This document shows, one piece after another, positions 1-63,568 of a stretch of 63,568 nucleotides of DNA. The stretch covers positions 1 to 63,568 of the IMG/VR virus record IMGVR_UViG_3300021963_006637. One strand, written 5' to 3'. The first letter of the stretch is position 1; every line of letters begins with the position of its first letter. The notes below the pieces were generated by a model. That model was given only the letters and a program-made list of their open reading frames with translations, was not told where the DNA came from and did no database searches. The stretch is from a virus (lineage: Duplodnaviria; Caudoviricetes). The position numbers were made by a program, and so were the translations under genes.

Positions 1-20
1 AATTTTAACCTCCGGAGGAC

Positions 21-55
21 AAAGGAAAGGGGGAGAGAGTAACCCCCCACCCCCT
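21..55 (-). terminator. Probable intrinsic terminator after the speD-like gene
   Basis: Minus strand reads AGGGGGTGGGGG-GTTA-CTCTCTCCCCCT-TTCCTTT: a G/C-rich stem with G-U pairs followed by a T-rich tail, directly after the TAA at 56-58. Confidence 0.65.
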
Positions 56-454
56 TTATTTTTTCTTCCAAACTCCATTCTCTATTTCTTTGAACTCTTT
101 TCCATTTCTATCTATAAACTGATAGTATGCTGATTCCAACCCAAACCATTCATCAATTTCCTTAAGAACTTGCTTAACTGTAAAAGTTGAACAACTATAA
201 AGGTCGAATTGAAACATTGCAGGTTTTTCTGAATCCCATACATGAATAGAAGCGTGTGATGTTGCTAATGTTACGGTTCCGGTCATTCCTTCATTTCCTG
301 GCTCCGATACATACACCGATGTCGGGCCAGCTACTACTTTCATTCCAACACTTCTTACTAATTCAGTAAAGAATATATTTAATATTTTTTCATTTTTAGG
401 AGGGGATTTTAAATATCCTTTTACTAATAAGTGTATATGATTAGGTATAAACAT
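56..454 (-). CDS. speD: S-adenosylmethionine decarboxylase-like pyruvoyl proenzyme (class 1b size)
   Basis: 132 aa; N-terminal H-x-H-L-L, G-x-T-G-x-x-x-L-A-T-S-H-A-S-I-H-V-W (cf. LxESHxSxHTW), D-L-Y-S-C (cf. DvFTC). Confidence 0.8.
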   Translation of the reverse strand: MFIPNHIHLLVKGYLKSPPKNEKILNIFFTELVRSVGMKVVAGPTSVYVSEPGNEGMTGTVTLATSHASIHVWDSEKPAMFQFDLYSCSTFTVKQVLKEIDEWFGLESAYYQFIDRNGKEFKEIENGVWKKK

Positions 455-460
455 TTTTAT

Positions 461-469
461 TCCTCCTTA
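461..469 (-). promoter_or_regulatory. Shine-Dalgarno sequence TAAGGAGGA for the speD-like gene
   Basis: TAAGGAGGA-ATAAAA-ATG on the minus strand; the TAA is the stop codon of the upstream peptide ORF. Confidence 0.55.
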
Positions 470-598
470 TCGCCCTTGACCGCGATATTTTTTTGGTTTT
501 TGTTCTTTTGGGCCATAACCTTTTTTTGCTTTTCCGCTTATTTTCTTTCCGAAAGAAATCTTTTGTGAAACACCTGATGAACCTTTACTTTTTGCCAT
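467..598 (-). CDS. Small basic protein (43 aa) ending KKYRGQGR; not in the supplied ORF track
   Basis: Manual translation MAKSKGSSGVSQKISFGKKISGKAKKGYGPKEQKPKKYRGQGR*; fills the intergenic gap; I recall the YRGQG terminus from small T4-like phage proteins. Confidence 0.75.
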   Translation of the reverse strand: MAKSKGSSGVSQKISFGKKISGKAKKGYGPKEQKPKKYRGQGR

Positions 599-614
599 TT
601 GTTAAAAACATTTA

Positions 615-1361
615 TTAATATGAATTAACATAACCTATCAATTTATCAAAAACCTTTTTATTCCCTTCTTCTGTCAAATGGTAATCATTTAACATTTGTT
701 GGTTATTTATATTATTTTTTTCAGCCCAATTTTTCCAAATGTATTCTCTATTATCTTCATAAAACCCATTGTAATTTATCCTATCAATTAGGTCTTTTCT
801 TTTAATAAAAAAATCATTATCTACATTAAATATTGGGTTGAATATGTTTTCAATTGTTAATAATAAAAATTTACAACTTTTATTTTCTTTTTCTTTCTTT
901 TGAATTAATTTGTTTGCATTATACAAATCATTTATTAAAAAAAGAGGTTCAAATTTAGTTACAAAATCAAAGTAAGTTTGAGTATCATCTAAATTAAAAA
1001 ACCCATCACCACCTTCACCAAATTTTATTGATGCAGTAGTAATAGGCCCCTTTAAATAATCATCAAAACACCAAGTTTGATTTCGTTGTATCGATGAATC
1101 AAAATTTAAAAATTCATAACGATTGAACCCAGTTAATTGTAATATAATAACTGAATCATCTTCAAATGATGTTGATGCAAAATCTAATAATATTGAGTTA
1201 TTTCCTCTAGCTGAATATGAAGAGTCAATTAATTCCAATCCTAACTCTTCTGCTAATAATTCGGTGTATAATCTATTTTGAGGATAGTTGTATTGTGTTA
1301 CACACCAATTTTTCCAATCTAACGAAGTAAATGAGCAACCAAATGAATATAACCTTTTCAC
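615..1361 (-). CDS. SGNH/GDSL-hydrolase-like protein
   Basis: N-terminal FGCSFT (block I), ARGN (block II), C-terminal DYHLTEEGN (D-x-H block V). Confidence 0.6.
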   Translation of the reverse strand: MKRLYSFGCSFTSLDWKNWCVTQYNYPQNRLYTELLAEELGLELIDSSYSARGNNSILLDFASTSFEDDSVIILQLTGFNRYEFLNFDSSIQRNQTWCFDDYLKGPITTASIKFGEGGDGFFNLDDTQTYFDFVTKFEPLFLINDLYNANKLIQKKEKENKSCKFLLLTIENIFNPIFNVDNDFFIKRKDLIDRINYNGFYEDNREYIWKNWAEKNNINNQQMLNDYHLTEEGNKKVFDKLIGYVNSY

Positions 1362-1370
1362 TCTATAATT

Positions 1371-1967
1371 TTATCCAATATAGCAATTTAATTCATATTT
1401 ACCATTACCCATACCATATACTTGTATGTGTAATTGTTTTCTTTGTTCTTTACCATCTTTTGTTAATCTAATAGAAAATCTATTGGTTTTACCTTCAGAT
1501 GGTTTTTTTGGCCCAACTCCTATTTTTGTAAATGCATCATCATTATCAATTTCAAATCCTTGCTTTTCAGCCCACTCTCTAGCGGTTTCAATTGCAGATG
1601 TATATGAATTATGATAAACCTGAAACTTTGCTTCGTTTAATATATCTCTTAATTTTATCATTTTAGTTTCTTTTATTTCAGTTTGATATAATTCCAGTCC
1701 AGTCAAATCTCCTCTACCGATACTTTGAATAGATGCTTCAATTGATGTTAATTTATGAGTAGTTGGACTTTGTGTAAAGTTTGTTTCATCCCCTTGTCTG
1801 TTAACTTGCTTCAATGTAACATTATCTCCATTAATAGAATCAACTTTATAATATTTTTCAGGAAACAAACCTTTTAAAAGAGGATACCCATACACTACAT
1901 ATATATTTCCAACTTTTACGTTAGATTCTACTATTTTAGTCTTAAGTATATCTTTTAATCTCATCAT
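1371..1967 (-). CDS. Hypothetical two-module protein, probable head-packaged protein
   Basis: Leader MMRLKDIL...VE plus a second internal leader MIKLRDILNE (ATG at 1659-1661); C-terminal module ends YELNCYIG. Confidence 0.55.
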   Translation of the reverse strand: MMRLKDILKTKIVESNVKVGNIYVVYGYPLLKGLFPEKYYKVDSINGDNVTLKQVNRQGDETNFTQSPTTHKLTSIEASIQSIGRGDLTGLELYQTEIKETKMIKLRDILNEAKFQVYHNSYTSAIETAREWAEKQGFEIDNDDAFTKIGVGPKKPSEGKTNRFSIRLTKDGKEQRKQLHIQVYGMGNGKYELNCYIG

Positions 1968-1972
1968 TTTAA

Positions 1973-2236
1973 TTAAAATCCTAAAATAATTTCCTGACCA
2001 TCTATTTCAATCCAACGAATTTGAAGAGATAATAATTTTTTCAAATCAGCGCTCTCTATTCTCTCACGTCCATTTGGAACTTTGATATAAACTATATACC
2101 CATGAATACCATCGAATATCTCACCATGCTTACCACCTAATATTTTTTCAAAAGCCAATACTTGCTTTGCTTTAGTAACAGGTATTTCACCCAATTCTAC
2201 TTCAGATGCTTCAGTTATTAAAGATTTTAATTTCAT
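1973..2236 (-). CDS. Hypothetical protein with MKLKSLITE leader
   Basis: 87-aa ORF in a tightly packed array; leader shared with its neighbours. Confidence 0.6.
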   Translation of the reverse strand: MKLKSLITEASEVELGEIPVTKAKQVLAFEKILGGKHGEIFDGIHGYIVYIKVPNGRERIESADLKKLLSLQIRWIEIDGQEIILGF

Positions 2237-2247
2237 TTTGTATTATT

Positions 2248-3189
2248 TTACTTACCAAATGCTTTTATAATTCCTTGTGCAAACTTATTGTTTGGTTTAC
2301 CAACAATCGCAGTTGATATATCCATTCTATTACTTAAAGTTTTTGGCCCTTTTAATTTAAGAAATGCTAATAATTTTCTATCATCAATATTATTATCATC
2401 GATAAACTTTTGAACTGCTGATACTCTTACCCCAGTCAAATTACCTATTTCTTGTGCTTCCGATTCCTTAATCATTTTTGATAATGAAATTTTACCTTCT
2501 TTATTCAAAGCTTTCATATAAGGTTTATTATCAAATATAGATTGAATTTTATCCGCTTCCTTATGGAAACCATTCATTCTTAATGTGAATGCAATACCAT
2601 CAGCAGCTTCTACACCACTCCATCCCGATTCCTGTGATACACTAACTGCATAATTACGAGTATTATCATCATAATCCCAATACTCAGAACTATCTACTCC
2701 ACTCTTAATGGCTTTCATTTTTTCTGCGTAATTTGGGTCATCCATTCTAGGATAATTTACTTTCTTAGCCCATTCAGGTTTTCCTTCGATAGATGCTACT
2801 AATTCTCTTGCTTCATCATGAAAGTTTGAATCAGTTAAAGCCTCAACCGCTGCCTTATACATTGTTTTTACATATTCCTTATTACCTAATTTTTCAGGAG
2901 TAATACCAGCTTTTTCAGCACCGCTCTTAGCTTTTTTATTTACATTTGGATTACCTTGTCTTTTTGGTGTTTGAAATCCACCATCTCTCTTTGGTTCATC
3001 CTTTTTAGGTTCTTCTTTTTTAGGCTCTGATTTAGGAGCTTCACTTTTTTTACTTGCTGCACCAACAGTTGTGTTTTTCCCAGCAACCTTAACCTTAGTG
3101 GTATCTCTCATTTTATGCTTTTCTTTGTAAGCATCAAATGCCGCTTGCGAACCAAATTCAATTTCAGAAATAATACCTTTTAATTTCAT
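2248..3189 (-). CDS. Hypothetical multi-module protein with MKLKGIISE leader
   Basis: 313 aa; K/E/P-rich linker (EPKK repeats); internal leader-like ISLSKMIKE. Confidence 0.6.
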   Translation of the reverse strand: MKLKGIISEIEFGSQAAFDAYKEKHKMRDTTKVKVAGKNTTVGAASKKSEAPKSEPKKEEPKKDEPKRDGGFQTPKRQGNPNVNKKAKSGAEKAGITPEKLGNKEYVKTMYKAAVEALTDSNFHDEARELVASIEGKPEWAKKVNYPRMDDPNYAEKMKAIKSGVDSSEYWDYDDNTRNYAVSVSQESGWSGVEAADGIAFTLRMNGFHKEADKIQSIFDNKPYMKALNKEGKISLSKMIKESEAQEIGNLTGVRVSAVQKFIDDNNIDDRKLLAFLKLKGPKTLSNRMDISTAIVGKPNNKFAQGIIKAFGK

Positions 3190-3213
3190 CTTATTTTATA
3201 ATTTATTTAATTA

Positions 3214-4359
3214 TTAATGCTGGTGTAATCCCCCACATCCACAATCGTGATTTTCGTTACAACCACAATCATGTTCTTCTTTTACCGGTTCATATCCTCT
3301 TTTTTGAGTATCCTTAGTATCATATTGGTGTCCATGTTTTTTATCTCTTAAATCATCAAAATCTATGGTATCCAATTCGGGCCCATGCCCCATATCTTTT
3401 GTGTAACTAGATGATGCATGGTGCTTATTAAAATCTTTTTCAGCTTCTGATCCAGCTACCGATTCTCTTACAAATTTCCCATCTTTATCTGCTACATAAT
3501 AAGCAACCATATTGTATGAACCACCTCTTTCCTTTTCAAGTTTTTCTACTGCTTTCTTAGCATCTTTATATGATGAATACGAATCTTTAAAAACTCCTGT
3601 ACCTTGCCCTCTACCTTTATTATATCCTACAAAATACAAACCTTCGTTTACTGATTCTGCTTTTGAGGTATCAGTTTTTAAAAATGGCCCTCTTCTAAGT
3701 GTTCTAAAATCTATGTTTATTTCTTGTCCAAATAATTCCGTTGGTGCTAATACTTTTAGCTTAACAGTTTGTTTTTGATTATCTATGCCAACTAATTCAA
3801 AATCAACCTCACTGTGTTTCTTACCTTTTAGAGTTACATTCTTTCCTGTGATGAATTTATTAACTTTACCACTACTAACTGCCTGTGCTTCGTTTGTTGA
3901 TTCTTTAATTCTCAACTCATCCTGAACATCAGTTATTTCGGTATAATCCATATCCTTTAAATCATCTACAATTCTATTTCTAGATACATTAGGGTTTTTA
4001 GATACGGCTACTCCTACTTTCTTTTTTGTAAAAGGGCCTCCATTATCGTACAACTTCATAATTGCTTTAAAGTGTACATCTCTCTCACTTGTTTCCCCTA
4101 AATTTCTTGCATCATATGGGTCTACTACTGAACCAAAAGCTCCCTCTCCTTTTAAAACTTCTCTTATCACACTTTTGATAAATTCCCTAACGTGAGTTGG
4201 CAATCCTTTGTGTTTTGTAGAAGCAAAGTCTTTCGCATCAGATTTTTTCATTGAATCTGCTGCTTTTTCAACTTCTTTTGATGGAGCTTCCATATCGCCT
4301 TTTTGAGTCGCATGAACCATACCCATAAATCGTTGTTGTGCTTTTGATACTGCTGGCAT
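3214..4359 (-). CDS. Modular protein with DUF3008-like N-terminus (MPAVSKAQQRFMGMV) and ES(T/V)NE-delimited modules
   Basis: N-terminus resembles a small domain recurrent in T4-like phages; ESTNE, ESVNE and RESVA junctions; C-terminal HDCGC x2. Confidence 0.6.
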   Translation of the reverse strand: MPAVSKAQQRFMGMVHATQKGDMEAPSKEVEKAADSMKKSDAKDFASTKHKGLPTHVREFIKSVIREVLKGEGAFGSVVDPYDARNLGETSERDVHFKAIMKLYDNGGPFTKKKVGVAVSKNPNVSRNRIVDDLKDMDYTEITDVQDELRIKESTNEAQAVSSGKVNKFITGKNVTLKGKKHSEVDFELVGIDNQKQTVKLKVLAPTELFGQEINIDFRTLRRGPFLKTDTSKAESVNEGLYFVGYNKGRGQGTGVFKDSYSSYKDAKKAVEKLEKERGGSYNMVAYYVADKDGKFVRESVAGSEAEKDFNKHHASSSYTKDMGHGPELDTIDFDDLRDKKHGHQYDTKDTQKRGYEPVKEEHDCGCNENHDCGCGGLHQH

Positions 4360-4364
4360 ATTCC

Positions 4365-4637
4365 TTATTTTATAGATACTTTAAATTTTTGATCTGCTAC
4401 CGGCAAATCATCATCCCATTCTGGATCTTCTACGATATTAAATGAATCCATTTGGGTATCCATAAAATAAATAGTTCCTCCATTATTAGGTGAATTTATA
4501 TCATCTACAATAGCTTCCATAAACTTTGAACCTTTTATTAATTCAACTCCTCCAAATAATTCAGCTCCATCTAATAATTCAAAATTTTCATCAGTTACAA
4601 CTACTGAATTTTCTAATTTCCATTCCGATACTTTCAT
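4365..4637 (-). CDS. Small acidic hypothetical protein (paralog of 4639..4896)
   Basis: Shares SE(W/F)K(L/I)EN and F-x-IVED-x-E-(W/Y)-D-x-x-LP-x-x-x-QKFKV with its neighbour. Confidence 0.7.
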   Translation of the reverse strand: MKVSEWKLENSVVVTDENFELLDGAELFGGVELIKGSKFMEAIVDDINSPNNGGTIYFMDTQMDSFNIVEDPEWDDDLPVADQKFKVSIK

Positions 4638-4638
4638 T

Positions 4639-4896
4639 TTATTTTAGTTTTACTTTAAATTTTTGTTCCGATAACGGTAAAAATATATCATATTCAGCAT
4701 CTTCAACTATTTCAAAATTTTCTAATTGAGATGGAGTGAAATGAATTAACCTTTCAGAATCATCTACATCTATGAATAAAGCATCTATAAGTTTATCCCC
4801 TTCTGATGGACTGGTGCCATCAAATAATATAACCGATTCTGCTACTTCAGCCGTAATGGGTTTATGATTTTCTATTTTAAATTCTGATATTGTCAT
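4639..4896 (-). CDS. Small acidic hypothetical protein (paralog of 4365..4637)
   Basis: Same shared motifs; preceded by the ATATTTATA motif at 4919-4927. Confidence 0.7.
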   Translation of the reverse strand: MTISEFKIENHKPITAEVAESVILFDGTSPSEGDKLIDALFIDVDDSERLIHFTPSQLENFEIVEDAEYDIFLPLSEQKFKVKLK

Positions 4897-4918
4897 TATT
4901 TTTAGATTTTGAGTTATA

Positions 4919-4927
4919 TATAAATAT
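4919..4927 (-). promoter_or_regulatory. Recurrent upstream motif ATATTTATA (candidate phage late promoter)
   Basis: Exact copies upstream of genes at 4919, 8656, 21117, 44653 and 62078; near-copies at 9472, 10787, 36801, 45027, 51603, 54470 and 63102. Confidence 0.55.
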
Positions 4928-4939
4928 TGAATTGATTAA

Positions 4940-5632
4940 TTAAACAAATTTTTCATCAAATAATACTCCAGTTAATATAGCAAACCTATTATAATTATCC
5001 TTTTCTATTGGAGTTACCGAGTGTATAGGGTTATGTTTCATAAAATCTAATACTGCAAAATTACCCCACTTTGGTTGCTGTTTAAACTTATTTTGTAAAA
5101 CCAACTCACCCCCATAATCCTCTCCCCACTCTTCATTTAAGTAGATTAGGATATTACAAATCATCCTAGAGCTTCCACCATCCGCATGATCTTCAATAAA
5201 ACACCCTTTTGTAAAATTAGATACGTTGATTACATTTCGGTGGATTTCCCACGCTTTCTCTGATATCTCCTTACCATAACAATATTCTAATATTGAAATA
5301 AAAAGTTCTTTTACAATAGGAAATACATTTTGTAATATATTTGATCCCTCAGGATTATCATTATTTATAGTATAAAATATCTGCCAAACATCCTTTCCTT
5401 TATTTTTTTGGCTTAACCATAATTCTTTTATGGCCTCCGCTTCTTCAAAAGAATTAGTGGTCGTGCTTTCAATTTTATCCGAATATTCACCTAAATAAGA
5501 GTGAGTAACTCTAGTAAAATATTCCCTATTAAGAAGAGGTTTTAGAACATTTAATTTTTCAAAAAGTGAATTATCTATTTCAGAAAGATGGCCTAGATAA
5601 CAACCATTTTCCTCTATTTGTTTTTTAATCAT
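4940..5632 (-). CDS. 2OG-Fe(II) oxygenase (prolyl-4-hydroxylase-like)
   Basis: H-A-D, LIYLNEEW..YGGEL, distal HSV, RFAI. Confidence 0.8.
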   Translation of the reverse strand: MIKKQIEENGCYLGHLSEIDNSLFEKLNVLKPLLNREYFTRVTHSYLGEYSDKIESTTTNSFEEAEAIKELWLSQKNKGKDVWQIFYTINNDNPEGSNILQNVFPIVKELFISILEYCYGKEISEKAWEIHRNVINVSNFTKGCFIEDHADGGSSRMICNILIYLNEEWGEDYGGELVLQNKFKQQPKWGNFAVLDFMKHNPIHSVTPIEKDNYNRFAILTGVLFDEKFV

Positions 5633-6152
5633 GTTTTACCAACTGAACTTTTTTTCTGATGTTAGGGTATTTACTTAATCTTTTTCTAACAGCATCAACA
5701 TTTTTAGAAGAATCATCTACAAAATAAACATTATCATATCCTTGATTCTTTATTTCTCTTTCTATCCAATCCGCCTTTGATTCAGGATTGTTATCTCCTA
5801 ATGCTACAACAAATACATCTCTAATCCCACTATCTTTTATGAAATCATATACAGGTTTATAAGCACTTCTTGCAGTAAGGATATAAACTGCTCTGGAAGA
5901 ATCCTTTACCATTCTTCTTAGCAATTCAAAATATGCTTTAATTATTCGAGGATTTTTAACTTGATTAAAATCTCTAAAATCAAATTGGTCACCAGGTCTT
6001 TCTTTATAAACTGCATATTGTCCTGGTGTTAATTTTGATGTTTTACCATCTTTGTGAGTTATGTAGATATAAGAAGTTGTTTTGACAAGGGTATCATCAA
6101 AATCAAAAACTCTAAGTTTTTTATCTTCTACGAATAGGCTTCTTGCAATCAT
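5625..6152 (-). CDS. HAD-superfamily phosphatase (polynucleotide 3'-phosphatase/RNA-repair-like)
   Basis: Motif I FDFDDTL, motif II LTAR, motif III K, motif IV FVDDS. Confidence 0.75.
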   Translation of the reverse strand: MIARSLFVEDKKLRVFDFDDTLVKTTSYIYITHKDGKTSKLTPGQYAVYKERPGDQFDFRDFNQVKNPRIIKAYFELLRRMVKDSSRAVYILTARSAYKPVYDFIKDSGIRDVFVVALGDNNPESKADWIEREIKNQGYDNVYFVDDSSKNVDAVRKRLSKYPNIRKKVQLVKHD

Positions 6153-6463
6153 TAGCCATTAATTACTTTTTTGGTTCTACTTTTTTTAGAAAGCTCTTCG
6201 TTTTCTTTAGTAAGGTATTCCACCTTAACAGTTAAAGCGGCTACTTGCTTAGTTAAATCTAAAATCATATTTCTCATCTCATCCTTTTCTTTAGAAGATT
6301 GAGCTAAAAGGGCTTCTAATTTTGCAATGCGGTCTTTACAATCATGTCTGATAAAATCATCATCTCTATCTTTCTTCTGAGCTCTTTTCTCATAGAAACG
6401 AAATGCAGATGCTCCACCTAATACTGTTATCGCCGTAATGATTACTGAATAAATGTTTTCCAT
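6152..6463 (-). CDS. Membrane-anchored coiled-coil protein (holin/spanin-like architecture possible)
   Basis: One N-terminal hydrophobic helix (IYSVIITAITVLGG) followed by a heptad coiled coil. Confidence 0.5.
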   Translation of the reverse strand: MENIYSVIITAITVLGGASAFRFYEKRAQKKDRDDDFIRHDCKDRIAKLEALLAQSSKEKDEMRNMILDLTKQVAALTVKVEYLTKENEELSKKSRTKKVING

Positions 6464-6465
6464 AA

Positions 6466-7941
6466 TTAATATATTCCAGGTCTATCACCTTTTTTCATAG
6501 TATCCGCCCACATTTGAAACATCTTTTTAATATCAGATGGCAGTTGTTTATCTCTAATTGATAATTTTCCATCTGGTGAAATATGTGCAATTATTTTATA
6601 ATCACCATGCTCTTCCTCTGCTCTATTCCATATAGTTAAACCATTACCCATCCATCCAGATCCAATATCATATTTCTTAGCTTCAGTTCTAATCATTTTA
6701 CCGATTACAGGAGTTTCAACAATAGAATTAACAATATCAGTTAATCTTGCTTCGTTTACTGACTCATCAGCTGGATACTTGATACCAAATTTTGCAAGCG
6801 CTTTTCTTTGGTATTCTAACCCCTTTGCAGCTCTACTTAGATATTTTTTAAAAAATGCAAGCATCTCCTCTTTTGTATCAAATGCTTGTGACCCCCTAAA
6901 CTGTTTATCACTTAAATCAGTAGTCCAAAATGCGGCAGAATCTCTATCATAGTCATAGTATCCCACAGGTTTACCATTTAATAATATTTTACCATCTTTA
7001 GCAATTAGACTTTCGTTTACCGATTCAGATAATCTATATTTCATTCCTAAATGACCTTTACCCATATCTTTTACGGTAAACTTTTGGTGAAATGTAGAAT
7101 TTTGTGCCCCTTTTGGAGTAATATCTAAAATCCAACCATTACCATCTTTTGTTAGGAAATATGCATTTTTATCACTCGTCAAAGTTCTTACAATTGAATC
7201 CTTTGATAATCCTTCGTTTACGGATTCAGATTTGTTTAATTTAAAATAAATTTGATTCTTTAATTTTTGGAATGCATCAGTTGCTGCTTTTTGATTTCCA
7301 ACAAATCCCATTTTTAAACCAATTTCTTTTGAACGAACACCTTGTCTAGCTAATTTTTCAATTTGTGCCGCAATTGGTTTAGAAACTACTTGAGTCGGAG
7401 TTTCTACTGAAATAATATGTTTAAACTCTTCGTTTAATGTTTCCAATTTCAAACTTCTTTGTGCATTAGTTAAACCACTAATAATAGATTTTAATCCACC
7501 CTTAACTCCTTCGGTATCTCTATCCTTAACTCTCTTATCTAAAATTTTTGTGTTCATTTTTAGAAAGTTAATGATTGCGGTTTCAACTGCATTCCATTTG
7601 ATTTCCTCTTCGTTTATGGATTCATTTGTGTTTCCGTATTCATGATAGTTAGATGATGCTTGAGAAATAAAGTTTTCTGCATTAGTAATGTGATCTTGAA
7701 TCCAAGCAGGAATATCTTTTTCGTTTTCTCCCATCTTAGCTTTTAATTCAGTTGCCATCTTAATGATAGTATCTAATGAATTTTGAGCCATAGAAACTTC
7801 GTGGTCTTCTTCATTTACAACTTCTTCTTTAACCGAAGGTTGTGGTGCAAATGCTCTTACATATGGATTTGGAATTACCTGTCCAGGTTGAGCATTTAAA
7901 CTCTTTAACCCTAAATTATCCATCAAACTTTTCAAATTCAT
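6466..7941 (-). CDS. Polyprotein-like modular protein (leader plus 6 modules separated by E-x-x-N-E)
   Basis: Leader MNLKSLMD; junctions EVVNE, ESINE, ETLNE and ESVNE x3, spaced 60-87 aa apart. Confidence 0.65.
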   Translation of the reverse strand: MNLKSLMDNLGLKSLNAQPGQVIPNPYVRAFAPQPSVKEEVVNEEDHEVSMAQNSLDTIIKMATELKAKMGENEKDIPAWIQDHITNAENFISQASSNYHEYGNTNESINEEEIKWNAVETAIINFLKMNTKILDKRVKDRDTEGVKGGLKSIISGLTNAQRSLKLETLNEEFKHIISVETPTQVVSKPIAAQIEKLARQGVRSKEIGLKMGFVGNQKAATDAFQKLKNQIYFKLNKSESVNEGLSKDSIVRTLTSDKNAYFLTKDGNGWILDITPKGAQNSTFHQKFTVKDMGKGHLGMKYRLSESVNESLIAKDGKILLNGKPVGYYDYDRDSAAFWTTDLSDKQFRGSQAFDTKEEMLAFFKKYLSRAAKGLEYQRKALAKFGIKYPADESVNEARLTDIVNSIVETPVIGKMIRTEAKKYDIGSGWMGNGLTIWNRAEEEHGDYKIIAHISPDGKLSIRDKQLPSDIKKMFQMWADTMKKGDRPGIY

Positions 7942-7944
7942 TTT

Positions 7945-8649
7945 CTATCTATTTAAATGTTTTTTCATTTTCTCTTTATCTTCTTCGGAAGGTGCTCCAT
8001 TGATATATCCTCCTGGAAGTGTTAATCCTACTCCTGCCCCACCTGGAAATCCTTCTCTATGTGGTGCTTTTATTCCTAATGATTTTTTCTTATCAGATAA
8101 TCTTTGTAATGCGTTTTTCAATCTTTTCTGAATTTCCATTTTGGCGTCAGGAGATTTTATGCTATTAATTTTATCTCTTAATTTTTGTATGCGATTATTC
8201 AAATTTTGTATCTTCTCTCCCTCACTCTTCGCAGGCTCTTCGTTAATCTGCTCTTTCATTTTTTTCCAATCTTCAACTACTTTTCCGATAGCTTCCTTTA
8301 CCTGTTCCTTATTCAATCCAATCACTTTTACTTCTCCACTTTCGTTTTGATACATTGCATGTTTCAATCCGATTTCAGAAAAGTATTTTACTAATTTTTC
8401 ACCGATTAATTTTCCTTTCAATTCTTTTGTTTGAGGTAATCCTTGTGCAACACGTTGTGGCTCTTCTCCTTCTTCAGTTTTCCACTTACCACCCGCATCT
8501 TTATATTGTTTAGCCGCCCATCCATTTGCATAAGCAGAAGGGTAAACATCGAATTTCTTCTTTGCCTGAGAAACATAATACTGCCACTTTGAGGGGTCAG
8601 TAGGAACGTTTTTTTCTAAAAATAAAGTAATTGCTTCTTTTATATCCAT
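7945..8649 (-). CDS. Hypothetical protein with AKKKFDVYPSAYANGWAAKQYK..GGKWK domain and coiled coil
   Basis: Motif recalled from T4-like phage proteins; EQINEE junction. Confidence 0.55.
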   Translation of the reverse strand: MDIKEAITLFLEKNVPTDPSKWQYYVSQAKKKFDVYPSAYANGWAAKQYKDAGGKWKTEEGEEPQRVAQGLPQTKELKGKLIGEKLVKYFSEIGLKHAMYQNESGEVKVIGLNKEQVKEAIGKVVEDWKKMKEQINEEPAKSEGEKIQNLNNRIQKLRDKINSIKSPDAKMEIQKRLKNALQRLSDKKKSLGIKAPHREGFPGGAGVGLTLPGGYINGAPSEEDKEKMKKHLNR

Positions 8650-8676
8650 AATGTATATAAATATATGTTTTTTTGT

Positions 8677-9474
8677 TTAAGATGGTGGATTAAAGTCTTT
8701 TTTACCACTTTTATCCCAACTAACTCTGATTGGTTTATCACCATCAGTTTTTTCACCACCTTTTTTAGCATCACCACCTGCTTTTTGCGCAGCTCTTTTT
8801 CTTTTAACGAAGTTAGCTCTACCTTTCTTTCCTAATTTGTCTGCTGCAGCTGAACTTAAACAGGCTGCATACGCTTCTCCTTCTTCTCCTGCTCCACACT
8901 TACCAATTCTTTCACCTTTTGAATTATACCTATCCCATCCACCGCCATCTTTACCACCCCACTTACCTTTACCAAACCACTTACGAAGATCTTCATTTGT
9001 AGCAACATCTTGAGATGATGGTAATACGTTTAATCCCACCTTTTTACCCAAAAATATGGTAATCGGTGTAATTGGAATTGGAGATGGAATAAACTTAAAT
9101 GAAATTAAAAAAAGTATTTTTATTACATCAGTAGATTGGGATTTTAAGAATCTTTTTTCTGCCTGAGAAACTTCTTCCCCACTTATCATTCTTTGGAAAA
9201 TGTGAAGAGCGACTATTGTTTCTTTTTTCTCTCTATCGGATGCAGTTTTAAAATCATCCCAATTATGTTTTATAAAATTTTTTGTTTTCTCTAACCAATT
9301 TACCACTTTATTTTTTGCATTATCAATTATACCTTCATTAAAAGGAGATTTTGATTTAGTATCTTCTCCTCTTTTACGAGCATCTCTACCATCACAATGA
9401 GCCTTTTGTGAAAACCCTTTTGGATTATCACAATCTATGCTTTTTTTGTATTTGTTAGACCAACTCATATACAT
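8677..9474 (-). CDS. Hypothetical modular protein (IDCDNPKGFSQKAHC and EDLRKWF...KCG domains)
   Basis: Cys-containing mini-domains recalled from T4-like phages; modules separated by PFNE and ATNE; true start may be MSW at 9468. Confidence 0.55.
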   Translation of the reverse strand: MYMSWSNKYKKSIDCDNPKGFSQKAHCDGRDARKRGEDTKSKSPFNEGIIDNAKNKVVNWLEKTKNFIKHNWDDFKTASDREKKETIVALHIFQRMISGEEVSQAEKRFLKSQSTDVIKILFLISFKFIPSPIPITPITIFLGKKVGLNVLPSSQDVATNEDLRKWFGKGKWGGKDGGGWDRYNSKGERIGKCGAGEEGEAYAACLSSAAADKLGKKGRANFVKRKRAAQKAGGDAKKGGEKTDGDKPIRVSWDKSGKKDFNPPS

Positions 9475-9488
9475 AAATATAAAAAATA

Positions 9489-10238
9489 TTACAACTCCAA
9501 ATATTTTACGATATTACTCGCAATAATTGAATGACCTTCTAAAGATGGATGGTAATCATATCCGTTTTTCAATCCAAATATTCCTCCAGATGTAAGATAT
9601 CTCCCACTATTTACTAATTCTACAATCGTATCATATTGAGTATTCTTATAATAAAGTGGTATTAAATATTTTTGCAATGGATGTTCTTTTATATATCTAA
9701 TCTCTTCATTGTTGGGCCAAACTAATAAACCAAATTTTACCCCACTTGATTCCACCATTAAAGCAAAATTGTATATATTTTCCAGAATTACAGAAATAGT
9801 ATCATAAATCACATTATCAATAGTTTTATTTTCTTTTACTAAAAAATCTACCATATCTGCTTCACAATCCGCATATACTATTCTACCATCATTAGTTTTA
9901 AGAGTCAAAACATCTTTTGGAAATCCATTGACTTGAAAAATTATTGAATTAACATCGTTTAGAGAGAACTCATTTCTTTCTAACCCATCAATTAAATTAT
10001 TCAAAGCTGCCATATTACCACTACACTTTGAGTAATTAAGCTCTATTCCATTAAAATAATTTGAAACTTTCTTTGAAAATCTATTATCAAATATGAATTT
10101 CTCCTGAGCTTTATCTAAATATTTCAAATCCCACGGCTCATTAAATGGCCAATGAATTGTAGATAATTCAGATTCATATTGTAATCCTATACCATATGTT
10201 ATTGAACTTCCGGTAAATACAAATACTTTTCTATTCAT
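9489..10238 (-). CDS. SGNH/GDSL-hydrolase-like protein
   Basis: FTGSSITYG, SGN, C-terminal DYHPSLEGH. Confidence 0.65.
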   Translation of the reverse strand: MNRKVFVFTGSSITYGIGLQYESELSTIHWPFNEPWDLKYLDKAQEKFIFDNRFSKKVSNYFNGIELNYSKCSGNMAALNNLIDGLERNEFSLNDVNSIIFQVNGFPKDVLTLKTNDGRIVYADCEADMVDFLVKENKTIDNVIYDTISVILENIYNFALMVESSGVKFGLLVWPNNEEIRYIKEHPLQKYLIPLYYKNTQYDTIVELVNSGRYLTSGGIFGLKNGYDYHPSLEGHSIIASNIVKYLEL

Positions 10239-10776
10239 TTAATATATTATCAATACATTTATAAATTTGTAAATTTCCTTCTATGTTATAATGATTTATA
10301 TCCCCTCTATTCAACAAAAATAATTTATTAAAATTTATTTCATTTTTAAACTTATACTCTCTACTACTTCTCTCAAAATGAGTAATATTAATAAGTTTAT
10401 TTTTTGCCATTTTATCTATTTTTTCACAAAGTAAATTGTAATAATCAATCATCCAATCTATATCTACAATTTCTTCAAAAAAAAATTTATAATTGGGAAA
10501 ATGCTTTACATCCTCATATATTAAATCACAATTTTTATGAATACCGATGTATCCATTAGGGTTAGCTTTTGTGTAAAATCTAAAAGGAGAAGTGTGGGAA
10601 ACAATTATTTTATCAAATTGATTTATTTTTTGTGATAATAATTGTTTATAAATTCGGTATTGAGAACACCCAGCTTGCGATAAGTTTAATATAGAATATT
10701 TTTGTCTGAGTAATTCAACCCAAGAGTTATTATTCCCATCACAGGAAAAACTATCCCCACATAACAATATATTCAT
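10231..10776 (-). CDS. SGNH/GDSL-hydrolase-like protein
   Basis: LCGDSFS, SW..L, NLSQAGCS, C-terminal INHYNIEGN. Confidence 0.65.
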   Translation of the reverse strand: MNILLCGDSFSCDGNNNSWVELLRQKYSILNLSQAGCSQYRIYKQLLSQKINQFDKIIVSHTSPFRFYTKANPNGYIGIHKNCDLIYEDVKHFPNYKFFFEEIVDIDWMIDYYNLLCEKIDKMAKNKLINITHFERSSREYKFKNEINFNKLFLLNRGDINHYNIEGNLQIYKCIDNILNE

Positions 10777-10795
10777 AGAAATTTTTAATAAATAT

Positions 10796-11227
10796 CTATA
10801 ATTCTTTAAAACTTAGTATATTGTCTGATATTATACCTTTGAGTGGAAGATTAATTACATCATATTCATCGGTAATCAATAATGTATCTTCGATTCCTAA
10901 TTCCGAAATTGTATCAGTAATAATATGTTCGGTGTTTACCATCAATGGCTCACCTTTCCATTGAAAATAATGAGGTGCTTTTTGCTCTTTAAGTTTAATC
11001 AAAGTTTCAAAATTCATTGCATTACACCAAAGAGCAAATATATTAAGAAACGATGGCTTAATAGGATAGTATGGTTCGTTTGTTCCTAAATAAAATTGCT
11101 CATTATGCCACCATACATCTACCCAACAATGAAACCCCATTCGGATAACTTCTTGTATCTGATAGGGTTTGTTTTCTTTTTTCTCATCTACACCTAATAT
11201 GTTTCCTCTAAGAGATATTAAATACAT
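10796..11227 (-). CDS. Glycerophosphodiester-phosphodiesterase-like protein, degenerate
   Basis: ISLRGN...EN.P..I...G...VDVW resembles IxHRG...EN...G.D.E.D, but the catalytic His and Glu positions are replaced. Confidence 0.45.
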   Translation of the reverse strand: MYLISLRGNILGVDEKKENKPYQIQEVIRMGFHCWVDVWWHNEQFYLGTNEPYYPIKPSFLNIFALWCNAMNFETLIKLKEQKAPHYFQWKGEPLMVNTEHIITDTISELGIEDTLLITDEYDVINLPLKGIISDNILSFKEL

Positions 11228-11450
11228 TTGTCTAAATAATAATCCGAATATATGCTTACCAATTTATGCTCGTATGTATTCAGAGATTTAACATTGAAAG
11301 TAAGATTTTCGACTTTGAAAGAAGAATGTGATGATAGGTTCGATTGATAAATAAAGTCAGGTAAATTTGTTAGAATCTGCATATCATTTTTATTAATAGT
11401 TGATGCATCTATACTGATTATTACATCATTTTCTAACGCTATTAATATTT
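11218..11450 (-). pseudogene. Out-of-frame C-terminal continuation of the GT2 gene
   Basis: The +1 frame is open from the A-runs near 11448-11461 (…LENDVIISIDAS…TYEHKLVSIYSDYYLDKCI*) to a stop overlapping the next ATG; no upstream start codon; fills an otherwise empty ~200-bp gap. Confidence 0.6.
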
Positions 11451-12373
11451 TTTATTTTTTTATTTAAGTTTAATTTAGTCTTTGGTTGTTCTCCATTTAT
11501 ATAATCAACGGTTTTACAATCAACATATATAGTAGAAACATAAGGTTCTAAAATTCTCAAAAGGTCTTCATTGCAATTTTTAACAATCAATCCAACATCA
11601 TATGTTTTTTTATTTCTCGTAGAAGCATTAATTCCCCACTTTCTAATTCTATTTAAATTAGAATTAGTTTCTATGATTCTTGTATTCTCCTTATGTTCTT
11701 CTGAAAATCTAGATGTTTTAGATACAAAGTGATAAACGATACTATCTAAACTTACTATCATTTTCATACCCAATAAATGCAACCTAAATAAGATATCATC
11801 ATCTTCACAAAACATTGGATTATATAAATTATCCATCCCGCCTATTGCCAAATAAGTTGCTCTATGCTGTGCCATAAAAAAAGCAGAACCTTCTGATGTT
11901 TGGTTTTGATATTGAGTTTGAGTTTCTTTTGTAAACTTTATAAGTTCTTCATAATTAACATCATCAAATTCTAACCCAAAGTCTTTTATAATTTTACCAG
12001 GTCTATTATGCCCAGCAAAAATAGGAGGTTCGATTGTAGTATAACTCACTACTACTCCTTTTTGTAAATGTTTATCTATGTTTTCTAACCAACCCTCTAG
12101 CATAACAATATCGTTATGACAGAATACAATGTATTCTTTTGTTGCTATTTCTGCACACTTATTAAATGTATCAGAGAAAGTTTTCTTTTCATCTGAATAG
12201 TAATACTTTAAATTCTCATCGTTTAAAGAATCTAACCATTCATGTGTCCCATCGTTTGAACCATAACTAACAAAACATAATTCTTCAGTTGGATATACTT
12301 CTCTAAATCTTTTGTAAAATTTTTTAGAATAATCTAAATTATTTTTTAATCCAACTAATGTAGAAATTTTCAT
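11426..12373 (-). CDS. Glycosyltransferase family 2 (probably frameshift-truncated)
   Basis: GSNDGT, FCHNDIV (DxD position), GGMD...FCEDDD, HFVSKTSR. Confidence 0.85.
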   Translation of the reverse strand: MKISTLVGLKNNLDYSKKFYKRFREVYPTEELCFVSYGSNDGTHEWLDSLNDENLKYYYSDEKKTFSDTFNKCAEIATKEYIVFCHNDIVMLEGWLENIDKHLQKGVVVSYTTIEPPIFAGHNRPGKIIKDFGLEFDDVNYEELIKFTKETQTQYQNQTSEGSAFFMAQHRATYLAIGGMDNLYNPMFCEDDDILFRLHLLGMKMIVSLDSIVYHFVSKTSRFSEEHKENTRIIETNSNLNRIRKWGINASTRNKKTYDVGLIVKNCNEDLLRILEPYVSTIYVDCKTVDYINGEQPKTKLNLNKKIKNINSVRK

Positions 12374-12376
12374 ACT

Positions 12377-13249
12377 TTATTTTTTCAATATCATTTCAAT
12401 TCTTTCCTCTAATGTATATTTTGGAGTATAGATGGAATTAAACAATGTTGGGTCACAAACTCTATATGATACACCAATTGGTTTTTCCAATAAATGTTTA
12501 ATTCCGTTTAGAGGAGTAAAGCCACTTATAGTAAACATTGTTTTAGCTAATTCATTAAATGGAGTAGCAATTCCACATCCTAAATTTAAAGCATCTACAT
12601 TAACATCATTATCAACAACAGTCATAACTGCTTCTACAATATCATCCATATGAATGAAATCTCTAACCTGAGTTCCATCTCCCCATATTTCAAATTCATC
12701 TACTCTTCTTTTAATTCTATCAATGAAAGAGGGGAATGGATATGTTAAATCCTGATCTTCCCCATAACCACTAAATGGTCTGAATACATAAACCTTCGTT
12801 CCAGATTGTCTAACAAATTTAGCCAAATATTCTCCGGTTAATTTAGACCAACCATAGGTGTAATCAGGTAATCTGATATCATCTAAATTAATATCACTTT
12901 CCTTTAATCTATATTTTGAATCCGGATGTTGTAAATATGTTGGATATGCCGCACTACTACTAAAATATACAACTCTTTTTTGTTTTGTTTTAATTACCCA
13001 ATTGAAAAATTCAGAATCAATTGATAAATCAGTTGCAACAGATAATGGTTCTTTTTCAATTGTTTCTCTACCACCTACGATTGCCGCTAAATGAATAATT
13101 AAATCAAATACTTCAGTTGATTGTTTGAAATAATCTCTACAATCATTTCCTTCTTTTAAATCTATTCCGACTATTTCATGTTTATCACCAAAGTATTTCA
13201 AAAACGATCTACCTACAAATCCTAAATGGCCTGTTATTAATATTTTCAT
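12377..13249 (-). CDS. NAD-dependent nucleotide-sugar epimerase/dehydratase (extended SDR)
   Basis: ITGHLGFVG, HLAA, SSSAAY, YGWSK (YxxxK), WGDGTQVRDFIH. Confidence 0.9.
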   Translation of the reverse strand: MKILITGHLGFVGRSFLKYFGDKHEIVGIDLKEGNDCRDYFKQSTEVFDLIIHLAAIVGGRETIEKEPLSVATDLSIDSEFFNWVIKTKQKRVVYFSSSAAYPTYLQHPDSKYRLKESDINLDDIRLPDYTYGWSKLTGEYLAKFVRQSGTKVYVFRPFSGYGEDQDLTYPFPSFIDRIKRRVDEFEIWGDGTQVRDFIHMDDIVEAVMTVVDNDVNVDALNLGCGIATPFNELAKTMFTISGFTPLNGIKHLLEKPIGVSYRVCDPTLFNSIYTPKYTLEERIEMILKK

Positions 13250-14115
13250 TTTATTATTTTATTATATAAATCAATATGTTTACTTGCTACATTTTTAGAA
13301 TCACATAATTCTTCTATATTTTCTGGCTTTTGTATTTCTATGTTTAATATATCTCCATTTATATCAATCAAATACATATATCCAGGAACATCACAGCACC
13401 ATCCTTCTAATGTAGTTCTACCCAATAAAATACCGGCAGTAAAATCCATATTCTTAACTACATTTTCAGTATCCCATCTCTTATCTATGTATTTTATATT
13501 TGGATGTTTAAAATCATATCTACTATCGCTCATTAGATATAAATCCCAATCTTTATCTATACAACTATTAACCAAATGTGATACTGATTTAAATCTAATA
13601 TTATCCAATACTTCTCCTACAAATATACCACTTTTCTTTTGATTTTTCAAGCTATTTTCGCCATTAAATCTACTTCTATCAATTGGATTGTATATCAAAG
13701 AAACTTTATTAGATGGAATGTTATATTCATTAATTAGCATATCAACTATTGGTTGCCTAATAGCAATATAATGTTGTATATTATCGTTAAGAATTGGGTC
13801 TTCACTTCTTATTTCAGAATGAATTATACTAATTTTAGGAATACTCGGAAATTTTTCTATGAAGAATAAATTAACTTGTGGCTGAGATGCTACAATTATA
13901 TCAAAATATTCGGATGTATCTAAATTACTTAAATCGATTTGCTTAACTCCTAAATCATATAATTTTTTTCTAACTATATCATTTTTATCTATCTGTCTAG
14001 CTGAAAACAATGTAATGTCGTGGCCTAATAAATGAAGTTCTTTTACCAGTTCATAGTGATACAATTCACTTCCACCTAATCCATTTACATTTAAACAACC
14101 TATAAGAATTTTCAT
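13246..14115 (-). CDS. GT-B fold glycosyltransferase (GT4-like)
   Basis: GGSE, GHDI, IYNPID, GRTTLEGW..DVP. Confidence 0.7.
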   Translation of the reverse strand: MKILIGCLNVNGLGGSELYHYELVKELHLLGHDITLFSARQIDKNDIVRKKLYDLGVKQIDLSNLDTSEYFDIIVASQPQVNLFFIEKFPSIPKISIIHSEIRSEDPILNDNIQHYIAIRQPIVDMLINEYNIPSNKVSLIYNPIDRSRFNGENSLKNQKKSGIFVGEVLDNIRFKSVSHLVNSCIDKDWDLYLMSDSRYDFKHPNIKYIDKRWDTENVVKNMDFTAGILLGRTTLEGWCCDVPGYMYLIDINGDILNIEIQKPENIEELCDSKNVASKHIDLYNKIIK

Positions 14116-14747
14116 TATAATTTTTTATAAATTGCATTAATTCCATTTGTATGAATCTTCGAATATCCATTGCCTAAAAGAGCATCTGCATTTCTTAAAA
14201 CACCATTATTATCGTTGTATTCGAAGATGATAAATAACGGTTGTAGATTATTCTCAACTACTTGTTTTAGTATTTCCAAATCCTTTCCTTCGGCATCAAT
14301 ACTAATTATATCAAACGATTTGAATTTAGATTGACTTAATATTGTTTTTAATGTAGAAGTTTTTACTATTTCGCTTTCATACCTTACATTCCTATTTCGT
14401 TCCCAATAATTTTTTTCAACTTCATTCAGAGTTGAAACTTGATTTACCCCTTCATTATGCAAAGATCCTAAAAAAATTGTAGTTTCACCATCTTCTTCTG
14501 CTATCGCAACATTAAAAACGTCAATATTATTATTATCAGAATACAATGAATTCAACGATTCAGCACAATTTGTAGTTGGTTCTATAAGAATACCACCCCA
14601 TCCTAAAGTTTCAATAAACATTCTTGAGTTAGAATATGTAATACCATCATTCGCTCCTATATCCAATAAAGTTCCTGGATGGTTAAACTCTAGTTCTTTT
14701 AATAAATTGAAGATTATACTATCTTCGCCATGCTGAGAATAATTCAT
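14115..14747 (-). CDS. FkbM-family SAM-dependent methyltransferase
   Basis: YSQHGED, LDIGANDGITYSNS, GILIEP, ISIDAEG.DLEIL. Confidence 0.9.
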   Translation of the reverse strand: MNYSQHGEDSIIFNLLKELEFNHPGTLLDIGANDGITYSNSRMFIETLGWGGILIEPTTNCAESLNSLYSDNNNIDVFNVAIAEEDGETTIFLGSLHNEGVNQVSTLNEVEKNYWERNRNVRYESEIVKTSTLKTILSQSKFKSFDIISIDAEGKDLEILKQVVENNLQPLFIIFEYNDNNGVLRNADALLGNGYSKIHTNGINAIYKKL

Positions 14748-15430
14748 TATTGTGAAATTAAATCATTTACCTTATTGCAATCATTGAAAAATTCAATACT
14801 ACTTTTATATAAACTATATTGTTGCTGGTCGTAACCTGCTACAGATGCAGCATCTACATATTGAGAATCTCTAACAGCTTTACCATTATCAGGATGAATA
14901 TGTTCAAATGTTACATCATTAAAGTATTTTATAATACCGCATGAATTACCTAAATCTAACCAGAAATTATCCGCATACATATGAACAAGATTAGTAGGCA
15001 CCATAAATCCTAAAGCATCTACTATATTTGAGGTTAAACATACGGCAGTTGGTAATTTAGCACCTTGTAGCAAATCGTTACCATACGCAATTCCTACACC
15101 ATTATTTTCATTAAAAAATTCAATAAACTTACTTTCCCATTTTGTTTGAATTACATGATCATCTCCAAAAAATGCAATATACTTATATGAATCTTTATAC
15201 TTAATCGCAATTTGATTGAGGGTTGGTATCATTCGGATTCTAGGATTCACTTCGTAAATAACACCGTCTCTTATTGGGTATTGATGATTATCATCATCGT
15301 CTAATGCAATACATAAATCACTAAATCCTTCGGTATTAATTTTCCAATTTTCAATAAATCTGTCTACATTTGGATACCTAACACTATTACCGCTTCTAGA
15401 TGGAACAATTACTAATATTTCTTTTTTCAT
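14747..15430 (-). CDS. GT-A fold glycosyltransferase (GT2-like)
   Basis: VIVPSR, LDDDD, FGDDH, HMYADN, EHIHP. Confidence 0.75.
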   Translation of the reverse strand: MKKEILVIVPSRSGNSVRYPNVDRFIENWKINTEGFSDLCIALDDDDNHQYPIRDGVIYEVNPRIRMIPTLNQIAIKYKDSYKYIAFFGDDHVIQTKWESKFIEFFNENNGVGIAYGNDLLQGAKLPTAVCLTSNIVDALGFMVPTNLVHMYADNFWLDLGNSCGIIKYFNDVTFEHIHPDNGKAVRDSQYVDAASVAGYDQQQYSLYKSSIEFFNDCNKVNDLISQ

Positions 15431-15435
15431 AAAAT

Positions 15436-16059
15436 TTATATTTCGTTATAAAATTGATTTTGTTTTTCTTGTCTTTCTATTTGTTTATGATGATATAGGG
15501 AGTATTTTTCATCTGCAGGAAAGTTTGTAAACGTCGTATATCCACTTATTCTTTCATGCACCTTTCCATACCATACTACTTCATCAGTATTTTTATAAAT
15601 TCTGGTCTGATAATCAGGCCAATTAACCCATCCTTTTTCATCAACTCTCCATCCCCATTTTTGAATATGTGAATCGGTTAATCCTTCAACGGTGTTTACT
15701 CTCGGAACAAAAATAATATCAACTTCATTCATAGTTAATATCTGCTTTATCCTTTCCAATAGTATTTCAGATGGCTCTTCATCTGCATCAATTTGAAAAA
15801 TATAATCTCCCTCACAATGTGATTTCAAATTATTTTTAAATGATGCAAAATCTTTATTTAGAGGAAATGATATTACCTTAATTTGTTTTTGAATATCATT
15901 TATTACATTAAGATAATCAATTACTTCTTTTGTAGCAGATTCAGAATCATATTGAATAACAATTTGATCCTCGCTATCTACACGCACGAGTAAAAAGTTA
16001 ATTAATGAAGTAACCTCTTTTAGTTCATTACAAACGGTTATAGCGTAGCTAATTTTCAT
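15436..16059 (-). CDS. Glycosyltransferase family 2
   Basis: ISYAITVCNE, FQIDADE, PDYQTRIY, VHE. Confidence 0.85.
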   Translation of the reverse strand: MKISYAITVCNELKEVTSLINFLLVRVDSEDQIVIQYDSESATKEVIDYLNVINDIQKQIKVISFPLNKDFASFKNNLKSHCEGDYIFQIDADEEPSEILLERIKQILTMNEVDIIFVPRVNTVEGLTDSHIQKWGWRVDEKGWVNWPDYQTRIYKNTDEVVWYGKVHERISGYTTFTNFPADEKYSLYHHKQIERQEKQNQFYNEI

Positions 16060-16908
16060 TTATATAGTTTTTATATATTCTTTTAAAATATCTCTAGGAT
16101 ACCAATTCAATCTTTCAACATCATTATCTTTTCGAGTAGCAATTCTGTAATTACCTTTAACAGAATCAATATACTTTACTTTCAAATCAGGATATTTTTC
16201 TTTAAACATTTCATATAATTGGTCGATACTATATACAATATTATTTCCCATTTCCCATCCTGAATGATTTATTAAATCAGTTTTACTCAACTTTACTAAA
16301 CCATCAACAACATCATCTATGTAAGTAAATGCTCTATATGAAAGTCCACGCATTGTTATTTCTATCTCCTTACCCTCCCTTATATTCCGTCTCCACTTTC
16401 CTATCACAGCTGCCATATGAGAATCAACTAATTCACCTGGCCCATATACATTATATAATCTTACAATAGTAACATCCAACCCCATCCCATCTCTATAAAA
16501 ATTACATAACTCTTCACCAATTCTTTTTGAAGATGAATATGGAGATATGGAATGGTGAACCGATGATGAACTTACAAATACTATCTTTGATTTATTTCTT
16601 AAAGCATATTCCAATACTTGTTTAGTTCCATCTACATTAACTGAAAATGTTAAATTTCTATGTTGGTATGATAATTCCAATCTACTAAATGCTGCTAAAT
16701 GAAATATCCAATCATATTGTTTGTCAGGGATATTCTCCATTGCTCTAACATCCCCGCCTAAAAAATGCGCACCGATTTCTTTTGGATTTTTTGCTTCAAA
16801 CCCAATTGAAAGATTATCTATGATATCAACTTCATTACCTTCTTCTAATAATTTTTTAGAAAGTGCATATCCAATAAATCCACATCCACCGGTAACTAAT
16901 ATTTTCAT
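16060..16908 (-). CDS. NAD-dependent nucleotide-sugar epimerase/dehydratase
   Basis: VTGGCGFIG, HLAA, YSSSK, RLYNVYGP, FTYIDDVV. Confidence 0.9.
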   Translation of the reverse strand: MKILVTGGCGFIGYALSKKLLEEGNEVDIIDNLSIGFEAKNPKEIGAHFLGGDVRAMENIPDKQYDWIFHLAAFSRLELSYQHRNLTFSVNVDGTKQVLEYALRNKSKIVFVSSSSVHHSISPYSSSKRIGEELCNFYRDGMGLDVTIVRLYNVYGPGELVDSHMAAVIGKWRRNIREGKEIEITMRGLSYRAFTYIDDVVDGLVKLSKTDLINHSGWEMGNNIVYSIDQLYEMFKEKYPDLKVKYIDSVKGNYRIATRKDNDVERLNWYPRDILKEYIKTI

Positions 16909-17382
16909 TTAGTCTTCGTTGTGCGGTTTACTATTTGTATAATGCCACGCCGAACCGCTTGGATATCCATATGTAGTTGATGTTGATGGGTTATATGTAT
17001 TTAAAATACCCGTACTACCTGTACCAAATGATGCTATATTTGGATTGGCAATTGTAATAAATCCGGTAGTTCCAGGTGTTGTTGTTACTACATATCCAGG
17101 TGTTGATGTTGTTCCAAATGAACCACTACTACAAGTTATTTTGTATGGATTATATGGGTCTATATATGGTTTATCAAATGGATTTGGATAATGTGGTTCT
17201 TGCCACACTGGAGTTGTATTTGGAGATGTGTTTGGTGTTCCAAATGGAAATGATGGAGATGATTCATCAGTAACTTCTGCTAACTTATCTTTTAATGCAT
17301 CCCATTGCTTTGGAGTTGGTGCGTATTCGTGGCAGGCTTCTACAAAACCTCTTAACCATATAACGTATTCTTTTGATGTCAT
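16909..17382 (-). CDS. Hypothetical protein with helical N-terminus and Pro/Thr/Ser/Gly-rich tail
   Basis: WLRGFVE..PTPKQW..LKDKL followed by low-complexity TTSTPG/TTTPG sequence. Confidence 0.65.
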   Translation of the reverse strand: MTSKEYVIWLRGFVEACHEYAPTPKQWDALKDKLAEVTDESSPSFPFGTPNTSPNTTPVWQEPHYPNPFDKPYIDPYNPYKITCSSGSFGTTSTPGYVVTTTPGTTGFITIANPNIASFGTGSTGILNTYNPSTSTTYGYPSGSAWHYTNSKPHNED

Positions 17383-17397
17383 AACCTATTTATTTTT

Positions 17398-17931
17398 TTA
17401 ATCTTTTAAATTTTCTCTTCTCTCTTTTATCTTTTGAGTAGTATTATATCCTGGTAAAAATTTATCTTTTAAATATTCTTTGTCAATTTCAATTAATTCA
17501 ACACTTTTAATAGATGTCATTTTATATTCTCTATAATTCCCAGGATATACCAAAGGTCTTCTTTTGATAATATTAAATAAAGGTTTACCATCATTAGGAA
17601 ATTTCATTAATAATCGTCTGAATTCTTCAGCTGAATTTATAGATTCTTCAGTAACATTATCCATTGCCAAACGTATTGAATCGAAAAATTTTTCAGGATT
17701 TACATACTTCAATTTAATAGAAGGAAATAATACTTTTTTATCTACGAATCTACCAATCAAAAAAATATAAGTGGTATCCAATTGAGCCAAAACCTTTGTT
17801 TGGGGAGGGTCTACATATTTGTAAACAACTATTTTATAGAAATTACCGGGCTTCATCATACTATGCGGTATTGGTTTAAGACTGATAATAATATTGTCCC
17901 ACTTTTGAATATAGAGTTGTTTATTAATCAT
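17398..17931 (-). CDS. Hypothetical protein
   Basis: 177-aa ORF tightly packed between its neighbours. Confidence 0.6.
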   Translation of the reverse strand: MINKQLYIQKWDNIIISLKPIPHSMMKPGNFYKIVVYKYVDPPQTKVLAQLDTTYIFLIGRFVDKKVLFPSIKLKYVNPEKFFDSIRLAMDNVTEESINSAEEFRRLLMKFPNDGKPLFNIIKRRPLVYPGNYREYKMTSIKSVELIEIDKEYLKDKFLPGYNTTQKIKERRENLKD

Positions 17932-17934
17932 TTT

Positions 17935-19170
17935 TTAAAATTCAGGTAATACTAAATCAACATGCTTTGCAACCTTAACATATCTATCACATATTACTTT
18001 TAGAGATTCCGTCATTTTTGAATGAGAGAATTTAACTCTATTTTCTGCTCCTAATTTAGAAGATTCGGATAAATATTTACTATAATTATTGAAAACATCA
18101 TTTAATTTTAAAGCCGCATCTGAATAATTTACATAAAACCACTGGGATTCTCCTAATAAAAACTGATTAGCAGCCGATGGGTCTACATTTCTCAAATCTC
18201 CTTTTAATAAAACAGAACCATTTTCATTCAGAAAATCTACTTGCCCACTCCAACCACTAGCAATAACAGGTTTTCCCGTCATTGAAAATTCTAACAAAGG
18301 TCTACCAAATCCTTCCCCATGAGTAAATGATAAAGTGGCCTTTACTTTTGGATGATTGTATAATCTCCACATATCATCGGTTGTTAAATCACCATGTAAT
18401 AAGTAAATCGATACATCACTATTAACTTTAGATACTACATCATTTACTTTTCTCAACATCTCTTCTCTATCTCTTACTGAAAATCCAGCGGATGAAGTTT
18501 TTAAAATTAAAGCCGGTTTTTCACCTTTTACTCGACTAAAGGCAGAAAGAAATGTTTGAATCATTCCTCCTATATCTTTTCTATCATGATAAAGATTCCC
18601 TTGTAACCAATGACCTACAAATAGGAAACAAAAATCTTCTTTTATATTATCTAATTTTTCTAATCTATCCAATTCTTTATAATCAGTACCCTCAAATAAA
18701 ACTTCTACCGGCTTTGAAACCCTATGCTCAGCGACAATCTGCTGAGTTTCTTTACTCTTTTCAGTCCATGTAGTTCCCGTTATACCTGATTTTGAATGAT
18801 TAGATGTAGTTATTACTAAATCCATTCTATTACATCCATCTACCCAATCTTTAGGTATAATCGTAGTTTCTATACCAGCGGTTATTCCAATATTAAATTT
18901 CCCAACTTTTTGAAATTCATTAGGAACTGTCATTTGAACATAGACATCTGGTTGCTTAGATATCTGTGTTACAATATTTTCAATTACCCATTTATCAAAT
19001 TCATTCGTAGGGTCTAACTGATCCATTGGAGTAGCTCCCCATTTTGTAGATACAATTTTTATATCATAATAATCTAAATCTCTAAATGATTTTAATAAAT
19101 CTCTTGCGTGATCTCCATAACCGCTTCTCGTAGCAATTGGAGCTTGATATAATAAAAATGGTTTACTCAT
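17935..19170 (-). CDS. Glycosyltransferase family 4 (GT-B)
   Basis: TRSGYG, RKD, GEGFGRPLLEF..TGKPVI. Confidence 0.85.
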   Translation of the reverse strand: MSKPFLLYQAPIATRSGYGDHARDLLKSFRDLDYYDIKIVSTKWGATPMDQLDPTNEFDKWVIENIVTQISKQPDVYVQMTVPNEFQKVGKFNIGITAGIETTIIPKDWVDGCNRMDLVITTSNHSKSGITGTTWTEKSKETQQIVAEHRVSKPVEVLFEGTDYKELDRLEKLDNIKEDFCFLFVGHWLQGNLYHDRKDIGGMIQTFLSAFSRVKGEKPALILKTSSAGFSVRDREEMLRKVNDVVSKVNSDVSIYLLHGDLTTDDMWRLYNHPKVKATLSFTHGEGFGRPLLEFSMTGKPVIASGWSGQVDFLNENGSVLLKGDLRNVDPSAANQFLLGESQWFYVNYSDAALKLNDVFNNYSKYLSESSKLGAENRVKFSHSKMTESLKVICDRYVKVAKHVDLVLPEF

Positions 19171-19172
19171 AA

Positions 19173-19505
19173 TTAATTCTTTACAAAAACTCCTCCAACA
19201 GTTTTACCTGTTCTATCTTTAATTTCATTCCACGCTGCCTCCAAACATTCCGCTGGTTCTAATCCTAATTGTTTAGATAAGATAATAAGTGTTACAAATG
19301 AATCACCTATACCGTCTTTAACTTCTTCATCTTTAGATTTGAGTAATGCTCCGGCAGTTTCACCTACTTCTTCTAATACTTTCAATAATTGCTTATGTGC
19401 ATTTTCTTTCTTTAAGATATTTTTATCAGCTGCCCAACCTACTACATTTTCAATCAATTTGTCAAATGATGCAGTTGTTTCAAATAATTCTAATTGTTTT
19501 CCCAT
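19173..19505 (-). CDS. MazG-like nucleotide pyrophosphohydrolase
   Basis: KVLEEVGE...DGIGD...CLE.AWNEIKDRTG. Confidence 0.85.
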   Translation of the reverse strand: MGKQLELFETTASFDKLIENVVGWAADKNILKKENAHKQLLKVLEEVGETAGALLKSKDEEVKDGIGDSFVTLIILSKQLGLEPAECLEAAWNEIKDRTGKTVGGVFVKN

Positions 19506-19513
19506 TTTGTAAC

Positions 19514-20902
19514 TTATTTTATTTTATATAATTCAAATCTTTCTTTAGGTTTCCAGTTTTCAAATGCCCTTTCCATTCCCTCAACCATAGTATCTGCCAT
19601 TCTTTGCGAATGAAATCCATTTTCTGATAGGAAAAATTCTCTACCTTTTAATCCCATTTCTTTTCTTTTTTCTTTAGGGATATCATACCAATATTTCATA
19701 GCATCCGCTAACTCATATACATCAACTTTATCGTCAATGATATAAGGAGTTGGAACTGAACCATTCATATTTTGAGCTCTAGGCCATAATGGTTTTACCC
19801 ATTCACCATGTTCCACTTTACCTTCCCATTTTCTCCAATCGTGCAATGAACCGATTTCAACATAATCATCCGCAGTTAATAACTTACCATCTTTTTTAAA
19901 CCCACATTGGTCTTGTAATCCACCTGTTACTAAAACAATAGAAGGTAGCCCAGCCATTATCGCCTCACAAGTTGTCAAACCAAATCCTTCGTTTCCAGCG
20001 ATATTAACTGAAATATCACAAAGGTTTACCAATTGGTTTATTTGTTCGGTGGATAGTCGGTTTGTTGAAAATTTAATTTCAGTATCAGGAGCTATTCTGC
20101 TAGCTACCGCAACCAAATCAGTACCGTTTTCATCAACGGGCTGAGTATGCATTAGCAATAATACTTTCTTTTTCTTTTCTTCTGGTAATGAATCAACAAA
20201 CATTTTATATGCCCAAATAACATCAGATGGTTGTTTACGTCTGATATTACGATTTGACCAATATATTACAAATTCATAATCGTTTCCGGCAAATAATTTT
20301 TGCTTTAATTCTTTATTTTCTTCTTCAAGAGGTTTATAAAGTTTAGATACACCATGTGGTACATAACTCACTTGCCAATCTTCCAATGGTTTCCAAGTTT
20401 TTCCATTTTCTAAAGCACCAGTTCTTTTAACGATTCCATAAGTTTGTTTAGAAATACAACCTAACCAATCACAACTTTCATAGTAATCTCTATTGTAATG
20501 AGGGTCTGGCAAATCATCCCAAATATGGTAAAAGAAAATTGGTGTAGTTTGTCTGATTTCATGTTCAATATCATACAACCAAATCCAATATCTCGGGTCG
20601 GTAAAGTGTAAGATAGCATCGATTTTATGCCTATTTAAAAAATCTCTTATTAAATCTGCATTACCATACCCACTATTTGGGTAGAGTATTACACTTGCAT
20701 CTTCTACTCCACTAAATTTTCTAACATCTTCAGATACATCAATTATTTTTCCCACATCAGGATGTTGCACAGCCGCTGCAACCTGTATCCAATTATATTT
20801 GTGAACTGAACCCAATACTATTTCTTTTGACATAGTAGCTATACCACTATGCATTCTTAAATCATCTGATAAAAGGAGAATTGTTTTTTTGTTGTTACTC
20901 AT
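19514..20902 (-). CDS. Glycosyltransferase family 4 (GT-B)
   Basis: SDDLRMHSG, VPHG, NRNIRRKQ, NEGFGLTTCEA..G.P. Confidence 0.85.
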   Translation of the reverse strand: MSNNKKTILLLSDDLRMHSGIATMSKEIVLGSVHKYNWIQVAAAVQHPDVGKIIDVSEDVRKFSGVEDASVILYPNSGYGNADLIRDFLNRHKIDAILHFTDPRYWIWLYDIEHEIRQTTPIFFYHIWDDLPDPHYNRDYYESCDWLGCISKQTYGIVKRTGALENGKTWKPLEDWQVSYVPHGVSKLYKPLEEENKELKQKLFAGNDYEFVIYWSNRNIRRKQPSDVIWAYKMFVDSLPEEKKKKVLLLMHTQPVDENGTDLVAVASRIAPDTEIKFSTNRLSTEQINQLVNLCDISVNIAGNEGFGLTTCEAIMAGLPSIVLVTGGLQDQCGFKKDGKLLTADDYVEIGSLHDWRKWEGKVEHGEWVKPLWPRAQNMNGSVPTPYIIDDKVDVYELADAMKYWYDIPKEKRKEMGLKGREFFLSENGFHSQRMADTMVEGMERAFENWKPKERFELYKIK

Positions 20903-20905
20903 AAA

Positions 20906-21097
20906 TTAAAACTGTGAACCTGAAATTTGTAATTCTGCGAATGAATCTATTTTGTCTTTAAAATTTGGGTCTTCTACATAAAGAGTCAAAGAACGATTTA
21001 CTAATTTTTGTAAACTCATTTTATCATCTAATGTAACTCTTTTGAATTGCGAATAAAGATTACTTAGAATCTTTACGCTTGTTAATTTAACATCCAT
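20906..21097 (-). CDS. Small putative DNA-binding protein (ribbon-helix-helix-like)
   Basis: Start re-called to MDVKLTSVKI (ATG at 21095-21097), downstream of the ATATTTATA motif at 21117-21125; beta-alpha-alpha pattern. Confidence 0.55.
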   Translation of the reverse strand: MDVKLTSVKILSNLYSQFKRVTLDDKMSLQKLVNRSLTLYVEDPNFKDKIDSFAELQISGSQF

Positions 21098-21152
21098 ATC
21101 TTTTTCAATTTGTATATATAAATATATATATTTATTTTTATGAAAAAGATAA

Positions 21153-21491
21153 TTATTTCCAAAAAATTTGTATCGCAACTATAACAATACAAAGAAAAAT
21201 ACTAATTAAAGTTTTAAGAGTGATTGGCTCTTTTAGATAAAACCAAGTCATAAACGAAAATACTAAGATTGATAATGAGAATCCTATTATTCTATTAGGC
21301 CACGTTAAACCATTGAATAGTTCAATCATTACTTTCGTACTCCATATAACTGAATACCCGAATGGTATTCCAACTAATACCATTAAAAAAGGATTTCTAT
21401 CAATCCATTTTGAAATTAAATGACCTTGCAATTGATAGAAAGAAACAACCTGTGATAGTATTAAAAAAAATATAGCTAATATAACTCTCAT
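21153..21491 (-). CDS. Small integral membrane protein (4 TM, DMT/EamA-like)
   Basis: Four hydrophobic segments; LKEPIT.KT pattern; start re-called at the TAATG overlap. Confidence 0.55.
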   Translation of the reverse strand: MRVILAIFFLILSQVVSFYQLQGHLISKWIDRNPFLMVLVGIPFGYSVIWSTKVMIELFNGLTWPNRIIGFSLSILVFSFMTWFYLKEPITLKTLISIFLCIVIVAIQIFWK

Positions 21492-22351
21492 TATTTCCAA
21501 ATTGAGCAAATCTTTCTTTCCTTAAACTCACACCAATCACATTGCTTCCCTTTATTTGTAGGGTATTCTATTTCCCTATATTTCCCATCTACATCAAACA
21601 CAGTATCTACGAATTCCATAAACCCTTTCCAAGCTTTGTTTATAGATGGTTTACCGCTCGCTGGAATATGTTTTGAAATACGAGGAATTGGATAATCCGC
21701 ATCCTCTTTAATCTTTCTCTTAAGAATATGAAATTCAACATTTACTTTATCTTCATCAATCTTATATTTTTCCGCATAGAATTTCTTATATAAAAGAATT
21801 TGTGCGTTTTTAATAGGGTCTGATTTCTGATATTTACTCCAACCAGCAGTTGACGTTTTAAAGTCAATGATTGTTATTTTTTTAGTTGCAACTTCTCTGA
21901 TAATAATATCGACAAATCCAATAAAATGCACATTCTCTTTAATCTGCATATTCAATGGTAATTCAATTGCAACTAATTCATATCCTTTCTTAGAGAAAAA
22001 TAATACTAACTTACTTTTAAAGTATTGCAATATCTTTCTACCATCTCCAAAGAATTCTTCTAACTCTTCTTTAGTGCAAGGAAATTCATTTTCTCCCAAT
22101 TTCTCCTTTTCCTTATTAAAGTTTTCAACTAATCTATCCTTTAACAGCATATCTAAATCCATTGCCATTGCAGAGGATTTAGTAGCATTATACATTACAT
22201 CTAAAAACTTTTGTAATGTTTCATGCATCGCAGTTCCGAAAATTAAATGAATATTCGCATTTGAAATTGATAACCCATCAATATAAGATAACTTATATTG
22301 TTGAGGGCAAGAATTCCACATTGAATATTGAGAGAAAGATACTCTTGCCAT
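21491..22351 (-). CDS. PD-(D/E)xK nuclease, RecB/Cas4-like with Cys cluster
   Basis: SFSQ...CP, GTAMHE, GFVDII, IIDFKT, Q..LY, CDWCEF...C. Confidence 0.85.
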   Translation of the reverse strand: MARVSFSQYSMWNSCPQQYKLSYIDGLSISNANIHLIFGTAMHETLQKFLDVMYNATKSSAMAMDLDMLLKDRLVENFNKEKEKLGENEFPCTKEELEEFFGDGRKILQYFKSKLVLFFSKKGYELVAIELPLNMQIKENVHFIGFVDIIIREVATKKITIIDFKTSTAGWSKYQKSDPIKNAQILLYKKFYAEKYKIDEDKVNVEFHILKRKIKEDADYPIPRISKHIPASGKPSINKAWKGFMEFVDTVFDVDGKYREIEYPTNKGKQCDWCEFKERKICSIWK

Positions 22352-22815
22352 TATTTCTTTTTGGTTTTTGGTTTAGAAGATTTTTTACCTTTTTCTTTTT
22401 CTACTTCTCCATATTTTGATTTAAGATATTCAAAATATTCACTACCTTCTTTTATATTACTAAGAATAGTGTAGTAATCTATTGCAGTAGATTTTGAGCA
22501 ACTATATTCTATCTGAATTAACTCTACCAACTTTTCATTTGCAATTTCTTCACCCTTACCCTTTATATAACGAAGATAGTATTTTCCTTTTGGAATAACC
22601 CCTATCATAAGAAGGTAGTATAATTTCGGCTCCATTGTTTGTGTCAATGGTTGAAATTGTGCAATTGTTTCAACAAAATCGAAATTCATAGAAAGGAATC
22701 TATGAATCATGTAATTACTCCAAGTTTTCAAATCCTCCTCTGATAATTTATCAAAGTAATTCGGGTCTTGATCTTTTGTTATAGCATTAAGATGGTCAAA
22801 AAGTGTTTTAGCCAT
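22351..22815 (-). CDS. Clamp loader small subunit-like (T4 gp62-like)
   Basis: LFDHLNAI...NYMIHRFLSM...Y..YIK pattern typical of T4-like gp62 homologs; near the gp44-like gene. Confidence 0.6.
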   Translation of the reverse strand: MAKTLFDHLNAITKDQDPNYFDKLSEEDLKTWSNYMIHRFLSMNFDFVETIAQFQPLTQTMEPKLYYLLMIGVIPKGKYYLRYIKGKGEEIANEKLVELIQIEYSCSKSTAIDYYTILSNIKEGSEYFEYLKSKYGEVEKEKGKKSSKPKTKKK

Positions 22816-23387
22816 TATCTAGCAATATATTTGTTATAGAATTCTAATTTAAACTGAGAATACCCAATTCTACAATTAGCCTGCCAATCATCCATCCCAC
22901 CATCATCACTTACCCATTTATAAGAAACGATAGGTATTTTGAATTCTTTACACACTCGAGTAATTGAATATAACTCCATCTCAAATATACTACATTTATT
23001 TAACAATTCCAACTTTTTAGGGGAGAAATTCTTAACCTTTTCCTTAGTTATAAAGGTTTCCGATGTAAAGCAGCTAACTCCTTCATTTTCAATCTCTAAG
23101 TAATCACCATCTACATCAAATGGAGTGATAGAATATGGGACTAACGGCTCCGCATCCATATCTCCATTGTAAACATCTTTAACTTTTAATAACATACCTT
23201 TATCCATTGTGAAACTCCCACAGCTTCCAAAATTACAAACTAAATCGGGTTTATGTTCTAATATAGCCAATGCGGTTTTATATCCTGCGTTTATTTTACC
23301 AACACCGGTATGTATAATTGGATAATCAAATAAATTATCATGCCCATCCGATTCTTCTTTTAATGCACAGACAAATAAAACTTTCAT
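22815..23387 (-). CDS. mtnN: 5'-methylthioadenosine/S-adenosylhomocysteine nucleosidase-like (PNP/UDP family)
   Basis: ALKEE, TGVGKINA, NFGSCG, FEMELY, KWVSD. Confidence 0.8.
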   Translation of the reverse strand: MKVLFVCALKEESDGHDNLFDYPIIHTGVGKINAGYKTALAILEHKPDLVCNFGSCGSFTMDKGMLLKVKDVYNGDMDAEPLVPYSITPFDVDGDYLEIENEGVSCFTSETFITKEKVKNFSPKKLELLNKCSIFEMELYSITRVCKEFKIPIVSYKWVSDDGGMDDWQANCRIGYSQFKLEFYNKYIAR

Positions 23388-23388
23388 A

Positions 23389-23706
23389 TTATAATTCCAA
23401 TGTTAATGATGAGTTGGGTTCAACAGGTGGAGGAGTTGGAACTTCTTCTTTATTTTGAGCTTTTGAAGATTTTCTAATTTCAGCAGGAATTAATTCATCA
23501 ACTGGTTTCCCGCAGTTACCACACATTAATATATCTACTGGTATAACTGCATCTTTCGGAGTTCCCGTAACTAATTTTGAAAACTTTTTAATTACAACTG
23601 CGCTTATAAAATATTCTCCTCCGCAATGTGAGCAAGTAAAATCTTGAGCTTGTGACCAATCTAGTCGTGGTTGAGGAGGTTGTTGGTTTCCTAAAATTTG
23701 TGCCAT
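23389..23706 (-). CDS. Zinc-ribbon protein
   Basis: CSHCG...CGNCG. Confidence 0.65.
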   Translation of the reverse strand: MAQILGNQQPPQPRLDWSQAQDFTCSHCGGEYFISAVVIKKFSKLVTGTPKDAVIPVDILMCGNCGKPVDELIPAEIRKSSKAQNKEEVPTPPPVEPNSSLTLEL

Positions 23707-23716
23707 AGTTTTTAAT

Positions 23717-24628
23717 TTAAATTATTGTTTTATTAATATATCTTTTTAAAATTTCAAATATCTTCTCATGCCCATTTTCATTTGGGTGCGATGGATCAGG
23801 TGTTCCATACGGTCTATCATGCATTAAAAATTCCTTCCAAATAGTTGTATCTTTTCCGTTATAAATTGGCTCAATTAATACATCGGTAACTTTATTTTTT
23901 TCTGCTATCTCATCTATAAAGAAAAAAGTTTCGTTTTTAAATTTTCCATAAAAAGAATTTTTTATATCACTATCTTCACTTAAAAATTTAATCATAGGTT
24001 TCGCAAAGAAGTTTGAATCTAAAACTTGTGTATCTTTGTAATCTAATTTGTATCCCATAATCGGAACTGGTATATCAAAGAATAGGTGTTCTATTTCATT
24101 TTTTACAAACCAATTATGCACTAAATAAATCGCGTAGCTATTTTGTTTAAAAAGCTCTCTTAGATAATCTACCCATTTATTATGGTCAAATTCTTTTTTA
24201 TACTTCCAATATTTGCCATTATAATAATTTTCATACTCTGTCCAATACCCAACCCACTCGTCAATTGGTAAAATATCTTCTTTGATACCATACTCTTCTC
24301 TAAAGCTATCAACTCTGAAACTATTAGAATTTACTTCCTTATAAAATCTATTTCCATACCAAGGGTTTGGAATCATCTGCTTATCGATTTGTCTTTCAAA
24401 ATAGGTTGTCTGAAACAAAACCAAAGCATTTTTATAAAACTCTATTGGCTTATTTAATATAACATTACTACCTACTATGTTACCTGCACCAGGAATTGCT
24501 AAACTTATAAAAGGAACTCCTAACCAATCGGCTATTCGTTGCCCAAAAATTTTATCCTTATCGGCATTTAATCCATATCCAATAGAACATCCCCAAAGTA
24601 TTACTCTATCTATTTTTCCCATATCCAT
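23717..24628 (-). CDS. SGNH/GDSL-hydrolase-like protein
   Basis: LWGCSIGYG, LAIPGAGN, C-terminal SHPNENGH. Confidence 0.65.
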   Translation of the reverse strand: MDMGKIDRVILWGCSIGYGLNADKDKIFGQRIADWLGVPFISLAIPGAGNIVGSNVILNKPIEFYKNALVLFQTTYFERQIDKQMIPNPWYGNRFYKEVNSNSFRVDSFREEYGIKEDILPIDEWVGYWTEYENYYNGKYWKYKKEFDHNKWVDYLRELFKQNSYAIYLVHNWFVKNEIEHLFFDIPVPIMGYKLDYKDTQVLDSNFFAKPMIKFLSEDSDIKNSFYGKFKNETFFFIDEIAEKNKVTDVLIEPIYNGKDTTIWKEFLMHDRPYGTPDPSHPNENGHEKIFEILKRYINKTII

Positions 24629-25839
24629 ATTGGTTCTCCAAATGCTCTGTTTTTACCTTCTTCGGCTTGTTTTTTAGATTCTTCAGTATAATATTCACTC
24701 ACAGCAGTTCCAGCTCCTCCGCTGTTAGGTCTTTTTGTCATTTCCATACCAATACACCCTCTATATTTTAATCCCTTAGAATGAAGAAAATCATTCATAG
24801 AATTCGTTATATCTACATACCCCCCATCTGGTGCAGAAAATACATCTGATATATTAACTGCTAATACTCCTCCCTTCTTAAGAGTTGGTATCATTTTATC
24901 CAACGCTTTATGTAAAAAGTTTGTATTCCAATCATCTATTTGCTTATATCTCAAATAAGATTGTGTATCATGATCTGAATATCTTTCGGTATTAAAGTAA
25001 GGAGGTGATGTAAAAATTGTATCAAAATAATCAGTATATTCTGAATAATCAACATCCTCCGCTGGTTGTGGTATAAATGTTGCCTTCTTTGGTTCTTCAA
25101 AAAATGTTTGATACTTTTTATAGTATTCTTCTTGCAATAAATAATTCGGATGATTGTTTAAATTAGGGTCAATACCAACATAGTGTTTAGCATTATCAGT
25201 TGCATAAAATCCAGCAAATCTATCACCCCACCCCGCTGAAAAATCTAATATAGTTTCCGATTTGAAATAATCATATAACGCTTTAGCAACATTTGGTTTG
25301 AATTGAGAAGCAACATACTTTCTTAAATTCATAGCCATCTTAAGAGTATTGATATTAACATCGGTAAGAACTTTATCCAATGTAAAAAATGCTCTTACAA
25401 TGGTCTTAATTCCTTCGACTGTCTGCCACGTTCTCCAACCGGATGGGCCTCTTACCCAATCAACTTTATATCTATTCTCTACATGAAATTTATTCGATGC
25501 TTTATTACCAACGGTATACTTTTTAAAATACATAAACTTACCATCAAATGTAAGTGGGTATTTACTTTCTCTACCATTACGAGGAAACCATTCACCTTCA
25601 ATTAGGATGTCAGGCCACCAAGTTCCTTTTAGTTTTTGATAATCTTCCAATATCTCTTCATTAGTGTAAACAGGAATTGGTAATGGATATGTATGGCAAA
25701 CTTCTGAAAGAGTTTCAATAATATCTTCTTTATCGAAGGTCTTTATAATATATGCCCATTCTTCCTCATCAATAGAAAGATATGGTTTCATATTATAAAA
25801 CTTACTGAAATATTCTTTTATAGTTTTTTCCATATCCAA
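24610..25839 (-). CDS. Amino-methyltransferase-fold DNA modification enzyme (SPPY type), paralog B
   Basis: Motif I LDFSAGWGDR, YVGIDP, motif IV FTSPPYFN.ERYS; ATG start probably at 25833. Confidence 0.8.
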   Translation of the reverse strand: MDMEKTIKEYFSKFYNMKPYLSIDEEEWAYIIKTFDKEDIIETLSEVCHTYPLPIPVYTNEEILEDYQKLKGTWWPDILIEGEWFPRNGRESKYPLTFDGKFMYFKKYTVGNKASNKFHVENRYKVDWVRGPSGWRTWQTVEGIKTIVRAFFTLDKVLTDVNINTLKMAMNLRKYVASQFKPNVAKALYDYFKSETILDFSAGWGDRFAGFYATDNAKHYVGIDPNLNNHPNYLLQEEYYKKYQTFFEEPKKATFIPQPAEDVDYSEYTDYFDTIFTSPPYFNTERYSDHDTQSYLRYKQIDDWNTNFLHKALDKMIPTLKKGGVLAVNISDVFSAPDGGYVDITNSMNDFLHSKGLKYRGCIGMEMTKRPNSGGAGTAVSEYYTEESKKQAEEGKNRAFGEPIWIWEK

Positions 25840-27047
25840 ATTGGTTCACAAAATCTTTTACCTTCAGCTTCTTTCGCTTTCTCTAATGCCTCTTCGGTAT
25901 ATCTACCCTCATCACCTTCTATGATTGCACCTGCTCCCGCTGAACCTGGTCTCTTTGCCATCTCCATGCCCAAACAACCTTCGTATTCTGCGCCTAATGT
26001 TTTGATATAATCATTCATTGGGTTTGTAATCTCCACATATCCCTTTTCTCTATCATTTGATTTAGCATATACATCGGCAATGTTCACTGCCAAATAACCA
26101 CCTTTGCGTATCGTTGGCCATAGATTGTGAATTACTCTATGTAAGAATTGCTCATTCCATGCATCAATTGATTTATATCTCACCCAACTTTGAGTGTCAT
26201 CATAAGAATATCTTTCAACATTAAAATACGGGGGGGAGGTGAATACAATATCGAAATGATTTTCGAATTGAGTGAAATCAAAATCTTCAGCAGGAGAACA
26301 ATGAAACTCTGCTTTCTTTTCAACCTCAAAAAATGTTCTATGTTTTTCATACCACTCTGCCTGCTGATTATAGATTGGATGATTTTCTTTTCTCGGGTCA
26401 ATGCCCACATAATGTTTTCCATATTCACTCGCATAAAATCCTGCTACTCTATCACCCCATCCAGCTGAAAAATCTAATACATTTTCAACCTTAAGATAAT
26501 CATATAGTGCTTTTGCTACATTTGGTTTGAATTGTGCACAAATGTATTTTCTCAACCCTAAACAAGTTCTCAAAGAGTTTCTATCAATCTCATCAAACTT
26601 AAGTGTATATAATCCACCCATAAGTGAAACCATAAACTCTCTTGTTTCCCAAGTTCTTTTAGGGCCAGGAGAAACCGTCCCGTCTACACTCCATCTATTA
26701 GCTTGTTGAAAGAAATTAGATGCTTCATTGCCCACATTATTTCTACTAAAGTATTGTTGTTTACCTCTAAATGTTAAAGGGTAATTACTTTCTGATGCTT
26801 TACGAGGAAACCATTCTCCTTCTTTTAGAATATCTGCCCACCAAGTTCCTTTTAGTTTTTTATAAGCATCCAATGCTTCTGCTTCAGTTATATCTGCGTA
26901 AGGGATTGGGTATTCCATAAGAATATCAGCCAATGTTTCCTTAACATCTTCTAATGCAAATGTTTGTTTTATATAACTCCATTCTTCTTTTCCAATATGG
27001 AGATAAGGGGTCATCCCTTTAAATTTGTCGAAATAATCTAAATACAT
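25818..27047 (-). CDS. Amino-methyltransferase-fold DNA modification enzyme (SPPY type), paralog A
   Basis: LDFSAGWGDR, YVGIDP, FTSPPYFNVERYS; colinear with paralog B over its full length. Confidence 0.8.
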   Translation of the reverse strand: MYLDYFDKFKGMTPYLHIGKEEWSYIKQTFALEDVKETLADILMEYPIPYADITEAEALDAYKKLKGTWWADILKEGEWFPRKASESNYPLTFRGKQQYFSRNNVGNEASNFFQQANRWSVDGTVSPGPKRTWETREFMVSLMGGLYTLKFDEIDRNSLRTCLGLRKYICAQFKPNVAKALYDYLKVENVLDFSAGWGDRVAGFYASEYGKHYVGIDPRKENHPIYNQQAEWYEKHRTFFEVEKKAEFHCSPAEDFDFTQFENHFDIVFTSPPYFNVERYSYDDTQSWVRYKSIDAWNEQFLHRVIHNLWPTIRKGGYLAVNIADVYAKSNDREKGYVEITNPMNDYIKTLGAEYEGCLGMEMAKRPGSAGAGAIIEGDEGRYTEEALEKAKEAEGKRFCEPIWIWKKL

Positions 27048-27600
27048 TTCTTATAAAATTATATTTTTTATTATCAGTAATTGTTTCAATATTTTTATCA
27101 GCGGGTAATCTTAATTTATAGATGGATCCTGAAATATATCCCTCTTTTTTACCATGCCACATTTGAGAATTCTCATCAACCAATTCAAAGCCATTTCTTT
27201 CATAAAATTTTCTAGCAGTTTCATTGGCAGTTCTTACTGATAAAATTATATTTTCACAATGATTTGTTTTACAATATTCAACAAACTCATTGAATACTTT
27301 TTGAGCTGAACCATTTCTATACTTAGAAGCAATTTGATGAATAATCATATCACCCTTTTTCTTTCTGGCAAAGGTTTTTCTAGCTATTTTAGAATTGCTT
27401 TTACTTTTTTCAAACGTAATTACAACTCCATCCTGTAATACAACTCCTCCATTTGGTTTACTAAAGTATTTTTTTAATTTAAATCCTTGCCCACTTAAAT
27501 GTGGAAATACCTTTGGATATAAATCAATTATCTCCATTGCTTCTTTGATAGCAGATTCCATTTCTTCGCCATCGGTTTTTATATTGAGTATCCTAATCAT
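27019..27600 (-). CDS. GNAT-family acetyltransferase
   Basis: HQIAS..RNGSA (motif A-like), LSVR..NE.ARKFYERNGF (motif B). Confidence 0.8.
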   Translation of the reverse strand: MIRILNIKTDGEEMESAIKEAMEIIDLYPKVFPHLSGQGFKLKKYFSKPNGGVVLQDGVVITFEKSKSNSKIARKTFARKKKGDMIIHQIASKYRNGSAQKVFNEFVEYCKTNHCENIILSVRTANETARKFYERNGFELVDENSQMWHGKKEGYISGSIYKLRLPADKNIETITDNKKYNFIRNVFRLFRQI

Positions 27601-29050
27601 TTAGTGAGAAAAATTTATCAAATAATATATCATTCTTATACGAATATAAGAATTTTAATTTAGATTTCAAAATATCTTTTCTAGCTTCCATCATATCACC
27701 GGTTCTGCATCCTTTAGCGAAGTAAACTTTAGGTCTATATAATAACTCATCTGAAATTTCTCCTTTAAATGCTGCCCTTAATAAAGGTTTCATATGCCCG
27801 TCTTCTTTTTGATATAGAGGTGGAATATTGAGTGTATATTCTACGAATGGTCTCCAACTATATGGTGTGCGAACTTCAACTGTTCCACCCCACATAATAG
27901 ATTGATTTGTTGTTAAAAAATTTGTTTTATGCACATCTTCTACTAACTTTCTTCGTGCAATATCATAATCCTCAGGTCTCCAATGAAATGCTTGTATGTG
28001 ACCATAACTTCCCCAAATTTCATCGGATAGGTCGCCACTAAACACAACTTTAAACCCCAATTCATTTATCTTTCTAGAAAGTGCTATTTGAGCAATTGCA
28101 GAACCTACATTTTGCCATCTACTCTGCTCAATTACATAAAGTGTTTCTTCAATAGCATCCTCTACATCTTTTTCAGTTAATATAATTTCGTGCAACTTAA
28201 CACCAAATTCTTTAGCTGCTATTCTTGCGTATTTAATATCATCATCTTTTGTATTACCATCTCCCATTGATACTACGAATGCTTCAATATCAGGTTTAAT
28301 TTTAGAAAGAATATATGTGGTAATAACAGAATCAATTCCTCCACTAAGAATAGTGCAAATAGGAACATCTGATATCATCTTAACTCTTACTGCTTCTTCT
28401 AACATCACTCTTATATTCCTAACGATAGTTTCTCTATCATCATTAATAATTTCAGATGGAAGTTTGTAATAAGTTACTGTTTGATATTCCAGCGTTTTAT
28501 AATCGTATTGAAGATATGTACCTGGATAAATTGCCTTTACTTGCTTTTCATAAATGTCTGAAAGTGGCAATCCTTTCTTTTCAGAACAAAATACCAACTT
28601 ACCATCATTGTCGATTGCATACCACAATGGAAGCTCACCAACATAATCTCTAACAACTAATATTTTATTTATTCGGGTATCAACAATAGCAAATGAAAAC
28701 ATACCATCTAATTCTTTGAATACATCGACTCCAAATTGTTCGTATCCATTAAGAATTATTTCGGTATCAGATTTAGTCCGGAAAGGAATTGTGATTTTTT
28801 CTCTTAATTCTTTTGTGTATGTACTATCCCACAATTCGCCATTATAAACCAAACAAATAGTTTTATCACTATTCCACATTGGTTGATTGGCAGAATCAGA
28901 TAAATCTTGTATAGATAACCTATTGTGCCCAATTAATACATTATCTATTTCAATGAAAGAAGAATTATTTCTACCCCTGTGTATAGTTTTATCTAATCCT
29001 TTTTTTATTGTAATATTTGAATACCCGTTACCTCCAATTATTCCACACAT
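27593..29050 (-). CDS. asnB: Asparagine synthetase B-like glutamine amidotransferase / ATP-dependent amide ligase
   Basis: N-terminal MCGI (Ntn Cys), HRG, HNRLSIQD, YNGEL, SDTE, PP-loop LSGGIDS, SGDLSDE, EVRTPY, RPK. Confidence 0.85.
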   Translation of the reverse strand: MCGIIGGNGYSNITIKKGLDKTIHRGRNNSSFIEIDNVLIGHNRLSIQDLSDSANQPMWNSDKTICLVYNGELWDSTYTKELREKITIPFRTKSDTEIILNGYEQFGVDVFKELDGMFSFAIVDTRINKILVVRDYVGELPLWYAIDNDGKLVFCSEKKGLPLSDIYEKQVKAIYPGTYLQYDYKTLEYQTVTYYKLPSEIINDDRETIVRNIRVMLEEAVRVKMISDVPICTILSGGIDSVITTYILSKIKPDIEAFVVSMGDGNTKDDDIKYARIAAKEFGVKLHEIILTEKDVEDAIEETLYVIEQSRWQNVGSAIAQIALSRKINELGFKVVFSGDLSDEIWGSYGHIQAFHWRPEDYDIARRKLVEDVHKTNFLTTNQSIMWGGTVEVRTPYSWRPFVEYTLNIPPLYQKEDGHMKPLLRAAFKGEISDELLYRPKVYFAKGCRTGDMMEARKDILKSKLKFLYSYKNDILFDKFFSLND

Positions 29051-29328
29051 TATATTAATGAGGCTTCTTTTCGTTTAAAATATTTTAGTATAATAATTTT
29101 CCCAATTGAGCCGGATAGAAGAAATAAAAAAATTGTAATCCAATCTCCTTTCAAAAAACTATCTACTGAATATGCAGTAGATGCAATCCAGAATGATGTC
29201 TGAATATTAAAAAGTATTACGGATTTAGTTATATTATTTTCAACTACCCATTTAATTTCTAATACTTTAAAAACTGCTAATGCAAGTTGAGAAAGAACAA
29301 CAAACCCATATACTAAAAGTGGATTCAT
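29050..29328 (-). CDS. Small membrane protein (3 TM)
   Basis: Hydrophobic 92-aa ORF with TAATG overlaps at both ends. Confidence 0.6.
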   Translation of the reverse strand: MNPLLVYGFVVLSQLALAVFKVLEIKWVVENNITKSVILFNIQTSFWIASTAYSVDSFLKGDWITIFLFLLSGSIGKIIILKYFKRKEASLI

Positions 29329-30275
29329 TATTTATTAATAAGTTGTAATACTGAAATAATTGTAGCCATAAATGTAATTTCCTTATCTACAACTAATGCA
29401 TCTTTGGAAGTTCCTTCGGCTAAAGCAATAATAACATTCGCTACATTTCCTTTTGCATAATCATCTATCTTATCATATAGAAAAGAATAAACATCAGTAA
29501 AATCAGAGATTCTATTATCAGCTACCAACTGTCTAATTGTCATAAACTTATTTCTAAGTTCATCCTTTGATTTCAATATTTCAACTAACTTCAATCTAAA
29601 ATCAGAATCTACAATCGTAGCACTCTCTGTCTTCAATACACTATCAACACACGCCAATTGAGTTGTGTTTATTATCTTTCTAATATCCGGATAATAACCA
29701 TCTACAATAGGAACTAAATCAGCAGGATTAAATTGAATATCTTCCTTTTTAAGGATTGATGCAATTTGAACTGCTACATCTTTTTTAGTAGGAGGAACTA
29801 TTTGAAATGATTGACATCTACTTTGAATTGGAAGAATAATTTTCTCAATGTAATTACAAGTTAAAATGAATCGACAATGTTTACTAAATGTTTCCATTAA
29901 GTTTCTCAACAATGCCTGTGCATTTGGTGTCATATAATCAAACTCATCTAAGATAATAACCTTATATGGTTTAAATCCTACACCACTAGCAAAATTCTTT
30001 ACTTTATTTCTTACGGTATCAACATTGTTTTCATCGGATGCATTGATAATCATTACATCACATTCAATATTCTTAACTATAAGTTTAGCTAAAGTTGTTT
30101 TACCAGTGCCTGCTTTACCAAAAAAAAGTAAGTGAGGTATATCACCGCTTTCGATATACCCCTTTACTTTTGCTTTGAGATTTTCATTACCTACATATTC
30201 ATCTAACTTTGTAGGTCTATATTTCTCAACCCAAAGTGAGTGAACTTGTTCTTCTTGTTGTTCAAAAAAACTCAT
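29328..30275 (-). CDS. Clamp loader AAA+ subunit (T4 gp44 / RFC small subunit-like)
   Basis: WVEKYRP, Walker A GKAGTGKTT, NASDE, Walker B ILDEFD, SRC motif. Confidence 0.95.
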   Translation of the reverse strand: MSFFEQQEEQVHSLWVEKYRPTKLDEYVGNENLKAKVKGYIESGDIPHLLFFGKAGTGKTTLAKLIVKNIECDVMIINASDENNVDTVRNKVKNFASGVGFKPYKVIILDEFDYMTPNAQALLRNLMETFSKHCRFILTCNYIEKIILPIQSRCQSFQIVPPTKKDVAVQIASILKKEDIQFNPADLVPIVDGYYPDIRKIINTTQLACVDSVLKTESATIVDSDFRLKLVEILKSKDELRNKFMTIRQLVADNRISDFTDVYSFLYDKIDDYAKGNVANVIIALAEGTSKDALVVDKEITFMATIISVLQLINK

Positions 30276-30293
30276 ACTTTGAATTGTTTAGGA

Positions 30294-31010
30294 TTAAGAT
30301 AATTGAACTTCAACCAAATAATAAGATGAAGTAAATCCGTCTACTGAAAAATCTACATTAGCTAATCCTTCTTTTGATACTTTCAAAGTTGCCTTATTTG
30401 CTTCTTTGTTAGCAGAAAGAATTTCTTTAAAATATTTTGCAGAGAATGAAATTGGTTTAACTTCTCCGTCAAATGTATCATTTACTACTAACTCAACTCT
30501 ATTTGTATTGATATTAGAGTATCCAATTACGATTTTTAATTTACCTTTTTCAGATAATACAGTAAAGTTATCGATATCACTCAATGCTGATTTAGCTTTG
30601 ATGAACTTTTCAATAAAATTACCATCCATATCGATACTAATTCCGAATTCAGGTAATTGTTTTAAATCCGGCACATTTGGAATTACCGCCAAATCTGCTA
30701 ACTGATATTGAACGGTTGTAGAATCAGATGTCAATGATAATGAAATTGGTTTTTCATCAACTTTCTTTAAGGAAATATTGATATCATTTCCCAATACACC
30801 TAATAAACTTTTTAATGTGTTTGTGTTATAAACACCAACGGTAGAATCTTCGAAATCGAAATCACTTACACTAACTGTACCCAATACGGTTTTATCATCA
30901 GAGATAAAACGAGTTGTTAATGTTCTACTTTCTGCTTTCCAAGAAACTGATTCAACTAGACCTGCCAAATTATACTTTGAGATAAAGCGGCTTAAACGAT
31001 TTTTGTCCAT
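30294..31010 (-). CDS. DNA polymerase sliding clamp (T4 gp45/PCNA-like)
   Basis: 238 aa, beta-rich, between PolB and the clamp loader; ends SSYYLV. Confidence 0.75.
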   Translation of the reverse strand: MDKNRLSRFISKYNLAGLVESVSWKAESRTLTTRFISDDKTVLGTVSVSDFDFEDSTVGVYNTNTLKSLLGVLGNDINISLKKVDEKPISLSLTSDSTTVQYQLADLAVIPNVPDLKQLPEFGISIDMDGNFIEKFIKAKSALSDIDNFTVLSEKGKLKIVIGYSNINTNRVELVVNDTFDGEVKPISFSAKYFKEILSANKEANKATLKVSKEGLANVDFSVDGFTSSYYLVEVQLS

Positions 31011-31043
31011 AATTTTTGTTTTAATTTTTATTTTTTATTTGTG

Positions 31044-31075
31044 TAAATATAATCTTTTTATTTCGATTTTCCAAA
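31044..31075 (-). promoter_or_regulatory. Bacteroidota-type promoter (-33/-7), variant
   Basis: TTTG-N20-TATATTTA upstream of the clamp gene. Confidence 0.55.
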
Positions 31076-33616
31076 TTAAAATGAGAAAAATTTATCAGAT
31101 TTTGTAATTTTAAGTTGTAAATGTCCCCAACTTAATGCTCTATAAAAGTCTTCTAATTTATTTTGCATCTCACTTTCAAAGATTTTATCATAATCGATGT
31201 AGTTTTTGATAAATGATTCAATTTCTTCAGGATCATCTGCACCCTTAAATGCAATAGTTTCCAACCCCAATGGATTTTGTTTTAGATAAACCCACTTCAT
31301 TTTATCTCCATTTCTCATAGGAGAATATTTAAACCCACAGTTAAAGTGCTTCAACAATTGATTGTATGTCCAAGCAGCTTTAACATGCGCTGGAGTTCCT
31401 TTAGCGAATTGGAACATTGCACCTTTTGCGGGAGTATATTTTGAAAGTTCTTTTACTGAACTACTTTTTGCGATATTGTATGGCTTAACTAATGGGAGTG
31501 AACCTTTGAATGCAATAATTTTTTCATCCATAGTTTCTTTATCTTCTCCTCTTAGGATATCGATAAGAGTTTGCCTCATAAAATCTTTAAACGACTGAGG
31601 AAACGATGAACGAACTACATCCAATCCTTTAACATCCAATCTATCAGTTGGAATACCATTCTCAGCAATAATCCACTGTGCGTATCTCTTTTTAGCAATC
31701 CAAAGTCCAGACCTACTCACAAATTCTTTCTTAATTTGCAATCTATGCTTTTCTTTCGGTACATTTAAAATTCTCTGAGAAAAAACATCATAAAAACTAT
31801 TCAAAAAATCTTGAGTTTCGCCTGCGATAGCATCTACTTTTAATGCAACATCCTTATCTTCCATATCTCTCCAATTAGGATATCTATGTTCTAACAAAGG
31901 AACTGCTGAAAAGAATACAGAATCAGTATCAATGTAGATATTATAATCACCATCTTTAGTACCCAACTCTTTATTGTATTTTATGTTAGCCATATCCGCA
32001 GTTGATTTGATTACTGTCTGGCCTGTTATCGTAACAGCTTCTGCATTATCAATATCATAAAAACGGAATGAAGGTAATCCCAATACTCCATACAATGAAT
32101 TCAATAAAATCTTTTGTACTAACTGTCTTTTCTTATAGAAAGCGTATTTTTCTTTATCACCTTCCTCACCATACTTCTTTTCTAATTTACGGAACTCAAC
32201 CCTTTTATTAAACCATTCATCTAAGATAGCAGGGATACATCCTATTTTATCCTGTCTGTAAATTACACCATTTGATGCAATTGAATTTCCACTAGTCTTA
32301 AGAAAGTGTTCAAATTTATCTCTTTCAATTTGGTTTCCTTTTATTGTATAAAATTCATCTTCTTTTTTAAGATATCTCTGAACATCCCAATTTTCAACTT
32401 TGCCCATTTTGGTTTCAGGTGAAATATTAAGAGTCATAATGATTGAGGGATATAGAGAAGTTAAATCCAAATCATATATCCAATCATACTTACCAACAAT
32501 TGGGTCTTTTACATAAGCACCAATGAACTTTTGGTCTTTTGCACTTTCATCTATCCCACCACTTTCCCTCATAGAATCTAACATTCTGTCAGAATCTTCT
32601 TTCTTCATTTTATTAGGTGCTACCAATCCTCTTTGTCTTAAGAAACACAAAAGTGCTCCCTCTAACGGACGCGAAGTGAAAAAAACATCTTCATATGCAA
32701 CGTGTCCGGCGTGAGCAATACCTCTACACAAATCTATAAATTGTAGTTTTTTATCCATATCTACAATCAATCTCACATCCTCTAAGTTATATTCAATAAA
32801 TTTATCTTTATCATTTTGAAATAACTCATCTAGATTTCCACTATATTCAACTTTACCCCTGCCTAATTCAATTTTCGCAACAGTATCCAATCGGTAGTTA
32901 TCTAATTCAGTATAGTTATATTCCTTATATAAAACTAAATAATCTAAAGCAGAAACACCTCCTATGAACCATTTTTTTCTATATGGAGAGTAGAATACTT
33001 CTCTAATAGGAGATAATCTTCTAGCCTGTTTTTCACCTAATAAATTTTTAAGACGATTAAAAAGATAAGGAACATCGAAGAAATCTATGTTCCATCCAGT
33101 TATAATAGTAGGAGATATTGATTCGTATATATCTAAAAATTTAGAAAGCATTTCCTTTTCAGAATCAAAAGGAGATACTATTCTATTATCAGATTTAGAT
33201 GGTTGAATTTTTCTTTCTTTATCTAATATTAAAACATAGTAAAAATCTTCAACTGAATCATGAATTGCAATTGATGTAATTTCATTTTCAGCCTTTTCAG
33301 TATCAGGAAGACCTGAATTCATTTCAACCTCTATGTCAAAAGTTAAAACTTTATGACCTTCTGATGGTAAATCCGAGTTAGTGTATAAATCAACCAAAAC
33401 TCTTGTGATTTCAGGAACATCGGATTCAAATAAAGATGAATCATCTTTATCATATTTAAATACCTTTGTTAGTTTATCACCGTAAATGGATGTCCATTCA
33501 CCATTAGTAGCGGGTTTAAATGCATACCTTTGATATGGCATTGTAAAATACCCTTTTACATCATCCCATATATGGATTGTATTTGTATTTCTTTGATAAT
33601 ATACGTTTTGATACAT
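31076..33616 (-). CDS. Family B DNA polymerase (T4 gp43-like)
   Basis: Exo I FDIE, Exo II GWNIDFFD, Exo III YNLED, DLTSLYPSII, KILLNSLYG, YIDTDS, KKRY; C-terminal KFFSF clamp-binding-like tail. Confidence 0.97.
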   Translation of the reverse strand: MYQNVYYQRNTNTIHIWDDVKGYFTMPYQRYAFKPATNGEWTSIYGDKLTKVFKYDKDDSSLFESDVPEITRVLVDLYTNSDLPSEGHKVLTFDIEVEMNSGLPDTEKAENEITSIAIHDSVEDFYYVLILDKERKIQPSKSDNRIVSPFDSEKEMLSKFLDIYESISPTIITGWNIDFFDVPYLFNRLKNLLGEKQARRLSPIREVFYSPYRKKWFIGGVSALDYLVLYKEYNYTELDNYRLDTVAKIELGRGKVEYSGNLDELFQNDKDKFIEYNLEDVRLIVDMDKKLQFIDLCRGIAHAGHVAYEDVFFTSRPLEGALLCFLRQRGLVAPNKMKKEDSDRMLDSMRESGGIDESAKDQKFIGAYVKDPIVGKYDWIYDLDLTSLYPSIIMTLNISPETKMGKVENWDVQRYLKKEDEFYTIKGNQIERDKFEHFLKTSGNSIASNGVIYRQDKIGCIPAILDEWFNKRVEFRKLEKKYGEEGDKEKYAFYKKRQLVQKILLNSLYGVLGLPSFRFYDIDNAEAVTITGQTVIKSTADMANIKYNKELGTKDGDYNIYIDTDSVFFSAVPLLEHRYPNWRDMEDKDVALKVDAIAGETQDFLNSFYDVFSQRILNVPKEKHRLQIKKEFVSRSGLWIAKKRYAQWIIAENGIPTDRLDVKGLDVVRSSFPQSFKDFMRQTLIDILRGEDKETMDEKIIAFKGSLPLVKPYNIAKSSSVKELSKYTPAKGAMFQFAKGTPAHVKAAWTYNQLLKHFNCGFKYSPMRNGDKMKWVYLKQNPLGLETIAFKGADDPEEIESFIKNYIDYDKIFESEMQNKLEDFYRALSWGHLQLKITKSDKFFSF

Positions 33617-33635
33617 TTATAACCTTTATTATTTA

Positions 33636-33667
33636 CAAATATAAGGAATATATTTGTATTTTCCAAC
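33636..33667 (-). promoter_or_regulatory. Bacteroidota-type promoter (-33/-7)
   Basis: GTTG-N20-TATATTTG upstream of PolB. Confidence 0.65.
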
Positions 33668-33671
33668 TTAA

Positions 33672-33932
33672 TTAGAGATTTTCATTGATAACATTTACAT
33701 ACGCCAACTTAGATTGTACACCTAAAAATCTTTCAACTTCTACTCCATTTTTTTCTATTACAACAGTAGGAACTGAGCGAACTCCGTATTGGGATGCTAA
33801 TTCAAAATTTTCATCTACATCGATATCCTCAAATTTAACATTTAAAAATCCGTTCTTTACTTCTTCAAAAACTGGCTTAAGGGCCTTACAAGGGCCACAC
33901 CAACTTGCACTAAACTTTTTTACCGTTATCAT
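33672..33932 (-). CDS. trxA: Thioredoxin
   Basis: WCGPC active site, VRSVPT. Confidence 0.95.
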   Translation of the reverse strand: MITVKKFSASWCGPCKALKPVFEEVKNGFLNVKFEDIDVDENFELASQYGVRSVPTVVIEKNGVEVERFLGVQSKLAYVNVINENL

Positions 33933-33952
33933 ATTCTTTTATTTTATTTTTT

Positions 33953-35734
33953 TTAACCTTCACAACTTACACATTCTGGATCCATAGCCTTTGCTGCAAT
34001 ATCACCTCTCAATACCGATTCAGTTCTCATATAGTAAAGAGTTTTAACACCTTGCTTCCATGCTTCTAAGTGAACTTGATTAATCCACTTTGGTTCTGCG
34101 GTTGCGGGGAATGCTAAGTTTAAAGAAACCGCTTGGTCAATATATTGTTGTCTTACACCTGCTTGTCTTACTAAATCTAACTGATTAATTTCCTTAAATG
34201 TTTTGAATACATCTTTAATTGAATAGCATCTACCTTTATGTGATTCTTCTGTCACCTCACTGCATTCAACTAATTTACTATCTAAGAAACACCATTCATC
34301 TAAGAAATCTAAACCTTGTACCGAACCACCATCTGCAAGGATTTGATCCCAAACTTCTTTGTTGTTCTTTCCCATTTTACGAAGAACTTTTTCTAACTCT
34401 GGATTTTTTCTAATGAAAGTTCCCTTTGCAGTTTGTTCGGTAAATACATTTGCTGCCCACGGCTCAATTCCACTGCTAACATTTCCACTTAATTTAGAAT
34501 TTGATACAGTAGGGGCTACTGCTCTTAAGTGTGTGTTTCTGAATCCACTTTCTCTACACCACAATGGTTCTCCATATTCTGCTGCTAAATCTCTACTTGC
34601 TCTTTCAGATTCAATCTTCATTTGAGAGAATATCTTACGAGTTTCAAATTGAGCTTGTAAACCTTCGAATGGTAATCCTTTTTGTTGTAAGTAAGTGTGC
34701 CATCCTAATACACCTAACCCTAATGCTCTACCTCTTTCTGCTGAACGAACTGAATTCTCAAATCCTTTCATATTCTTAGCTCTTTGTAAGAATTCTTCTA
34801 ATACACCATCTAAGAAAATAGTAGATGTATAAACTAAATCAGTATCTTTCCACTCATCGTATTTTGCTAAGTTAAGTGAACTCAAACAACAAACGAATGA
34901 ATGTTGCTCATCGGTATGTAAAACGATTTCAGAACAAATGTTAGTCATATGTACTTTCAATCCGTTCTTCTTATACATTTCAGGATTTGCTTTATTCACA
35001 TTTCCTTTATACATAATATAAGGCTCACCGGTTGCTTTACGCTTCTGAAGTAACTTACCCCATTTTCTACGAGCTTCAGAATCCCCTTCTTCTAATTTTT
35101 TCATAAACTTATCACTAACCACTACACATTGATGTAAGTTCAATGATTGACGATTCACATCACCCTTTGGTTCTCTAATCTCTAAGAAATCATCGAAATC
35201 CTTATGTTCAATTTTAATATTTACCGATGCTGCTCCTCTACGAACACTTCCCTGATTCGTTGCTAGTATTGTAGAATCATATATCTTAGCGAATGGAACA
35301 ATACCATCGGATGTTCCATTGCCGGTGATTTTAGAACCTGCAGGTCGTATCATATTGATTCCAATACCAACGCCACCACCATGCTTTGCTAACAACATTA
35401 ATTCTAAATTCTTAGAACCAATCTCATAGATACTATCACCTACATCGATACCAAAACAAGAGATTGGTAAACCTCTATCAGTTCCAGTATTTGATAATAC
35501 AGGAGTTGCTAAACACAGCCATCCTTTCCAAATATAATCAAAGAATTTAGTTGCTAATTGTGGTTTATCCAATCTCTTAGCAACTGCCGTAGCAACTCTC
35601 CAATATGCATCCTTTGGTTTTTCACCTGGCTGCAAATAAGTTTTAGATATAGTTTTTACATATATCTCATTGTTTCCCCAAGATGGAAAATCTACATCCA
35701 CCTCCCAGCCGAAATCTTCGCCGTAGTTCTTCAT
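33953..35734 (-). CDS. nrdA: Ribonucleoside-diphosphate reductase class Ia alpha subunit (short, no ATP cone)
   Basis: ATPVLSN, ISCF, GGGVG, RRGA, TNICSEI, LGLGVLG, APT, DQAVS, KTLYY, C-terminal CVSCEG. Confidence 0.95.
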   Translation of the reverse strand: MKNYGEDFGWEVDVDFPSWGNNEIYVKTISKTYLQPGEKPKDAYWRVATAVAKRLDKPQLATKFFDYIWKGWLCLATPVLSNTGTDRGLPISCFGIDVGDSIYEIGSKNLELMLLAKHGGGVGIGINMIRPAGSKITGNGTSDGIVPFAKIYDSTILATNQGSVRRGAASVNIKIEHKDFDDFLEIREPKGDVNRQSLNLHQCVVVSDKFMKKLEEGDSEARRKWGKLLQKRKATGEPYIMYKGNVNKANPEMYKKNGLKVHMTNICSEIVLHTDEQHSFVCCLSSLNLAKYDEWKDTDLVYTSTIFLDGVLEEFLQRAKNMKGFENSVRSAERGRALGLGVLGWHTYLQQKGLPFEGLQAQFETRKIFSQMKIESERASRDLAAEYGEPLWCRESGFRNTHLRAVAPTVSNSKLSGNVSSGIEPWAANVFTEQTAKGTFIRKNPELEKVLRKMGKNNKEVWDQILADGGSVQGLDFLDEWCFLDSKLVECSEVTEESHKGRCYSIKDVFKTFKEINQLDLVRQAGVRQQYIDQAVSLNLAFPATAEPKWINQVHLEAWKQGVKTLYYMRTESVLRGDIAAKAMDPECVSCEG

Positions 35735-35755
35735 AATTCTATAAATTCTTTGTTA

Positions 35756-36769
35756 TTAAAATATATCATCCCAATTTTCACCTTCACCCGCCTTACTATA
35801 ATCAGTAGGTCTAATTGCGAAGAAATCGGTATGAGTTACACCCCCCGTTAAGTGGTAAAACCAATCTAACTGAGATGCTTTTTTATCATTATATTCAAAA
35901 TAATCATCACCACCTGGAATTGGATTATATCCTAATTCAACTAATTTTTCATTAACTCTTTTTGTGATAAATTCTTTTAAATCATTTTTCTTAAGATTTT
36001 CCAAATCTCCCATTTCAAAAATCTTATCAATGAACTTATGTTCTAATTCGATAATAATTTTAGCTGCTTTGTAAATATCTTCTTTTGCTTCCTCTAACAA
36101 TTCAGGAAACTCTTCACACATATGCCTGAATAATTGGCATCCCATTTTTGAGTGTAGGGATTCATCTCTTACACTCCACTTCATTTGCTGTCCGATTCCT
36201 TTTAGGAGATTTCTCATTTGGAAAGAATATAGAACTGCAAATGATGAATAAAGTGCTACACCTTCTGCAAATGCAGAGAAGATTGCCAAACTTTTACCAA
36301 CCTCAATTCTAGCTTTTGGATTGATATCTAAATCCTTTGGAGTCCAATCAGCAGTTGTATTAGTTAATAACTCAAATCTCTCTTTCATTGCTTCATCGTG
36401 TAAGAATCCTTCAAAGTCATCTAATCCCAATGTTTCATTTAGATATGAGTATGCAATTGAGTGAATAGTTTCCTGTGAACCAAATGCCATTGCCATCTGT
36501 CTAATCTCATGCTTTGGAAACCATTTAGTAACCATACCTGTCCAATAGTCAGAAACTGCACATTCTGTTTGAGCGAAACCTAAAAGGATATTACCAACTA
36601 AATGTTTTTCTTCTTTTGTTAAATTTTCATTCCAATCTTTGACATCCATCTGCATAGGTATCTCAGTATGTAACCAAAATGCCTGCATCTGTTTTAACCA
36701 ACCTTCAGTATAATATTCTGGATATTCAAATGGCTTAAATGGTATCCTTTCGGTAAATAATTTGCTCAT
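35756..36769 (-). CDS. nrdB: Ribonucleoside-diphosphate reductase class Ia beta subunit
   Basis: FW...E, ETIHS.AY, AEGV.LYSSF, RDESLH, TDFF. Confidence 0.95.
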   Translation of the reverse strand: MSKLFTERIPFKPFEYPEYYTEGWLKQMQAFWLHTEIPMQMDVKDWNENLTKEEKHLVGNILLGFAQTECAVSDYWTGMVTKWFPKHEIRQMAMAFGSQETIHSIAYSYLNETLGLDDFEGFLHDEAMKERFELLTNTTADWTPKDLDINPKARIEVGKSLAIFSAFAEGVALYSSFAVLYSFQMRNLLKGIGQQMKWSVRDESLHSKMGCQLFRHMCEEFPELLEEAKEDIYKAAKIIIELEHKFIDKIFEMGDLENLKKNDLKEFITKRVNEKLVELGYNPIPGGDDYFEYNDKKASQLDWFYHLTGGVTHTDFFAIRPTDYSKAGEGENWDDIF

Positions 36770-36865
36770 CTTTAAAACTTATTTTTGTATTATAGGTAAG
36801 AATAAATAGGATATATACCGTAAAAAATTTTAGGTTCTTTAGAAAATTTTTTCATCAATTTTTCT

Positions 36866-37924
36866 TTAGTTTTTTTTCTTAAAAATGAAGATTGGCTCAT
36901 ACTTTATACCCTTACCGGCTATACTGGAAAGAGCTAATTTAATTGTTTTTTCCAATTCAAACCCAACTTCACCCGCTACCCTAATCGTTTCACTTTCTAT
37001 ATCTTTATGTTTAGGAGTATTTGCAATATTTAATAACATTTTACCCCCATTTTTTAATCCGATATGACAATTTGCCATAGTTTGTTTTAAGAATCCTTCA
37101 ACCCATAAATGAGGAGTTGGAAACTTTTTATATGATTGAGTATCCTCTTCACTATACTTTTCGGTATCAAAATATGGAGGTGAGGTAAAACACAAATCTA
37201 ATGATTCTTTTTCTGGCACAAATACTTCCGAACCCATTTGGTGAAGTATAACACTTTTACCATAGAAATTTAAGTCTTTATTTAATTTACATAATCCTTC
37301 ATATGTTTTACCACTCGGATCAGTTCCTATATATGTTTTACAGTTACTCGTCAAAAATCCAATCAATCTCCCTCCCCACCCACAACTCATATCCCATATA
37401 GTTTCTCCGCCATATGTATTGTAAATCCATTTGGCAGCAGATGGTCTGAAATTACTTACCGTCTGATTACCTCCGTATATTTTAAAATTTTGTCTTAAAC
37501 GATTTAGAGTAAATTTACCATCACTATGTTTAAGATGCCAATTCCAAGTTTTTCGAATAATCTCCTTTAACTTATTATCATCATTCCAATAATCAATTGG
37601 TCTCATTTTACTATTACCACATTGAACATCTACCCAATGAGGAAAGTAACTCCATGCCAAACCTAAACAATGCATAGTTTGATCAATATAATCATCTTTG
37701 AATATAGTTGATTCATCGAATTCAGTTAATGATTTCATATCACTAACCTTATCATCGATTGTAGAATGGTAATGTGGAAAGCCTTTTTTTCGGTGATACT
37801 TAAAAATTACATCTAAAGCGTATGGAACATCTTCTACCTCTTTTATATTTTGTGTAACTCTTTCGTATTCTAATTCTAACTCATCCCATTCTATAAACTT
37901 TGCAAAAGTATTATAGTTTATCAT
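36866..37924 (-). CDS. Amino-methyltransferase-fold DNA modification enzyme (SPPY type), third paralog
   Basis: NFRPSAAK.IY, WDMSCGWGGR, YIGTDP, FTSPPYFDTEKYS, EPIFIF. Confidence 0.8.
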   Translation of the reverse strand: MINYNTFAKFIEWDELELEYERVTQNIKEVEDVPYALDVIFKYHRKKGFPHYHSTIDDKVSDMKSLTEFDESTIFKDDYIDQTMHCLGLAWSYFPHWVDVQCGNSKMRPIDYWNDDNKLKEIIRKTWNWHLKHSDGKFTLNRLRQNFKIYGGNQTVSNFRPSAAKWIYNTYGGETIWDMSCGWGGRLIGFLTSNCKTYIGTDPSGKTYEGLCKLNKDLNFYGKSVILHQMGSEVFVPEKESLDLCFTSPPYFDTEKYSEEDTQSYKKFPTPHLWVEGFLKQTMANCHIGLKNGGKMLLNIANTPKHKDIESETIRVAGEVGFELEKTIKLALSSIAGKGIKYEPIFIFKKKN

Positions 37925-37945
37925 TTACTCAACCTAATAATAATT

Positions 37946-38671
37946 TCATACAAAAAACTTATATTTATCTAACCTATTTTTAATCAACTCAAAATACTCA
38001 GCATTCTTTTCAATAAGGATACATTCTCTATTCGTATTTATACAAACATCACCAAGTGTTCCACTACCTGCAAAATTATCCAATATCACATCTCCCTCAT
38101 TAGATAACATCAAAACTAATCTTTCAATGAGTTTGTAGGGTTTTTGTGTTGGATGATTTAGTTTTTCTTTACTATTATGTGGTAAAGCTGATATATCATC
38201 CCAAACATCACTTAAAGTTATACCCTCTTTTAATATACCCTCTGTGTATTCTTTTCGAGTTGTATTTGGTTTTATCTTTATAGTATTAAATGTACCCCTC
38301 TCACCATTTGTATAATAACATATAGGTTCATATCCACTTGATAACGCATTTCCTCTTGATGAATTGAATGCACGTTTTCTACTCCAAATTATAATTCGTT
38401 TTTCGGTAAAATACTTATCCAAAATAGTAGAAATGTGTCTGTTGTATTGTCTACCTGTAAAGATTACAACATTTCCACCTTCTTTAACAATTCTTTTATA
38501 TTCAATTATAATTGTTTCAGCCCAATCCAAATACTCATCTAAAGTATTCCATTGGTTATCCCAATCTTCTTTAACAACACCATAGAAGGGCCAATCAGTT
38601 ATGATGTGGTCAATACTATTATCATCGAATTCTTTAAGTTTATCCAAACAATCACCTAATAGTAATTTCAT
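37946..38671 (-). CDS. Beta-class DNA N6-adenine/N4-cytosine methyltransferase
   Basis: GDCL, motif IV-like ITDWPF, DVW, HPTQKP, motif I LDNFAGSGT. Confidence 0.85.
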   Translation of the reverse strand: MKLLLGDCLDKLKEFDDNSIDHIITDWPFYGVVKEDWDNQWNTLDEYLDWAETIIIEYKRIVKEGGNVVIFTGRQYNRHISTILDKYFTEKRIIIWSRKRAFNSSRGNALSSGYEPICYYTNGERGTFNTIKIKPNTTRKEYTEGILKEGITLSDVWDDISALPHNSKEKLNHPTQKPYKLIERLVLMLSNEGDVILDNFAGSGTLGDVCINTNRECILIEKNAEYFELIKNRLDKYKFFV

Positions 38672-38674
38672 AAC

Positions 38675-40036
38675 TTATCCCATATTATCAACATACTTTT
38701 TATGAAGTAGTTGTTTTTGTAGAAGTTCCCCATTTTTTGCTTCCTTACTTGCAATAATTCCATTAGCGGAATTATTAGCATATACTTCTATAATTCCTTT
38801 GTTAGTATTCATCTTAGCAGGAAAAGTCATACCATCTTGCCCAAATCTATTTTTCATAATATGGAATCTAGCGGTATCATTTAGTTTATCAGTATCCTTT
38901 CTACTTACTGAAATAATTAAATCTGCATTCATAACTTTAGCATATGAATCCGCAATTTTATCTGCCTGAATTACTTCTGAATCAATTGCACTTCTATTTG
39001 TCTGTGATGCAGTCCAAATTGGTATTTGATATTCACCACTCAATGCTCTTAAATCAATGTAAATACCACCTTGCTCTGCATAATCAGAATTATTCTTTGA
39101 ATTAGTTGATACCAATAAATCTGCATAATCTATGATAATCAAATCAGGTTGAAATTTAGTTTGTCTGACCATATCAACGTGAGCGGCAATAGTGTTTGCT
39201 GTAATTCCTTTTGGCGGGTAATATTTGATCATCAATCCACCTCTTAATTTATCAACCTTCTCTTTAATCTCATCCTTATGGTCTTTTAAATCAGCTGAAG
39301 GAATTGATGTAAATATAGTATCATATCTCTGCCCAACATAATTTTGAGTAAGTTCTAATGTATAGTGTAATACATTTTTACCCTGCCTAACTGCTTCCGC
39401 ACCGATGTGAGATAACACCCAAGTTTTACCAACTCCCGATGGTGCTACAATTACACCCAATTCTCCTGGCCCTAAACCTCCATCGGTAAGTTCATCGATT
39501 ACATCCCAATTAGTAGCAACAGTTCTTCGATTTACTTCTTCAAAACGAACTTCAATTTCTTCCTTATAATCTAATCCCAAATCAGCAGTTTGCCCAACCT
39601 TAACTGCATCTCTAACCATCTTTTCAATCTTTTCAAATTGACCGGTTTTTAATAATTCTACTGAATTAAGGATTACATTTTTAAAATTTTGATTTTTACA
39701 AAATGTAACAAACTCACTCTTAACCCATTCTTTATCCGAATGTTGTGTATTCTGATATACTGCCTTTAATTGCTGTAATACATTTTGCTGTAATGTATTA
39801 TCGGATATTTTTTGAACTTCAGTTTTAAAATAATCGGTAGTTGGATTATTTTTATATGTGTGGAAATACTTTCTAGTCAAATCCACAATCCATTTGTTGG
39901 TATCTGATTCAAAATATTTTGTTTCTAATATATCAGAAACTTGTTCCAAAAAACTTCTGTCAGTAACCAAATTAGCTACAACTTTCGTTTGGTAGCTCTG
40001 ACCATATTTGGATAGATTATCAATAGTTTCACTCAT
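38675..40036 (-). CDS. dnaB: Replicative DnaB-like helicase (T4 gp41-like)
   Basis: Walker A APSGVGKT, TLEL, IIIDYADL, TASQTNR, ADS, KNRFG. Confidence 0.93.
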   Translation of the reverse strand: MSETIDNLSKYGQSYQTKVVANLVTDRSFLEQVSDILETKYFESDTNKWIVDLTRKYFHTYKNNPTTDYFKTEVQKISDNTLQQNVLQQLKAVYQNTQHSDKEWVKSEFVTFCKNQNFKNVILNSVELLKTGQFEKIEKMVRDAVKVGQTADLGLDYKEEIEVRFEEVNRRTVATNWDVIDELTDGGLGPGELGVIVAPSGVGKTWVLSHIGAEAVRQGKNVLHYTLELTQNYVGQRYDTIFTSIPSADLKDHKDEIKEKVDKLRGGLMIKYYPPKGITANTIAAHVDMVRQTKFQPDLIIIDYADLLVSTNSKNNSDYAEQGGIYIDLRALSGEYQIPIWTASQTNRSAIDSEVIQADKIADSYAKVMNADLIISVSRKDTDKLNDTARFHIMKNRFGQDGMTFPAKMNTNKGIIEVYANNSANGIIASKEAKNGELLQKQLLHKKYVDNMG

Positions 40037-40040
40037 GCTT

Positions 40041-40072
40041 CAAATATAAAAGTTAATTTTATAATTTCCAAA
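40041..40072 (-). promoter_or_regulatory. Bacteroidota-type promoter (-33/-7)
   Basis: TTTG-N20-TATATTTG, ending 4 nt before the helicase ATG. Confidence 0.7.
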
Positions 40073-40085
40073 TTTTTTAAATATT

Positions 40086-40853
40086 TTATTTGATAATGTA
40101 TTCAAACAACAAGTCGGAATGGATTATATGAGCTTTTTCACTTTGGTGATAATCTCTTATCATACCCTTAGTTTCCTCAAAAATTGTCACATCAATTGAG
40201 TAAGATTTTAAGAATGAATTATATGAAAAATTATTTTTTATAAAATCGTTAAACTTAAAAAATATCCAATTTTCTTTTCCATCGAAATTATTATCAAAAA
40301 TTGTTTTATTAATTTCGGATACCCACGACCAAAAATAAATCTTAAATCCTACTTTTTTACTCAATTCTAAAATAGGAATCATCCTAATCATAAACTCTTC
40401 AATATAATACTCAACTCTGTCTCCTCTTAGAGCACATATCTTATATAATTCTTTTGTTTTTATAAATCTATTAATATATAAATCATTTTGAATGATGTTG
40501 GGCAATATAGAATTCACCATACCATCTTTTAATATAGATGGAATTTTAAAACGAGATGTATCGGTTAATCCAACAAATACTATATCTCCTTTTTGAAATT
40601 GATTAGAAAAATATGAAACACTATTTAAGCAATCATCGTTGGTGTTCCCACTTTGTATATAGGATTTTGCAATAGATTTAGTAGCTGAATAATTTTTATA
40701 TTCTAAATTTAATTTTTCAGATAAAATCTCAGCCCATATTTTGTGATAATCTTTTTTTAAAAAAACTTTTGAATAAATTATCCTTTCAGTATCCTTTGGT
40801 AAATCTTTATTATCTTCACTAAAACTATCACCAAATACCCATAAACAATTCAT
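40086..40853 (-). CDS. SGNH/GDSL-hydrolase-like protein
   Basis: Start re-called at the TAATG overlap (MNCLWVFGDSFS); SGN; C-terminal DYHQSEKAH. Confidence 0.6.
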   Translation of the reverse strand: MNCLWVFGDSFSEDNKDLPKDTERIIYSKVFLKKDYHKIWAEILSEKLNLEYKNYSATKSIAKSYIQSGNTNDDCLNSVSYFSNQFQKGDIVFVGLTDTSRFKIPSILKDGMVNSILPNIIQNDLYINRFIKTKELYKICALRGDRVEYYIEEFMIRMIPILELSKKVGFKIYFWSWVSEINKTIFDNNFDGKENWIFFKFNDFIKNNFSYNSFLKSYSIDVTIFEETKGMIRDYHQSEKAHIIHSDLLFEYIIK

Positions 40854-41887
40854 TATTTTAAAATTAAATTTCCAAATGAACTCCGTAACCAATCATTTAC
40901 ATCCGTCCAATTTTGTAATATTTTATATTTCATACCAAACCCTATGAATTTCATTTTATCCAAAGGTTCATTTTCTTCTCTGAATTTATCAACTATTTTT
41001 AATTTAGTTGTTCCACTTATATCAGGATTATCTAATTGCATTAAATCAAAATTTCTTTCAATAATGTTCTTACTATCTAATATAGTTTGAAATACTTTGT
41101 ATTTATCTTTTTCGGATTCAGCCGCTTGCATTAAATCATCTATTGATACTCTTCTATCTCCTTCAAATAAAGGTAATCTCTTCTGTAAAGTTTTTAATCC
41201 ACATCCTTTTACTCCATCAATATTATCAGATTTATCACCATCTAATACTCTATACCAAATAAAGTTTTCAGGATGAATTCCATATAATTCTATCAATCTT
41301 TCTTTTGTAATCTTTTCTTTTTTAAGAGGATTCCAAACATTTACATTGTCTGATACTAATTGCAAAAAATCTTTATCAGATGAAAGTATTAAAGCATTCT
41401 CATCTTCAGTTACTACTTGCTTTGATAAATAACCAATAACATCATCTGCTTCAATGTTATCATATACCATAGTGGTAACTGGCAAAATACTTAATATATT
41501 ACCTAACCAACTTATTTGCCTCTTCAAACTAATTTGCTCATCTTCTTCCGTCATCATATCATCATACTGACGGTTTACTCTGAATTTAACTTTTCTATCC
41601 GCTTTATAATTTGAAAAAGTTTGTCTTCTTTTTTGAGAACCACCTTTTCCATCAAACACTACAACTACCCTAGATGGATTTTCATTTCTAATAACCATCC
41701 CCAGAGATTTAAGAAACCCAACTACCCCACCAACATGCTCACCATCTTCGTTCATCGTAGGATTTGTGCTCCAACATCTAAAAAAAGTATTGAGTCCATC
41801 TACAAAAAGAACTTTCGAATTTCGAACTCTATGTGTATTATGCTCCTTATCAATTTCCTTAAGTAAACTTTTATATTTTTGGTTCAT
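40853..41887 (-). CDS. 5'-3' exonuclease / flap endonuclease (T4 RNase H, Pol I N-terminal-like)
   Basis: VDGLN, VFDGKGG, YKADR, EADDVIG, SSDKDFLQL, GDKSDNIDGVKGCG.KT. Confidence 0.93.
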   Translation of the reverse strand: MNQKYKSLLKEIDKEHNTHRVRNSKVLFVDGLNTFFRCWSTNPTMNEDGEHVGGVVGFLKSLGMVIRNENPSRVVVVFDGKGGSQKRRQTFSNYKADRKVKFRVNRQYDDMMTEEDEQISLKRQISWLGNILSILPVTTMVYDNIEADDVIGYLSKQVVTEDENALILSSDKDFLQLVSDNVNVWNPLKKEKITKERLIELYGIHPENFIWYRVLDGDKSDNIDGVKGCGLKTLQKRLPLFEGDRRVSIDDLMQAAESEKDKYKVFQTILDSKNIIERNFDLMQLDNPDISGTTKLKIVDKFREENEPLDKMKFIGFGMKYKILQNWTDVNDWLRSSFGNLILK

Positions 41888-42599
41888 TGAAATTTTCTTT
41901 AATTTCTTTCGAATATTTTTCTATTGTTTCTAAACTAAAATGATGATATTCATATTCACCTTCTTCTTTATAATTTACAGAGGATGTTAAATAATGTTTA
42001 TCACTAAATTTTATAATTCTATTATCAAGATTCAAATCAGTAATTAAATTTAAAATTGAAATAGCAGAAGATGAATTATATCTAAAGTGAGTGTCTTCTA
42101 ATAAAATGATTCTTAAATCAACTCCAATATTTTCTAAAAATGAGTAAATGTATTTTAAATAAATTAAAAATTTAAAATAATAATCTACTTGATTGATTTC
42201 AAAACTTTCTATAAATTTAGATAATTTCTCTGTTTCAAATTCATCTAAATCTCTTTTTCTACTATGATAAAATTGAGGGTGAATGAAAAAATTATTTCCA
42301 GTAAGAAATAATTCCTTTTCCCTTTGATTGAGTTCTCTATTGGATTGTCTATCGATATATGAAGTTCTATCTAAAAGAGATAATTGAAAAATAATAACAT
42401 CTCCTTTTTTATACTCGGATAAAAACTTTAATAAATTACCAAATACTTCAAATGAACTCAGTCCAGATATTGCCTTATTTTCCTCAGTTAAATTTAGATG
42501 ACTTGCAACTTCGCTATAAATTGAGAGGCGGACTCCTTGAGCCAGCCTCTCACTATTATATGTTGAATATGAGTCACCAAATATCCATAGTTTATTCAT
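41871..42599 (-). CDS. SGNH/GDSL-hydrolase-like protein
   Basis: LWIFGDSYS, NKAISGLS, C-terminal YHHFS. Confidence 0.55.
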   Translation of the reverse strand: MNKLWIFGDSYSTYNSERLAQGVRLSIYSEVASHLNLTEENKAISGLSSFEVFGNLLKFLSEYKKGDVIIFQLSLLDRTSYIDRQSNRELNQREKELFLTGNNFFIHPQFYHSRKRDLDEFETEKLSKFIESFEINQVDYYFKFLIYLKYIYSFLENIGVDLRIILLEDTHFRYNSSSAISILNLITDLNLDNRIIKFSDKHYLTSSVNYKEEGEYEYHHFSLETIEKYSKEIKENFNEPKI

Positions 42600-43717
42600 T
42601 ATTCTACTTCATTTGGTAAGGCTGTATCAACCTCCATCGCTTCAATATCATATGTATCTTTTTTATATTGAAGAATAGTAGCCTCACAAATCTTTTTATA
42701 AATTTGTTCTCTTAATTCATCTTTCTCTTCCATCATTTTGATAAAATCCTTTGATTGGAATTTGATGATTTCCCCAGTATCGGTGTCGGTATATTCATAC
42801 CAAGCCCCACCTTGCTTAACTAATTTGTTTTCTTTCAAACTTGTCAACCAACTACCGTAGTTATCAATTCCTCTATCAAAGTAAATTTCAAAATCAGCAG
42901 AACGAAGTGGTGGCCCTAATCGGTTTTTTACAACCTGCGCCCTAACTGATATACCAACTATCTTATCCTGTCCGCCAATTTTCATTTTAATTTGACCAAC
43001 ATTTTTCAATCTCAATCTAACTGAAGCGTGAAATGCTAATGCTTTACCACCACTTGTAGTCCAAGGGTCACCAAACATAACACCTAACTTCTGTCTTAAT
43101 TGATTTGTAAAGATAACTGCAATTTTCTGTCTACCAATTGTGTTGGTAATTTTTCTCATCGCCTTTGATATGATGATTGCCTTATCAGTTGCGTAACCAT
43201 CTTTATCGTAATCAGCTTCCATTTCCTTTTTAGTTGATGCAGCTGCTACCGAATCCACTACAATTGTTACCAATTTTTGTGCATCCTTTTCTCTAACCTT
43301 TTCGATAATGGTTTCGATTGTTTCAAAAATATCTTCTACTGTATCTACTGATACATACAATAGTTTAGATACATCTACTCCAATTGCATCGAAGAATTCT
43401 CTACTCACCGCAGTTTCAGTATCAATCAATACTGCAATACCACCCTGCTTTTGAGTTTCAGCTAAAAGGTGGGCAGAGAGTAATGATTTACCACTCTGCT
43501 CCAATCCAGTTAGTTCGGTAATTCTTCCCACAGGAATACCACCATATGGTCGATTAGAAATAGCAACATCTAACATAGCAGCTCCGGTAGAAATCCAACC
43601 ATTCACATTGGTGGGAGCTCCTTCGGAATCATCATCTAAATAAAAGGCGATTTTTTGGTCTTTTTGTTTTTTGTTCAGACTATCAACCAAAATGTCTGCT
43701 AAATCTGTTTTTGCCAT
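42599..43717 (-). CDS. recA: RecA/UvsX-like recombinase
   Basis: ISTG..LD, GRITEL.GLEQSGKS, IDTE, VVDSVAA, FTNQLR, TTSGGKAL.FHASVRL, KNR. Confidence 0.95.
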   Translation of the reverse strand: MAKTDLADILVDSLNKKQKDQKIAFYLDDDSEGAPTNVNGWISTGAAMLDVAISNRPYGGIPVGRITELTGLEQSGKSLLSAHLLAETQKQGGIAVLIDTETAVSREFFDAIGVDVSKLLYVSVDTVEDIFETIETIIEKVREKDAQKLVTIVVDSVAAASTKKEMEADYDKDGYATDKAIIISKAMRKITNTIGRQKIAVIFTNQLRQKLGVMFGDPWTTSGGKALAFHASVRLRLKNVGQIKMKIGGQDKIVGISVRAQVVKNRLGPPLRSADFEIYFDRGIDNYGSWLTSLKENKLVKQGGAWYEYTDTDTGEIIKFQSKDFIKMMEEKDELREQIYKKICEATILQYKKDTYDIEAMEVDTALPNEVE

Positions 43718-43725
43718 AATCTATA

Positions 43726-44607
43726 TTATTTGAATAAATCTTCGAATGCATCTGCTACTTGTTGAGTAGTTTTAGCTACCGCTGGTTTTTCATCATCCCA
43801 AGGTAAGTCAGATGTTGATTGTTTTGCTTTTGGTGCTTCACTCACCTCATCTAATTGATGTGGCTTAGAATCGAAATCAAATGAATCTGATACAGATTGT
43901 TCTGATTTAGCAACAACAGTCTCTTGAGTAGTAGAAGTTTCAGTATCATCAGTTGTGTTTCCACTCAACCAATTCTCTAAAATTTTCTTTAACTCATCGT
44001 AAGATAATTCAGAATAAATAGATGTAATATCTTTTTGATTCTCCAATAACTCTTGAATCTTTGCATTATCATCGTGCAACTTTGTAGAGTTTGGTTTCAC
44101 TCTAATAGTTGTAGTAGGATAAGATGCTCCACCTTCTGGTGCAGTATAATCAACTACAATATCTCTACCATTTAAAGGATGTGATAAATCACCATAATCA
44201 GGATCTGCAAAATACCCCAATAATTCTTGATAAACGGTTTTACCAAATCCCCAAAATTTAACACCCTCATGCTCCAATCCTCTTACGATTACTGGCACAA
44301 AAGTTCTTAATTTTGGCTCCATTTTCTTAGCTTCACGATAATCATCTTTACCACCCATTCTCTTAAGTTTGTCAGCAAACTCAACAATTGGGTCAGGTCT
44401 TCCGAAAGAAGCTGGTGATAAATAAGATTTGTTGTTGATGTTGTAGTGAAAATACAATTCAATAAAAGGAATTTCCTTGTTGAATTTGTAAGGTACTAAA
44501 CGTAATTGGTGTTTTCCGACTGAAGGTTTCCATAGACTGTCGGCTGTCTTTTGTGTGCCCTGAAGTTTGTTCAGACGGGCTCTGATTGCATCAATGTTCG
44601 TTGACAT
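43726..44607 (-). CDS. Single-stranded DNA-binding protein (T4 gp32-like)
   Basis: LWKP..G...RLVP, ELYFHY, WGFGKTVY, G.DI, acidic C-tail ending DLPW...FEDLFK. Confidence 0.8.
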   Translation of the reverse strand: MSTNIDAIRARLNKLQGTQKTADSLWKPSVGKHQLRLVPYKFNKEIPFIELYFHYNINNKSYLSPASFGRPDPIVEFADKLKRMGGKDDYREAKKMEPKLRTFVPVIVRGLEHEGVKFWGFGKTVYQELLGYFADPDYGDLSHPLNGRDIVVDYTAPEGGASYPTTTIRVKPNSTKLHDDNAKIQELLENQKDITSIYSELSYDELKKILENWLSGNTTDDTETSTTQETVVAKSEQSVSDSFDFDSKPHQLDEVSEAPKAKQSTSDLPWDDEKPAVAKTTQQVADAFEDLFK

Positions 44608-44682
44608 AATTTATAGTTTTTAAAGTTTAAAATTTAAGTTTATCGTTACGAATATAAATATTCGCAAATCAAAAACTTAGAA

Positions 44683-44714
44683 CAAATATACGAAATATGT
44701 TTCTAAGTTCCAAA
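44683..44714 (-). promoter_or_regulatory. Bacteroidota-type promoter (-33/-7)
   Basis: TTTG-N20-TATATTTG upstream of SSB, followed by ATATTTATA at 44653-44661. Confidence 0.7.
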
Positions 44715-44720
44715 TGTTTT

Positions 44721-45002
44721 TCAGGATTTTTTTGAAAATTCTTTTGTAGAAGAATTACGATTTTTTTTGACTGTTCTAAACGAATCATATAATCTTTTTT
44801 GTTCGTTTATTTTCGCCAAAGTCCAATACCCATCCATGTGATGTTCATACATTTCTTCCCAAAGAGAAAGATTTTCAGAATAAGAATGTGGTTGAGATTG
44901 AGCCCATTTTTGAGCGGCTCTAAATCCTTTTGGAGTTGCGGGGAATTCACCCTCTACGTGAGGATTTAAAAAATTTAAGAGTTTTTGTAACAAGCGTTTC
45001 AT
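44721..45002 (-). CDS. Hypothetical protein
   Basis: Start re-called to MKRLLQ (ATG at 45000-45002), downstream of the ATATTTATT motif. Confidence 0.55.
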   Translation of the reverse strand: MKRLLQKLLNFLNPHVEGEFPATPKGFRAAQKWAQSQPHSYSENLSLWEEMYEHHMDGYWTLAKINEQKRLYDSFRTVKKNRNSSTKEFSKKS

Positions 45003-45116
45003 AGAAGAAAGAGTGGGAGATTCATCAATAAATATATACGAATATATCAAAACAATAATTTTTTTTTAGTTTTCCAAATATTTTTTTTATTACAATTTCC
45101 CCCCTTAATTCCTATC

Positions 45117-45425
45117 TTAATTTGTTGGAAAATCGCTAAATTTTAATCCCCACATTAGGGAAATCATTCCCATTTCTCTTTCGGCCCACTTCTTATTATA
45201 CCGAAATCTTTTTTGAATTTCTTTAATTCCCCATTCTTTCCACTCATCGTTTTGAGATACGCTCATTTCCCATTCAGTAAACCAATTATCTTTCCTATCT
45301 TTAATATCATCGAAGGTAACATCATGATTTGCAATCTCAAACATTTTGTTGATTACATCTACAACAAATTGTTCTTGTTTTTGTTTCATACTTAATCGTT
45401 GTGCCATAACTTTATAGTTTACCAA
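45117..45425 (-). CDS. Hypothetical Trp-rich protein
   Basis: 102-aa ORF; start uncertain. Confidence 0.6.
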   Translation of the reverse strand: MVNYKVMAQRLSMKQKQEQFVVDVINKMFEIANHDVTFDDIKDRKDNWFTEWEMSVSQNDEWKEWGIKEIQKRFRYNKKWAEREMGMISLMWGLKFSDFPTN

Positions 45426-45642
45426 ATTGTTGGTGATTTTCTTTAATATTATTTGATACTTTGATACCTAACCAAATATCTTTAAAAAATCTCTTTACTT
45501 TCTTCCAAAAGGTATTATCTTTTTTGTAGTTCTTGATTACTTCATCTTGTATCAGTTCCAACATTCTACCGGACGATATTTCTTCTACAAATACTTGATA
45601 TTCTAACTCTCTAAAATATGAACGTTTAAGATACTTTGCCAT
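45412..45642 (-). CDS. Hypothetical protein
   Basis: 76-aa ORF in a packed array. Confidence 0.55.
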   Translation of the reverse strand: MAKYLKRSYFRELEYQVFVEEISSGRMLELIQDEVIKNYKKDNTFWKKVKRFFKDIWLGIKVSNNIKENHQQFGKL

Positions 45643-45654
45643 AATTGTATCTGT

Positions 45655-45792
45655 TTATATACCTATAACTATTTCCCATTTTAACCAGCCAATAATGAGT
45701 TCTATATCACCATTCAATCTTCTACTATGAGTCATACCTATGAAAGGTAGAAAATAAACTTGTCCGTAAATTTTACAAATTGAAAATTTCAT
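45655..45792 (-). CDS. Small hypothetical protein (45 aa); not in the supplied ORF track
   Basis: Manual translation MKFSICKIYGQVYFLPFIGMTHSRRLNGDIELIIGWLKWEIVIGI*; TAATG overlap with the upstream gene. Confidence 0.6.
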   Translation of the reverse strand: MKFSICKIYGQVYFLPFIGMTHSRRLNGDIELIIGWLKWEIVIGI

Positions 45793-46151
45793 TATTTAGC
45801 CCACTTACCTCTACTTACAATTTGTGCAATGATACCATAAACCGAAAGGTCTTCATAGGTATCCTGTATAGATTCGCCTACTTCATCAGGCTGCCCCAAT
45901 ACTACTAATTGTTTTAATCGTTGTACTTTATCGTTGATTCTAAACCAAAGACCTGTGAGTGAAAGTTTTACATCATCTTTAGTTTGCAGTGAAGTTCCTA
46001 CTGAAATATTAGCTGGCCCATAATTTCTTTGTTTCTTACAAAAAGTTTCATACATTTCAGATTGAATCTTTTTGAATTCTTCCATCATTTCAGGATAGAC
46101 TCTTTCACAATAAGCTACTGCATTTTCTTCTAATTTGATATTTTCTTCCAT
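45792..46151 (-). CDS. Nucleotide modification associated domain 1 (DUF1599-like, all-alpha NTP-PPase-like)
   Basis: KKQRNYG, RINDKVQRL, ESIQDTYEDLSVYGII. Confidence 0.75.
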   Translation of the reverse strand: MEENIKLEENAVAYCERVYPEMMEEFKKIQSEMYETFCKKQRNYGPANISVGTSLQTKDDVKLSLTGLWFRINDKVQRLKQLVVLGQPDEVGESIQDTYEDLSVYGIIAQIVSRGKWAK

Positions 46152-46168
46152 TCTATATTTTGTTTTTA

Positions 46169-46200
46169 CAAATATATGAAAAAAATATCAATTATCCAAA
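46169..46200 (-). promoter_or_regulatory. Bacteroidota-type promoter (-33/-7)
   Basis: TTTG-N20-TATATTTG. Confidence 0.7.
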
Positions 46201-49200
46201 TTATTTTACCTTTGGTTTTTCTTTATGGATCTCAGATGGGTTTACGTTTGTAGGTCTCACTACTGTACAATCACCTTGTTGATAATCATTAAATCCAACA
46301 TCATCTTTGATTTTCATATAGCAAGGATTTTCTACACCATCTAAGTCTTCTGATTCACATTTTACCGCCTTACCTTTGCTAATACTGAATTTTTGATTAG
46401 AATTCTTAAAATTAGTATAATCCAAATCGTTATTGTAAAGAACTTCGGAAATTTTTTGATTCCTATAATATATTTTCATTGTTTCTTCGAATCTTACCTT
46501 TTCCTCATCACTCATACAATCAAGCACTCCAAGACCCTTAAATTTTTTCAATACGGCTTCAACTCGTCTTTCTGCCCAATCTTCAGCAGCTTTTAGTTCT
46601 TCTTCAGTAGCAATTCCACTTTCTACCATCCATTTTTTATCATCTTCTAATGCCGCCTTCTGCTCGTTAATTTGTTCATCTGATGGAGGGAAATTAGGAG
46701 GGGTTTGTTCCTTTGGATAAAGGAAATCAAATGTTGATAACATTCTCTTACCTCTGCTTCTTGTTTGATTGCTTTTAAACCTACTCTGTCTCCATTTTTC
46801 TTCACTTACTCCAGCTGCACCACCTTGTACTTTTACACTAATTCCACCAGAGAATTCTAATGTTACCATAAGAAATTCTAAATCAGTTTCATTTTCACTA
46901 ATTTCATTTACAACTAATACATCAGCTGTTTTAAACGCTTCATCAGCTGGTAAATAAACTGAATTACCCTTTGCTATTAAGCTCATTGCAACTTTAACCT
47001 CCGCGTAATCAGAAAGACCATCTCTAAAATCTTTACTGTTAAACATATCAGTTAGAAGTTGATTTAAAAGTTCCTGATATTCTTTTTGCTTTTCAGGATT
47101 ATTTTCCAAATCTTCATCTTCAAAATCTTTAAGCTTTTGAAAGGTTTCCATTACCTTTTGATTTTCAGGCAAATCTATTTTATCTCCTAATAATTGAGTA
47201 AATTTATCAATCGATTTATCTAATAATTTTTTCCTAGCTTCCTTTCTTCCTTCAGGTGTTGTAGTATCACCAATATCAACTGTTTTAAATTTTCCAGGTG
47301 GTTTTTTAGAAATTTCTGCTTTCAATTGTTTATATTCATCAATACTATCATTTCTACTTTTAATGGAGTTGACAAAATCTGTTGCTTTTTTCTCTAATTC
47401 TTCATCACTAAGGTTCGGATTACTTTCTTTTAATTTTGCTTTTGCTTCTTCAATTGTAGGAACTGCTAATTTCTTATGTGTTACCCCATTGAATACAACT
47501 GTATCTTCATCAATTATTTCAATTTCAACGTATTTTTCTTCTCCTATGATTTTAAGAGGTGTTCCATCTTTTTTACCAACAGCACCCTGTCCGGATTTAC
47601 CAATTGTTACCCCATATTTTTTAGCTGAACTCTCAGCCCATTCTCTACTTGCTTTTCCAGCTCCTAATTCAGCAACTTTAATGTATCCTTGATTAGGCCA
47701 ATCTCCTTTCTTTTTTGAAGCAATATAGATTTTAACTTCTTTATCATTTACTATTTTAATATAATCTTTTGCAATAGCCTGCTCTTCATCTGTCAAATCT
47801 TCGCCCCTCGTCATCTTACCAACAATAGTAGATATTTGCTCTTTAAGATTATCATCCAAAATTGTATCTTTATATTTAGGTTGATTCATTTTTTTAGCCG
47901 CCACATCTTTGTAATCTTTTTTACCAGCTAATGGGGTAACTGAAGTTGATTGTGAATCTTCTCCATCTTTATTAGAATCTAATTCATCGGCTTTTGCGGT
48001 TGCTTCTGGTTGGTCTTTTGGTTCAATTACGGTCAATTTAAGTGGATCACCATCACCATCTACTTTTGTCACAACAGTTTCAAATATCAAATTAAAAAAT
48101 CTTTGATCCCCATCTATGAATATTTTTTGAACTACACTTTCAGTTTTAATATATTGTGCAGGCCCATTTGGAGTATCGGAATAATAATCTCCTCCTACAT
48201 TATAAACTCGTTGATTAGGGGTTTCATCTGCTTTTTTAGGTTTAGGTAATTCACCATCATTTGCATCCGCTTTCTTTGCAGCAATTCCTTGCTCTTCAGC
48301 AAATTGGTTACACATTGGGATAGCATCTTTAATATCCATATCCACAACAATAACTTTCATATTAGCAGGTTTACCCGCTTTAATCGCGGCAGATGTTACC
48401 GCTGCCCATCTATGATGCCCATCAATTACAAATCCATCTCTACTCACAAAAATTGGTGCAGTAATACCTGGATTAGTAGGATCTTCTTCTAATGCCTTAG
48501 TCATTCCGGCAACTTTACTACCTACTAATTCACTTTGAGTTGCTTTTAATTTATCAGAAGGCAATTCAGTTTCCACAGTCTTAATACCTTTCTCTTTTAA
48601 CATTTTTTTGAAAAGAGGTTCGGTATCTACTTCACCCTTGCTATCTTTTGGAAGGTCTTCGGCAGGAGTTCCTGGAAGAGGTTTACCTTTGAATTGAGGC
48701 ATTTCTACTCTAGGTATTCCCTGATTATCATCACAATATAAGTTAGTACCAGGAACAGTTATTTGACAAAGATTGAAATCTTCCCCTTTAGATGCCTTAT
48801 CGGCTAACTCATCAATCTTCATAGATATTTCTTCTTTCTTATCGGAAGGTATTTTATCTAAATCGGATTCTTTATTGAATACATCTTTATCAACCTCTGG
48901 CATCTCTTTAGCCAAATTCCTTAAAGATGATGGGTTAAATTTATCATCACTCTTTTTATTTCTTTCTCTCCACATTCCAACGTGAGAATTACCCATTGTT
49001 GCAATTACAGTATAACCTTTCTCTTCTGCCTCTTTTATTTTTCTATCTAACTCCTTTTGTCTAAAATCATTAAATGCTTTCTGACCTTTGGATAATTCGG
49101 TTTCACCATAATTCTGGTCATCTCTATAATTTAATTGGTATAAGTCTTCTTTTTGCTCCAATGTTAAATTATTCCAGTCTACATCACCCTCAAATTCTGC

Positions 49201-51174
49201 ACTACCACCTTTTTTAGCTTCACTCTTAATCCATTCTTTAGTCTCATCGGTAAGATAATCATCTGCGTCTAAATCATCACCCTGACCAATCATATTAGTC
49301 CAAACTGATGCCAATGCTTTGTTTTTATCACCGTCATATGATTTAGCAATTTCATCAAATATAGGTGCATCTGAATTTCTTACATCTCCGTTTTCATCCC
49401 AACTTTCTTCTCTACCATTTTCAAAGTGATCTAAAAAAGCATCTCTAATTTCTGCTTGCTCACCTACGAAATCAACTTTACCATTATCATCTATTCCAAC
49501 TCCACCTTCTCCTACAAACATTACTTTTGCATCTTTAGGTAAGCTCTTTATTTTATCTATAATATTTTTAGTAGATTCAGTTCCTTCGCCATGCTCAACT
49601 CCAATTAACATTGAGCCATTTTCGGTAACCTCTGCATCTAAATTATTTCCATCGGAATCCTTTTTACCTCTTAGACTATTTACTATGTCTTCGTTTTGCT
49701 TAACTACTTCCTTCTTAAGTTTTGATTGGTATTCAGGATCATCTTTTTGTTTTCTTTTAAGATTATCATGTTGATTCTTAAATGATCCTGCCATAGCTCT
49801 TTCTTTGGCAGTAGCAGATGGGTCATCTAATATCTTATCAAAATCAGTTTTAGGATCAGGTTTGGTTTCATCTTCAATTTCCTTTTCCTTCTTCTCTAAT
49901 GAATCTTCTGCAGTTTTAACAAGTTTATCTACTTCAGAATCTCCAATTCCTTTTCCTTCAAATTCTTCTTTTTCCTCAGGTGTTATTGGTCTTAAATTCC
50001 CCCCATCATTTTTGAATTCAGCTTCCCCACCCTGCTTTGAAGAATAAAATCCTCCTCCTAAATGATACTTACCAGGAAACTGAGATGATTCTCCCTCATC
50101 TTCTTTTAATAAATGGTAATTTAAAATCTCATCCAAAGAAATAGTTTCGTTTGATACTTCCCCCTGAGGTCTCTTCTCATTCCAACTATCTACAATCTTA
50201 TCCATTATTTCAGGTGAGATTTCCATATTTTCTAATTTCTCCGCAATCTTATCCGCAAAATCCATAAGGATTCTCTCATCATTGTTCACATCAGCAAATA
50301 TCGATGCTCTAGCCGCTCCTACTGCAATAGTTTCTGCTACAACGTGAGGAATAAATTCAATAGCAACGTGTTTTGCAAATGCCTTAGCCCCAGCTGCCGC
50401 TCCACCCAACGCAGCTCCTGTTATGGCAGTAGTGGCTATTTTAACACCAACTGATATTAATGCTTTCTTTTCATGTTTTTCTAAATCTCTCCATCCTCCA
50501 GGTTTACTAAATAATTTACCAGCCGCTACCGCTGCTGTCTTAAACAATTTAACTTCATGTTGAAATCCATGCTTTATTGCAGCACCGGCTCCCTTTACTT
50601 TATCTTTTAGAGCTTCCGCAAAACTTCTACGGGTTTCTGATCCTGGTTTTTCCTGTCCCTTATTAAAGAATTCTTTTTCGTTTTCACTCCACTTTTCTAT
50701 CTTTTGATTAATTTGCTGAAGTTTTTGTTTTGGTACATCTACTAATGATTTCTTAGCATATCCCATCCCAACATTACGAGTGATAGGTGGTTTCTTTTCA
50801 GAATCAGATGAGGGTTGAGATTTCTTTTCAAAATCTGCTTTCTCTTCTGGGGTTACTGGTCTTAAATTACCACTATCATTTTTAAATTCAACTTCTCCAT
50901 TTTGCTTAGACGAATAATAACCTCCGCCCAGGTGGAATTTACCTGGAAATTCAGATGATTCTCCTTCTTTTGATTTATCTACTGGAGCGGGTTTTTTAGG
51001 TTCTTCCTCTAATAAAAAGTATTCGGATATGATATCAGAATATTGACTATACCCCAATTTGTGGCAACATCTAATTAGATTTTCCACTTGCTCTTTATCC
51101 TCCAAACTTGGAAATGGATAGGTTAAAGAGTGTTCTAATAAAATTTCATCTATTATTTTATTAATATCTGCCAT
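46201..51174 (-). CDS. Large multi-domain (polyvalent) protein: internal repeats, TraB/Tiki-like domain, ParB/Srx-like domain, possible C-terminal PD-(D/E)xK nuclease
   Basis: 1657 aa; 43-aa repeat x2; IGVEHG...GEG...R...MGNSH; LKATQ...VSRDGFVIDGHHRWAA; E...ADVLV...ISVK. Confidence 0.65.
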   Translation of the reverse strand: MADINKIIDEILLEHSLTYPFPSLEDKEQVENLIRCCHKLGYSQYSDIISEYFLLEEEPKKPAPVDKSKEGESSEFPGKFHLGGGYYSSKQNGEVEFKNDSGNLRPVTPEEKADFEKKSQPSSDSEKKPPITRNVGMGYAKKSLVDVPKQKLQQINQKIEKWSENEKEFFNKGQEKPGSETRRSFAEALKDKVKGAGAAIKHGFQHEVKLFKTAAVAAGKLFSKPGGWRDLEKHEKKALISVGVKIATTAITGAALGGAAAGAKAFAKHVAIEFIPHVVAETIAVGAARASIFADVNNDERILMDFADKIAEKLENMEISPEIMDKIVDSWNEKRPQGEVSNETISLDEILNYHLLKEDEGESSQFPGKYHLGGGFYSSKQGGEAEFKNDGGNLRPITPEEKEEFEGKGIGDSEVDKLVKTAEDSLEKKEKEIEDETKPDPKTDFDKILDDPSATAKERAMAGSFKNQHDNLKRKQKDDPEYQSKLKKEVVKQNEDIVNSLRGKKDSDGNNLDAEVTENGSMLIGVEHGEGTESTKNIIDKIKSLPKDAKVMFVGEGGVGIDDNGKVDFVGEQAEIRDAFLDHFENGREESWDENGDVRNSDAPIFDEIAKSYDGDKNKALASVWTNMIGQGDDLDADDYLTDETKEWIKSEAKKGGSAEFEGDVDWNNLTLEQKEDLYQLNYRDDQNYGETELSKGQKAFNDFRQKELDRKIKEAEEKGYTVIATMGNSHVGMWRERNKKSDDKFNPSSLRNLAKEMPEVDKDVFNKESDLDKIPSDKKEEISMKIDELADKASKGEDFNLCQITVPGTNLYCDDNQGIPRVEMPQFKGKPLPGTPAEDLPKDSKGEVDTEPLFKKMLKEKGIKTVETELPSDKLKATQSELVGSKVAGMTKALEEDPTNPGITAPIFVSRDGFVIDGHHRWAAVTSAAIKAGKPANMKVIVVDMDIKDAIPMCNQFAEEQGIAAKKADANDGELPKPKKADETPNQRVYNVGGDYYSDTPNGPAQYIKTESVVQKIFIDGDQRFFNLIFETVVTKVDGDGDPLKLTVIEPKDQPEATAKADELDSNKDGEDSQSTSVTPLAGKKDYKDVAAKKMNQPKYKDTILDDNLKEQISTIVGKMTRGEDLTDEEQAIAKDYIKIVNDKEVKIYIASKKKGDWPNQGYIKVAELGAGKASREWAESSAKKYGVTIGKSGQGAVGKKDGTPLKIIGEEKYVEIEIIDEDTVVFNGVTHKKLAVPTIEEAKAKLKESNPNLSDEELEKKATDFVNSIKSRNDSIDEYKQLKAEISKKPPGKFKTVDIGDTTTPEGRKEARKKLLDKSIDKFTQLLGDKIDLPENQKVMETFQKLKDFEDEDLENNPEKQKEYQELLNQLLTDMFNSKDFRDGLSDYAEVKVAMSLIAKGNSVYLPADEAFKTADVLVVNEISENETDLEFLMVTLEFSGGISVKVQGGAAGVSEEKWRQSRFKSNQTRSRGKRMLSTFDFLYPKEQTPPNFPPSDEQINEQKAALEDDKKWMVESGIATEEELKAAEDWAERRVEAVLKKFKGLGVLDCMSDEEKVRFEETMKIYYRNQKISEVLYNNDLDYTNFKNSNQKFSISKGKAVKCESEDLDGVENPCYMKIKDDVGFNDYQQGDCTVVRPTNVNPSEIHKEKPKVK
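49969..50967 (-). repeat. 129-bp (43-aa) intragenic direct repeat, 2 copies (49969-50097 and 50839-50967)
   Basis: EGESS(E/Q)FPGK(F/Y)HLGGG(Y/F)YSSKQ...NLRP(V/I)TPEEK, 36/43 aa identical; degenerate third copy near 48150-48210. Confidence 0.9.
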
Positions 51175-51176
51175 TA

Positions 51177-51572
51177 TTAATTAAATTCAATCTTTTGAAA
51201 TATTCTTGTAGGTATCTTTCTTATACCCGCAGCTCCGGTAAGAATTATAGAATTTTTAAACTTTTCCCAATCTAATGGAAAGTTCGTATCCAAAACCCCA
51301 CCATTTTCTTCCTTAATCAATTGGTTTAATGCATTAATTGTATATAAGGTGTTTGATTGTTTTTTACGATGAACCAATATAGTATTTTCTAATTGATAAG
51401 GGGGTCTGAACTCCACATCAATATTATATGTAATATATAATTCATCTATATTAGTTTTATTTTGCAAAACATATATGTAGTTGTAAACTATCTTATAATT
51501 CTCTCTTACCTTTTGTAGAATATCTTGTAAATTTTCAGTCTCCGCAAAAGTACATAGTAACTGTGTTTTCAT
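51177..51572 (-). CDS. Conserved phage hypothetical protein
   Basis: MKTQLLCTF...TYN...HRKKQSNTLYTINALN; 131 aa. Confidence 0.65.
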   Translation of the reverse strand: MKTQLLCTFAETENLQDILQKVRENYKIVYNYIYVLQNKTNIDELYITYNIDVEFRPPYQLENTILVHRKKQSNTLYTINALNQLIKEENGGVLDTNFPLDWEKFKNSIILTGAAGIRKIPTRIFQKIEFN

Positions 51573-51644
51573 TTAAAAATATTTTAATACTTTTTTCTCC
51601 TATATAAGTATTAAATATTTCGTTAAGTCTATTTTTTTATAGAG

Positions 51645-52400
51645 TTATGGAGTAAAAACATTCTTATTTTTCTTATACTCCAAAAAATTTCCAGTGGATT
51701 CGTTACCATTTTTTATTATAGAGGGAAAGGAAATCAAAGTGTATCTTCTATAATCCTCTAACATTTCCATTACCTGATGCTCTATTAAGTTATCAACGAA
51801 GTCCAAAAGTACAAATTTTCCAAAAGTTGGTGATACCTTTTCATTCGTATAATTAATTAAAAATTCCCCACCTTTACCTTCATTCCAATCTTCTTCAGGA
51901 GTTAAATAAAATATACATCCAAATATAGTCCTCTCACTACCTGCATCAAAATGTGGTGGCTGTTTATCACCTTTTTCATACATTCCAATTGTACCCCATC
52001 TTCCTAAATCAATGTCTTCTTTTTTTAAAGAAAATTCGTTATAACACTCATCAATAATTTTTAACTTAGCGGTTTCAATTAATTCTGCTAATTGAGTATC
52101 ACCTTCAAATGGAACATTATTTAAAAGTTGTTTCCATCTTTGAAAAATAACATATCCATTTTCTTCCATATACCCATCTATTTTAGGTATATCACCATAA
52201 GGATGAATATAAGTTTCTTTAAAATCGTAAAACGGGTAACAATGATTTCCGGTATGCTGAGTCTTACATTCTATATTTTCGGAATTAGTAAATTTTTCTA
52301 TAATAACATCACTAATATTCTTAAGAAATTCTATCTCATTTGAAGAAAATAATTCTTCGAAATTACCAATGTAGTATCCTTTTTCTCTAAGTTCTTTCAT
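51645..52400 (-). CDS. 2OG-Fe(II) oxygenase (paralog of 4940..5632)
   Basis: HFD, IFYL..W..GKGGEF, HQV, RYTL; start re-called to MKELREKG. Confidence 0.75.
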   Translation of the reverse strand: MKELREKGYYIGNFEELFSSNEIEFLKNISDVIIEKFTNSENIECKTQHTGNHCYPFYDFKETYIHPYGDIPKIDGYMEENGYVIFQRWKQLLNNVPFEGDTQLAELIETAKLKIIDECYNEFSLKKEDIDLGRWGTIGMYEKGDKQPPHFDAGSERTIFGCIFYLTPEEDWNEGKGGEFLINYTNEKVSPTFGKFVLLDFVDNLIEHQVMEMLEDYRRYTLISFPSIIKNGNESTGNFLEYKKNKNVFTP

Positions 52401-52404
52401 ATTA

Positions 52405-53646
52405 TTAAATATTACCGTAACTTTTATTAGTGGATACATCCGTAGAAGAAACTTTATCTAAAATCATTTTAATATCATTTAAAACTGATTTCTCATTTTC
52501 ACATACATCAAACAGAAAAGAATCATAGGTATATAACACTAACTTGGTTTTTCTTTTTTCCAAAAAACGATTTATCTTACGAATAACAAATGCGTTTGTT
52601 TCGGTTTCCAACGCCTGCAAATAATAATTGAATACCTTTTGGGGATTATGATTATCTATTTTTTGGAATGGAATACGCTTACCCGCCTTAGTTTCCAGAT
52701 ACCCATTTATCAAAAAATCTTTATACATCTTTTTGATAAACTCATCTGTCTTTTTAAAAAATGGAATCTCTAAATTCTCCACATCTATCCCACCATATAA
52801 TTGTTGGAATGTTAGTTTCTTACTATTGAGGTAATCCTCATCACTCAATACATCTTTGCCAAAATATTGTTTACCTAACCACTCATGAGCGGATTCCTCA
52901 GGTATCTCTTCATCTACTAATTTAGCTATCAGGCGAACGTGGTATCCATCAAAATCAAACTGAACCAACTCACCCAACTTAGAAACGATATAATCCCTAC
53001 TGCCATCCGATTTATTAAGCGCGGAATAGTTTACACCTCCGAATGTGTTTGATGGTCTTCCTGTGGTTGTAAAGTTGTTATATAGAGAATATTCATACCC
53101 ATACGTTGTCGGAATACCATTACTCTCAATTTTTTTGAACTCCGGTAGGACTAAGGAATTGTAGAAATCGTACCCCCCAACCCCCTCAGTATCCGCATAC
53201 TTAAGGTTTTCATTTACAAAATCTACTACACCTTTGAGTATAATACTAATTGGTATAAAACTTAAATCATCTTTATCCCTATACCCCTTTGTAAAATTGT
53301 TATATATCATATCATATTCATAAGGTTTAAACTGACTGAGATGATATAGAACATCAATACTTTGATAATTTGGTAATTCCATTTGATGAAGAAACCACTT
53401 ACTATCAAAGATAAATTTAGGTGCGTTTCCATGAGTTAAAACTCCCAAAGGAGCATCAACACAATCATTATGTCCATTCATAAGAACATAGCAATCATCT
53501 TCGATAAAAACAAAAGCACCCAATAACGTATTCAGTTTTGGATGCTCTTTTCTATTTTTAAACAATGGAAATATTACGCTCCTTGTTAAGCGATATCTTT
53601 TTTGGAATACTCTTCCGATTTCATTGTTTTCTACGAAAATTACCAT
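52405..53646 (-). CDS. Family A DNA polymerase, polymerase domain only
   Basis: TTTGRPSN, motif A FDFDGYHVRLIA, motif B KKLTFQQLYG, NYYLQ..ET, motif C YTYDSFLFD; start re-called to ATG at 53646. Confidence 0.8.
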   Translation of the reverse strand: MVIFVENNEIGRVFQKRYRLTRSVIFPLFKNRKEHPKLNTLLGAFVFIEDDCYVLMNGHNDCVDAPLGVLTHGNAPKFIFDSKWFLHQMELPNYQSIDVLYHLSQFKPYEYDMIYNNFTKGYRDKDDLSFIPISIILKGVVDFVNENLKYADTEGVGGYDFYNSLVLPEFKKIESNGIPTTYGYEYSLYNNFTTTGRPSNTFGGVNYSALNKSDGSRDYIVSKLGELVQFDFDGYHVRLIAKLVDEEIPEESAHEWLGKQYFGKDVLSDEDYLNSKKLTFQQLYGGIDVENLEIPFFKKTDEFIKKMYKDFLINGYLETKAGKRIPFQKIDNHNPQKVFNYYLQALETETNAFVIRKINRFLEKRKTKLVLYTYDSFLFDVCENEKSVLNDIKMILDKVSSTDVSTNKSYGNI

Positions 53647-53652
53647 AGGAAA

Positions 53653-53684
53653 CAAATATACGAAAATATTTTATAAATTCCAAT
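53653..53684 (-). promoter_or_regulatory. Bacteroidota-type promoter (-33/-7)
   Basis: ATTG-N20-TATATTTG, ending 6 nt before the PolA-like ATG. Confidence 0.65.
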
Positions 53685-54453
53685 ATTTTTCTTGCAAAGG
53701 TTTTAATTCAATTGGCTCTCTTTTCATATGAGAACCCTGATTGAAAGAAGCTCCTCTTTTCAAATATCCACCTAAAAAGTTTCTACGAAATCTGTTTGAT
53801 GTATTAGCCTCTGAACCATGCACACAATGAGAGTGAAGTAAAACTACTTGCCCTTTCTTTAATACACCCTCTACTTTACGGAAATCATGTCCTTCTGGCA
53901 TTACACACGGCTTACCTCTTTCGTTTCTCCAAAATGATGGATTTGTTTTTGTTCTTTCTTCATCCACTTCAATTGGTAAAACAGGTAATCTATGAGAACC
54001 TTCATAGTTCCATACTGCCCCATTTCCTGCATCATGATTATCCAATGCCAACGCCGTATTAATAATTTCATTATGACCACAACCAGTGTAGAAAGCGTTC
54101 TGATGCATATCTCTACCTAATTGTCCAGGTGGTTTGAAGTAAGCCCAAGTTTGCATACCTACTATTTCACCTTCCATAAGGAATTCACACGCTTCAATAA
54201 TTTTTGGATGAACGAATAATTTTTCTAATTTTTCAGAAATTTTATGAGGGTAAGCAAATGGATCCCATTCACCCCATTCTTTTCCATCTGGAGTAAGCGT
54301 TCCCTTTCTTTCATGTCTTAATCTTTCTAATTCATCATTAATCTCATCACATTCTTCTTCGGTAAGAAGCTCTAATGTGGTAAACCCTCTATATCTCCAG
54401 TCGAAGGTGATTTGTTGGATTTCTAAATCCGTTAAATGTTTAAAATTTGCCAT
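53671..54453 (-). CDS. Phytanoyl-CoA dioxygenase (PhyH)-family 2OG-Fe(II) enzyme
   Basis: GF..L, FKPPG...HQN, ALD...NGA....GSH, G.VVL.H..VHGS..N.S.R.R. Confidence 0.85.
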   Translation of the reverse strand: MANFKHLTDLEIQQITFDWRYRGFTTLELLTEEECDEINDELERLRHERKGTLTPDGKEWGEWDPFAYPHKISEKLEKLFVHPKIIEACEFLMEGEIVGMQTWAYFKPPGQLGRDMHQNAFYTGCGHNEIINTALALDNHDAGNGAVWNYEGSHRLPVLPIEVDEERTKTNPSFWRNERGKPCVMPEGHDFRKVEGVLKKGQVVLLHSHCVHGSEANTSNRFRRNFLGGYLKRGASFNQGSHMKREPIELKPLQEKYWNL

Positions 54454-54474
54454 ATAACTTTTGTTTATTTATAA

Positions 54475-54855
54475 CTATACTAATTTATGAAATTGTTTTG
54501 TATTTACCAAATATAAATTGAGTTCTGACATTGTTTTTTCAGCTTCTTGTATTATCAATTTATTTACGGTATGAACCGAAGGTATAAATTCTCCTTTTTC
54601 GGTATAAGAATCTTCTAAATTTCCTTTTATTTTCCAATTTATAGAAACTCTATTGTAATATTCAGAGTTCTCAAATTGAGAATATACATCTTCGTTTACT
54701 TCAAAGATAGGTGCACCAGGAGTAGCTCTCATTTGTATAAAATATCTATTAATAAACCCCCTTTGATAATCTAATTCCGTAGGTCGTGGAAAAAAGGTTT
54801 CAGGTACTTTATTTTTTATTTCTACTTTAATAAGATTTTTATATCTATCTAACAT
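54475..54855 (-). CDS. Hypothetical protein (end of the tail/baseplate operon)
   Basis: P.PTE.DY.RG.I.RYF...W.I.G pattern. Confidence 0.6.
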   Translation of the reverse strand: MLDRYKNLIKVEIKNKVPETFFPRPTELDYQRGFINRYFIQMRATPGAPIFEVNEDVYSQFENSEYYNRVSINWKIKGNLEDSYTEKGEFIPSVHTVNKLIIQEAEKTMSELNLYLVNTKQFHKLV

Positions 54856-54860
54856 AATTT

Positions 54861-56972
54861 TTATTTATGAAATGGTCTAAAATGAGAAGAAATTTCTGTT
54901 ATCCATTGCTTACCATCAATTTTATGTTTTATTTCCTCTACTTGAAATGCTCCCTTATCACTACTATACTGAGGAGGTAATCCTTTTATGTTGAATAAAT
55001 GTCCAACTTGAAATCCACTCATACCTAATATTGAAAAATCAAAACTTACAGGCAAAGGTCTTCCATTATAAACTTCAGTACTAGGTGAATTATATCCTAA
55101 ATCTATTTTTCTTATATCATTAAATTTTCTTTTATTTAAAAATTGTCCACACATAGCCCACTCATCCATATTAGCATTTCCAATAGTTGATATATGGGTT
55201 ACACTTGGTTTAATCATAATTCTTATATTTCTCCTAAATTCAATCCATTTTAGTTCCTCAGGTGATGGCCCAGAAGCGGTTGATGCATTATTCTTTATAT
55301 CTTCAAGGATAAGGTCAGCTAAAACTACATCTTTCTTATCGGAAAACACACCCTTAGTTAATGAATCAGTAGATTGTATTCCAGTAGTAGATTTTTCCAA
55401 AAAAACCTGGCTAGCCATTGCTTTTGGTATATCTAAATTAAAACTAGCATCTACGAAAAAACTATCTGTTCCGAACATATCAAATTGAGGTGGAGATGCT
55501 GCGTTTCCAGTTCTAACATTTCTTAAATTTGCATCTGCTATTCTTAAACTTACTGAATCTCCATTTTTTCTTTCGACTATCTGAAAAGCCCATAATCCTT
55601 CAACGGCCTCTTCCATAGTTTTCAAAACATTATCCAAAATTTCTTTTACAGGAGTTTTCTGGTCTTTCAATGCTTCCATTGCCAACTCATTATCGATATA
55701 TAAATCTCCTATCCATCCATGTCGATATCCAACTAATGTAGCCGATGTACCATCTATATTTAATGTAGTTGCAGATGTTTTTACAAAAGACCTACCATTT
55801 ACAGATGTATCCAAGTTACCGGCAAAATTTCCACCTAAAATTTCAACATCATTTAAATAATTATAAGTGTTTTTATTTGGAATAAAAACTCTTTCAGAGG
55901 TTGAAAACATACGAAGAAATGCACCACAATATGCATCACTTATATCAATATCAAAATTGATTGTTGAATTTTTTTGAAATTGAATACGTCTGGAATTTAA
56001 TAATTTTATAAAGGCATCAAAGCTGATAAATTTATTACTATTAATTGGGCTCTCTGAGTCCGCAGCTGTGAATGTTACTCCTTTAAATGTTAATGTTCCA
56101 GTAAACCAACCGCTATCTGAGGTTTCAGTTTTTGCTTCCTCAGTTAATTCCTCTATATAATTTATGAAATCTGATTCCGATTTCACATCTATTTTCTCAG
56201 TACTGTCAGTTCTAAGTTCATCTGGTAACTGTTGGTAACAATAAATCCAGTTTTTAATTGTTCCTGTAACCGAACCATTTGACATTCCATAATATTGTGA
56301 ATGATTCTTCGGTTTAAGTGAATTTTCATCATCACTTTCTTTTACAACATCTTCACTACTCTTACCCATTAATATCTCTCCAATAGAAGCCATTTTAACG
56401 GTTACATCAAATTCGTTACCGCTGATAGATGAATCTCCTCCAGTAATTATACCTACGAAGTTATCATAACATCCATCATTATTAGAACGTATAGTGTTTA
56501 AAGCTCCAGCGTTTCTGTGGTAATTTTGAACAGTTCCAGCATCCACTCCAACCGGCCCAATTTGTTTTCCTTTATTTACGGAATAATTCCACCCCCATTG
56601 AACAAAGACACTTAATCCAGGTTCCATAAATGATTGTTGAACTTTAGTAAGTTGCTCAGGTGAAAAACATTTTATTTTTAGAGTACATCTTCTCAATGTT
56701 CCTCTACTCGCAAAATCTACCGAAAAATCTGTTATTATTGGATTAGGTCTATATTTCCAAGATGCCCCCTGTGAGTTACCATAGGCATCGGTTGCTGAAC
56801 CGTCAAATAATGTAGAATATGTACCAGTTCCTAACGAATATCTACCTTCCAAACTGGATGTCGCTTTTATCCAAGGAACTAATTTTGATAATTTTACATT
56901 ATTCTTTGAAGTTCTTGCCCTTAATTCGTCTATAATGTACCCATCTAAACTTTTGTAAAAAGGAAATGCCAT
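54861..56972 (-). CDS. Probable baseplate hub / tail structural protein (gp27/gpD-like)
   Basis: Follows the LysM wedge and tape measure genes; C-terminal G..G...G..F....LP..Y....FQV..IKH.I....W.T pattern typical of hub proteins. Confidence 0.55.
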   Translation of the reverse strand: MAFPFYKSLDGYIIDELRARTSKNNVKLSKLVPWIKATSSLEGRYSLGTGTYSTLFDGSATDAYGNSQGASWKYRPNPIITDFSVDFASRGTLRRCTLKIKCFSPEQLTKVQQSFMEPGLSVFVQWGWNYSVNKGKQIGPVGVDAGTVQNYHRNAGALNTIRSNNDGCYDNFVGIITGGDSSISGNEFDVTVKMASIGEILMGKSSEDVVKESDDENSLKPKNHSQYYGMSNGSVTGTIKNWIYCYQQLPDELRTDSTEKIDVKSESDFINYIEELTEEAKTETSDSGWFTGTLTFKGVTFTAADSESPINSNKFISFDAFIKLLNSRRIQFQKNSTINFDIDISDAYCGAFLRMFSTSERVFIPNKNTYNYLNDVEILGGNFAGNLDTSVNGRSFVKTSATTLNIDGTSATLVGYRHGWIGDLYIDNELAMEALKDQKTPVKEILDNVLKTMEEAVEGLWAFQIVERKNGDSVSLRIADANLRNVRTGNAASPPQFDMFGTDSFFVDASFNLDIPKAMASQVFLEKSTTGIQSTDSLTKGVFSDKKDVVLADLILEDIKNNASTASGPSPEELKWIEFRRNIRIMIKPSVTHISTIGNANMDEWAMCGQFLNKRKFNDIRKIDLGYNSPSTEVYNGRPLPVSFDFSILGMSGFQVGHLFNIKGLPPQYSSDKGAFQVEEIKHKIDGKQWITEISSHFRPFHK

Positions 56973-56974
56973 AA

Positions 56975-57253
56975 TTAAATTTTATTCAATATATCAAATT
57001 TATTCTTTGGAATTCTTAATTGTATTCCTCCTTCCAATCCAATGTTTGCCCCATTTAAATTATTTGCTCGTGCGATTATCCACCATAAAGTACTATCTTT
57101 GTAAAATTGGTTTGCAAGTAAATCTAATCTATCGGTTTCTTGTGTTATGATATAAATATCATCATCTCTTTTTGGAATACTGGTAGGTATAGTTGTTTTC
57201 AATACCCTTTTACCATCTGCTAATCTTTTCGTATTTTTAGTATCGTATCTCAT
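56975..57253 (-). CDS. LysM-like baseplate wedge protein (gp53/gpX-like)
   Basis: DRLDLLANQFYKDSTLWWIIARAN...G.QLRIP. Confidence 0.8.
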   Translation of the reverse strand: MRYDTKNTKRLADGKRVLKTTIPTSIPKRDDDIYIITQETDRLDLLANQFYKDSTLWWIIARANNLNGANIGLEGGIQLRIPKNKFDILNKI

Positions 57254-57255
57254 AG

Positions 57256-59247
57256 TTATTGAATTTTTTTACCATATCCGTAAAGATTGTAATCAGTTGT
57301 CTCTTTTGTTTCTATAAAAGTTAATCCAACCGAAGCGTTGATGAATTTAGGTAATTTATAATTATCCATATTATAATTACCAGAACTTACTTCTACTACT
57401 CTTTCTTTTTCTTCTAAATTGGTTACGTTAAGTTTATCATCATATAAAGTATTTTGATTTTCTTTTACTCTATCGACTTTAGTTTTATAAACTCCAGTAG
57501 ATCCAGCGGAAACATTTAATTTTGTTTCAGAAACGTTTGCTCCCACTCCATTTTCTTTTGAATTTTCTTGTCCATTTAATGTAGTTGCATAAAATCTATC
57601 ATTAAATCCTTGTTCAAAAGTGCCACTTTTTGTTTTAAGAATACCACCACCGATTTCCCAAAGATTTTCAGTATCTTCAATAGCGTAAGTTAAACTTTCT
57701 AAAAAACAAGCTTTTTTATTATAAACACTTCCTAATGTAAAATATAAAAGAGTTGGTTCTATAATACCTTGATTATATTGATACGGATATGTACAATGTG
57801 CTAAAAATTCCAATCTTCTCCACATCATCACCAATTCAGCCTGAGACATGCAATATAATTTTAGGTTAAACGTTAATTTTCTTTCAACATTTGTATAGTT
57901 ATAAAAATTAAATGGCGAACCTAACATTCTACTATTTTCCCAACCTGGTGTAAACGATTCATTAAATGAACTTACTAATGATCTGAAATATACCACTGCG
58001 TCATCGTTTACTCTTTGAAATTTTAATGGTATTAAATCTACTTCATCTAATGTTCTTCCATTATATTTTACGGTTGCTAATTCATTCACACTTAATCTAC
58101 CCGTCTGATTTAATATATCTCTATCGGTGTAAAGACCTCGTCTAGAATCTAATCTATTATCATAAGTAGTTTCTCCGGCATTGTGATATGATTTAGCAGT
58201 ATTATCAGTTGAATATCTATCTTTTTTCCAATTATTTTTTTGTAATGATTTAGGTTTTATAAATTCTAAAATAGGATTTGTTTTTAAACTACCTGATAAA
58301 GCTGCCTCTGGATTTTCATCACTATATCTCGCATTATATGAATTAAAATTAATTAATTCTTGAATCGAAGGTTCTCCTGCTTTTTGATTTGCAGTTCCAT
58401 CCGATAATTGAAACCCATATATTACTTCTTTGTTTGCAAATTTTCTAGGTGTTCCGAATAAATTACCATTTGCAGTTCTATCATATCCATTAATAGGAGA
58501 AACTTTAGATATATCAAATGATGGGCCTGAATCAGGTCTTGTTAAATCTCCCATTGATACGCTATAAATTCCATCCTTCTCACTTTCGGAATATTTTTGA
58601 TTAAAATTATCTAAACTACCTGAAGTTATTGGAACATATCTATCTCCTAAAAGTGCGGTTCTAATTACCGTCTTTCCTAAATTAATCGCTCTACCAACTG
58701 TTTGCTTTGCTAATTGAGAAGGTGTCCCTGCTCCAGTTTCTTTTAAGAATCTCCCCAATGCAGTCCCCCTTGCATCTTTTGTAATATCACCTAACGTAAT
58801 CATTTTGTTAGGAGTCAATCCTTCCTTAAATTCTTTTGTACTGATTACATAAGTTGGAAAAACATTTTGTGGAATACCTAATTTTTTATTTACAAATTTA
58901 GTACTCTTTTCCAAAAATCTACCAATCTTACCCAAACTTATTTGAGCATTTGGATTTTTGGAAAGTTTCATTGCATCTACATCAGAAGTTTTTCGAGTAG
59001 TAATTCTAACAATATCAGTCCCGTATAATGTAGGAGAATTAACTAATCTCATAGGTCTTAATCCACTTAACTCCTGTTCTAATGCAGTTTCAGTAAGAGG
59101 ATCAAAACGTTTTTCTAATTCGTTTCCTAATTTATTTGTTCTATCAACAAGAAATTGCCCCCTAGCAGCTTCATAAGTTGTAGCTTTAGGTTGAGGTATC
59201 TGTTTTTTTAAATCAGATTTATTAAATAATTCTAATAATGTAGGCAT
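57256..59247 (-). CDS. Probable tail-tube-initiator/baseplate protein
   Basis: Between tape measure and LysM genes; FR....ESFTPGW...GSPF.FY.Y...ERKLTF...YP...P...LTLG tube-like domain. Confidence 0.55.
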   Translation of the reverse strand: MPTLLELFNKSDLKKQIPQPKATTYEAARGQFLVDRTNKLGNELEKRFDPLTETALEQELSGLRPMRLVNSPTLYGTDIVRITTRKTSDVDAMKLSKNPNAQISLGKIGRFLEKSTKFVNKKLGIPQNVFPTYVISTKEFKEGLTPNKMITLGDITKDARGTALGRFLKETGAGTPSQLAKQTVGRAINLGKTVIRTALLGDRYVPITSGSLDNFNQKYSESEKDGIYSVSMGDLTRPDSGPSFDISKVSPINGYDRTANGNLFGTPRKFANKEVIYGFQLSDGTANQKAGEPSIQELINFNSYNARYSDENPEAALSGSLKTNPILEFIKPKSLQKNNWKKDRYSTDNTAKSYHNAGETTYDNRLDSRRGLYTDRDILNQTGRLSVNELATVKYNGRTLDEVDLIPLKFQRVNDDAVVYFRSLVSSFNESFTPGWENSRMLGSPFNFYNYTNVERKLTFNLKLYCMSQAELVMMWRRLEFLAHCTYPYQYNQGIIEPTLLYFTLGSVYNKKACFLESLTYAIEDTENLWEIGGGILKTKSGTFEQGFNDRFYATTLNGQENSKENGVGANVSETKLNVSAGSTGVYKTKVDRVKENQNTLYDDKLNVTNLEEKERVVEVSSGNYNMDNYKLPKFINASVGLTFIETKETTDYNLYGYGKKIQ

Positions 59248-59248
59248 T

Positions 59249-61843
59249 TTATGTTACTGGATTTTTAGATGCTGTATTTGCAACTCGTGCTGTAACCAAT
59301 TGTCCATCCATATATACAGCAATTTTACCCGCTGATAAATCTTGTCTTAATCCTTTTATTTCACTTAATAAACTACTATCTTCATTACCTTCACCTCCAC
59401 CGAATATTCCTGCCGCTAATCCACCTACCGCTCCCAATCCAGCTAATACCGGTAACGCTAATAATCCCATAGTTCCAATCATTCCCAATGAGACAGCTAA
59501 TGCAGCTAATGCCGCTGCTAATCCAAATATAGGAAGGAAACTTAATTGTGACATTGCAGATACCTGCTCAACTAAAAGTGAAAAGGATGAAATTATTGAA
59601 TTTATTCCATTCCCCACCATCATCAATCCGGCACCAAAAACAATCATCGCTCCACCCAATGCTATAAGCCCTAAAACTCCTGCACCAAATAATACTGCAC
59701 CAGGCCCTGATAATAATGCACCCAATCCAAACATCGCTGCTGAAAATAATACCAATCCTAATGCCGCGGCTCCAACTGCTGTCCAATCTAGCCCTGCAAT
59801 TAAACTCATCGCAAATGCAAATGGAATTAACGCAACACCTAATATACCAACTGCCAATGCACCTTGAACCATATCTTTTTCAACCTTACTAAGTAAATAT
59901 GCAATTCCAGCCAATCCTGCTATTCCAACTAAACCTTTTCCAACTGATTCCCATTCAACACTTCCAAATTCTTGAAATGCCTTTGCTGCAACATATAAGG
60001 CAGCTGATAAAATAAGAATTGCGGCTGCACCTCCTATCAAATTAGTCATATTTCTTCCACCGGTAGCATTACCTGTTTGATTTAATTGATTTCCTACTGA
60101 ATTTTGTGGAGCCGGTGTGGTTGGCCCAGTTGGTGCAGTAGGTGTTGCTCCACCTCTACTAAATAAATTTCGTATTCTTCCTGGAACCAATGAACCCAAC
60201 ACACTTTGCCCATTTATTGCCGCAGCTGTCATTTTTGCTCTAATCAATTCTCCTACAAAAAATGTTACCCCACTTGCTATCGGCCCACCAAATTGTGTGG
60301 CCATTCCTTTAATCATTTGATATGCCTTTGCAGTATTACTACCGTAATCTTTACTTATTTGATCAAGTTTTCCCTGATTCGCTACCATTTGATTAAGTTC
60401 CTCAACTGATAGGCCTAATGCTTCCGCAGTTTGCCTTCTGGAAATAGGATCCATTTTATTATATGCATCAATACCTCCAACTTGATTAAGAATTTCTTTA
60501 GTCATTCCTTCCAAATCATTAGTAAATGCCAATTCTCTTGCACGGTTAAGGTTAATGTTTCTACCTAACATAGCACTTAATTCCAATTCTTTTTCAATCG
60601 AACTTTCAAAATCCAAAAGATTTTCCGCCATCTTTGCAGTAGTTCCAATTGATACTCCTAGTTTAGCTGCCTGAATTGCTGCATCTGCAAAATTCTGACC
60701 TGTTCCCTTTGAGTAAAGTGCCATTGCTTCGGTGTTACCCTCTATATCCTTCATTACCTGTCCAGGCAAAAGATTACTCATCAATGCGGTGTTTGCAACA
60801 TTCGCCACCATGTTTTCACTTACTTCACGACTCACACCCCTTAAATTACCAAAAGAATTTACTAAAGAAGCGGCTTCAGCTCCAGATGTTCCCATCCCTA
60901 ATGCTAATAAATTAGTGTTGAGTTGTGCACCAAGTGTAGCTTCATCCACATCACCACTTAATTTAGCCATTTGGGATAATGTTCCAGCGGCATCATCAAA
61001 TACAAATGATAGAAGAGAAGTAGATACAACAAATGCACCAGTTTGTTTGTTCACATCTGCCATAGCAGATGCAAATTTTCCAGCTGCTGCGGATGCCGCT
61101 ACAATCATAGCTTGAGGAGTTTGAAGAGTCATACGAACGGTATCTAATACCCCTAATACACTTTTCTTCATTTTATCGTAAGCCGCAATTTGTCCCGCTA
61201 TTTGTTCCTTAGTTTCAGCGGATACAGTTGCATATTCTTCGGCTACTTGCAATCCATCTTGTTGAGTTTGTAGTAAACTTGCTAGCTTAGAAGCCTGCTC
61301 TTCGGTGATTTTATTTTGTGCAAGAGCCATTGCAATTTCTCTCTCAACATTTGTAACAACTCCATCATGCTTATCTCTTAACGCATCTTGTAATTCTATT
61401 TTACTTGAATCCGTTTCTGCTAATTTTTGTTGTATCCCCTGTAATTGAAGAGCTTTGTTTGAAATTTGAGTAATTATTTCAACTTGTTCTTCTGAAGCAT
61501 TTTGTTGAGAAATAATACTTCTTAATTCATTTCTAGAAGTATCAACTGATTCTTTTTGTTTTTCTGTCAATTTAGAATAAACGCTACTGATAGACGCCAA
61601 CTCATTTAATTGATCACTAAATATTTCAGTTAATTGTCCAGATATTCTATTTCCTCTATATCTTTCGTTTACAATTCTTTGTTGTAAACTTAATAAAGCC
61701 TTTTCTTTATCTTCTAATCTATTTAAACGATCAAGCTGAGCTTGATCCAATTCTTCCCCTCTAGCCTGAAGTTCGATTTGTCTCTCTTTCAGGTTATTTA
61801 TACTTTGTTGGATATCCCTTAATTGTTGTAGATTTTGAGACAT
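59249..61843 (-). CDS. Tape measure protein
   Basis: 864 aa; N-terminal coiled coil, LLDFESSIEKELE..MLGRNINL.RAR, AEALGLSVEEL, long Ala/Gly-rich hydrophobic repeats, C-terminal VYMDG. Confidence 0.8.
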   Translation of the reverse strand: MSQNLQQLRDIQQSINNLKERQIELQARGEELDQAQLDRLNRLEDKEKALLSLQQRIVNERYRGNRISGQLTEIFSDQLNELASISSVYSKLTEKQKESVDTSRNELRSIISQQNASEEQVEIITQISNKALQLQGIQQKLAETDSSKIELQDALRDKHDGVVTNVEREIAMALAQNKITEEQASKLASLLQTQQDGLQVAEEYATVSAETKEQIAGQIAAYDKMKKSVLGVLDTVRMTLQTPQAMIVAASAAAGKFASAMADVNKQTGAFVVSTSLLSFVFDDAAGTLSQMAKLSGDVDEATLGAQLNTNLLALGMGTSGAEAASLVNSFGNLRGVSREVSENMVANVANTALMSNLLPGQVMKDIEGNTEAMALYSKGTGQNFADAAIQAAKLGVSIGTTAKMAENLLDFESSIEKELELSAMLGRNINLNRARELAFTNDLEGMTKEILNQVGGIDAYNKMDPISRRQTAEALGLSVEELNQMVANQGKLDQISKDYGSNTAKAYQMIKGMATQFGGPIASGVTFFVGELIRAKMTAAAINGQSVLGSLVPGRIRNLFSRGGATPTAPTGPTTPAPQNSVGNQLNQTGNATGGRNMTNLIGGAAAILILSAALYVAAKAFQEFGSVEWESVGKGLVGIAGLAGIAYLLSKVEKDMVQGALAVGILGVALIPFAFAMSLIAGLDWTAVGAAALGLVLFSAAMFGLGALLSGPGAVLFGAGVLGLIALGGAMIVFGAGLMMVGNGINSIISSFSLLVEQVSAMSQLSFLPIFGLAAALAALAVSLGMIGTMGLLALPVLAGLGAVGGLAAGIFGGGEGNEDSSLLSEIKGLRQDLSAGKIAVYMDGQLVTARVANTASKNPVT

Positions 61844-61846
61844 TTA

Positions 61847-62056
61847 TTATAAACTTTTTAAAAATTTTCTAAACTCCTCTGCATCCTTTTCCATTCTTTT
61901 CATTCTTTCAACAACTTCAGCAGGAAGTTTAGCATTTTCAGCTTTTTTAATTACTTGATCAGCAGCTCCTTTTTTTAACCTATCAAAGAAATCAGCTACA
62001 AATCTATCAGCCATAGAAAACAAACCTTCTTTTTTTAGTGATTTTTGAGTTTTCAT
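61847..62056 (-). CDS. Small hypothetical protein upstream of the tape measure gene
   Basis: 69 aa, helical; ATATTTATA motif at 62078-62086. Confidence 0.6.
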   Translation of the reverse strand: MKTQKSLKKEGLFSMADRFVADFFDRLKKGAADQVIKKAENAKLPAEVVERMKRMEKDAEEFRKFLKSL

Positions 62057-62092
62057 TTTTAGTTATTATTATACGAATATAAATATTACAAT

Positions 62093-62120
62093 AAAAAAAT
62101 AAGGGGAAATTATCCCCTTA
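62093..62120 (-). terminator. Intrinsic terminator
   Basis: TAAGGGGA-TAAT-TTCCCCTTA followed by a T-tract. Confidence 0.8.
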
Positions 62121-62340
62121 TCTCATTTTTACTTTACTACCACCAGGTCTTTTTCTATTAACCTTATCCATCTCTTCTTTTTCTTTCTTCTTTAAATCAA
62201 CCAACTTTTTTAAATAAAATCTTCTCCAATGTATTGGCATCGTATAAACATCTCGCCAAGTAAATCCATTACCGAATTGAACCATACTCCACAACTCTTC
62301 ATGAAGTATAGCAGAGTAATTAGTTGGAAGGGTAAAAAAA
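62118..62340 (-). CDS. Frameshifted C-terminal extension of the tail/baseplate assembly chaperone
   Basis: FFTLPTNYSAILHEELWSMVQFGNGFTWRDVYTMPIHWRRFYL in the +1 frame overlapping the upstream gene at a T7 run; no ATG before the conserved-looking part. Confidence 0.65.
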
Positions 62341-63081
62341 GTTAATCCCAAAGGGGATATCCAGCGCCTCCGTCTCACCTGTTATATCTGATACAAATTC
62401 AAATTTCAATTCTAAATCCGGTGTTATTTCCTTTATGTGATTTCTAAACGCTCTACTATCAGATGCTTTAAAACTATTTGCAACCCATTTATTTACAAAT
62501 GATTTATCAGTATTTCCATTAACCTCTAAAATCATATATCTTAATCTAGTTGTAACATCGGAAGGATTTGCACCCTTAGATAACTTTTCTAATGCTTGAA
62601 TTTCTGCTGTTATATTCTGCTCATCTTTATGTGTAAGCAATTTGAATTTAATTTTTGTCCCATCTGAAGGTAATGAAAAATCATAAACATTGTTTCTTTT
62701 AAGTTTAGTAAAATCAATATCCTTTGTTTGAACTTTGCCTAAATCGATAGTTACTTTCTGTCTTTCTCCGCTAAAAGGGTCAGTTATCTCCACTTCGTAG
62801 TTTGGCCCATAACCTAAAACACGAGTTGCTAAGAAAATTGCATTCTTATCACCAATGATTAAATCATCGATGGATGTCCCAACTACTACTGATTCCAGTA
62901 ATTTATCTAATACAATTCCTTTTTTAATTAAATTCTGAGAAGAAAGGATATCTTCCTCTTTTGCGGTCATATACTTTAAAGTAATCTTTCCACTTGCCAA
63001 TGGATGACCTTCTGGATAACATAATCCTTGAGATGGTAAATCTATAACCTCTGTCGGAAAATCGTACTGTTTTTCTTGCAT
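62320..63081 (-). CDS. Baseplate hub assembly / tail assembly chaperone (T4 gp26/gp51-like)
   Basis: FPTEVIDLPSQG..YP, MTAKEEDIL, L.IGDKNAI..ATR...YG, LP, FKLLT..DE, IPFGINFFYP. Confidence 0.75.
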   Translation of the reverse strand: MQEKQYDFPTEVIDLPSQGLCYPEGHPLASGKITLKYMTAKEEDILSSQNLIKKGIVLDKLLESVVVGTSIDDLIIGDKNAIFLATRVLGYGPNYEVEITDPFSGERQKVTIDLGKVQTKDIDFTKLKRNNVYDFSLPSDGTKIKFKLLTHKDEQNITAEIQALEKLSKGANPSDVTTRLRYMILEVNGNTDKSFVNKWVANSFKASDSRAFRNHIKEITPDLELKFEFVSDITGETEALDIPFGINFFYPSN

Positions 63082-63131
63082 AATAAAACTTATTTGTTGT
63101 ATATAGATATATATAATCTTTTTAAAAAAAT

Positions 63132-63162
63132 AAAAAAAAGTGATAGGATTTCTATCACTTTT
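63132..63162 (-). terminator. Intrinsic terminator
   Basis: AAAAGTGATAG-AAATC-CTATCACTTTT followed by further T's. Confidence 0.8.
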
Positions 63163-63183
63163 ATATTCAACTCAATTAAGAGT

Positions 63184-63462
63184 TTAATCTACTGGATAAA
63201 ATTTTGTACTCAGTATCACATTATCAGGTTTTGTAGCCAATAGAGATTCTACATAATCATTAGCCCGCTTTCTAGCATCATAATGTCCATACTCCATCAC
63301 ATCGAAGAATGCCAGATTTACTTTATATAATGTTTTAGGAAATTTACCTGAACCATAATAAACTCTAGTTTCTATTTTTTCACGCTTCACATTAGGAAGT
63401 TTCATTAAAGAAGTGATTTTATTAGAGGAAGCGGATACGGAGAAGAAATCAAAATCGTTCAT
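63184..63462 (-). CDS. Hypothetical protein
   Basis: 92-aa ORF followed by a terminator. Confidence 0.6.
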   Translation of the reverse strand: MNDFDFFSVSASSNKITSLMKLPNVKREKIETRVYYGSGKFPKTLYKVNLAFFDVMEYGHYDARKRANDYVESLLATKPDNVILSTKFYPVD

Positions 63463-63473
63463 ATTAAAGGGGT

Positions 63474-63568
63474 TTAAATGTTATTAACGTATTTGTTGAT
63501 GGCTTGAACTAATATCTTATTGAATTGGTAGTTAGCCTCTCTATTAATCAGTTGGTTTTGTTTTCTCA
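63474..63568 (-). CDS. Partial hypothetical protein (3' end, runs off the window)
   Basis: Open frame ...RKQNQLINREANYQFNKILVQAINKYVNNI*. Confidence 0.45.
   Translation of the reverse strand, partial: RKQNQLINREANYQFNKILVQAINKYVNNI

Follow-up and report, generated by a model that had tools for sequence, protein, structure and literature searches.

The window, a contig of 63,568 nucleotides, covers about one third of a T4-type myovirus genome (the record is ~34% complete) and carries two cassette polyprotein genes on its minus strand. The source of both genes is an uncultured T4-like water phage. One ORF, at 6466-7941, encodes 491 amino acids and the other, at 3214-4359, encodes 381; the span 4365-6463 that separates them holds ordinary unrelated genes. 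In a six-frame scan of the window the peptide E[ST]xNE occurs seven times, five times in the 491-aa ORF and twice in the 381-aa ORF. Residue shuffles give a mean of 0.76 occurrences, with a maximum of 5, for the 71 ORFs of the window (1000 shuffles) and a mean of 0.02 for the two polyprotein ORFs alone. Six matches to the DNA pattern GARWCNNTAAACGAA are present where 0.02 are expected, and none of 100 shuffles gave 6 or more; the seventh 15-mer, with ACA for Thr, lies outside this pattern. An earlier note on this DNA had placed seven junctions at 3643, 3889, 6751, 7012, 7213, 7429 and 7609, and all seven 15-mers are found there on the minus strand. The reported spacing of 180-261 nt in the 491-aa ORF agrees with the measured 180, 216, 201 and 261 nt, and the description of the intervening sequences as unrelated is borne out by BLASTP, which gave no mutual match below E 0.1 among the nine modules of the two ORFs.

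The 491-aa polyprotein has a leader and a carrier, then five joints, and is built of six modules. It has no match in Pfam or PHROG; 1567 of 8000 scored sequences are homologues at E<=1e-3. Modules 1, 3 and 6 are retained in eight orthologues and the others vary. Module 1 (aa 1-111; 7609-7941) consists of the N-terminal leader MNLKSLMDN..., a degenerate joint and a helical hairpin, DHEVSMAQ..., that also occurs in cyanophages. This degenerate sixth joint, EVVNE (aa 40-44; 7810-7824; GAAGTTGTAAATGAA), reads ETINE in relative L003, and contigs from other runs part from the window just upstream of aa 45, one of them with ...ESVNE there. Joint 1, ESINE (7609-7623; GAATCCATAAACGAA), leads into module 2 (aa 112-171; 7429-7608), a 60-aa helical hairpin of family F0. 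It is the most widely shuffled module, with 10 left and 6 right neighbour families; it is missing in four of the eight orthologues, replaced in one, and skipped in one contig of run X2. Joint 2, ETLNE (7429-7443; GAAACATTAAACGAA), is followed by module 3 (aa 172-243; 7213-7428), an alpha/beta domain with a pLDDT of about 88-96 that is kept in all eight orthologues. Joint 3, ESVNE (7213-7227; GAATCCGTAAACGAA), precedes module 4 (aa 244-310; 7012-7212), a small beta module replaced in two orthologues and missing in two; contigs of runs X6 and X11 match the window up to 7026 and then have an alternative module in its place. Beyond joint 4, ESVNE (7012-7026; GAATCGGTAAACGAA), lies module 5 (aa 311-397; 6751-7011), represented by a divergent version at its site in five of the eight orthologues and followed by an extra module in two. 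Joint 5, ESVNE (6751-6765; GAGTCAGTAAACGAA), opens module 6 (aa 398-491; 6469-6750), in which a leader-like ARLTDIVNSIVE precedes an alpha/beta core, KKYDIGSGWMGNG..., with a pLDDT above 90. The core is also encoded by small stand-alone genes that have a leader of their own, for example an 83-aa gene with the leader MKSTRLTSILKE. In relative L004, module 6 is a separate gene directly after the polyprotein stop and lacks a typical carrier, so that a carrier is not needed in every case.

The 381-aa polyprotein has a DUF3008 head at one end and a Cys/His tail at the other, and it contains two joints and a third that has decayed; of 5729 scored sequences, 2529 are homologues at E<=1e-3. The DUF3008 domain (PF11450; aa 3-57; 4189-4353) is a recurrent N-terminal head of such polyproteins, present in 38 of 47 aligned homologues, and the S-SCSM1 homologue is annotated as 'virion protein'. 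The joints read ESTNE (3889-3903; GAATCAACAAACGAA) and ESVNE (3643-3657; GAATCAGTAAACGAA), the latter being the commonest form of the 15-mer. Relatives that are 97-98% identical to this ORF have extra modules at its joints; in P0264 and P0266 such modules come immediately after the joint at 3643-3657. The decayed joint, ESVAGSE (aa 299-305; 3445-3465), has an intact counterpart in relatives: P0265 and P0266 have ESVNE plus an extra module at this site. P0264 has ESVTE there. The C-terminal tail, HDCGCNENHDCGCGG... (3217-3273), is invariant in six of six aligned sequences.

Further probable cargo genes neighbour the polyproteins on the same strand. Three ORFs at 1371-3189 have leader-like N-termini (MKLKGIISE, MKLKSLITE and MMRLKDILKTKIVE) that end in hydrophobic-x-Glu, and an internal second leader, MIKLRDILNE, is found within these ORFs; ILNE is encoded by TTAAACGAA at 1632-1643. 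Two probable head-cargo ORFs at 7945-9474 show a sub-threshold resemblance to DUF5872 and a KKSIDCDNPKGFSQKAHC N-terminus; they correspond to the two ends of an 823-aa, three-joint ORF of G006, a complete 252-kb relative whose DNA polymerase is 63% identical to that of the window.

An AlphaFold model of the 491-aa chain (53-row alignment, mean pLDDT 65, pTM 0.29) predicts separate folded modules arranged as beads on a string, and all five joints overlap or abut a segment with a pLDDT below 50. Whether it stands behind a joint or, in a stand-alone gene, behind a leader that ends in V-K-E, a given module has the same first residue. The modules have no match to any known fold or family, and calling them 'effectors', as had been suggested, is therefore a guess. 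No peptidase domain was found within the polyprotein chains, and PHROG families of known function have no sequence similarity to them. A literature search found no publication on these polyproteins.

Relatives in metagenomes number in the thousands. Modules shuffle among them, with breakpoints at the joint. The earlier proposal that the set of modules and their order change among relatives, with breaks at the motif, held in comparisons of orthologues and of near-identical pairs. In 56 polyproteins there are 87 module families with many different neighbours; the proteins of relatives have 1-9 joints each, 80% of which read ESVNE. In a control with the exact 15-mer, at least two in-frame motifs were present in 58 of 131 viral stretches and in none of 120 stretches from cellular genomes. 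Between the genes of L051 and L066, whose DNA is 97-99% identical, there are differences of 150, 180 and 369 nt, and between those of L047 and L058 (98-99%) there is one of 180 nt. The six joint-like cases among 14 recent indels comprise three at an ESVEE variant, two at 7-10 nt ending in AACGAA and a tandem duplication bounded by AACGAA. Of 1005 internal BLASTP endpoints of the polyproteins, only 198 are found no more than 5 aa from a strict joint (6.7% at random), and 583 are at least 30 aa away.

Codon choice at the motif departs from the background, in line with the suggestion that the joint is conserved as DNA. The Asn codon is AAC at seven of seven window motifs compared to 19-25% elsewhere (232 of 1198 Asn codons outside the motif in all 71 ORFs, and 10 of 40 in the two polyprotein ORFs). 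At 100 non-redundant joints, Val is GTA in 67 of 68 cases (background 44%), Ile is ATA in 19 of 22 (23%) and Asn is AAC in 79 of 100 (39%). The third base of Ser is relaxed (TCA in 60 of 93; Fisher p = 2e-8 against Val, a value that overstates independence because the joints are partly orthologous).

In more complete relatives the polyprotein genes flank the T4-type prohead protease (Peptidase_S77), scaffold and major capsid genes. The order in L043/G002 is S77 protease, a 274-aa ORF, a 467-aa polyprotein, S21, an acidic scaffold-like ORF and gp23. In G006 a 353-aa two-joint polyprotein lies on one side of the protease and further leader-bearing ORFs on the other; among the latter are a 294-aa DUF3008 polyprotein with two joints and a homologue of window ORF 2248-3189, which is situated between the protease and the scaffold gene. 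The S77 protease is absent from the incomplete window record, and we therefore infer the protease of this phage from its relatives. T4 gp21 is described as cutting after Glu in L/I-x-E, and the motif fits this hydrophobic-x-Glu rule, as the earlier note had recognized (PMC9026906). Across 609 motifs in 355 homologues, position 3 is occupied by V 490 times, by I 76 times and by L 25 times. Nevertheless, ESVNE is far more specific than the known requirement of gp21, so that a constraint other than the protease may act on it. Similar sites are found in other predicted substrates of relatives: QL[VL][SD]E/A[ST]ATGT for the capsid-protein propeptide and ..GVINE/S, ..GVIKE/S, ..PVNE/S and ..PLQE/S at the protease C terminus. 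In the closest cultured phage, Mel-JY01, the carrier adjoins the protease, and there are no cassettes and no ESVNE.

Both ORFs probably encode capsid-targeted cargo polyproteins with a predicted cut after the final Glu of the motif, the joint DNA acting as a recombination joint. The chains could instead remain uncut, as beads-on-a-string multidomain virion or early proteins with ESVNE as the leftover linker of module pasting at the DNA level. Such a reading would account for a motif more specific than any known gp21 requirement and for conserved synonymous sites, which are invisible to a protease, and phages are known to have polyvalent proteins that stay uncut (PMC5512222). We consider it unlikely because the motif always begins with Glu and has V, I or L as its third residue, the joints lie in predicted flexible linkers, the module starts equal the leader-to-module boundary of stand-alone genes, and the genes flank the protease gene in relatives. 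A protease with a fitting rule, encoded beside these genes in relatives, also makes it highly improbable that the modules separate without one, by a 2A-like peptide-bond skip, self-cleavage at Asn or an RNA-level processing signal in GUAAACGAA. Synonymous conservation does hint at a nucleic-acid-level role, and the sequence, read directly, has a TAA stop in the +1 frame of each GTA-AAC or ATA-AAC joint; however, an NPGP-type 2A signature is absent, an Rfam search of 1000-9600 gave no match at E<=0.1, and the conservation ends at the edges of the 15-mer.

The cut chains might also be assembly proteins like T4 gp22, gp67 and gp68, which would take part in building the prohead core and would later be degraded and expelled before DNA packaging. 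In relatives the polyprotein genes are flanked by that of the protease on one side and by scaffold or capsid genes on the other, module 1 is conserved out to cyanophages, module 3 of relative L065 is inserted within a conserved head-core-like protein encoded upstream of the protease, and T4 core proteins are reported to be cut into several pieces (PMC9026906). This is quite unlikely, however, to be the function here, since whole modules come and go between genes that are 98-99% identical, and the 355 homologues hold 90 internal-module families, 51 of them singletons, a turnover unexpected for an assembly machine. The modules are, moreover, predicted to fold independently, and the window copies sit among non-structural genes. 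As to the joint DNA, its identity might have no role in recombination: indels would occur anywhere and only whole-module removals survive, the codon bias being due to translation selection at a critical site or to a recent shared origin of the joints. In favour of this, the reading frame is preserved in all 14 recent indels, 4 of which lack useful breakpoint overlap, the Ser third base is free, off-master changes around one master 15-mer are mostly transitions (82 compared to 42 others), as descent predicts, and AAC is commoner in virion-type genes (39% in the relatives' polyproteins). Against this, all four simple indels of the two near-identical pairs have overlaps of 17-21 nt that contain the 15-mer, six more events fall on joint-like sequences, and the GTA and ATA preferences greatly exceed every background, even that of Val preceding Asn in other genes (GTA in 38 of 63); AAC is the Asn codon in only 18 of the 78 Asn-Glu pairs of other genes. 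An absence of any role thus appears rather unlikely.

T-even IP loci are reportedly polymorphic, and Repoila et al. in 1994 are said to have proposed that leader DNA aids exchange. The T4 and T-even proteins IPI, IPII, IPIII and Alt are described as having a capsid-targeting sequence removed by gp21; the T4-type phage, short N-terminal leaders ending in hydrophobic-x-Glu, a gp21-family protease and small, unrelated, fast-evolving proteins with only the leader in common are shared features (PMC9026906, PMC12373910). T4 internal proteins, however, have one gene and one leader each, whereas translation here yields a single chain of up to 10 modules with the five-residue joint repeated between them, for which packaging and injection are putative. 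The polyvalent proteins of phages and conjugative elements, as presented by Iyer, Burroughs, Anand, de Souza and Aravind in 2017, likewise combine many unrelated domains per polypeptide and are thought to be delivered with DNA; those authors proposed processing into units and drew the analogy to viral polyproteins (PMC5512222). Their domains are large and mostly enzymatic, with an embedded metallopeptidase (MPTase) (PMC5512222), in contrast to tiny modules of no known family, no in-chain peptidase and a predicted trans cut at one uniform motif also conserved as DNA. The promoter-early stem-loops (PeSLs) of T4-type genomes are short conserved motifs that flank variable units and were proposed as joints for modular shuffling (PMC2839356, PMC4122927), but they are intergenic and regulatory and move whole genes; the present joint is a 15-nt coding sequence, kept in frame, at which protein modules move inside a gene. 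T4 gp22, gp67 and gp68 likewise have their genes next to that of the protease and are cleaved at several L/I-x-E sites (PMC9026906), but they are conserved assembly parts that form no swappable arrays, and comparison with the polyproteins showed no sequence similarity. Integron gene-cassette arrays are also expandable sets of unrelated units with a repeated sequence at the junctions. Their units are promoterless genes, whereas here protein modules share one reading frame, there is no integrase, attI or attC, and exchange would rest on general or microhomology recombination.

The dual reading of the motif as cut site and shuffling joint, put forward in the earlier note, gains from the module variation, the codon bias and the fit to gp21, but 'integron-like' was an overstatement: it is an analogy only, since integrase and attachment sites are lacking and the strict 15-mer is found in only 4 of the 14 indels. 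The 15 nt of the linker, above all the 3' part GTAAACGAA, are near-identical from joint to joint and may provide short homology for in-frame deletion, insertion and exchange of whole modules by the phage's own recombination or by replication slippage; joint identity would then be a cause of recombination, beyond its mere result. In the cargo reading that we prefer, the chain would be brought into the assembling prohead core by its N-terminal region, which would serve as leader or carrier and would be an amphipathic leader with a hydrophobic-x-Glu end, a DUF3008 head or a different conserved carrier domain; small independently folded modules of 50-100 aa would ride behind it. The ESVNE linkers would be exposed and cut after the last Glu by the gp21-type protease at head maturation. 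One chain would thus give several small proteins retained within the head, which would presumably be ejected with the DNA, like T4 internal proteins, and may have an anti-host role.

The six-frame translation of the window contains seven joints of the form E-[ST]-x-N-E, five in the 491-aa ORF (6466-7941, minus strand) and two in the 381-aa ORF (3214-4359, minus strand), compared with means of 0.76 expected by residue shuffling over all ORFs and 0.02 for the two polyprotein ORFs. All seven 15-mers encoding them are found at the positions at which the earlier note had placed them (starting at 3643, 3889, 6751, 7012, 7213, 7429 and 7609). The last residue of the joint (P1) is Glu in every case; at P3 six joints have V, I or L and one has T (ESTNE, 3889-3903). 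A degenerate joint, EVVNE, is positioned at 7810-7824, a decayed one, ESVAGSE, at 3445-3465, and the related ILNE occurs in a neighbouring ORF (1632-1643). The nine pieces lying between the motifs show no mutual relationship, in agreement with the description of the modules as unrelated to each other. The motif's Asn is encoded by AAC at 7/7 joints, compared with 19% of Asn codons genome-wide, 25% within both polyprotein ORFs outside the motif and 23% at Asn-Glu pairs of other genes. Codon choice at the motif thus departs from its background (19-25% elsewhere), as had been suspected. At its C-terminus the 381-aa ORF has a tail rich in Cys and His (HDCGCNENHDCGCGG.., 3217-3273, minus strand), which is invariant across six aligned sequences and may be a metal-binding tag. 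The same tail recurs in mid-chain in the related locus L008.

The window record has 63,568 bases and 31% G+C, and all 71 of its chosen ORFs are on the minus strand. PHROG matches to DNA polymerase, clamp loader, helicase, UvsX, gp32, ribonucleotide reductase and baseplate parts identify the phage as a T4-type myovirus. The record is judged to be ~34% complete, and a prohead protease and a capsid gene are absent among its PHROG matches. Among cultured phages, Microcystis phage Mel-JY01 has the nearest DNA polymerase, with 50% identity; those of two uncultured relatives, G001 and G006 (the latter a complete genome of 252 kb), are 81% and 63% identical, respectively. Hints about the host disagree. 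The genes for S-adenosylmethionine decarboxylase and a 2OG-Fe(II) oxygenase (56-454 and 4940-5632) resemble traits reported for myophages of freshwater SAR11 (Fonsibacter), the nearest cultured polymerase is from a Microcystis phage, and one homologue has a Bacteroidota bin as its labelled source. A long run of genes resembling a sugar-modification island (11426-21097, minus strand) comprises glycosyltransferase, nucleotide-sugar epimerase (in two paralogues), methyltransferase and MazG genes. Two adjacent paralogous ORFs of ~408 aa each (24610-25833 and 25818-27047, minus strand) match phrog_12517, weakly and in a methyltransferase-like way, and 36866-37924 holds a third copy, which is weaker. 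Two small ORFs of 90 and 85 aa (4365-4637 and 4639-4896, minus strand) look like tandem paralogues, with starts alike and ends reading ...FKV.IK, and neither has a family match.

None of the modules has a recognisable family or fold in the searches made. PHROG contains no match for the 491-aa ORF or for the leader-bearing ORFs, and all matches of the 381-aa ORF, made via its DUF3008 head, are to families of unknown function. Pfam searches with the two ORFs and 100 aligned homologues returned DUFs only, and no effector, enzymatic or MPTase-type peptidase domain. The Protein Data Bank gave 0 matches to either ORF by sequence and zero Foldseek matches at E<=0.001, and all matches in BFVD are to uncharacterised proteins. 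The wide VIA-align search matched nothing beyond the generic helical hairpin that module 2 forms, with Z of at most 8, and modules 3 and 6 had no usable match in the ESM Atlas. Positions 1000-9600 of the window are without an Rfam match.

The modules and joints are widespread among relatives. Scanning viral contigs located 67 related loci, which hold 56 non-identical ORFs with 1-9 joints each, invariably on the gene strand. Word-based searches found 1567 homologues of the 491-aa ORF (8000 scored) and 2529 of the 381-aa ORF (5729 scored), nearly all annotated as 'hypothetical', and an exhaustive search resulted in 1116 clusters at 50% identity. At least one joint is present in 262 of the 355 homologues that were fetched. 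The 609 joints read in these proteins comprise 490 ESVNE, 76 ESINE and 25 ESLNE, with V, I or L at P3 in 591. Internal modules number 347 in these proteins, with a median of 72 aa, and group into 90 families, of which 51 are singletons; for only 355 homologues this is a large and unsaturated repertoire. The number of distinct modules per chain is 3-6 here and reaches 10 in the related locus L066, and a few classes of leader or carrier, the region ahead of the modules, account for the N-termini. The exact 15-mer GAATCAGTAAACGAA occurs in at least 131 viral stretches; among the 131 listed, 119 keep the ESVNE frame open over 100 aa or more, and 58 have two or more joints. The 120 matches in cellular genomes include no stretch with two joints (0/120), and all 120, together with the single matches in the uncultured genomes G008 and G009, look like chance. 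Cultured phages of the searched collection, which may leave out records very close to the window, contain no arrays. What they do have is the DUF3008 head in 81 records, module 1 in 10 and, in Mel-JY01, one carrier domain.

The content and order of the modules vary, as the earlier note had proposed: neighbours, orthologues and close pairs all differ by modules. The family of module 2, a 60-aa helical hairpin, is found next to 10 different families on its left and 6 on its right. Modules 1, 3 and 6 are kept in all eight near full-length orthologues, module 2 is lost in four and replaced in one, module 4 is replaced in two and lost in two, and three of the eight have extra modules; every one of these changes is located at a joint. 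In relatives that are 97-98% identical, one or two extra modules are positioned right behind the ESVNE of the 381-aa ORF, and the decayed joint of this ORF is the site of another. Of 130 HMMER match ends, 73 lie no more than 5 aa from a joint, compared with 12% expected; for match starts the count is 16 of 85. The corresponding all-against-all figure is 198 of 1005 endpoints, compared with 6.7% at random, with 583 lying 30 aa or more away; this test is weaker because degenerate joints, and repeats within the long carriers at the N-terminus, dilute it. Contigs from public sequencing runs, which were placed at 90% likeness, show similar rearrangements. One contig of run X2 skips module 2, one of X2 has ...ESVNE immediately ahead of residue 45, and contigs of X6 and X11 match module 5 and its joint to base 7026 and then continue into the alternative module of the homologous proteins P0006 and P0008. 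Joints in these contigs are weak evidence, since calling was done at 90% likeness and some of the joints are short-sided, the shorter side of the X2 joint (7014/7207) having only 21 letters. The uncovered stretches of X5 and X11 were left out of the reading, and runs X6-X19, which hold 30-41% of words, were left out of the habitat assignment.

Recent insertions and deletions bear on the DNA of the joint. The related loci L051 and L066, 97-99% identical in DNA, differ by 150, 180 and 369 nt, and L047 and L058 by 180 nt. The four breakpoint overlaps in these two pairs are 17-21 nt long and each contains the 15-mer. In all pairs with at least 93% identity there are 14 distinct indels, every one a multiple of three. 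The suggestion that breakpoints fall on the 15-mer stands for part of this set: four of the 14 are on the strict 15-mer, three are at an ESVEE variant, two at 7-10 nt that end in AACGAA, a further one is a tandem duplication with AACGAA at its bounds, and four lack a useful overlap. The master 15-mer is present in 35 of 100 non-redundant joints and a sequence one step off in another 34. Val is encoded by GTA in 67/68, Ile by ATA in 19/22 and Asn by AAC in 79/100 of these joints, which are not independent counts; the third base of the Ser codon is free, and conservation stops at the edges of the 15-mer, except that the base which follows is G. Common ancestry of the joints accounts for part of this pattern, which goes beyond amino-acid selection alone. 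The GTA-AAC and ATA-AAC joints always give a TAA stop in the +1 frame (for example, at 7213-7227 of the window). This stop may be a by-product, or it may explain why the Val or Ile codon keeps its third base; a functional role for it was considered and then dropped.

According to PMC9026906, T4 gp21 cleaves after Glu in L/I-x-E, and leaders of 10-19 residues direct the T4 internal proteins to the head. A Peptidase_S77 protease is found in relatives of the window phage (4/5 and 3/4 of the larger ones searched, G006 included). In the related locus L043 and in the complete G006 it is flanked by joint-bearing genes, alongside an acidic scaffold-like protein and gp23, and the head region of G006 also has homologues of window ORFs 2248-3189 and 3214-4359. 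Similar sites occur at the predicted capsid propeptide ends and the protease C-termini of relatives. The single hint, an indirect one, of a place in the mature head is the annotation of the DUF3008 homologue in S-SCSM1 as 'virion protein'. In the AlphaFold model of the 491-aa ORF (pTM 0.29) the modules are folded but take no fixed position relative to each other. Its segments with pLDDT <50 (residues 98-109, 164-170, 240-258, 293-310 and 388-401) each overlap or abut one of the five joints, and the predicted disorder of the linkers pertains to this ORF only. A module starts at the identical residue whether it follows a joint or, in stand-alone genes, a leader with V-K-E at its end. A separate small gene, which has a leader too, also encodes the core of module 6. 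The leader-like N-termini, such as MKLKSLITE, MKLKGIISE, MKKLxxLLKE and others, resemble the T4 leaders in pattern only.

A gene for ribosomal protein S21 is positioned inside the head-gene cluster of relatives and of Mel-JY01, between the cargo and scaffold genes (L043 10325-10606; L211 7345-7572), and one paper (PMC7029224) counts S21 as core to pelagimyophages. A conserved protein upstream of the protease (L065 7794-8474; L067 4007-5149) has an N-terminal NVTGN.DGY.TP.AF and a helical NRW..lK C-terminus, and in some relatives cassettes are located between its two halves. The locus L333 (G006 215563-218034) encodes an 823-aa polyprotein with three joints and a P-loop (GGAGSGKG) domain; therefore some arrays may carry enzymes besides tiny modules.

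Several known systems resemble these arrays in part. The comparison of the array with an integron, made in the earlier note, does not extend to mechanism: no integrase or recombinase was matched by PHROG or Pfam among the 71 ORFs, and, unlike attC, the joint is a coding 15-mer with no imperfect-palindrome structure around it. The modules recall the PeSL type of shuffling, in which (PMC2839356, PMC4122927) an intergenic early promoter and a stem-loop terminator flank the mobile gene, but the joints here are inside ORFs and within the reading frame. Polyvalent proteins (PMC5512222) likewise contain several domains per phage polypeptide, and the chains here are within their range of 2-15 domains; these modules, however, are tiny, lack an embedded peptidase and are connected by one uniform joint. 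A homing-endonuclease target was dropped because no homing-endonuclease gene is adjacent, and a 2A-like skip and intein or Asn self-cleavage were likewise dropped as explanations of the joints. In their working the arrays would resemble the T4 internal proteins, but here many products are chained behind one carrier; PHROG and Pfam place none of the proteins in a described internal-protein family. No publication describing such arrays was found in a search of main texts, no paper was found for 'ESVNE', and neither 'internal protein' nor 'prohead' comes up in the consulted portion of the pelagimyophage paper.

The most far-reaching interpretation, which is possible but still somewhat on the doubtful side, is that of a recombinase-free, in-frame cassette system. 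The 15-nt joint would be selected twice over, its peptide as a cut site of the head protease and its DNA as the homology by which small capsid-delivered proteins are added, dropped or traded. One gene would then act as an open-ended series of injected factors for counter-defence or take-over, a counterpart of the integron at the protein level. If the joints are cut, ESVNE would be a simple flag, readable from metagenomes alone, for small proteins in their thousands that are packed into the heads of abundant aquatic T4-type phages and are probably delivered when these infect. This class is now known almost only from the three internal proteins of T4, all of them inhibitors of restriction enzymes (PMC12373910). 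If true, the system would be a concrete case, open to testing, in which selection acts on a short coding sequence at the level of the peptide and of the DNA alike, would permit fast diversification of delivered phage proteins without a dedicated recombinase, and would provide a natural grammar of leader plus linker for loading foreign proteins into T4-type capsids.

Follow-up and report, generated by a model that had tools for sequence, protein, structure and literature searches.

An asnB-like, GNAT and SPPY methylase-like gene cassette of T4-like aquatic phages and its possible role in DNA tailoring

We identified a conserved gene unit, consisting of an asnB-like gene, a GNAT gene and the SPPY-family gene MT-A (sometimes with its paralogue MT-B), in a 63.6-kb fragment (63,568 nt; hereafter the window) of an uncultured T4-like aquatic phage. 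The fragment is about 34% complete, and the closest cultured relative of the phage is Microcystis phage Mel-JY01. The unit is narrower than the operon proposed in the initial annotation of this DNA. It suggests, without proving it, that the phage DNA is decorated with something beyond a methyl group, and tailoring of a DNA hypermodification is the best reading of the cassette, although we put it forward tentatively and it may well be wrong. On this reading the cassette would be a post-replicative DNA base-modification unit, in which a SPPY-family SAM-dependent enzyme would target an exocyclic amine in phage DNA. Where the asnB-like and GNAT genes are present, a DNA-borne group bearing both a carboxylate and an amine would undergo two finishing steps: the AsnB-like enzyme would turn the carboxylate into an amide, through ATP-dependent adenylation and subsequent attack by glutamine-derived ammonia, and the RimI-like GNAT would acetylate the amine. 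The PLP enzyme that sister phages encode at this position would lead to a different end product, and SAH or MTA would be cleared by a nucleosidase. We infer DNA as the substrate, the SPPY enzyme as the supplier of the handle, and the identity of that handle.

Gene map and genomic slot of the cassette

The genes of the cluster are real and had mostly been named correctly. Their ORFs lie on the minus strand exactly as described and in the order claimed, between the gp44-like clamp-loader ATPase gene (29328-30275, minus strand; Pfam) and the gp62-like clamp-loader subunit gene (22351-22815, minus strand; Phage_clamp_A, 31.2 bits). Starting from gp44, they encode a 92-aa membrane-like protein (tm92; 29050-29328), the 485-aa AsnB-like glutamine-dependent amidotransferase (27593-29050), a 193-aa GNAT acetyltransferase-like protein (27019-27600), the 409-aa SPPY methylase-like MT-A (25818-27047) and its 409-aa paralogue MT-B (24610-25839), followed by a 303-aa lineage-specific protein (23717-24628), a 105-aa Zn-ribbon protein (23389-23706) and a 190-aa protein of the nucleoside phosphorylase/nucleosidase superfamily (22815-23387). 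Adjacent ORFs share 1 to 30 nt (8 nt between asnB and GNAT) or are spaced by 1-10 nt, from which translational coupling appears probable.

Conservation of the cassette and its replacement by an alternative one were both observed directly. GNAT followed asnB in all 61 testable loci, that is, those with at least 700 nt downstream of asnB. Where at least 3 kb downstream of asnB was available, 48 of 51 loci contained an MT-family gene there, which in 40 came straight after GNAT. The 80 MT-A loci carried asnB and GNAT (29 loci) or a PLP enzyme (8 loci), never both, and in 35 of them gp45 and gp44 were the immediate neighbours of MT-A, and accessory genes were absent. The PLP gene in the slot of the sister phages encodes a 255-aa fold-type-II enzyme, and it is this gene, rather than asnB and GNAT, that adjoins an MT-A 96% identical to that of the window. 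MT-A is a core gene of this phage group, and MT-B is carried by only part of the relatives. The seven-gene operon therefore did not hold as one unit, whereas the asnB-like > GNAT > MT-A cassette did. The product of MT-A is independent of asnB and GNAT, because MT-A is core, stands without an accessory gene in so many loci and occurs almost unchanged beside the PLP gene.

The cassette occupies two genomic positions: in the window's lineage it is bounded by gp44/tm92 and the 303-aa gene, in another by a thioredoxin-like gene and gp45. Replication and nucleotide-metabolism genes surround it in both. Linkage to MT-A extends to a second asnB-like lineage (35-41% identity), found 4 kb upstream of that gene. 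The sole case outside the phage group is a divergent copy on a Flavobacteriaceae MAG contig (35%, 42% and about 30% identity), where it sits in a low-GC island of 14 kb and has its asnB split across three frames; searching this MAG for the phage polymerase gave no homologue. The neighbourhood check suggested by the initial annotation thus revealed co-occurrence of asnB, GNAT and SPPY genes in many relatives, at two positions and in one divergent island. Because nearly all of the linked loci come from a single phage group, many of them as near-duplicates, the synteny is partly inherited.

The AsnB-like and GNAT proteins

The AsnB-like protein matched the Pfam families Asn_synthase (PF00733; 3e-46), GATase_7 (4e-30) and GATase_6 (4e-30). 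Its N-terminus, MCGIIGG, provides the Cys nucleophile of a class II glutaminase domain, and its PP-loop, LSGGIDS, pairs with SGGLDS of 1ct9, as in AsnB. It passed the NCBIfam model TIGR01536 (276 bits vs a cut-off of 267.1) and scored 281 of the 499 required by the AsnB-specific model PRK09431. For residue numbering we assumed an offset of 16 between the human and E. coli asparagine synthetases, a mapping of our own. Alignments with 1ct9 and within the family placed Asp, Asp, Asn and Thr at the positions of human Glu-364, Asp-367, Asp-400 and Arg-403, which are described as conserved synthetase-site residues holding the aspartyl moiety (PMC6748925). This site is therefore altered at three of the aspartyl-holding residues (E364>D, D400>N, R403>T), and the protein is an atypical member of its family. 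The top match in a cultured phage was TurkishDelight gp124 (31% identity across 456 residues), whose gene is flanked by a GSPPC C5-methylase homologue and by an annotated methyltransferase gene that looked CmoA-like by eye. In a FastTree phylogeny with long branches and no verified AsnB, the AsnB-like protein fell in one group with gp124 and the remaining phage proteins linked to SPPY genes (SH-like support 87), and S-SCSM1 gp130 formed the most distant row.

The GNAT protein exceeded the Pfam cut-offs for Acetyltransf_10 (27.0 vs 23.6 bits) and Acetyltransf_1 (25.3 vs 20.7 bits), and was further assigned by PDB search and Atlas. Among solved structures it is closest to the N-alpha-acetyltransferases RimI and Naa50, and its RNGSA segment aligned with RKGVA of RimI, presumably the acetyl-CoA motif. 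NCBIfam gave a weak match to PseH (3e-4). No entry named Mom occurred among its 28 PDB sequence matches (E up to 10) or 8 phage records, and no similarity to PaMx11 was detectable in the phage collection.

The SPPY enzymes and known DNA-modification systems

MT-A and MT-B share 55% identity, and both contain TSPPYF. A third SPPY-family paralogue, the 352-aa MT-C (36866-37924, minus strand; 34% identity to MT-A), adjoins a canonical beta-class N6/N4 methylase (37946-38671; 2e-46). The family N6_N4_Mtase (PF01555; cut-off 26.7 bits) gave 25.4, 29.2 and 22.5 bits for MT-A, MT-B and MT-C; it was the best-matching family and was hit by 65 of 70 MT family members at E up to 0.01. Across the 70 sequences D192, G196, G198, S271, P272 and P273 are invariant and Y274 nearly so, and the SAM-binding and SPPY motifs are all those of ordinary amino-methyltransferases. 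MT-A thus has the SPPY motif IV and DxxxGxG motif I of beta-class N4-cytosine/N6-adenine methyltransferases, but differs from them in that motif I (LDFSAGWGDR) precedes motif IV in its class I SAM-dependent fold, in an extra conserved 170-residue N-terminal domain, and in scores around or below the gathering cut-off. Structure searches with MT-A returned only a generic class I methyltransferase fold, in which tRNA/rRNA m2G and m6A enzymes and O-methyltransferases scored equally (Z about 15). A PDB sequence search gave no significant match. Relatives of MT-A comprised 241 in viral contigs, 2959 proteins and 4598 clusters. Within the family, some proteins carry a fused HTH domain or are split by a LAGLIDADG endonuclease, and some are named RsmD by JGI. 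Nothing in these data shows the SPPY enzymes transferring anything beyond a methyl group.

A possibility that we consider only slightly less likely than tailoring is that MT-A, MT-B and MT-C are plain N6-adenine/N4-cytosine methyltransferases acting against restriction. The nucleosidase would then clear SAH, and the slot upstream of MT-A would be a hyperplastic site for auxiliary metabolic genes, in some phages a PLP gene and in others an asparagine-synthetase gene along with one for an acetyltransferase. Such ordinary methylation would fit the canonical SPPY and SAM motifs with PF01555 as best family, the canonical methylase also present in the phage, and an MT-A that is nearly identical under either cassette and stands without accessory genes at 35 of the 80 loci. 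The AsnB-like protein lies over the TIGR01536 cut-off and is named asparagine synthase by the sources, asparagine-synthase genes occur in non-DNA contexts of other phages such as S-SCSM1, and speD, an auxiliary metabolic gene, lies far from the cluster. However, free asparagine synthesis gives no reason for asnB and GNAT to be inseparable (61 of 61), the pair stays beside an SPPY gene across rearrangement and in the island at 35-42% identity, and the asparagine-synthetase site has other residues in place of Asp-400 and Arg-403.

It is unlikely that the SPPY enzymes and the cassette serve host takeover by acting on RNA, protein or a small molecule, for example by methylating tRNA/rRNA (m2G or m6A type) or by tailoring an amino-acid-like metabolite. 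The closest solved folds of MT-A do include TrmN, Trm11, METTL5, RsmC, RsmD and PrmC, JGI uses the name RsmD within the family, and RimI and Naa50 are protein N-terminal acetyltransferases. Nevertheless, the fold matches only tie inside a generic fold, whereas DNA methylases are the best sequence family (65 of 70), HTH fusions and homing endonuclease insertions occur in the MT family, and the cassette genes lie inside the replication module.

For DNA tailoring, the preferred reading, analogy with CmoY, PaMx11 gp48 and Mom lends support, as experiments elsewhere have shown each of these enzyme classes acting on DNA-borne groups. The CmoA/CmoX/CmoY pathway of Synechococcus phage S-B43 leads from 5-carboxymethylcytosine to its glycine amide, with the AsnB homologue CmoY amidating 5-carboxymethylcytosine in DNA (Nat Commun 2025, PMC12783734). 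There, as in the window, a SAM-type transferase gene adjoins an AsnB-homologous ligase gene, and CmoY amidates the DNA-borne carboxylate via an adenylate. The glutamine-amidase domain of the AsnB-like protein recurs in the second-largest ligase cluster of that paper, and TurkishDelight gp124 itself sits in what looks like a CmoA/CmoX/CmoY-type cluster. In contrast, the window transferases carry SPPY and not SPPC with the Cx-SAM arginine, and GNAT is always present in the window-type cassette, unlike in S-B43. CmoA (TIGR00740) was not found in the window (34% complete) or in any of four relatives, of which two are 100% complete; a C5 methylase with SPPC (PF00145) and a thymidylate synthase/hydroxymethylase (PF00303) were likewise absent from these five records. 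The window group therefore falls outside both the CmoA/CmoX/CmoY and the 5-hmdU thymidine systems, and lacks any known source of a carboxyl handle. The authors of the CmoY paper report that no CmoA-associated N6- or N4-carboxymethyltransferase candidates were found (PMC12783734).

Thymidine hypermodification in M6, ViI and PaMx11 offers a second likeness, namely the combinatorial use of GNAT or PLP enzymes, in cassettes that alternate between sister phages, to tailor an amino-acid-like group borne on DNA: PaMx11 gp48, a GNAT, acetylates a DNA-borne amine (NAR 2021, PMC8989533), and PLP enzymes trim amino acids carried on DNA (PMC8989533). There, however, a thymidylate-synthase-like hydroxymethylase supplies the handle, and the five records of the window group have no homologue of it. 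Mom of phage Mu is a GNAT-fold enzyme which takes glycine from Gly-tRNA and attaches it to adenine N6, giving an amide-bearing adduct at an exocyclic amine of phage DNA (Nat Commun 2026, PMC13219725); unlike the window GNAT, which aligns best with the acetyl-CoA-dependent RimI and Naa50, it acts alone.

The stepwise DNA hypermodification envisaged initially is thus consistent with the linkage, the precedents and the altered AsnB site, but not as the work of one unit, and its non-methyl transfer by the SPPY enzymes gained no support. Tailoring is favoured by the asnB-GNAT linkage, slot exclusivity, the replication context, the atypical AsnB-like protein and the PF01555, HTH and LAGLIDADG traits of the MT family. 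Against it stand the ordinary methyltransferase motifs, since a methyl group leaves nothing to amidate or acetylate, together with the core status of MT-A, its generic fold, the missing handle source, the passed TIGR01536 cut-off and the partly inherited synteny. In diphthamide, a SAM-derived 3-amino-3-carboxypropyl group, transferred to a protein histidine by a radical-SAM enzyme with release of MTA, is N-modified and its carboxylate then amidated by an ATP-dependent PP-loop enzyme; the analogy is chemical only, and no radical-SAM enzyme was seen in the window.

Genes around the cassette

Starting 1.4 kb past gp62 and 3.7 kb past MT-B, a gene cluster (11426-20902) encodes glycosyltransferases of the GT2, GT4 and GT1 families along with two epimerase/dehydratases and an FkbM methyltransferase. 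That the AsnB-like, GNAT and SGNH-like proteins work with this cluster in uronic acid amidation and sugar N-/O-acetylation, decorating virion, DNA or host surface, is likewise improbable: its proximity, the S-SCSM1 asparagine-synthase gene within a glycosyltransferase cluster, the weak PseH match and the AsnB-like amidotransferases of O-antigen clusters speak for it, but the second-lineage cassette keeps its tie to MT-A with no glycosyltransferase gene within the 17-kb loci, and S-SCSM1 gp130 is the most remote row of the tree.

Other genes had been drawn into the proposed pathway. The gene speD (56-454) is indeed present, but 22 kb from the cassette with no tie seen; the MazG-like gene (19173-19505), 3.3 kb past the last gene of the cluster and likewise with no tie to the cassette, scored 22 bits, under the cut-off; and no Nmad family was found in a Pfam scan of 50 of the 72 window ORFs. 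The Zn-ribbon ORF had been counted in the inserted operon, but its homologue (36% identity, 5e-11) is a small ORF between the Mel-JY01 clamp-loader genes, and judged by this homology it belongs, as a conserved component, to the clamp-loader module rather than to the cassette.

The nucleosidase and 303-aa genes, also taken as pathway members, both occur with either cassette. The MTA/SAH nucleosidase assignment stood at the superfamily level (PNP_UDP_1, 39.9 bits vs a cut-off of 25.1); the protein is closest to MTA/SAH nucleosidases there, but scored under every NCBIfam cut-off for these enzymes (best 57.5 vs 129). Its EME and SD motifs are presumably catalytic. The 303-aa gene is not tied to asnB and GNAT, because it is found with either upstream cassette. 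Its SGNH assignment has support at the motif level but not from family models: it had no Pfam, PHROG or NCBIfam hit, and its AlphaFold model was poor (pLDDT 49.9). G13, S15, G47, N50 and H281 are invariant in 16 sequences, which carry GxS and DxxH motifs. The best PDB profile match, a non-significant one (E 0.066) to 6v8i, titled tail-associated lysin, aligned both motif blocks, and a relative at 20% identity has GDS and matches DUF6071.

Gene content and phage context

The genes were found where the initial annotation had placed them, on the minus strand at 27593-29050 (asnB-like), 27019-27600 (GNAT), 25818-27047 (MT-A) and 24610-25839 (MT-B), and neighbouring genes overlapped by 1-30 nt or lay 1-10 nt apart. 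The family assignments held for the asnB-like, GNAT, nucleosidase-like and two clamp-loader genes; the SGNH assignment and the inclusion of the Zn-ribbon gene in the operon needed correction. The asnB-like protein matched Asn_synthase (3e-46), GATase_7 (4e-30) and TIGR01536 (276 bits, cut-off 267.1), and aligned with E. coli AsnB (1ct9) at 4e-47. The GNAT scored above the cut-offs of two Pfam GNAT models, and the nucleosidase-like gene above that of PNP_UDP_1 and under those of all NCBIfam nucleosidase models.

The 303-aa gene at 23717-24628, previously read as SGNH, gave no family match in three libraries, which leaves that reading with motif-level support. Its product is a member of a narrow family (44 proteins). 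Ser15, in a GCS triplet, Gly47, Asn50 and His281 are invariant in 16 sequences; a 20%-identical relative, which matched DUF6071, has GDS at the triplet. Both motif blocks were aligned in a non-significant match (E 0.066) to 6v8i, an entry titled tail-associated lysin, and the structure model (pLDDT 49.9) was unusable. The Zn-ribbon gene (23389-23706, minus strand) cannot be counted in an inserted operon, since its homologue lies between the clamp-loader genes in Microcystis phage Mel-JY01 (36% identity, 5e-11) and in most relatives; it might act as an additional factor associated with the clamp loader. In the lineage of the window, the 303-aa and nucleosidase genes were present with either cassette (asnB + GNAT, or a PLP gene), and two complete relatives also had nucleosidase-like genes elsewhere; these two genes are therefore not tied to asnB + GNAT. 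The speD and MazG-like genes, which had been drawn into the proposed pathway, lie outside the cluster with no tie to the cassette, and the MazG-like match is weak.

The whole IMG/VR record of 63,568 bases has an estimated completeness of 34% and a GC content of ~31%, and 71 of its 72 non-overlapping ORFs are on the minus strand. It encodes T4-type replication genes (a family B polymerase and a gp44-like plus gp62-like clamp loader) with a candidate sliding clamp at the gp45 position, a DnaB-like helicase, UvsX/RecA, gp32, ribonucleotide reductase and a T4 baseplate protein. Megablast found no near-identical DNA in the phage collection. Protein searches gave closest cultured phage proteins at 36% identity for MT-A and 31% for the asnB-like protein, and the top cultured match of the polymerase was that of Mel-JY01 (50.4% identity), a phage for which an open-access full-text search found no paper. 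Four metagenome runs with an estuary or marine label contained 95-97% of the words sampled from the window, and one of them may be its source sample; lake or freshwater runs contained about half. The stretch was present in 21 sequencing runs, always as assembled contigs. Promoter and terminator scans gave counts at or under shuffled expectation. In Mel-JY01, a SAM synthase gene lies two genes past the clamp loader (locus L119, 17590-18792), suggesting that phages of this group need much SAM.

Conservation and exchange of the cassette

Loci were collected with MT-A as the seed (80 kept of 241) and, independently, with the asnB-like protein (35 loci, then 80 kept of 201); many are near-duplicates from different samples, so the counts below are not independent events. 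Directly upstream of MT-A we found asnB + GNAT in 29 of the 80 loci, a 255-257-aa PLP fold-type-II protein (PF00291, 1e-9) in eight, and a MazG-like, thymidylate-synthase-like, second asnB-like and unknown set in three. One locus each had only a MazG-like or only a thioredoxin-like gene, gp45 preceded MT-A without any accessory gene in 35, and the sequence was too short to tell in three. PLP-variant sister phages include L006 (PLP gene at 7221-7988), L014, L016, L017, L024, L042 and L075. The third cassette type, in L037 and L043, places upstream of MT-A a MazG-like gene, a 232-aa weak thymidylate-synthase-like protein and an asnB-like protein of a second lineage (35% identity), along with 278-aa and ~540-aa proteins outside any family. 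The asnB and PLP genes did not occur together in any of the 80 MT-A loci; among five whole records searched, the PLP family was found only in the single asnB-less one.

The co-occurrence of asnB-like, GNAT and SPPY genes in relatives was borne out from the asnB side. Among 73 asnB-type loci, GNAT directly followed asnB in every one that had 700 nt or more of downstream sequence (61 of 61). Where 3 kb or more was available, 48 of 51 loci had an MT-family gene downstream, which came immediately after GNAT in 40 and 2.2-4.2 kb on in the remaining eight. Exceptions include L252, with MT-A upstream, and L276, with only a weak MT-family match; in L113, with 2.2 kb downstream, GNAT is followed by an HNH-containing gene and the end of the sequence. 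LAGLIDADG/HNH homing-endonuclease domains were also observed fused to or beside SPPY-family and cassette genes (proteins P0132, P0150 and P0200), with further sites at L113 6829-8187 and in L279 from about 2889, upstream of asnB.

Three observations extend beyond synteny by inheritance, namely two genomic positions, variants sharing one slot and a divergent island in a bacterial assembly. In the lineage of the window, the order is gp44, tm92 (a 92-aa membrane-like ORF), the asnB, GNAT, MT-A and MT-B block, the 303-aa gene, Zn-ribbon, nucleosidase and gp62. In a second lineage (58% polymerase identity), the same block stands after a reductase and a thioredoxin-like gene and before gp45, followed by a 523-aa MT-C-like gene, the polymerase, and then gp44, Zn-ribbon and gp62. 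In both lineages, the same slot holds either asnB + GNAT or PLP variants, and the PLP gene of L006 adjoins an MT-A 96% identical to that of the window. A 56.6-kb contig of a Flavobacteriaceae MAG (L177, GC ~0.37) contains a 14-kb island of GC 0.27-0.30 at about 16000-30000, which encodes an asnB-like protein (35% identity, in three frames), a GNAT (42%), a 244-aa ORF and an SPPY-family gene (profile E 2e-37); no phage polymerase homologue was found in that MAG. The frame breaks may reflect decay or long-read assembly error, and the island may give a clue to the hosts that the phage group can infect, or it may be a decayed mobile element.

Properties of the asnB-like and SPPY-family proteins

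The asnB-like protein keeps the Cys nucleophile, glutaminase domain and PP-loop. The conserved site residues of human asparagine synthetase include Asp-400 and Arg-403, and its variants E364A, E364Q and D367A lack activity (PMC6748925). When these positions were placed on the asnB-like protein through the 1ct9 alignment, the residues at Glu-364, Asp-367, Asp-400 and Arg-403 were Asp, Asp, Asn and Thr. The Thr, with loss of the next basic residue, is peculiar to the clade of the asnB-like protein among the 26 rows displayed of 85 aligned members. The change of Glu-364 (E348 in E. coli numbering) to Asp carries no weight as an argument, Asp also being present there in many bacterial members, and an open-access full-text search for residue roles in E. 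coli AsnB found nothing.

The top cultured-phage match was gp124 of Streptomyces phage TurkishDelight (31% over 456 residues). Upstream of it lie gp123, with C5-methylase motifs GSPPC, ENV and QxRxR, and, further upstream, two ParB-like genes; downstream lies gp125, a 260-aa annotated methyltransferase that, read by eye, appears CmoA-like. A FastTree analysis of 85 sequences placed gp124 in one group with five phage proteins linked to SPPY genes (SH-like support 87), which may be taken as a hint only, given the long branches and a set containing no verified AsnB.

MT-A and MT-B share 55% identity and the motifs LDFSAGWGDR and TSPPYF in this order. Their matches to PF01555 (DNA methylases) were weak, at 25.4 and 29.2 bits against a cut-off of 26.7, although 65 of 70 SPPY-family members matched it at E up to 0.01. 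Invariant positions in this 70-member alignment include D192, G196, G198 and R200 of motif I, and D217, D266, S271-P272-P273, F275, E278 and Y280. MT-A relatives numbered 241 in viral contigs, 2959 in a clustered protein collection and 4598 clusters at 50% identity, and are almost entirely unannotated, with database names such as hypothetical, "RsmD" or "SAM-dependent methyltransferase". Comparison of MT-A with PDB chains, as a single sequence or a profile, gave no significant match. Its confident AlphaFold model (pLDDT 92.9) showed a generic class I methyltransferase fold in Foldseek and VIA-align, without a discriminating neighbour: near Z 15, the amino-methyltransferases TrmN, Trm11, METTL5, RsmC and PrmC tied with O-methyltransferases. 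The polyamine aminopropyltransferase BpsA (Z 13.4) was set aside as one of many ties. P0246 was likewise rejected as an MT-PLP fusion, its PALP match (21 bits) being under the cut-off and BLASTP giving no significant likeness to the sister-phage PLP protein.

The window contains four methylase-like genes in 14 kb. The third SPPY-family paralogue, MT-C (36866-37924, minus strand; TSPPYF), adjoins a canonical beta-class N6/N4 methylase (37946-38671, minus strand; 2e-46) with DWPF as motif IV.

Possible roles of the locus

Each tailoring class of the cassette has a precedent on DNA. In Synechococcus phage S-B43, CmoA makes carboxy-SAM, the C5-methylase homologue CmoX carboxymethylates cytosine, and the asparagine-synthetase homologue CmoY ligates glycine to the carboxymethyl group (PMC12783734). 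The authors were unable to test a second large ligase cluster, which has a glutamine-amidase domain, and their search for N6/N4 carboxymethyltransferase candidates beside CmoA found none (PMC12783734). The GNAT PaMx11 gp48 acetylates an amine carried on DNA, PLP enzymes trim amino acids attached to DNA, and sister phages have alternative cassettes (PMC8989533); the GNAT Mom transfers glycine from Gly-tRNA onto adenine N6 (PMC13219725). CmoA was absent from the window and four relatives (two complete), and neither a C5 methylase nor a thymidylate-synthase homologue was found in five records searched for each. Membership in the CmoA/CmoX/CmoY and thymidine hypermodification systems therefore fails in these records. 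The nearest solved relatives of the GNAT are RimI and Naa50, and no Mom-named entry was among the 28 PDB sequences matched at E up to 10 or among the phage matches. An open-access full-text search found no description of the asnB + GNAT + SPPY combination, which does not prove its absence.

We tentatively favour a modular locus for DNA modification. In some phages, the core SPPY enzyme would have one of several tailoring cassettes beside it, all acting on amino-acid-like groups: the first would amidate a carboxylate and acetylate an amine, the second would use a PLP enzyme, and the third would use the thymidylate-synthase-like and second asnB-like genes. If the cassette acts on DNA, this would be the first hypermodification route to begin with an amino-methyltransferase-like enzyme, in place of a hydroxymethyl or carboxymethyl handle at C5. 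The SPPY enzymes form a very large family, encoded among the replication genes of T4-like phages that are widespread in aquatic habitats, so their function bears on restriction evasion and on the behaviour of the DNA in sequencing. The exchange of asnB + GNAT for a PLP gene in one slot is a natural experiment.

The weak point of this modular reading is the handle, because SPPY enzymes resemble ordinary amino-methyltransferases and a methyl group takes neither amide nor acetyl, and because 35 of the 80 loci have MT-A with none of the accessory genes. Either the group transferred by the SPPY enzymes is larger, or the handle comes from another enzyme, or these neighbouring genes do not form a pathway. 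Plain methylation with unrelated accessory genes is a serious, if somewhat less probable, alternative; were only methylation found, the locus would still be instructive, as a case of misleading gene order that is tightly conserved among phage replication genes.

It is unlikely, though conceivable, that the SPPY proteins are not methyltransferases and instead place an amino-acid-like group, such as the 3-amino-3-carboxypropyl of SAM, on adenine N6 or cytosine N4 of DNA with release of MTA. The AsnB-like protein would then neutralise the carboxylate and the RimI-like GNAT the amine, and the PLP enzyme of the sister phages would lead to another adduct; an abundant group of aquatic phages would then carry out, on DNA, a chemistry resembling that of diphthamide. 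An RNA, protein or small-molecule target is improbable; longer SPPY-family members carry LAGLIDADG endonuclease or HTH domains, which would fit a DNA-directed enzyme but are not proof. A glycan role is the least probable; the link to the glycosyltransferase cluster of the window (11426-20902), which speaks for it, is not kept in the second lineage.

This glycan gene run, on the minus strand, begins 1.4 kb past gp62 and comprises GT2, epimerase/dehydratase, GT4, FkbM methyltransferase, GT2, a second epimerase, two GT1-like genes and the weak MazG-like ORF; similar clusters were observed in Mel-JY01 and S-SCSM1. Elsewhere on the minus strand, at 4940-5632, 51645-52439 and 53671-54453, the window encodes two 2OG-Fe(II) oxygenase-family proteins and one PhyH-family dioxygenase.
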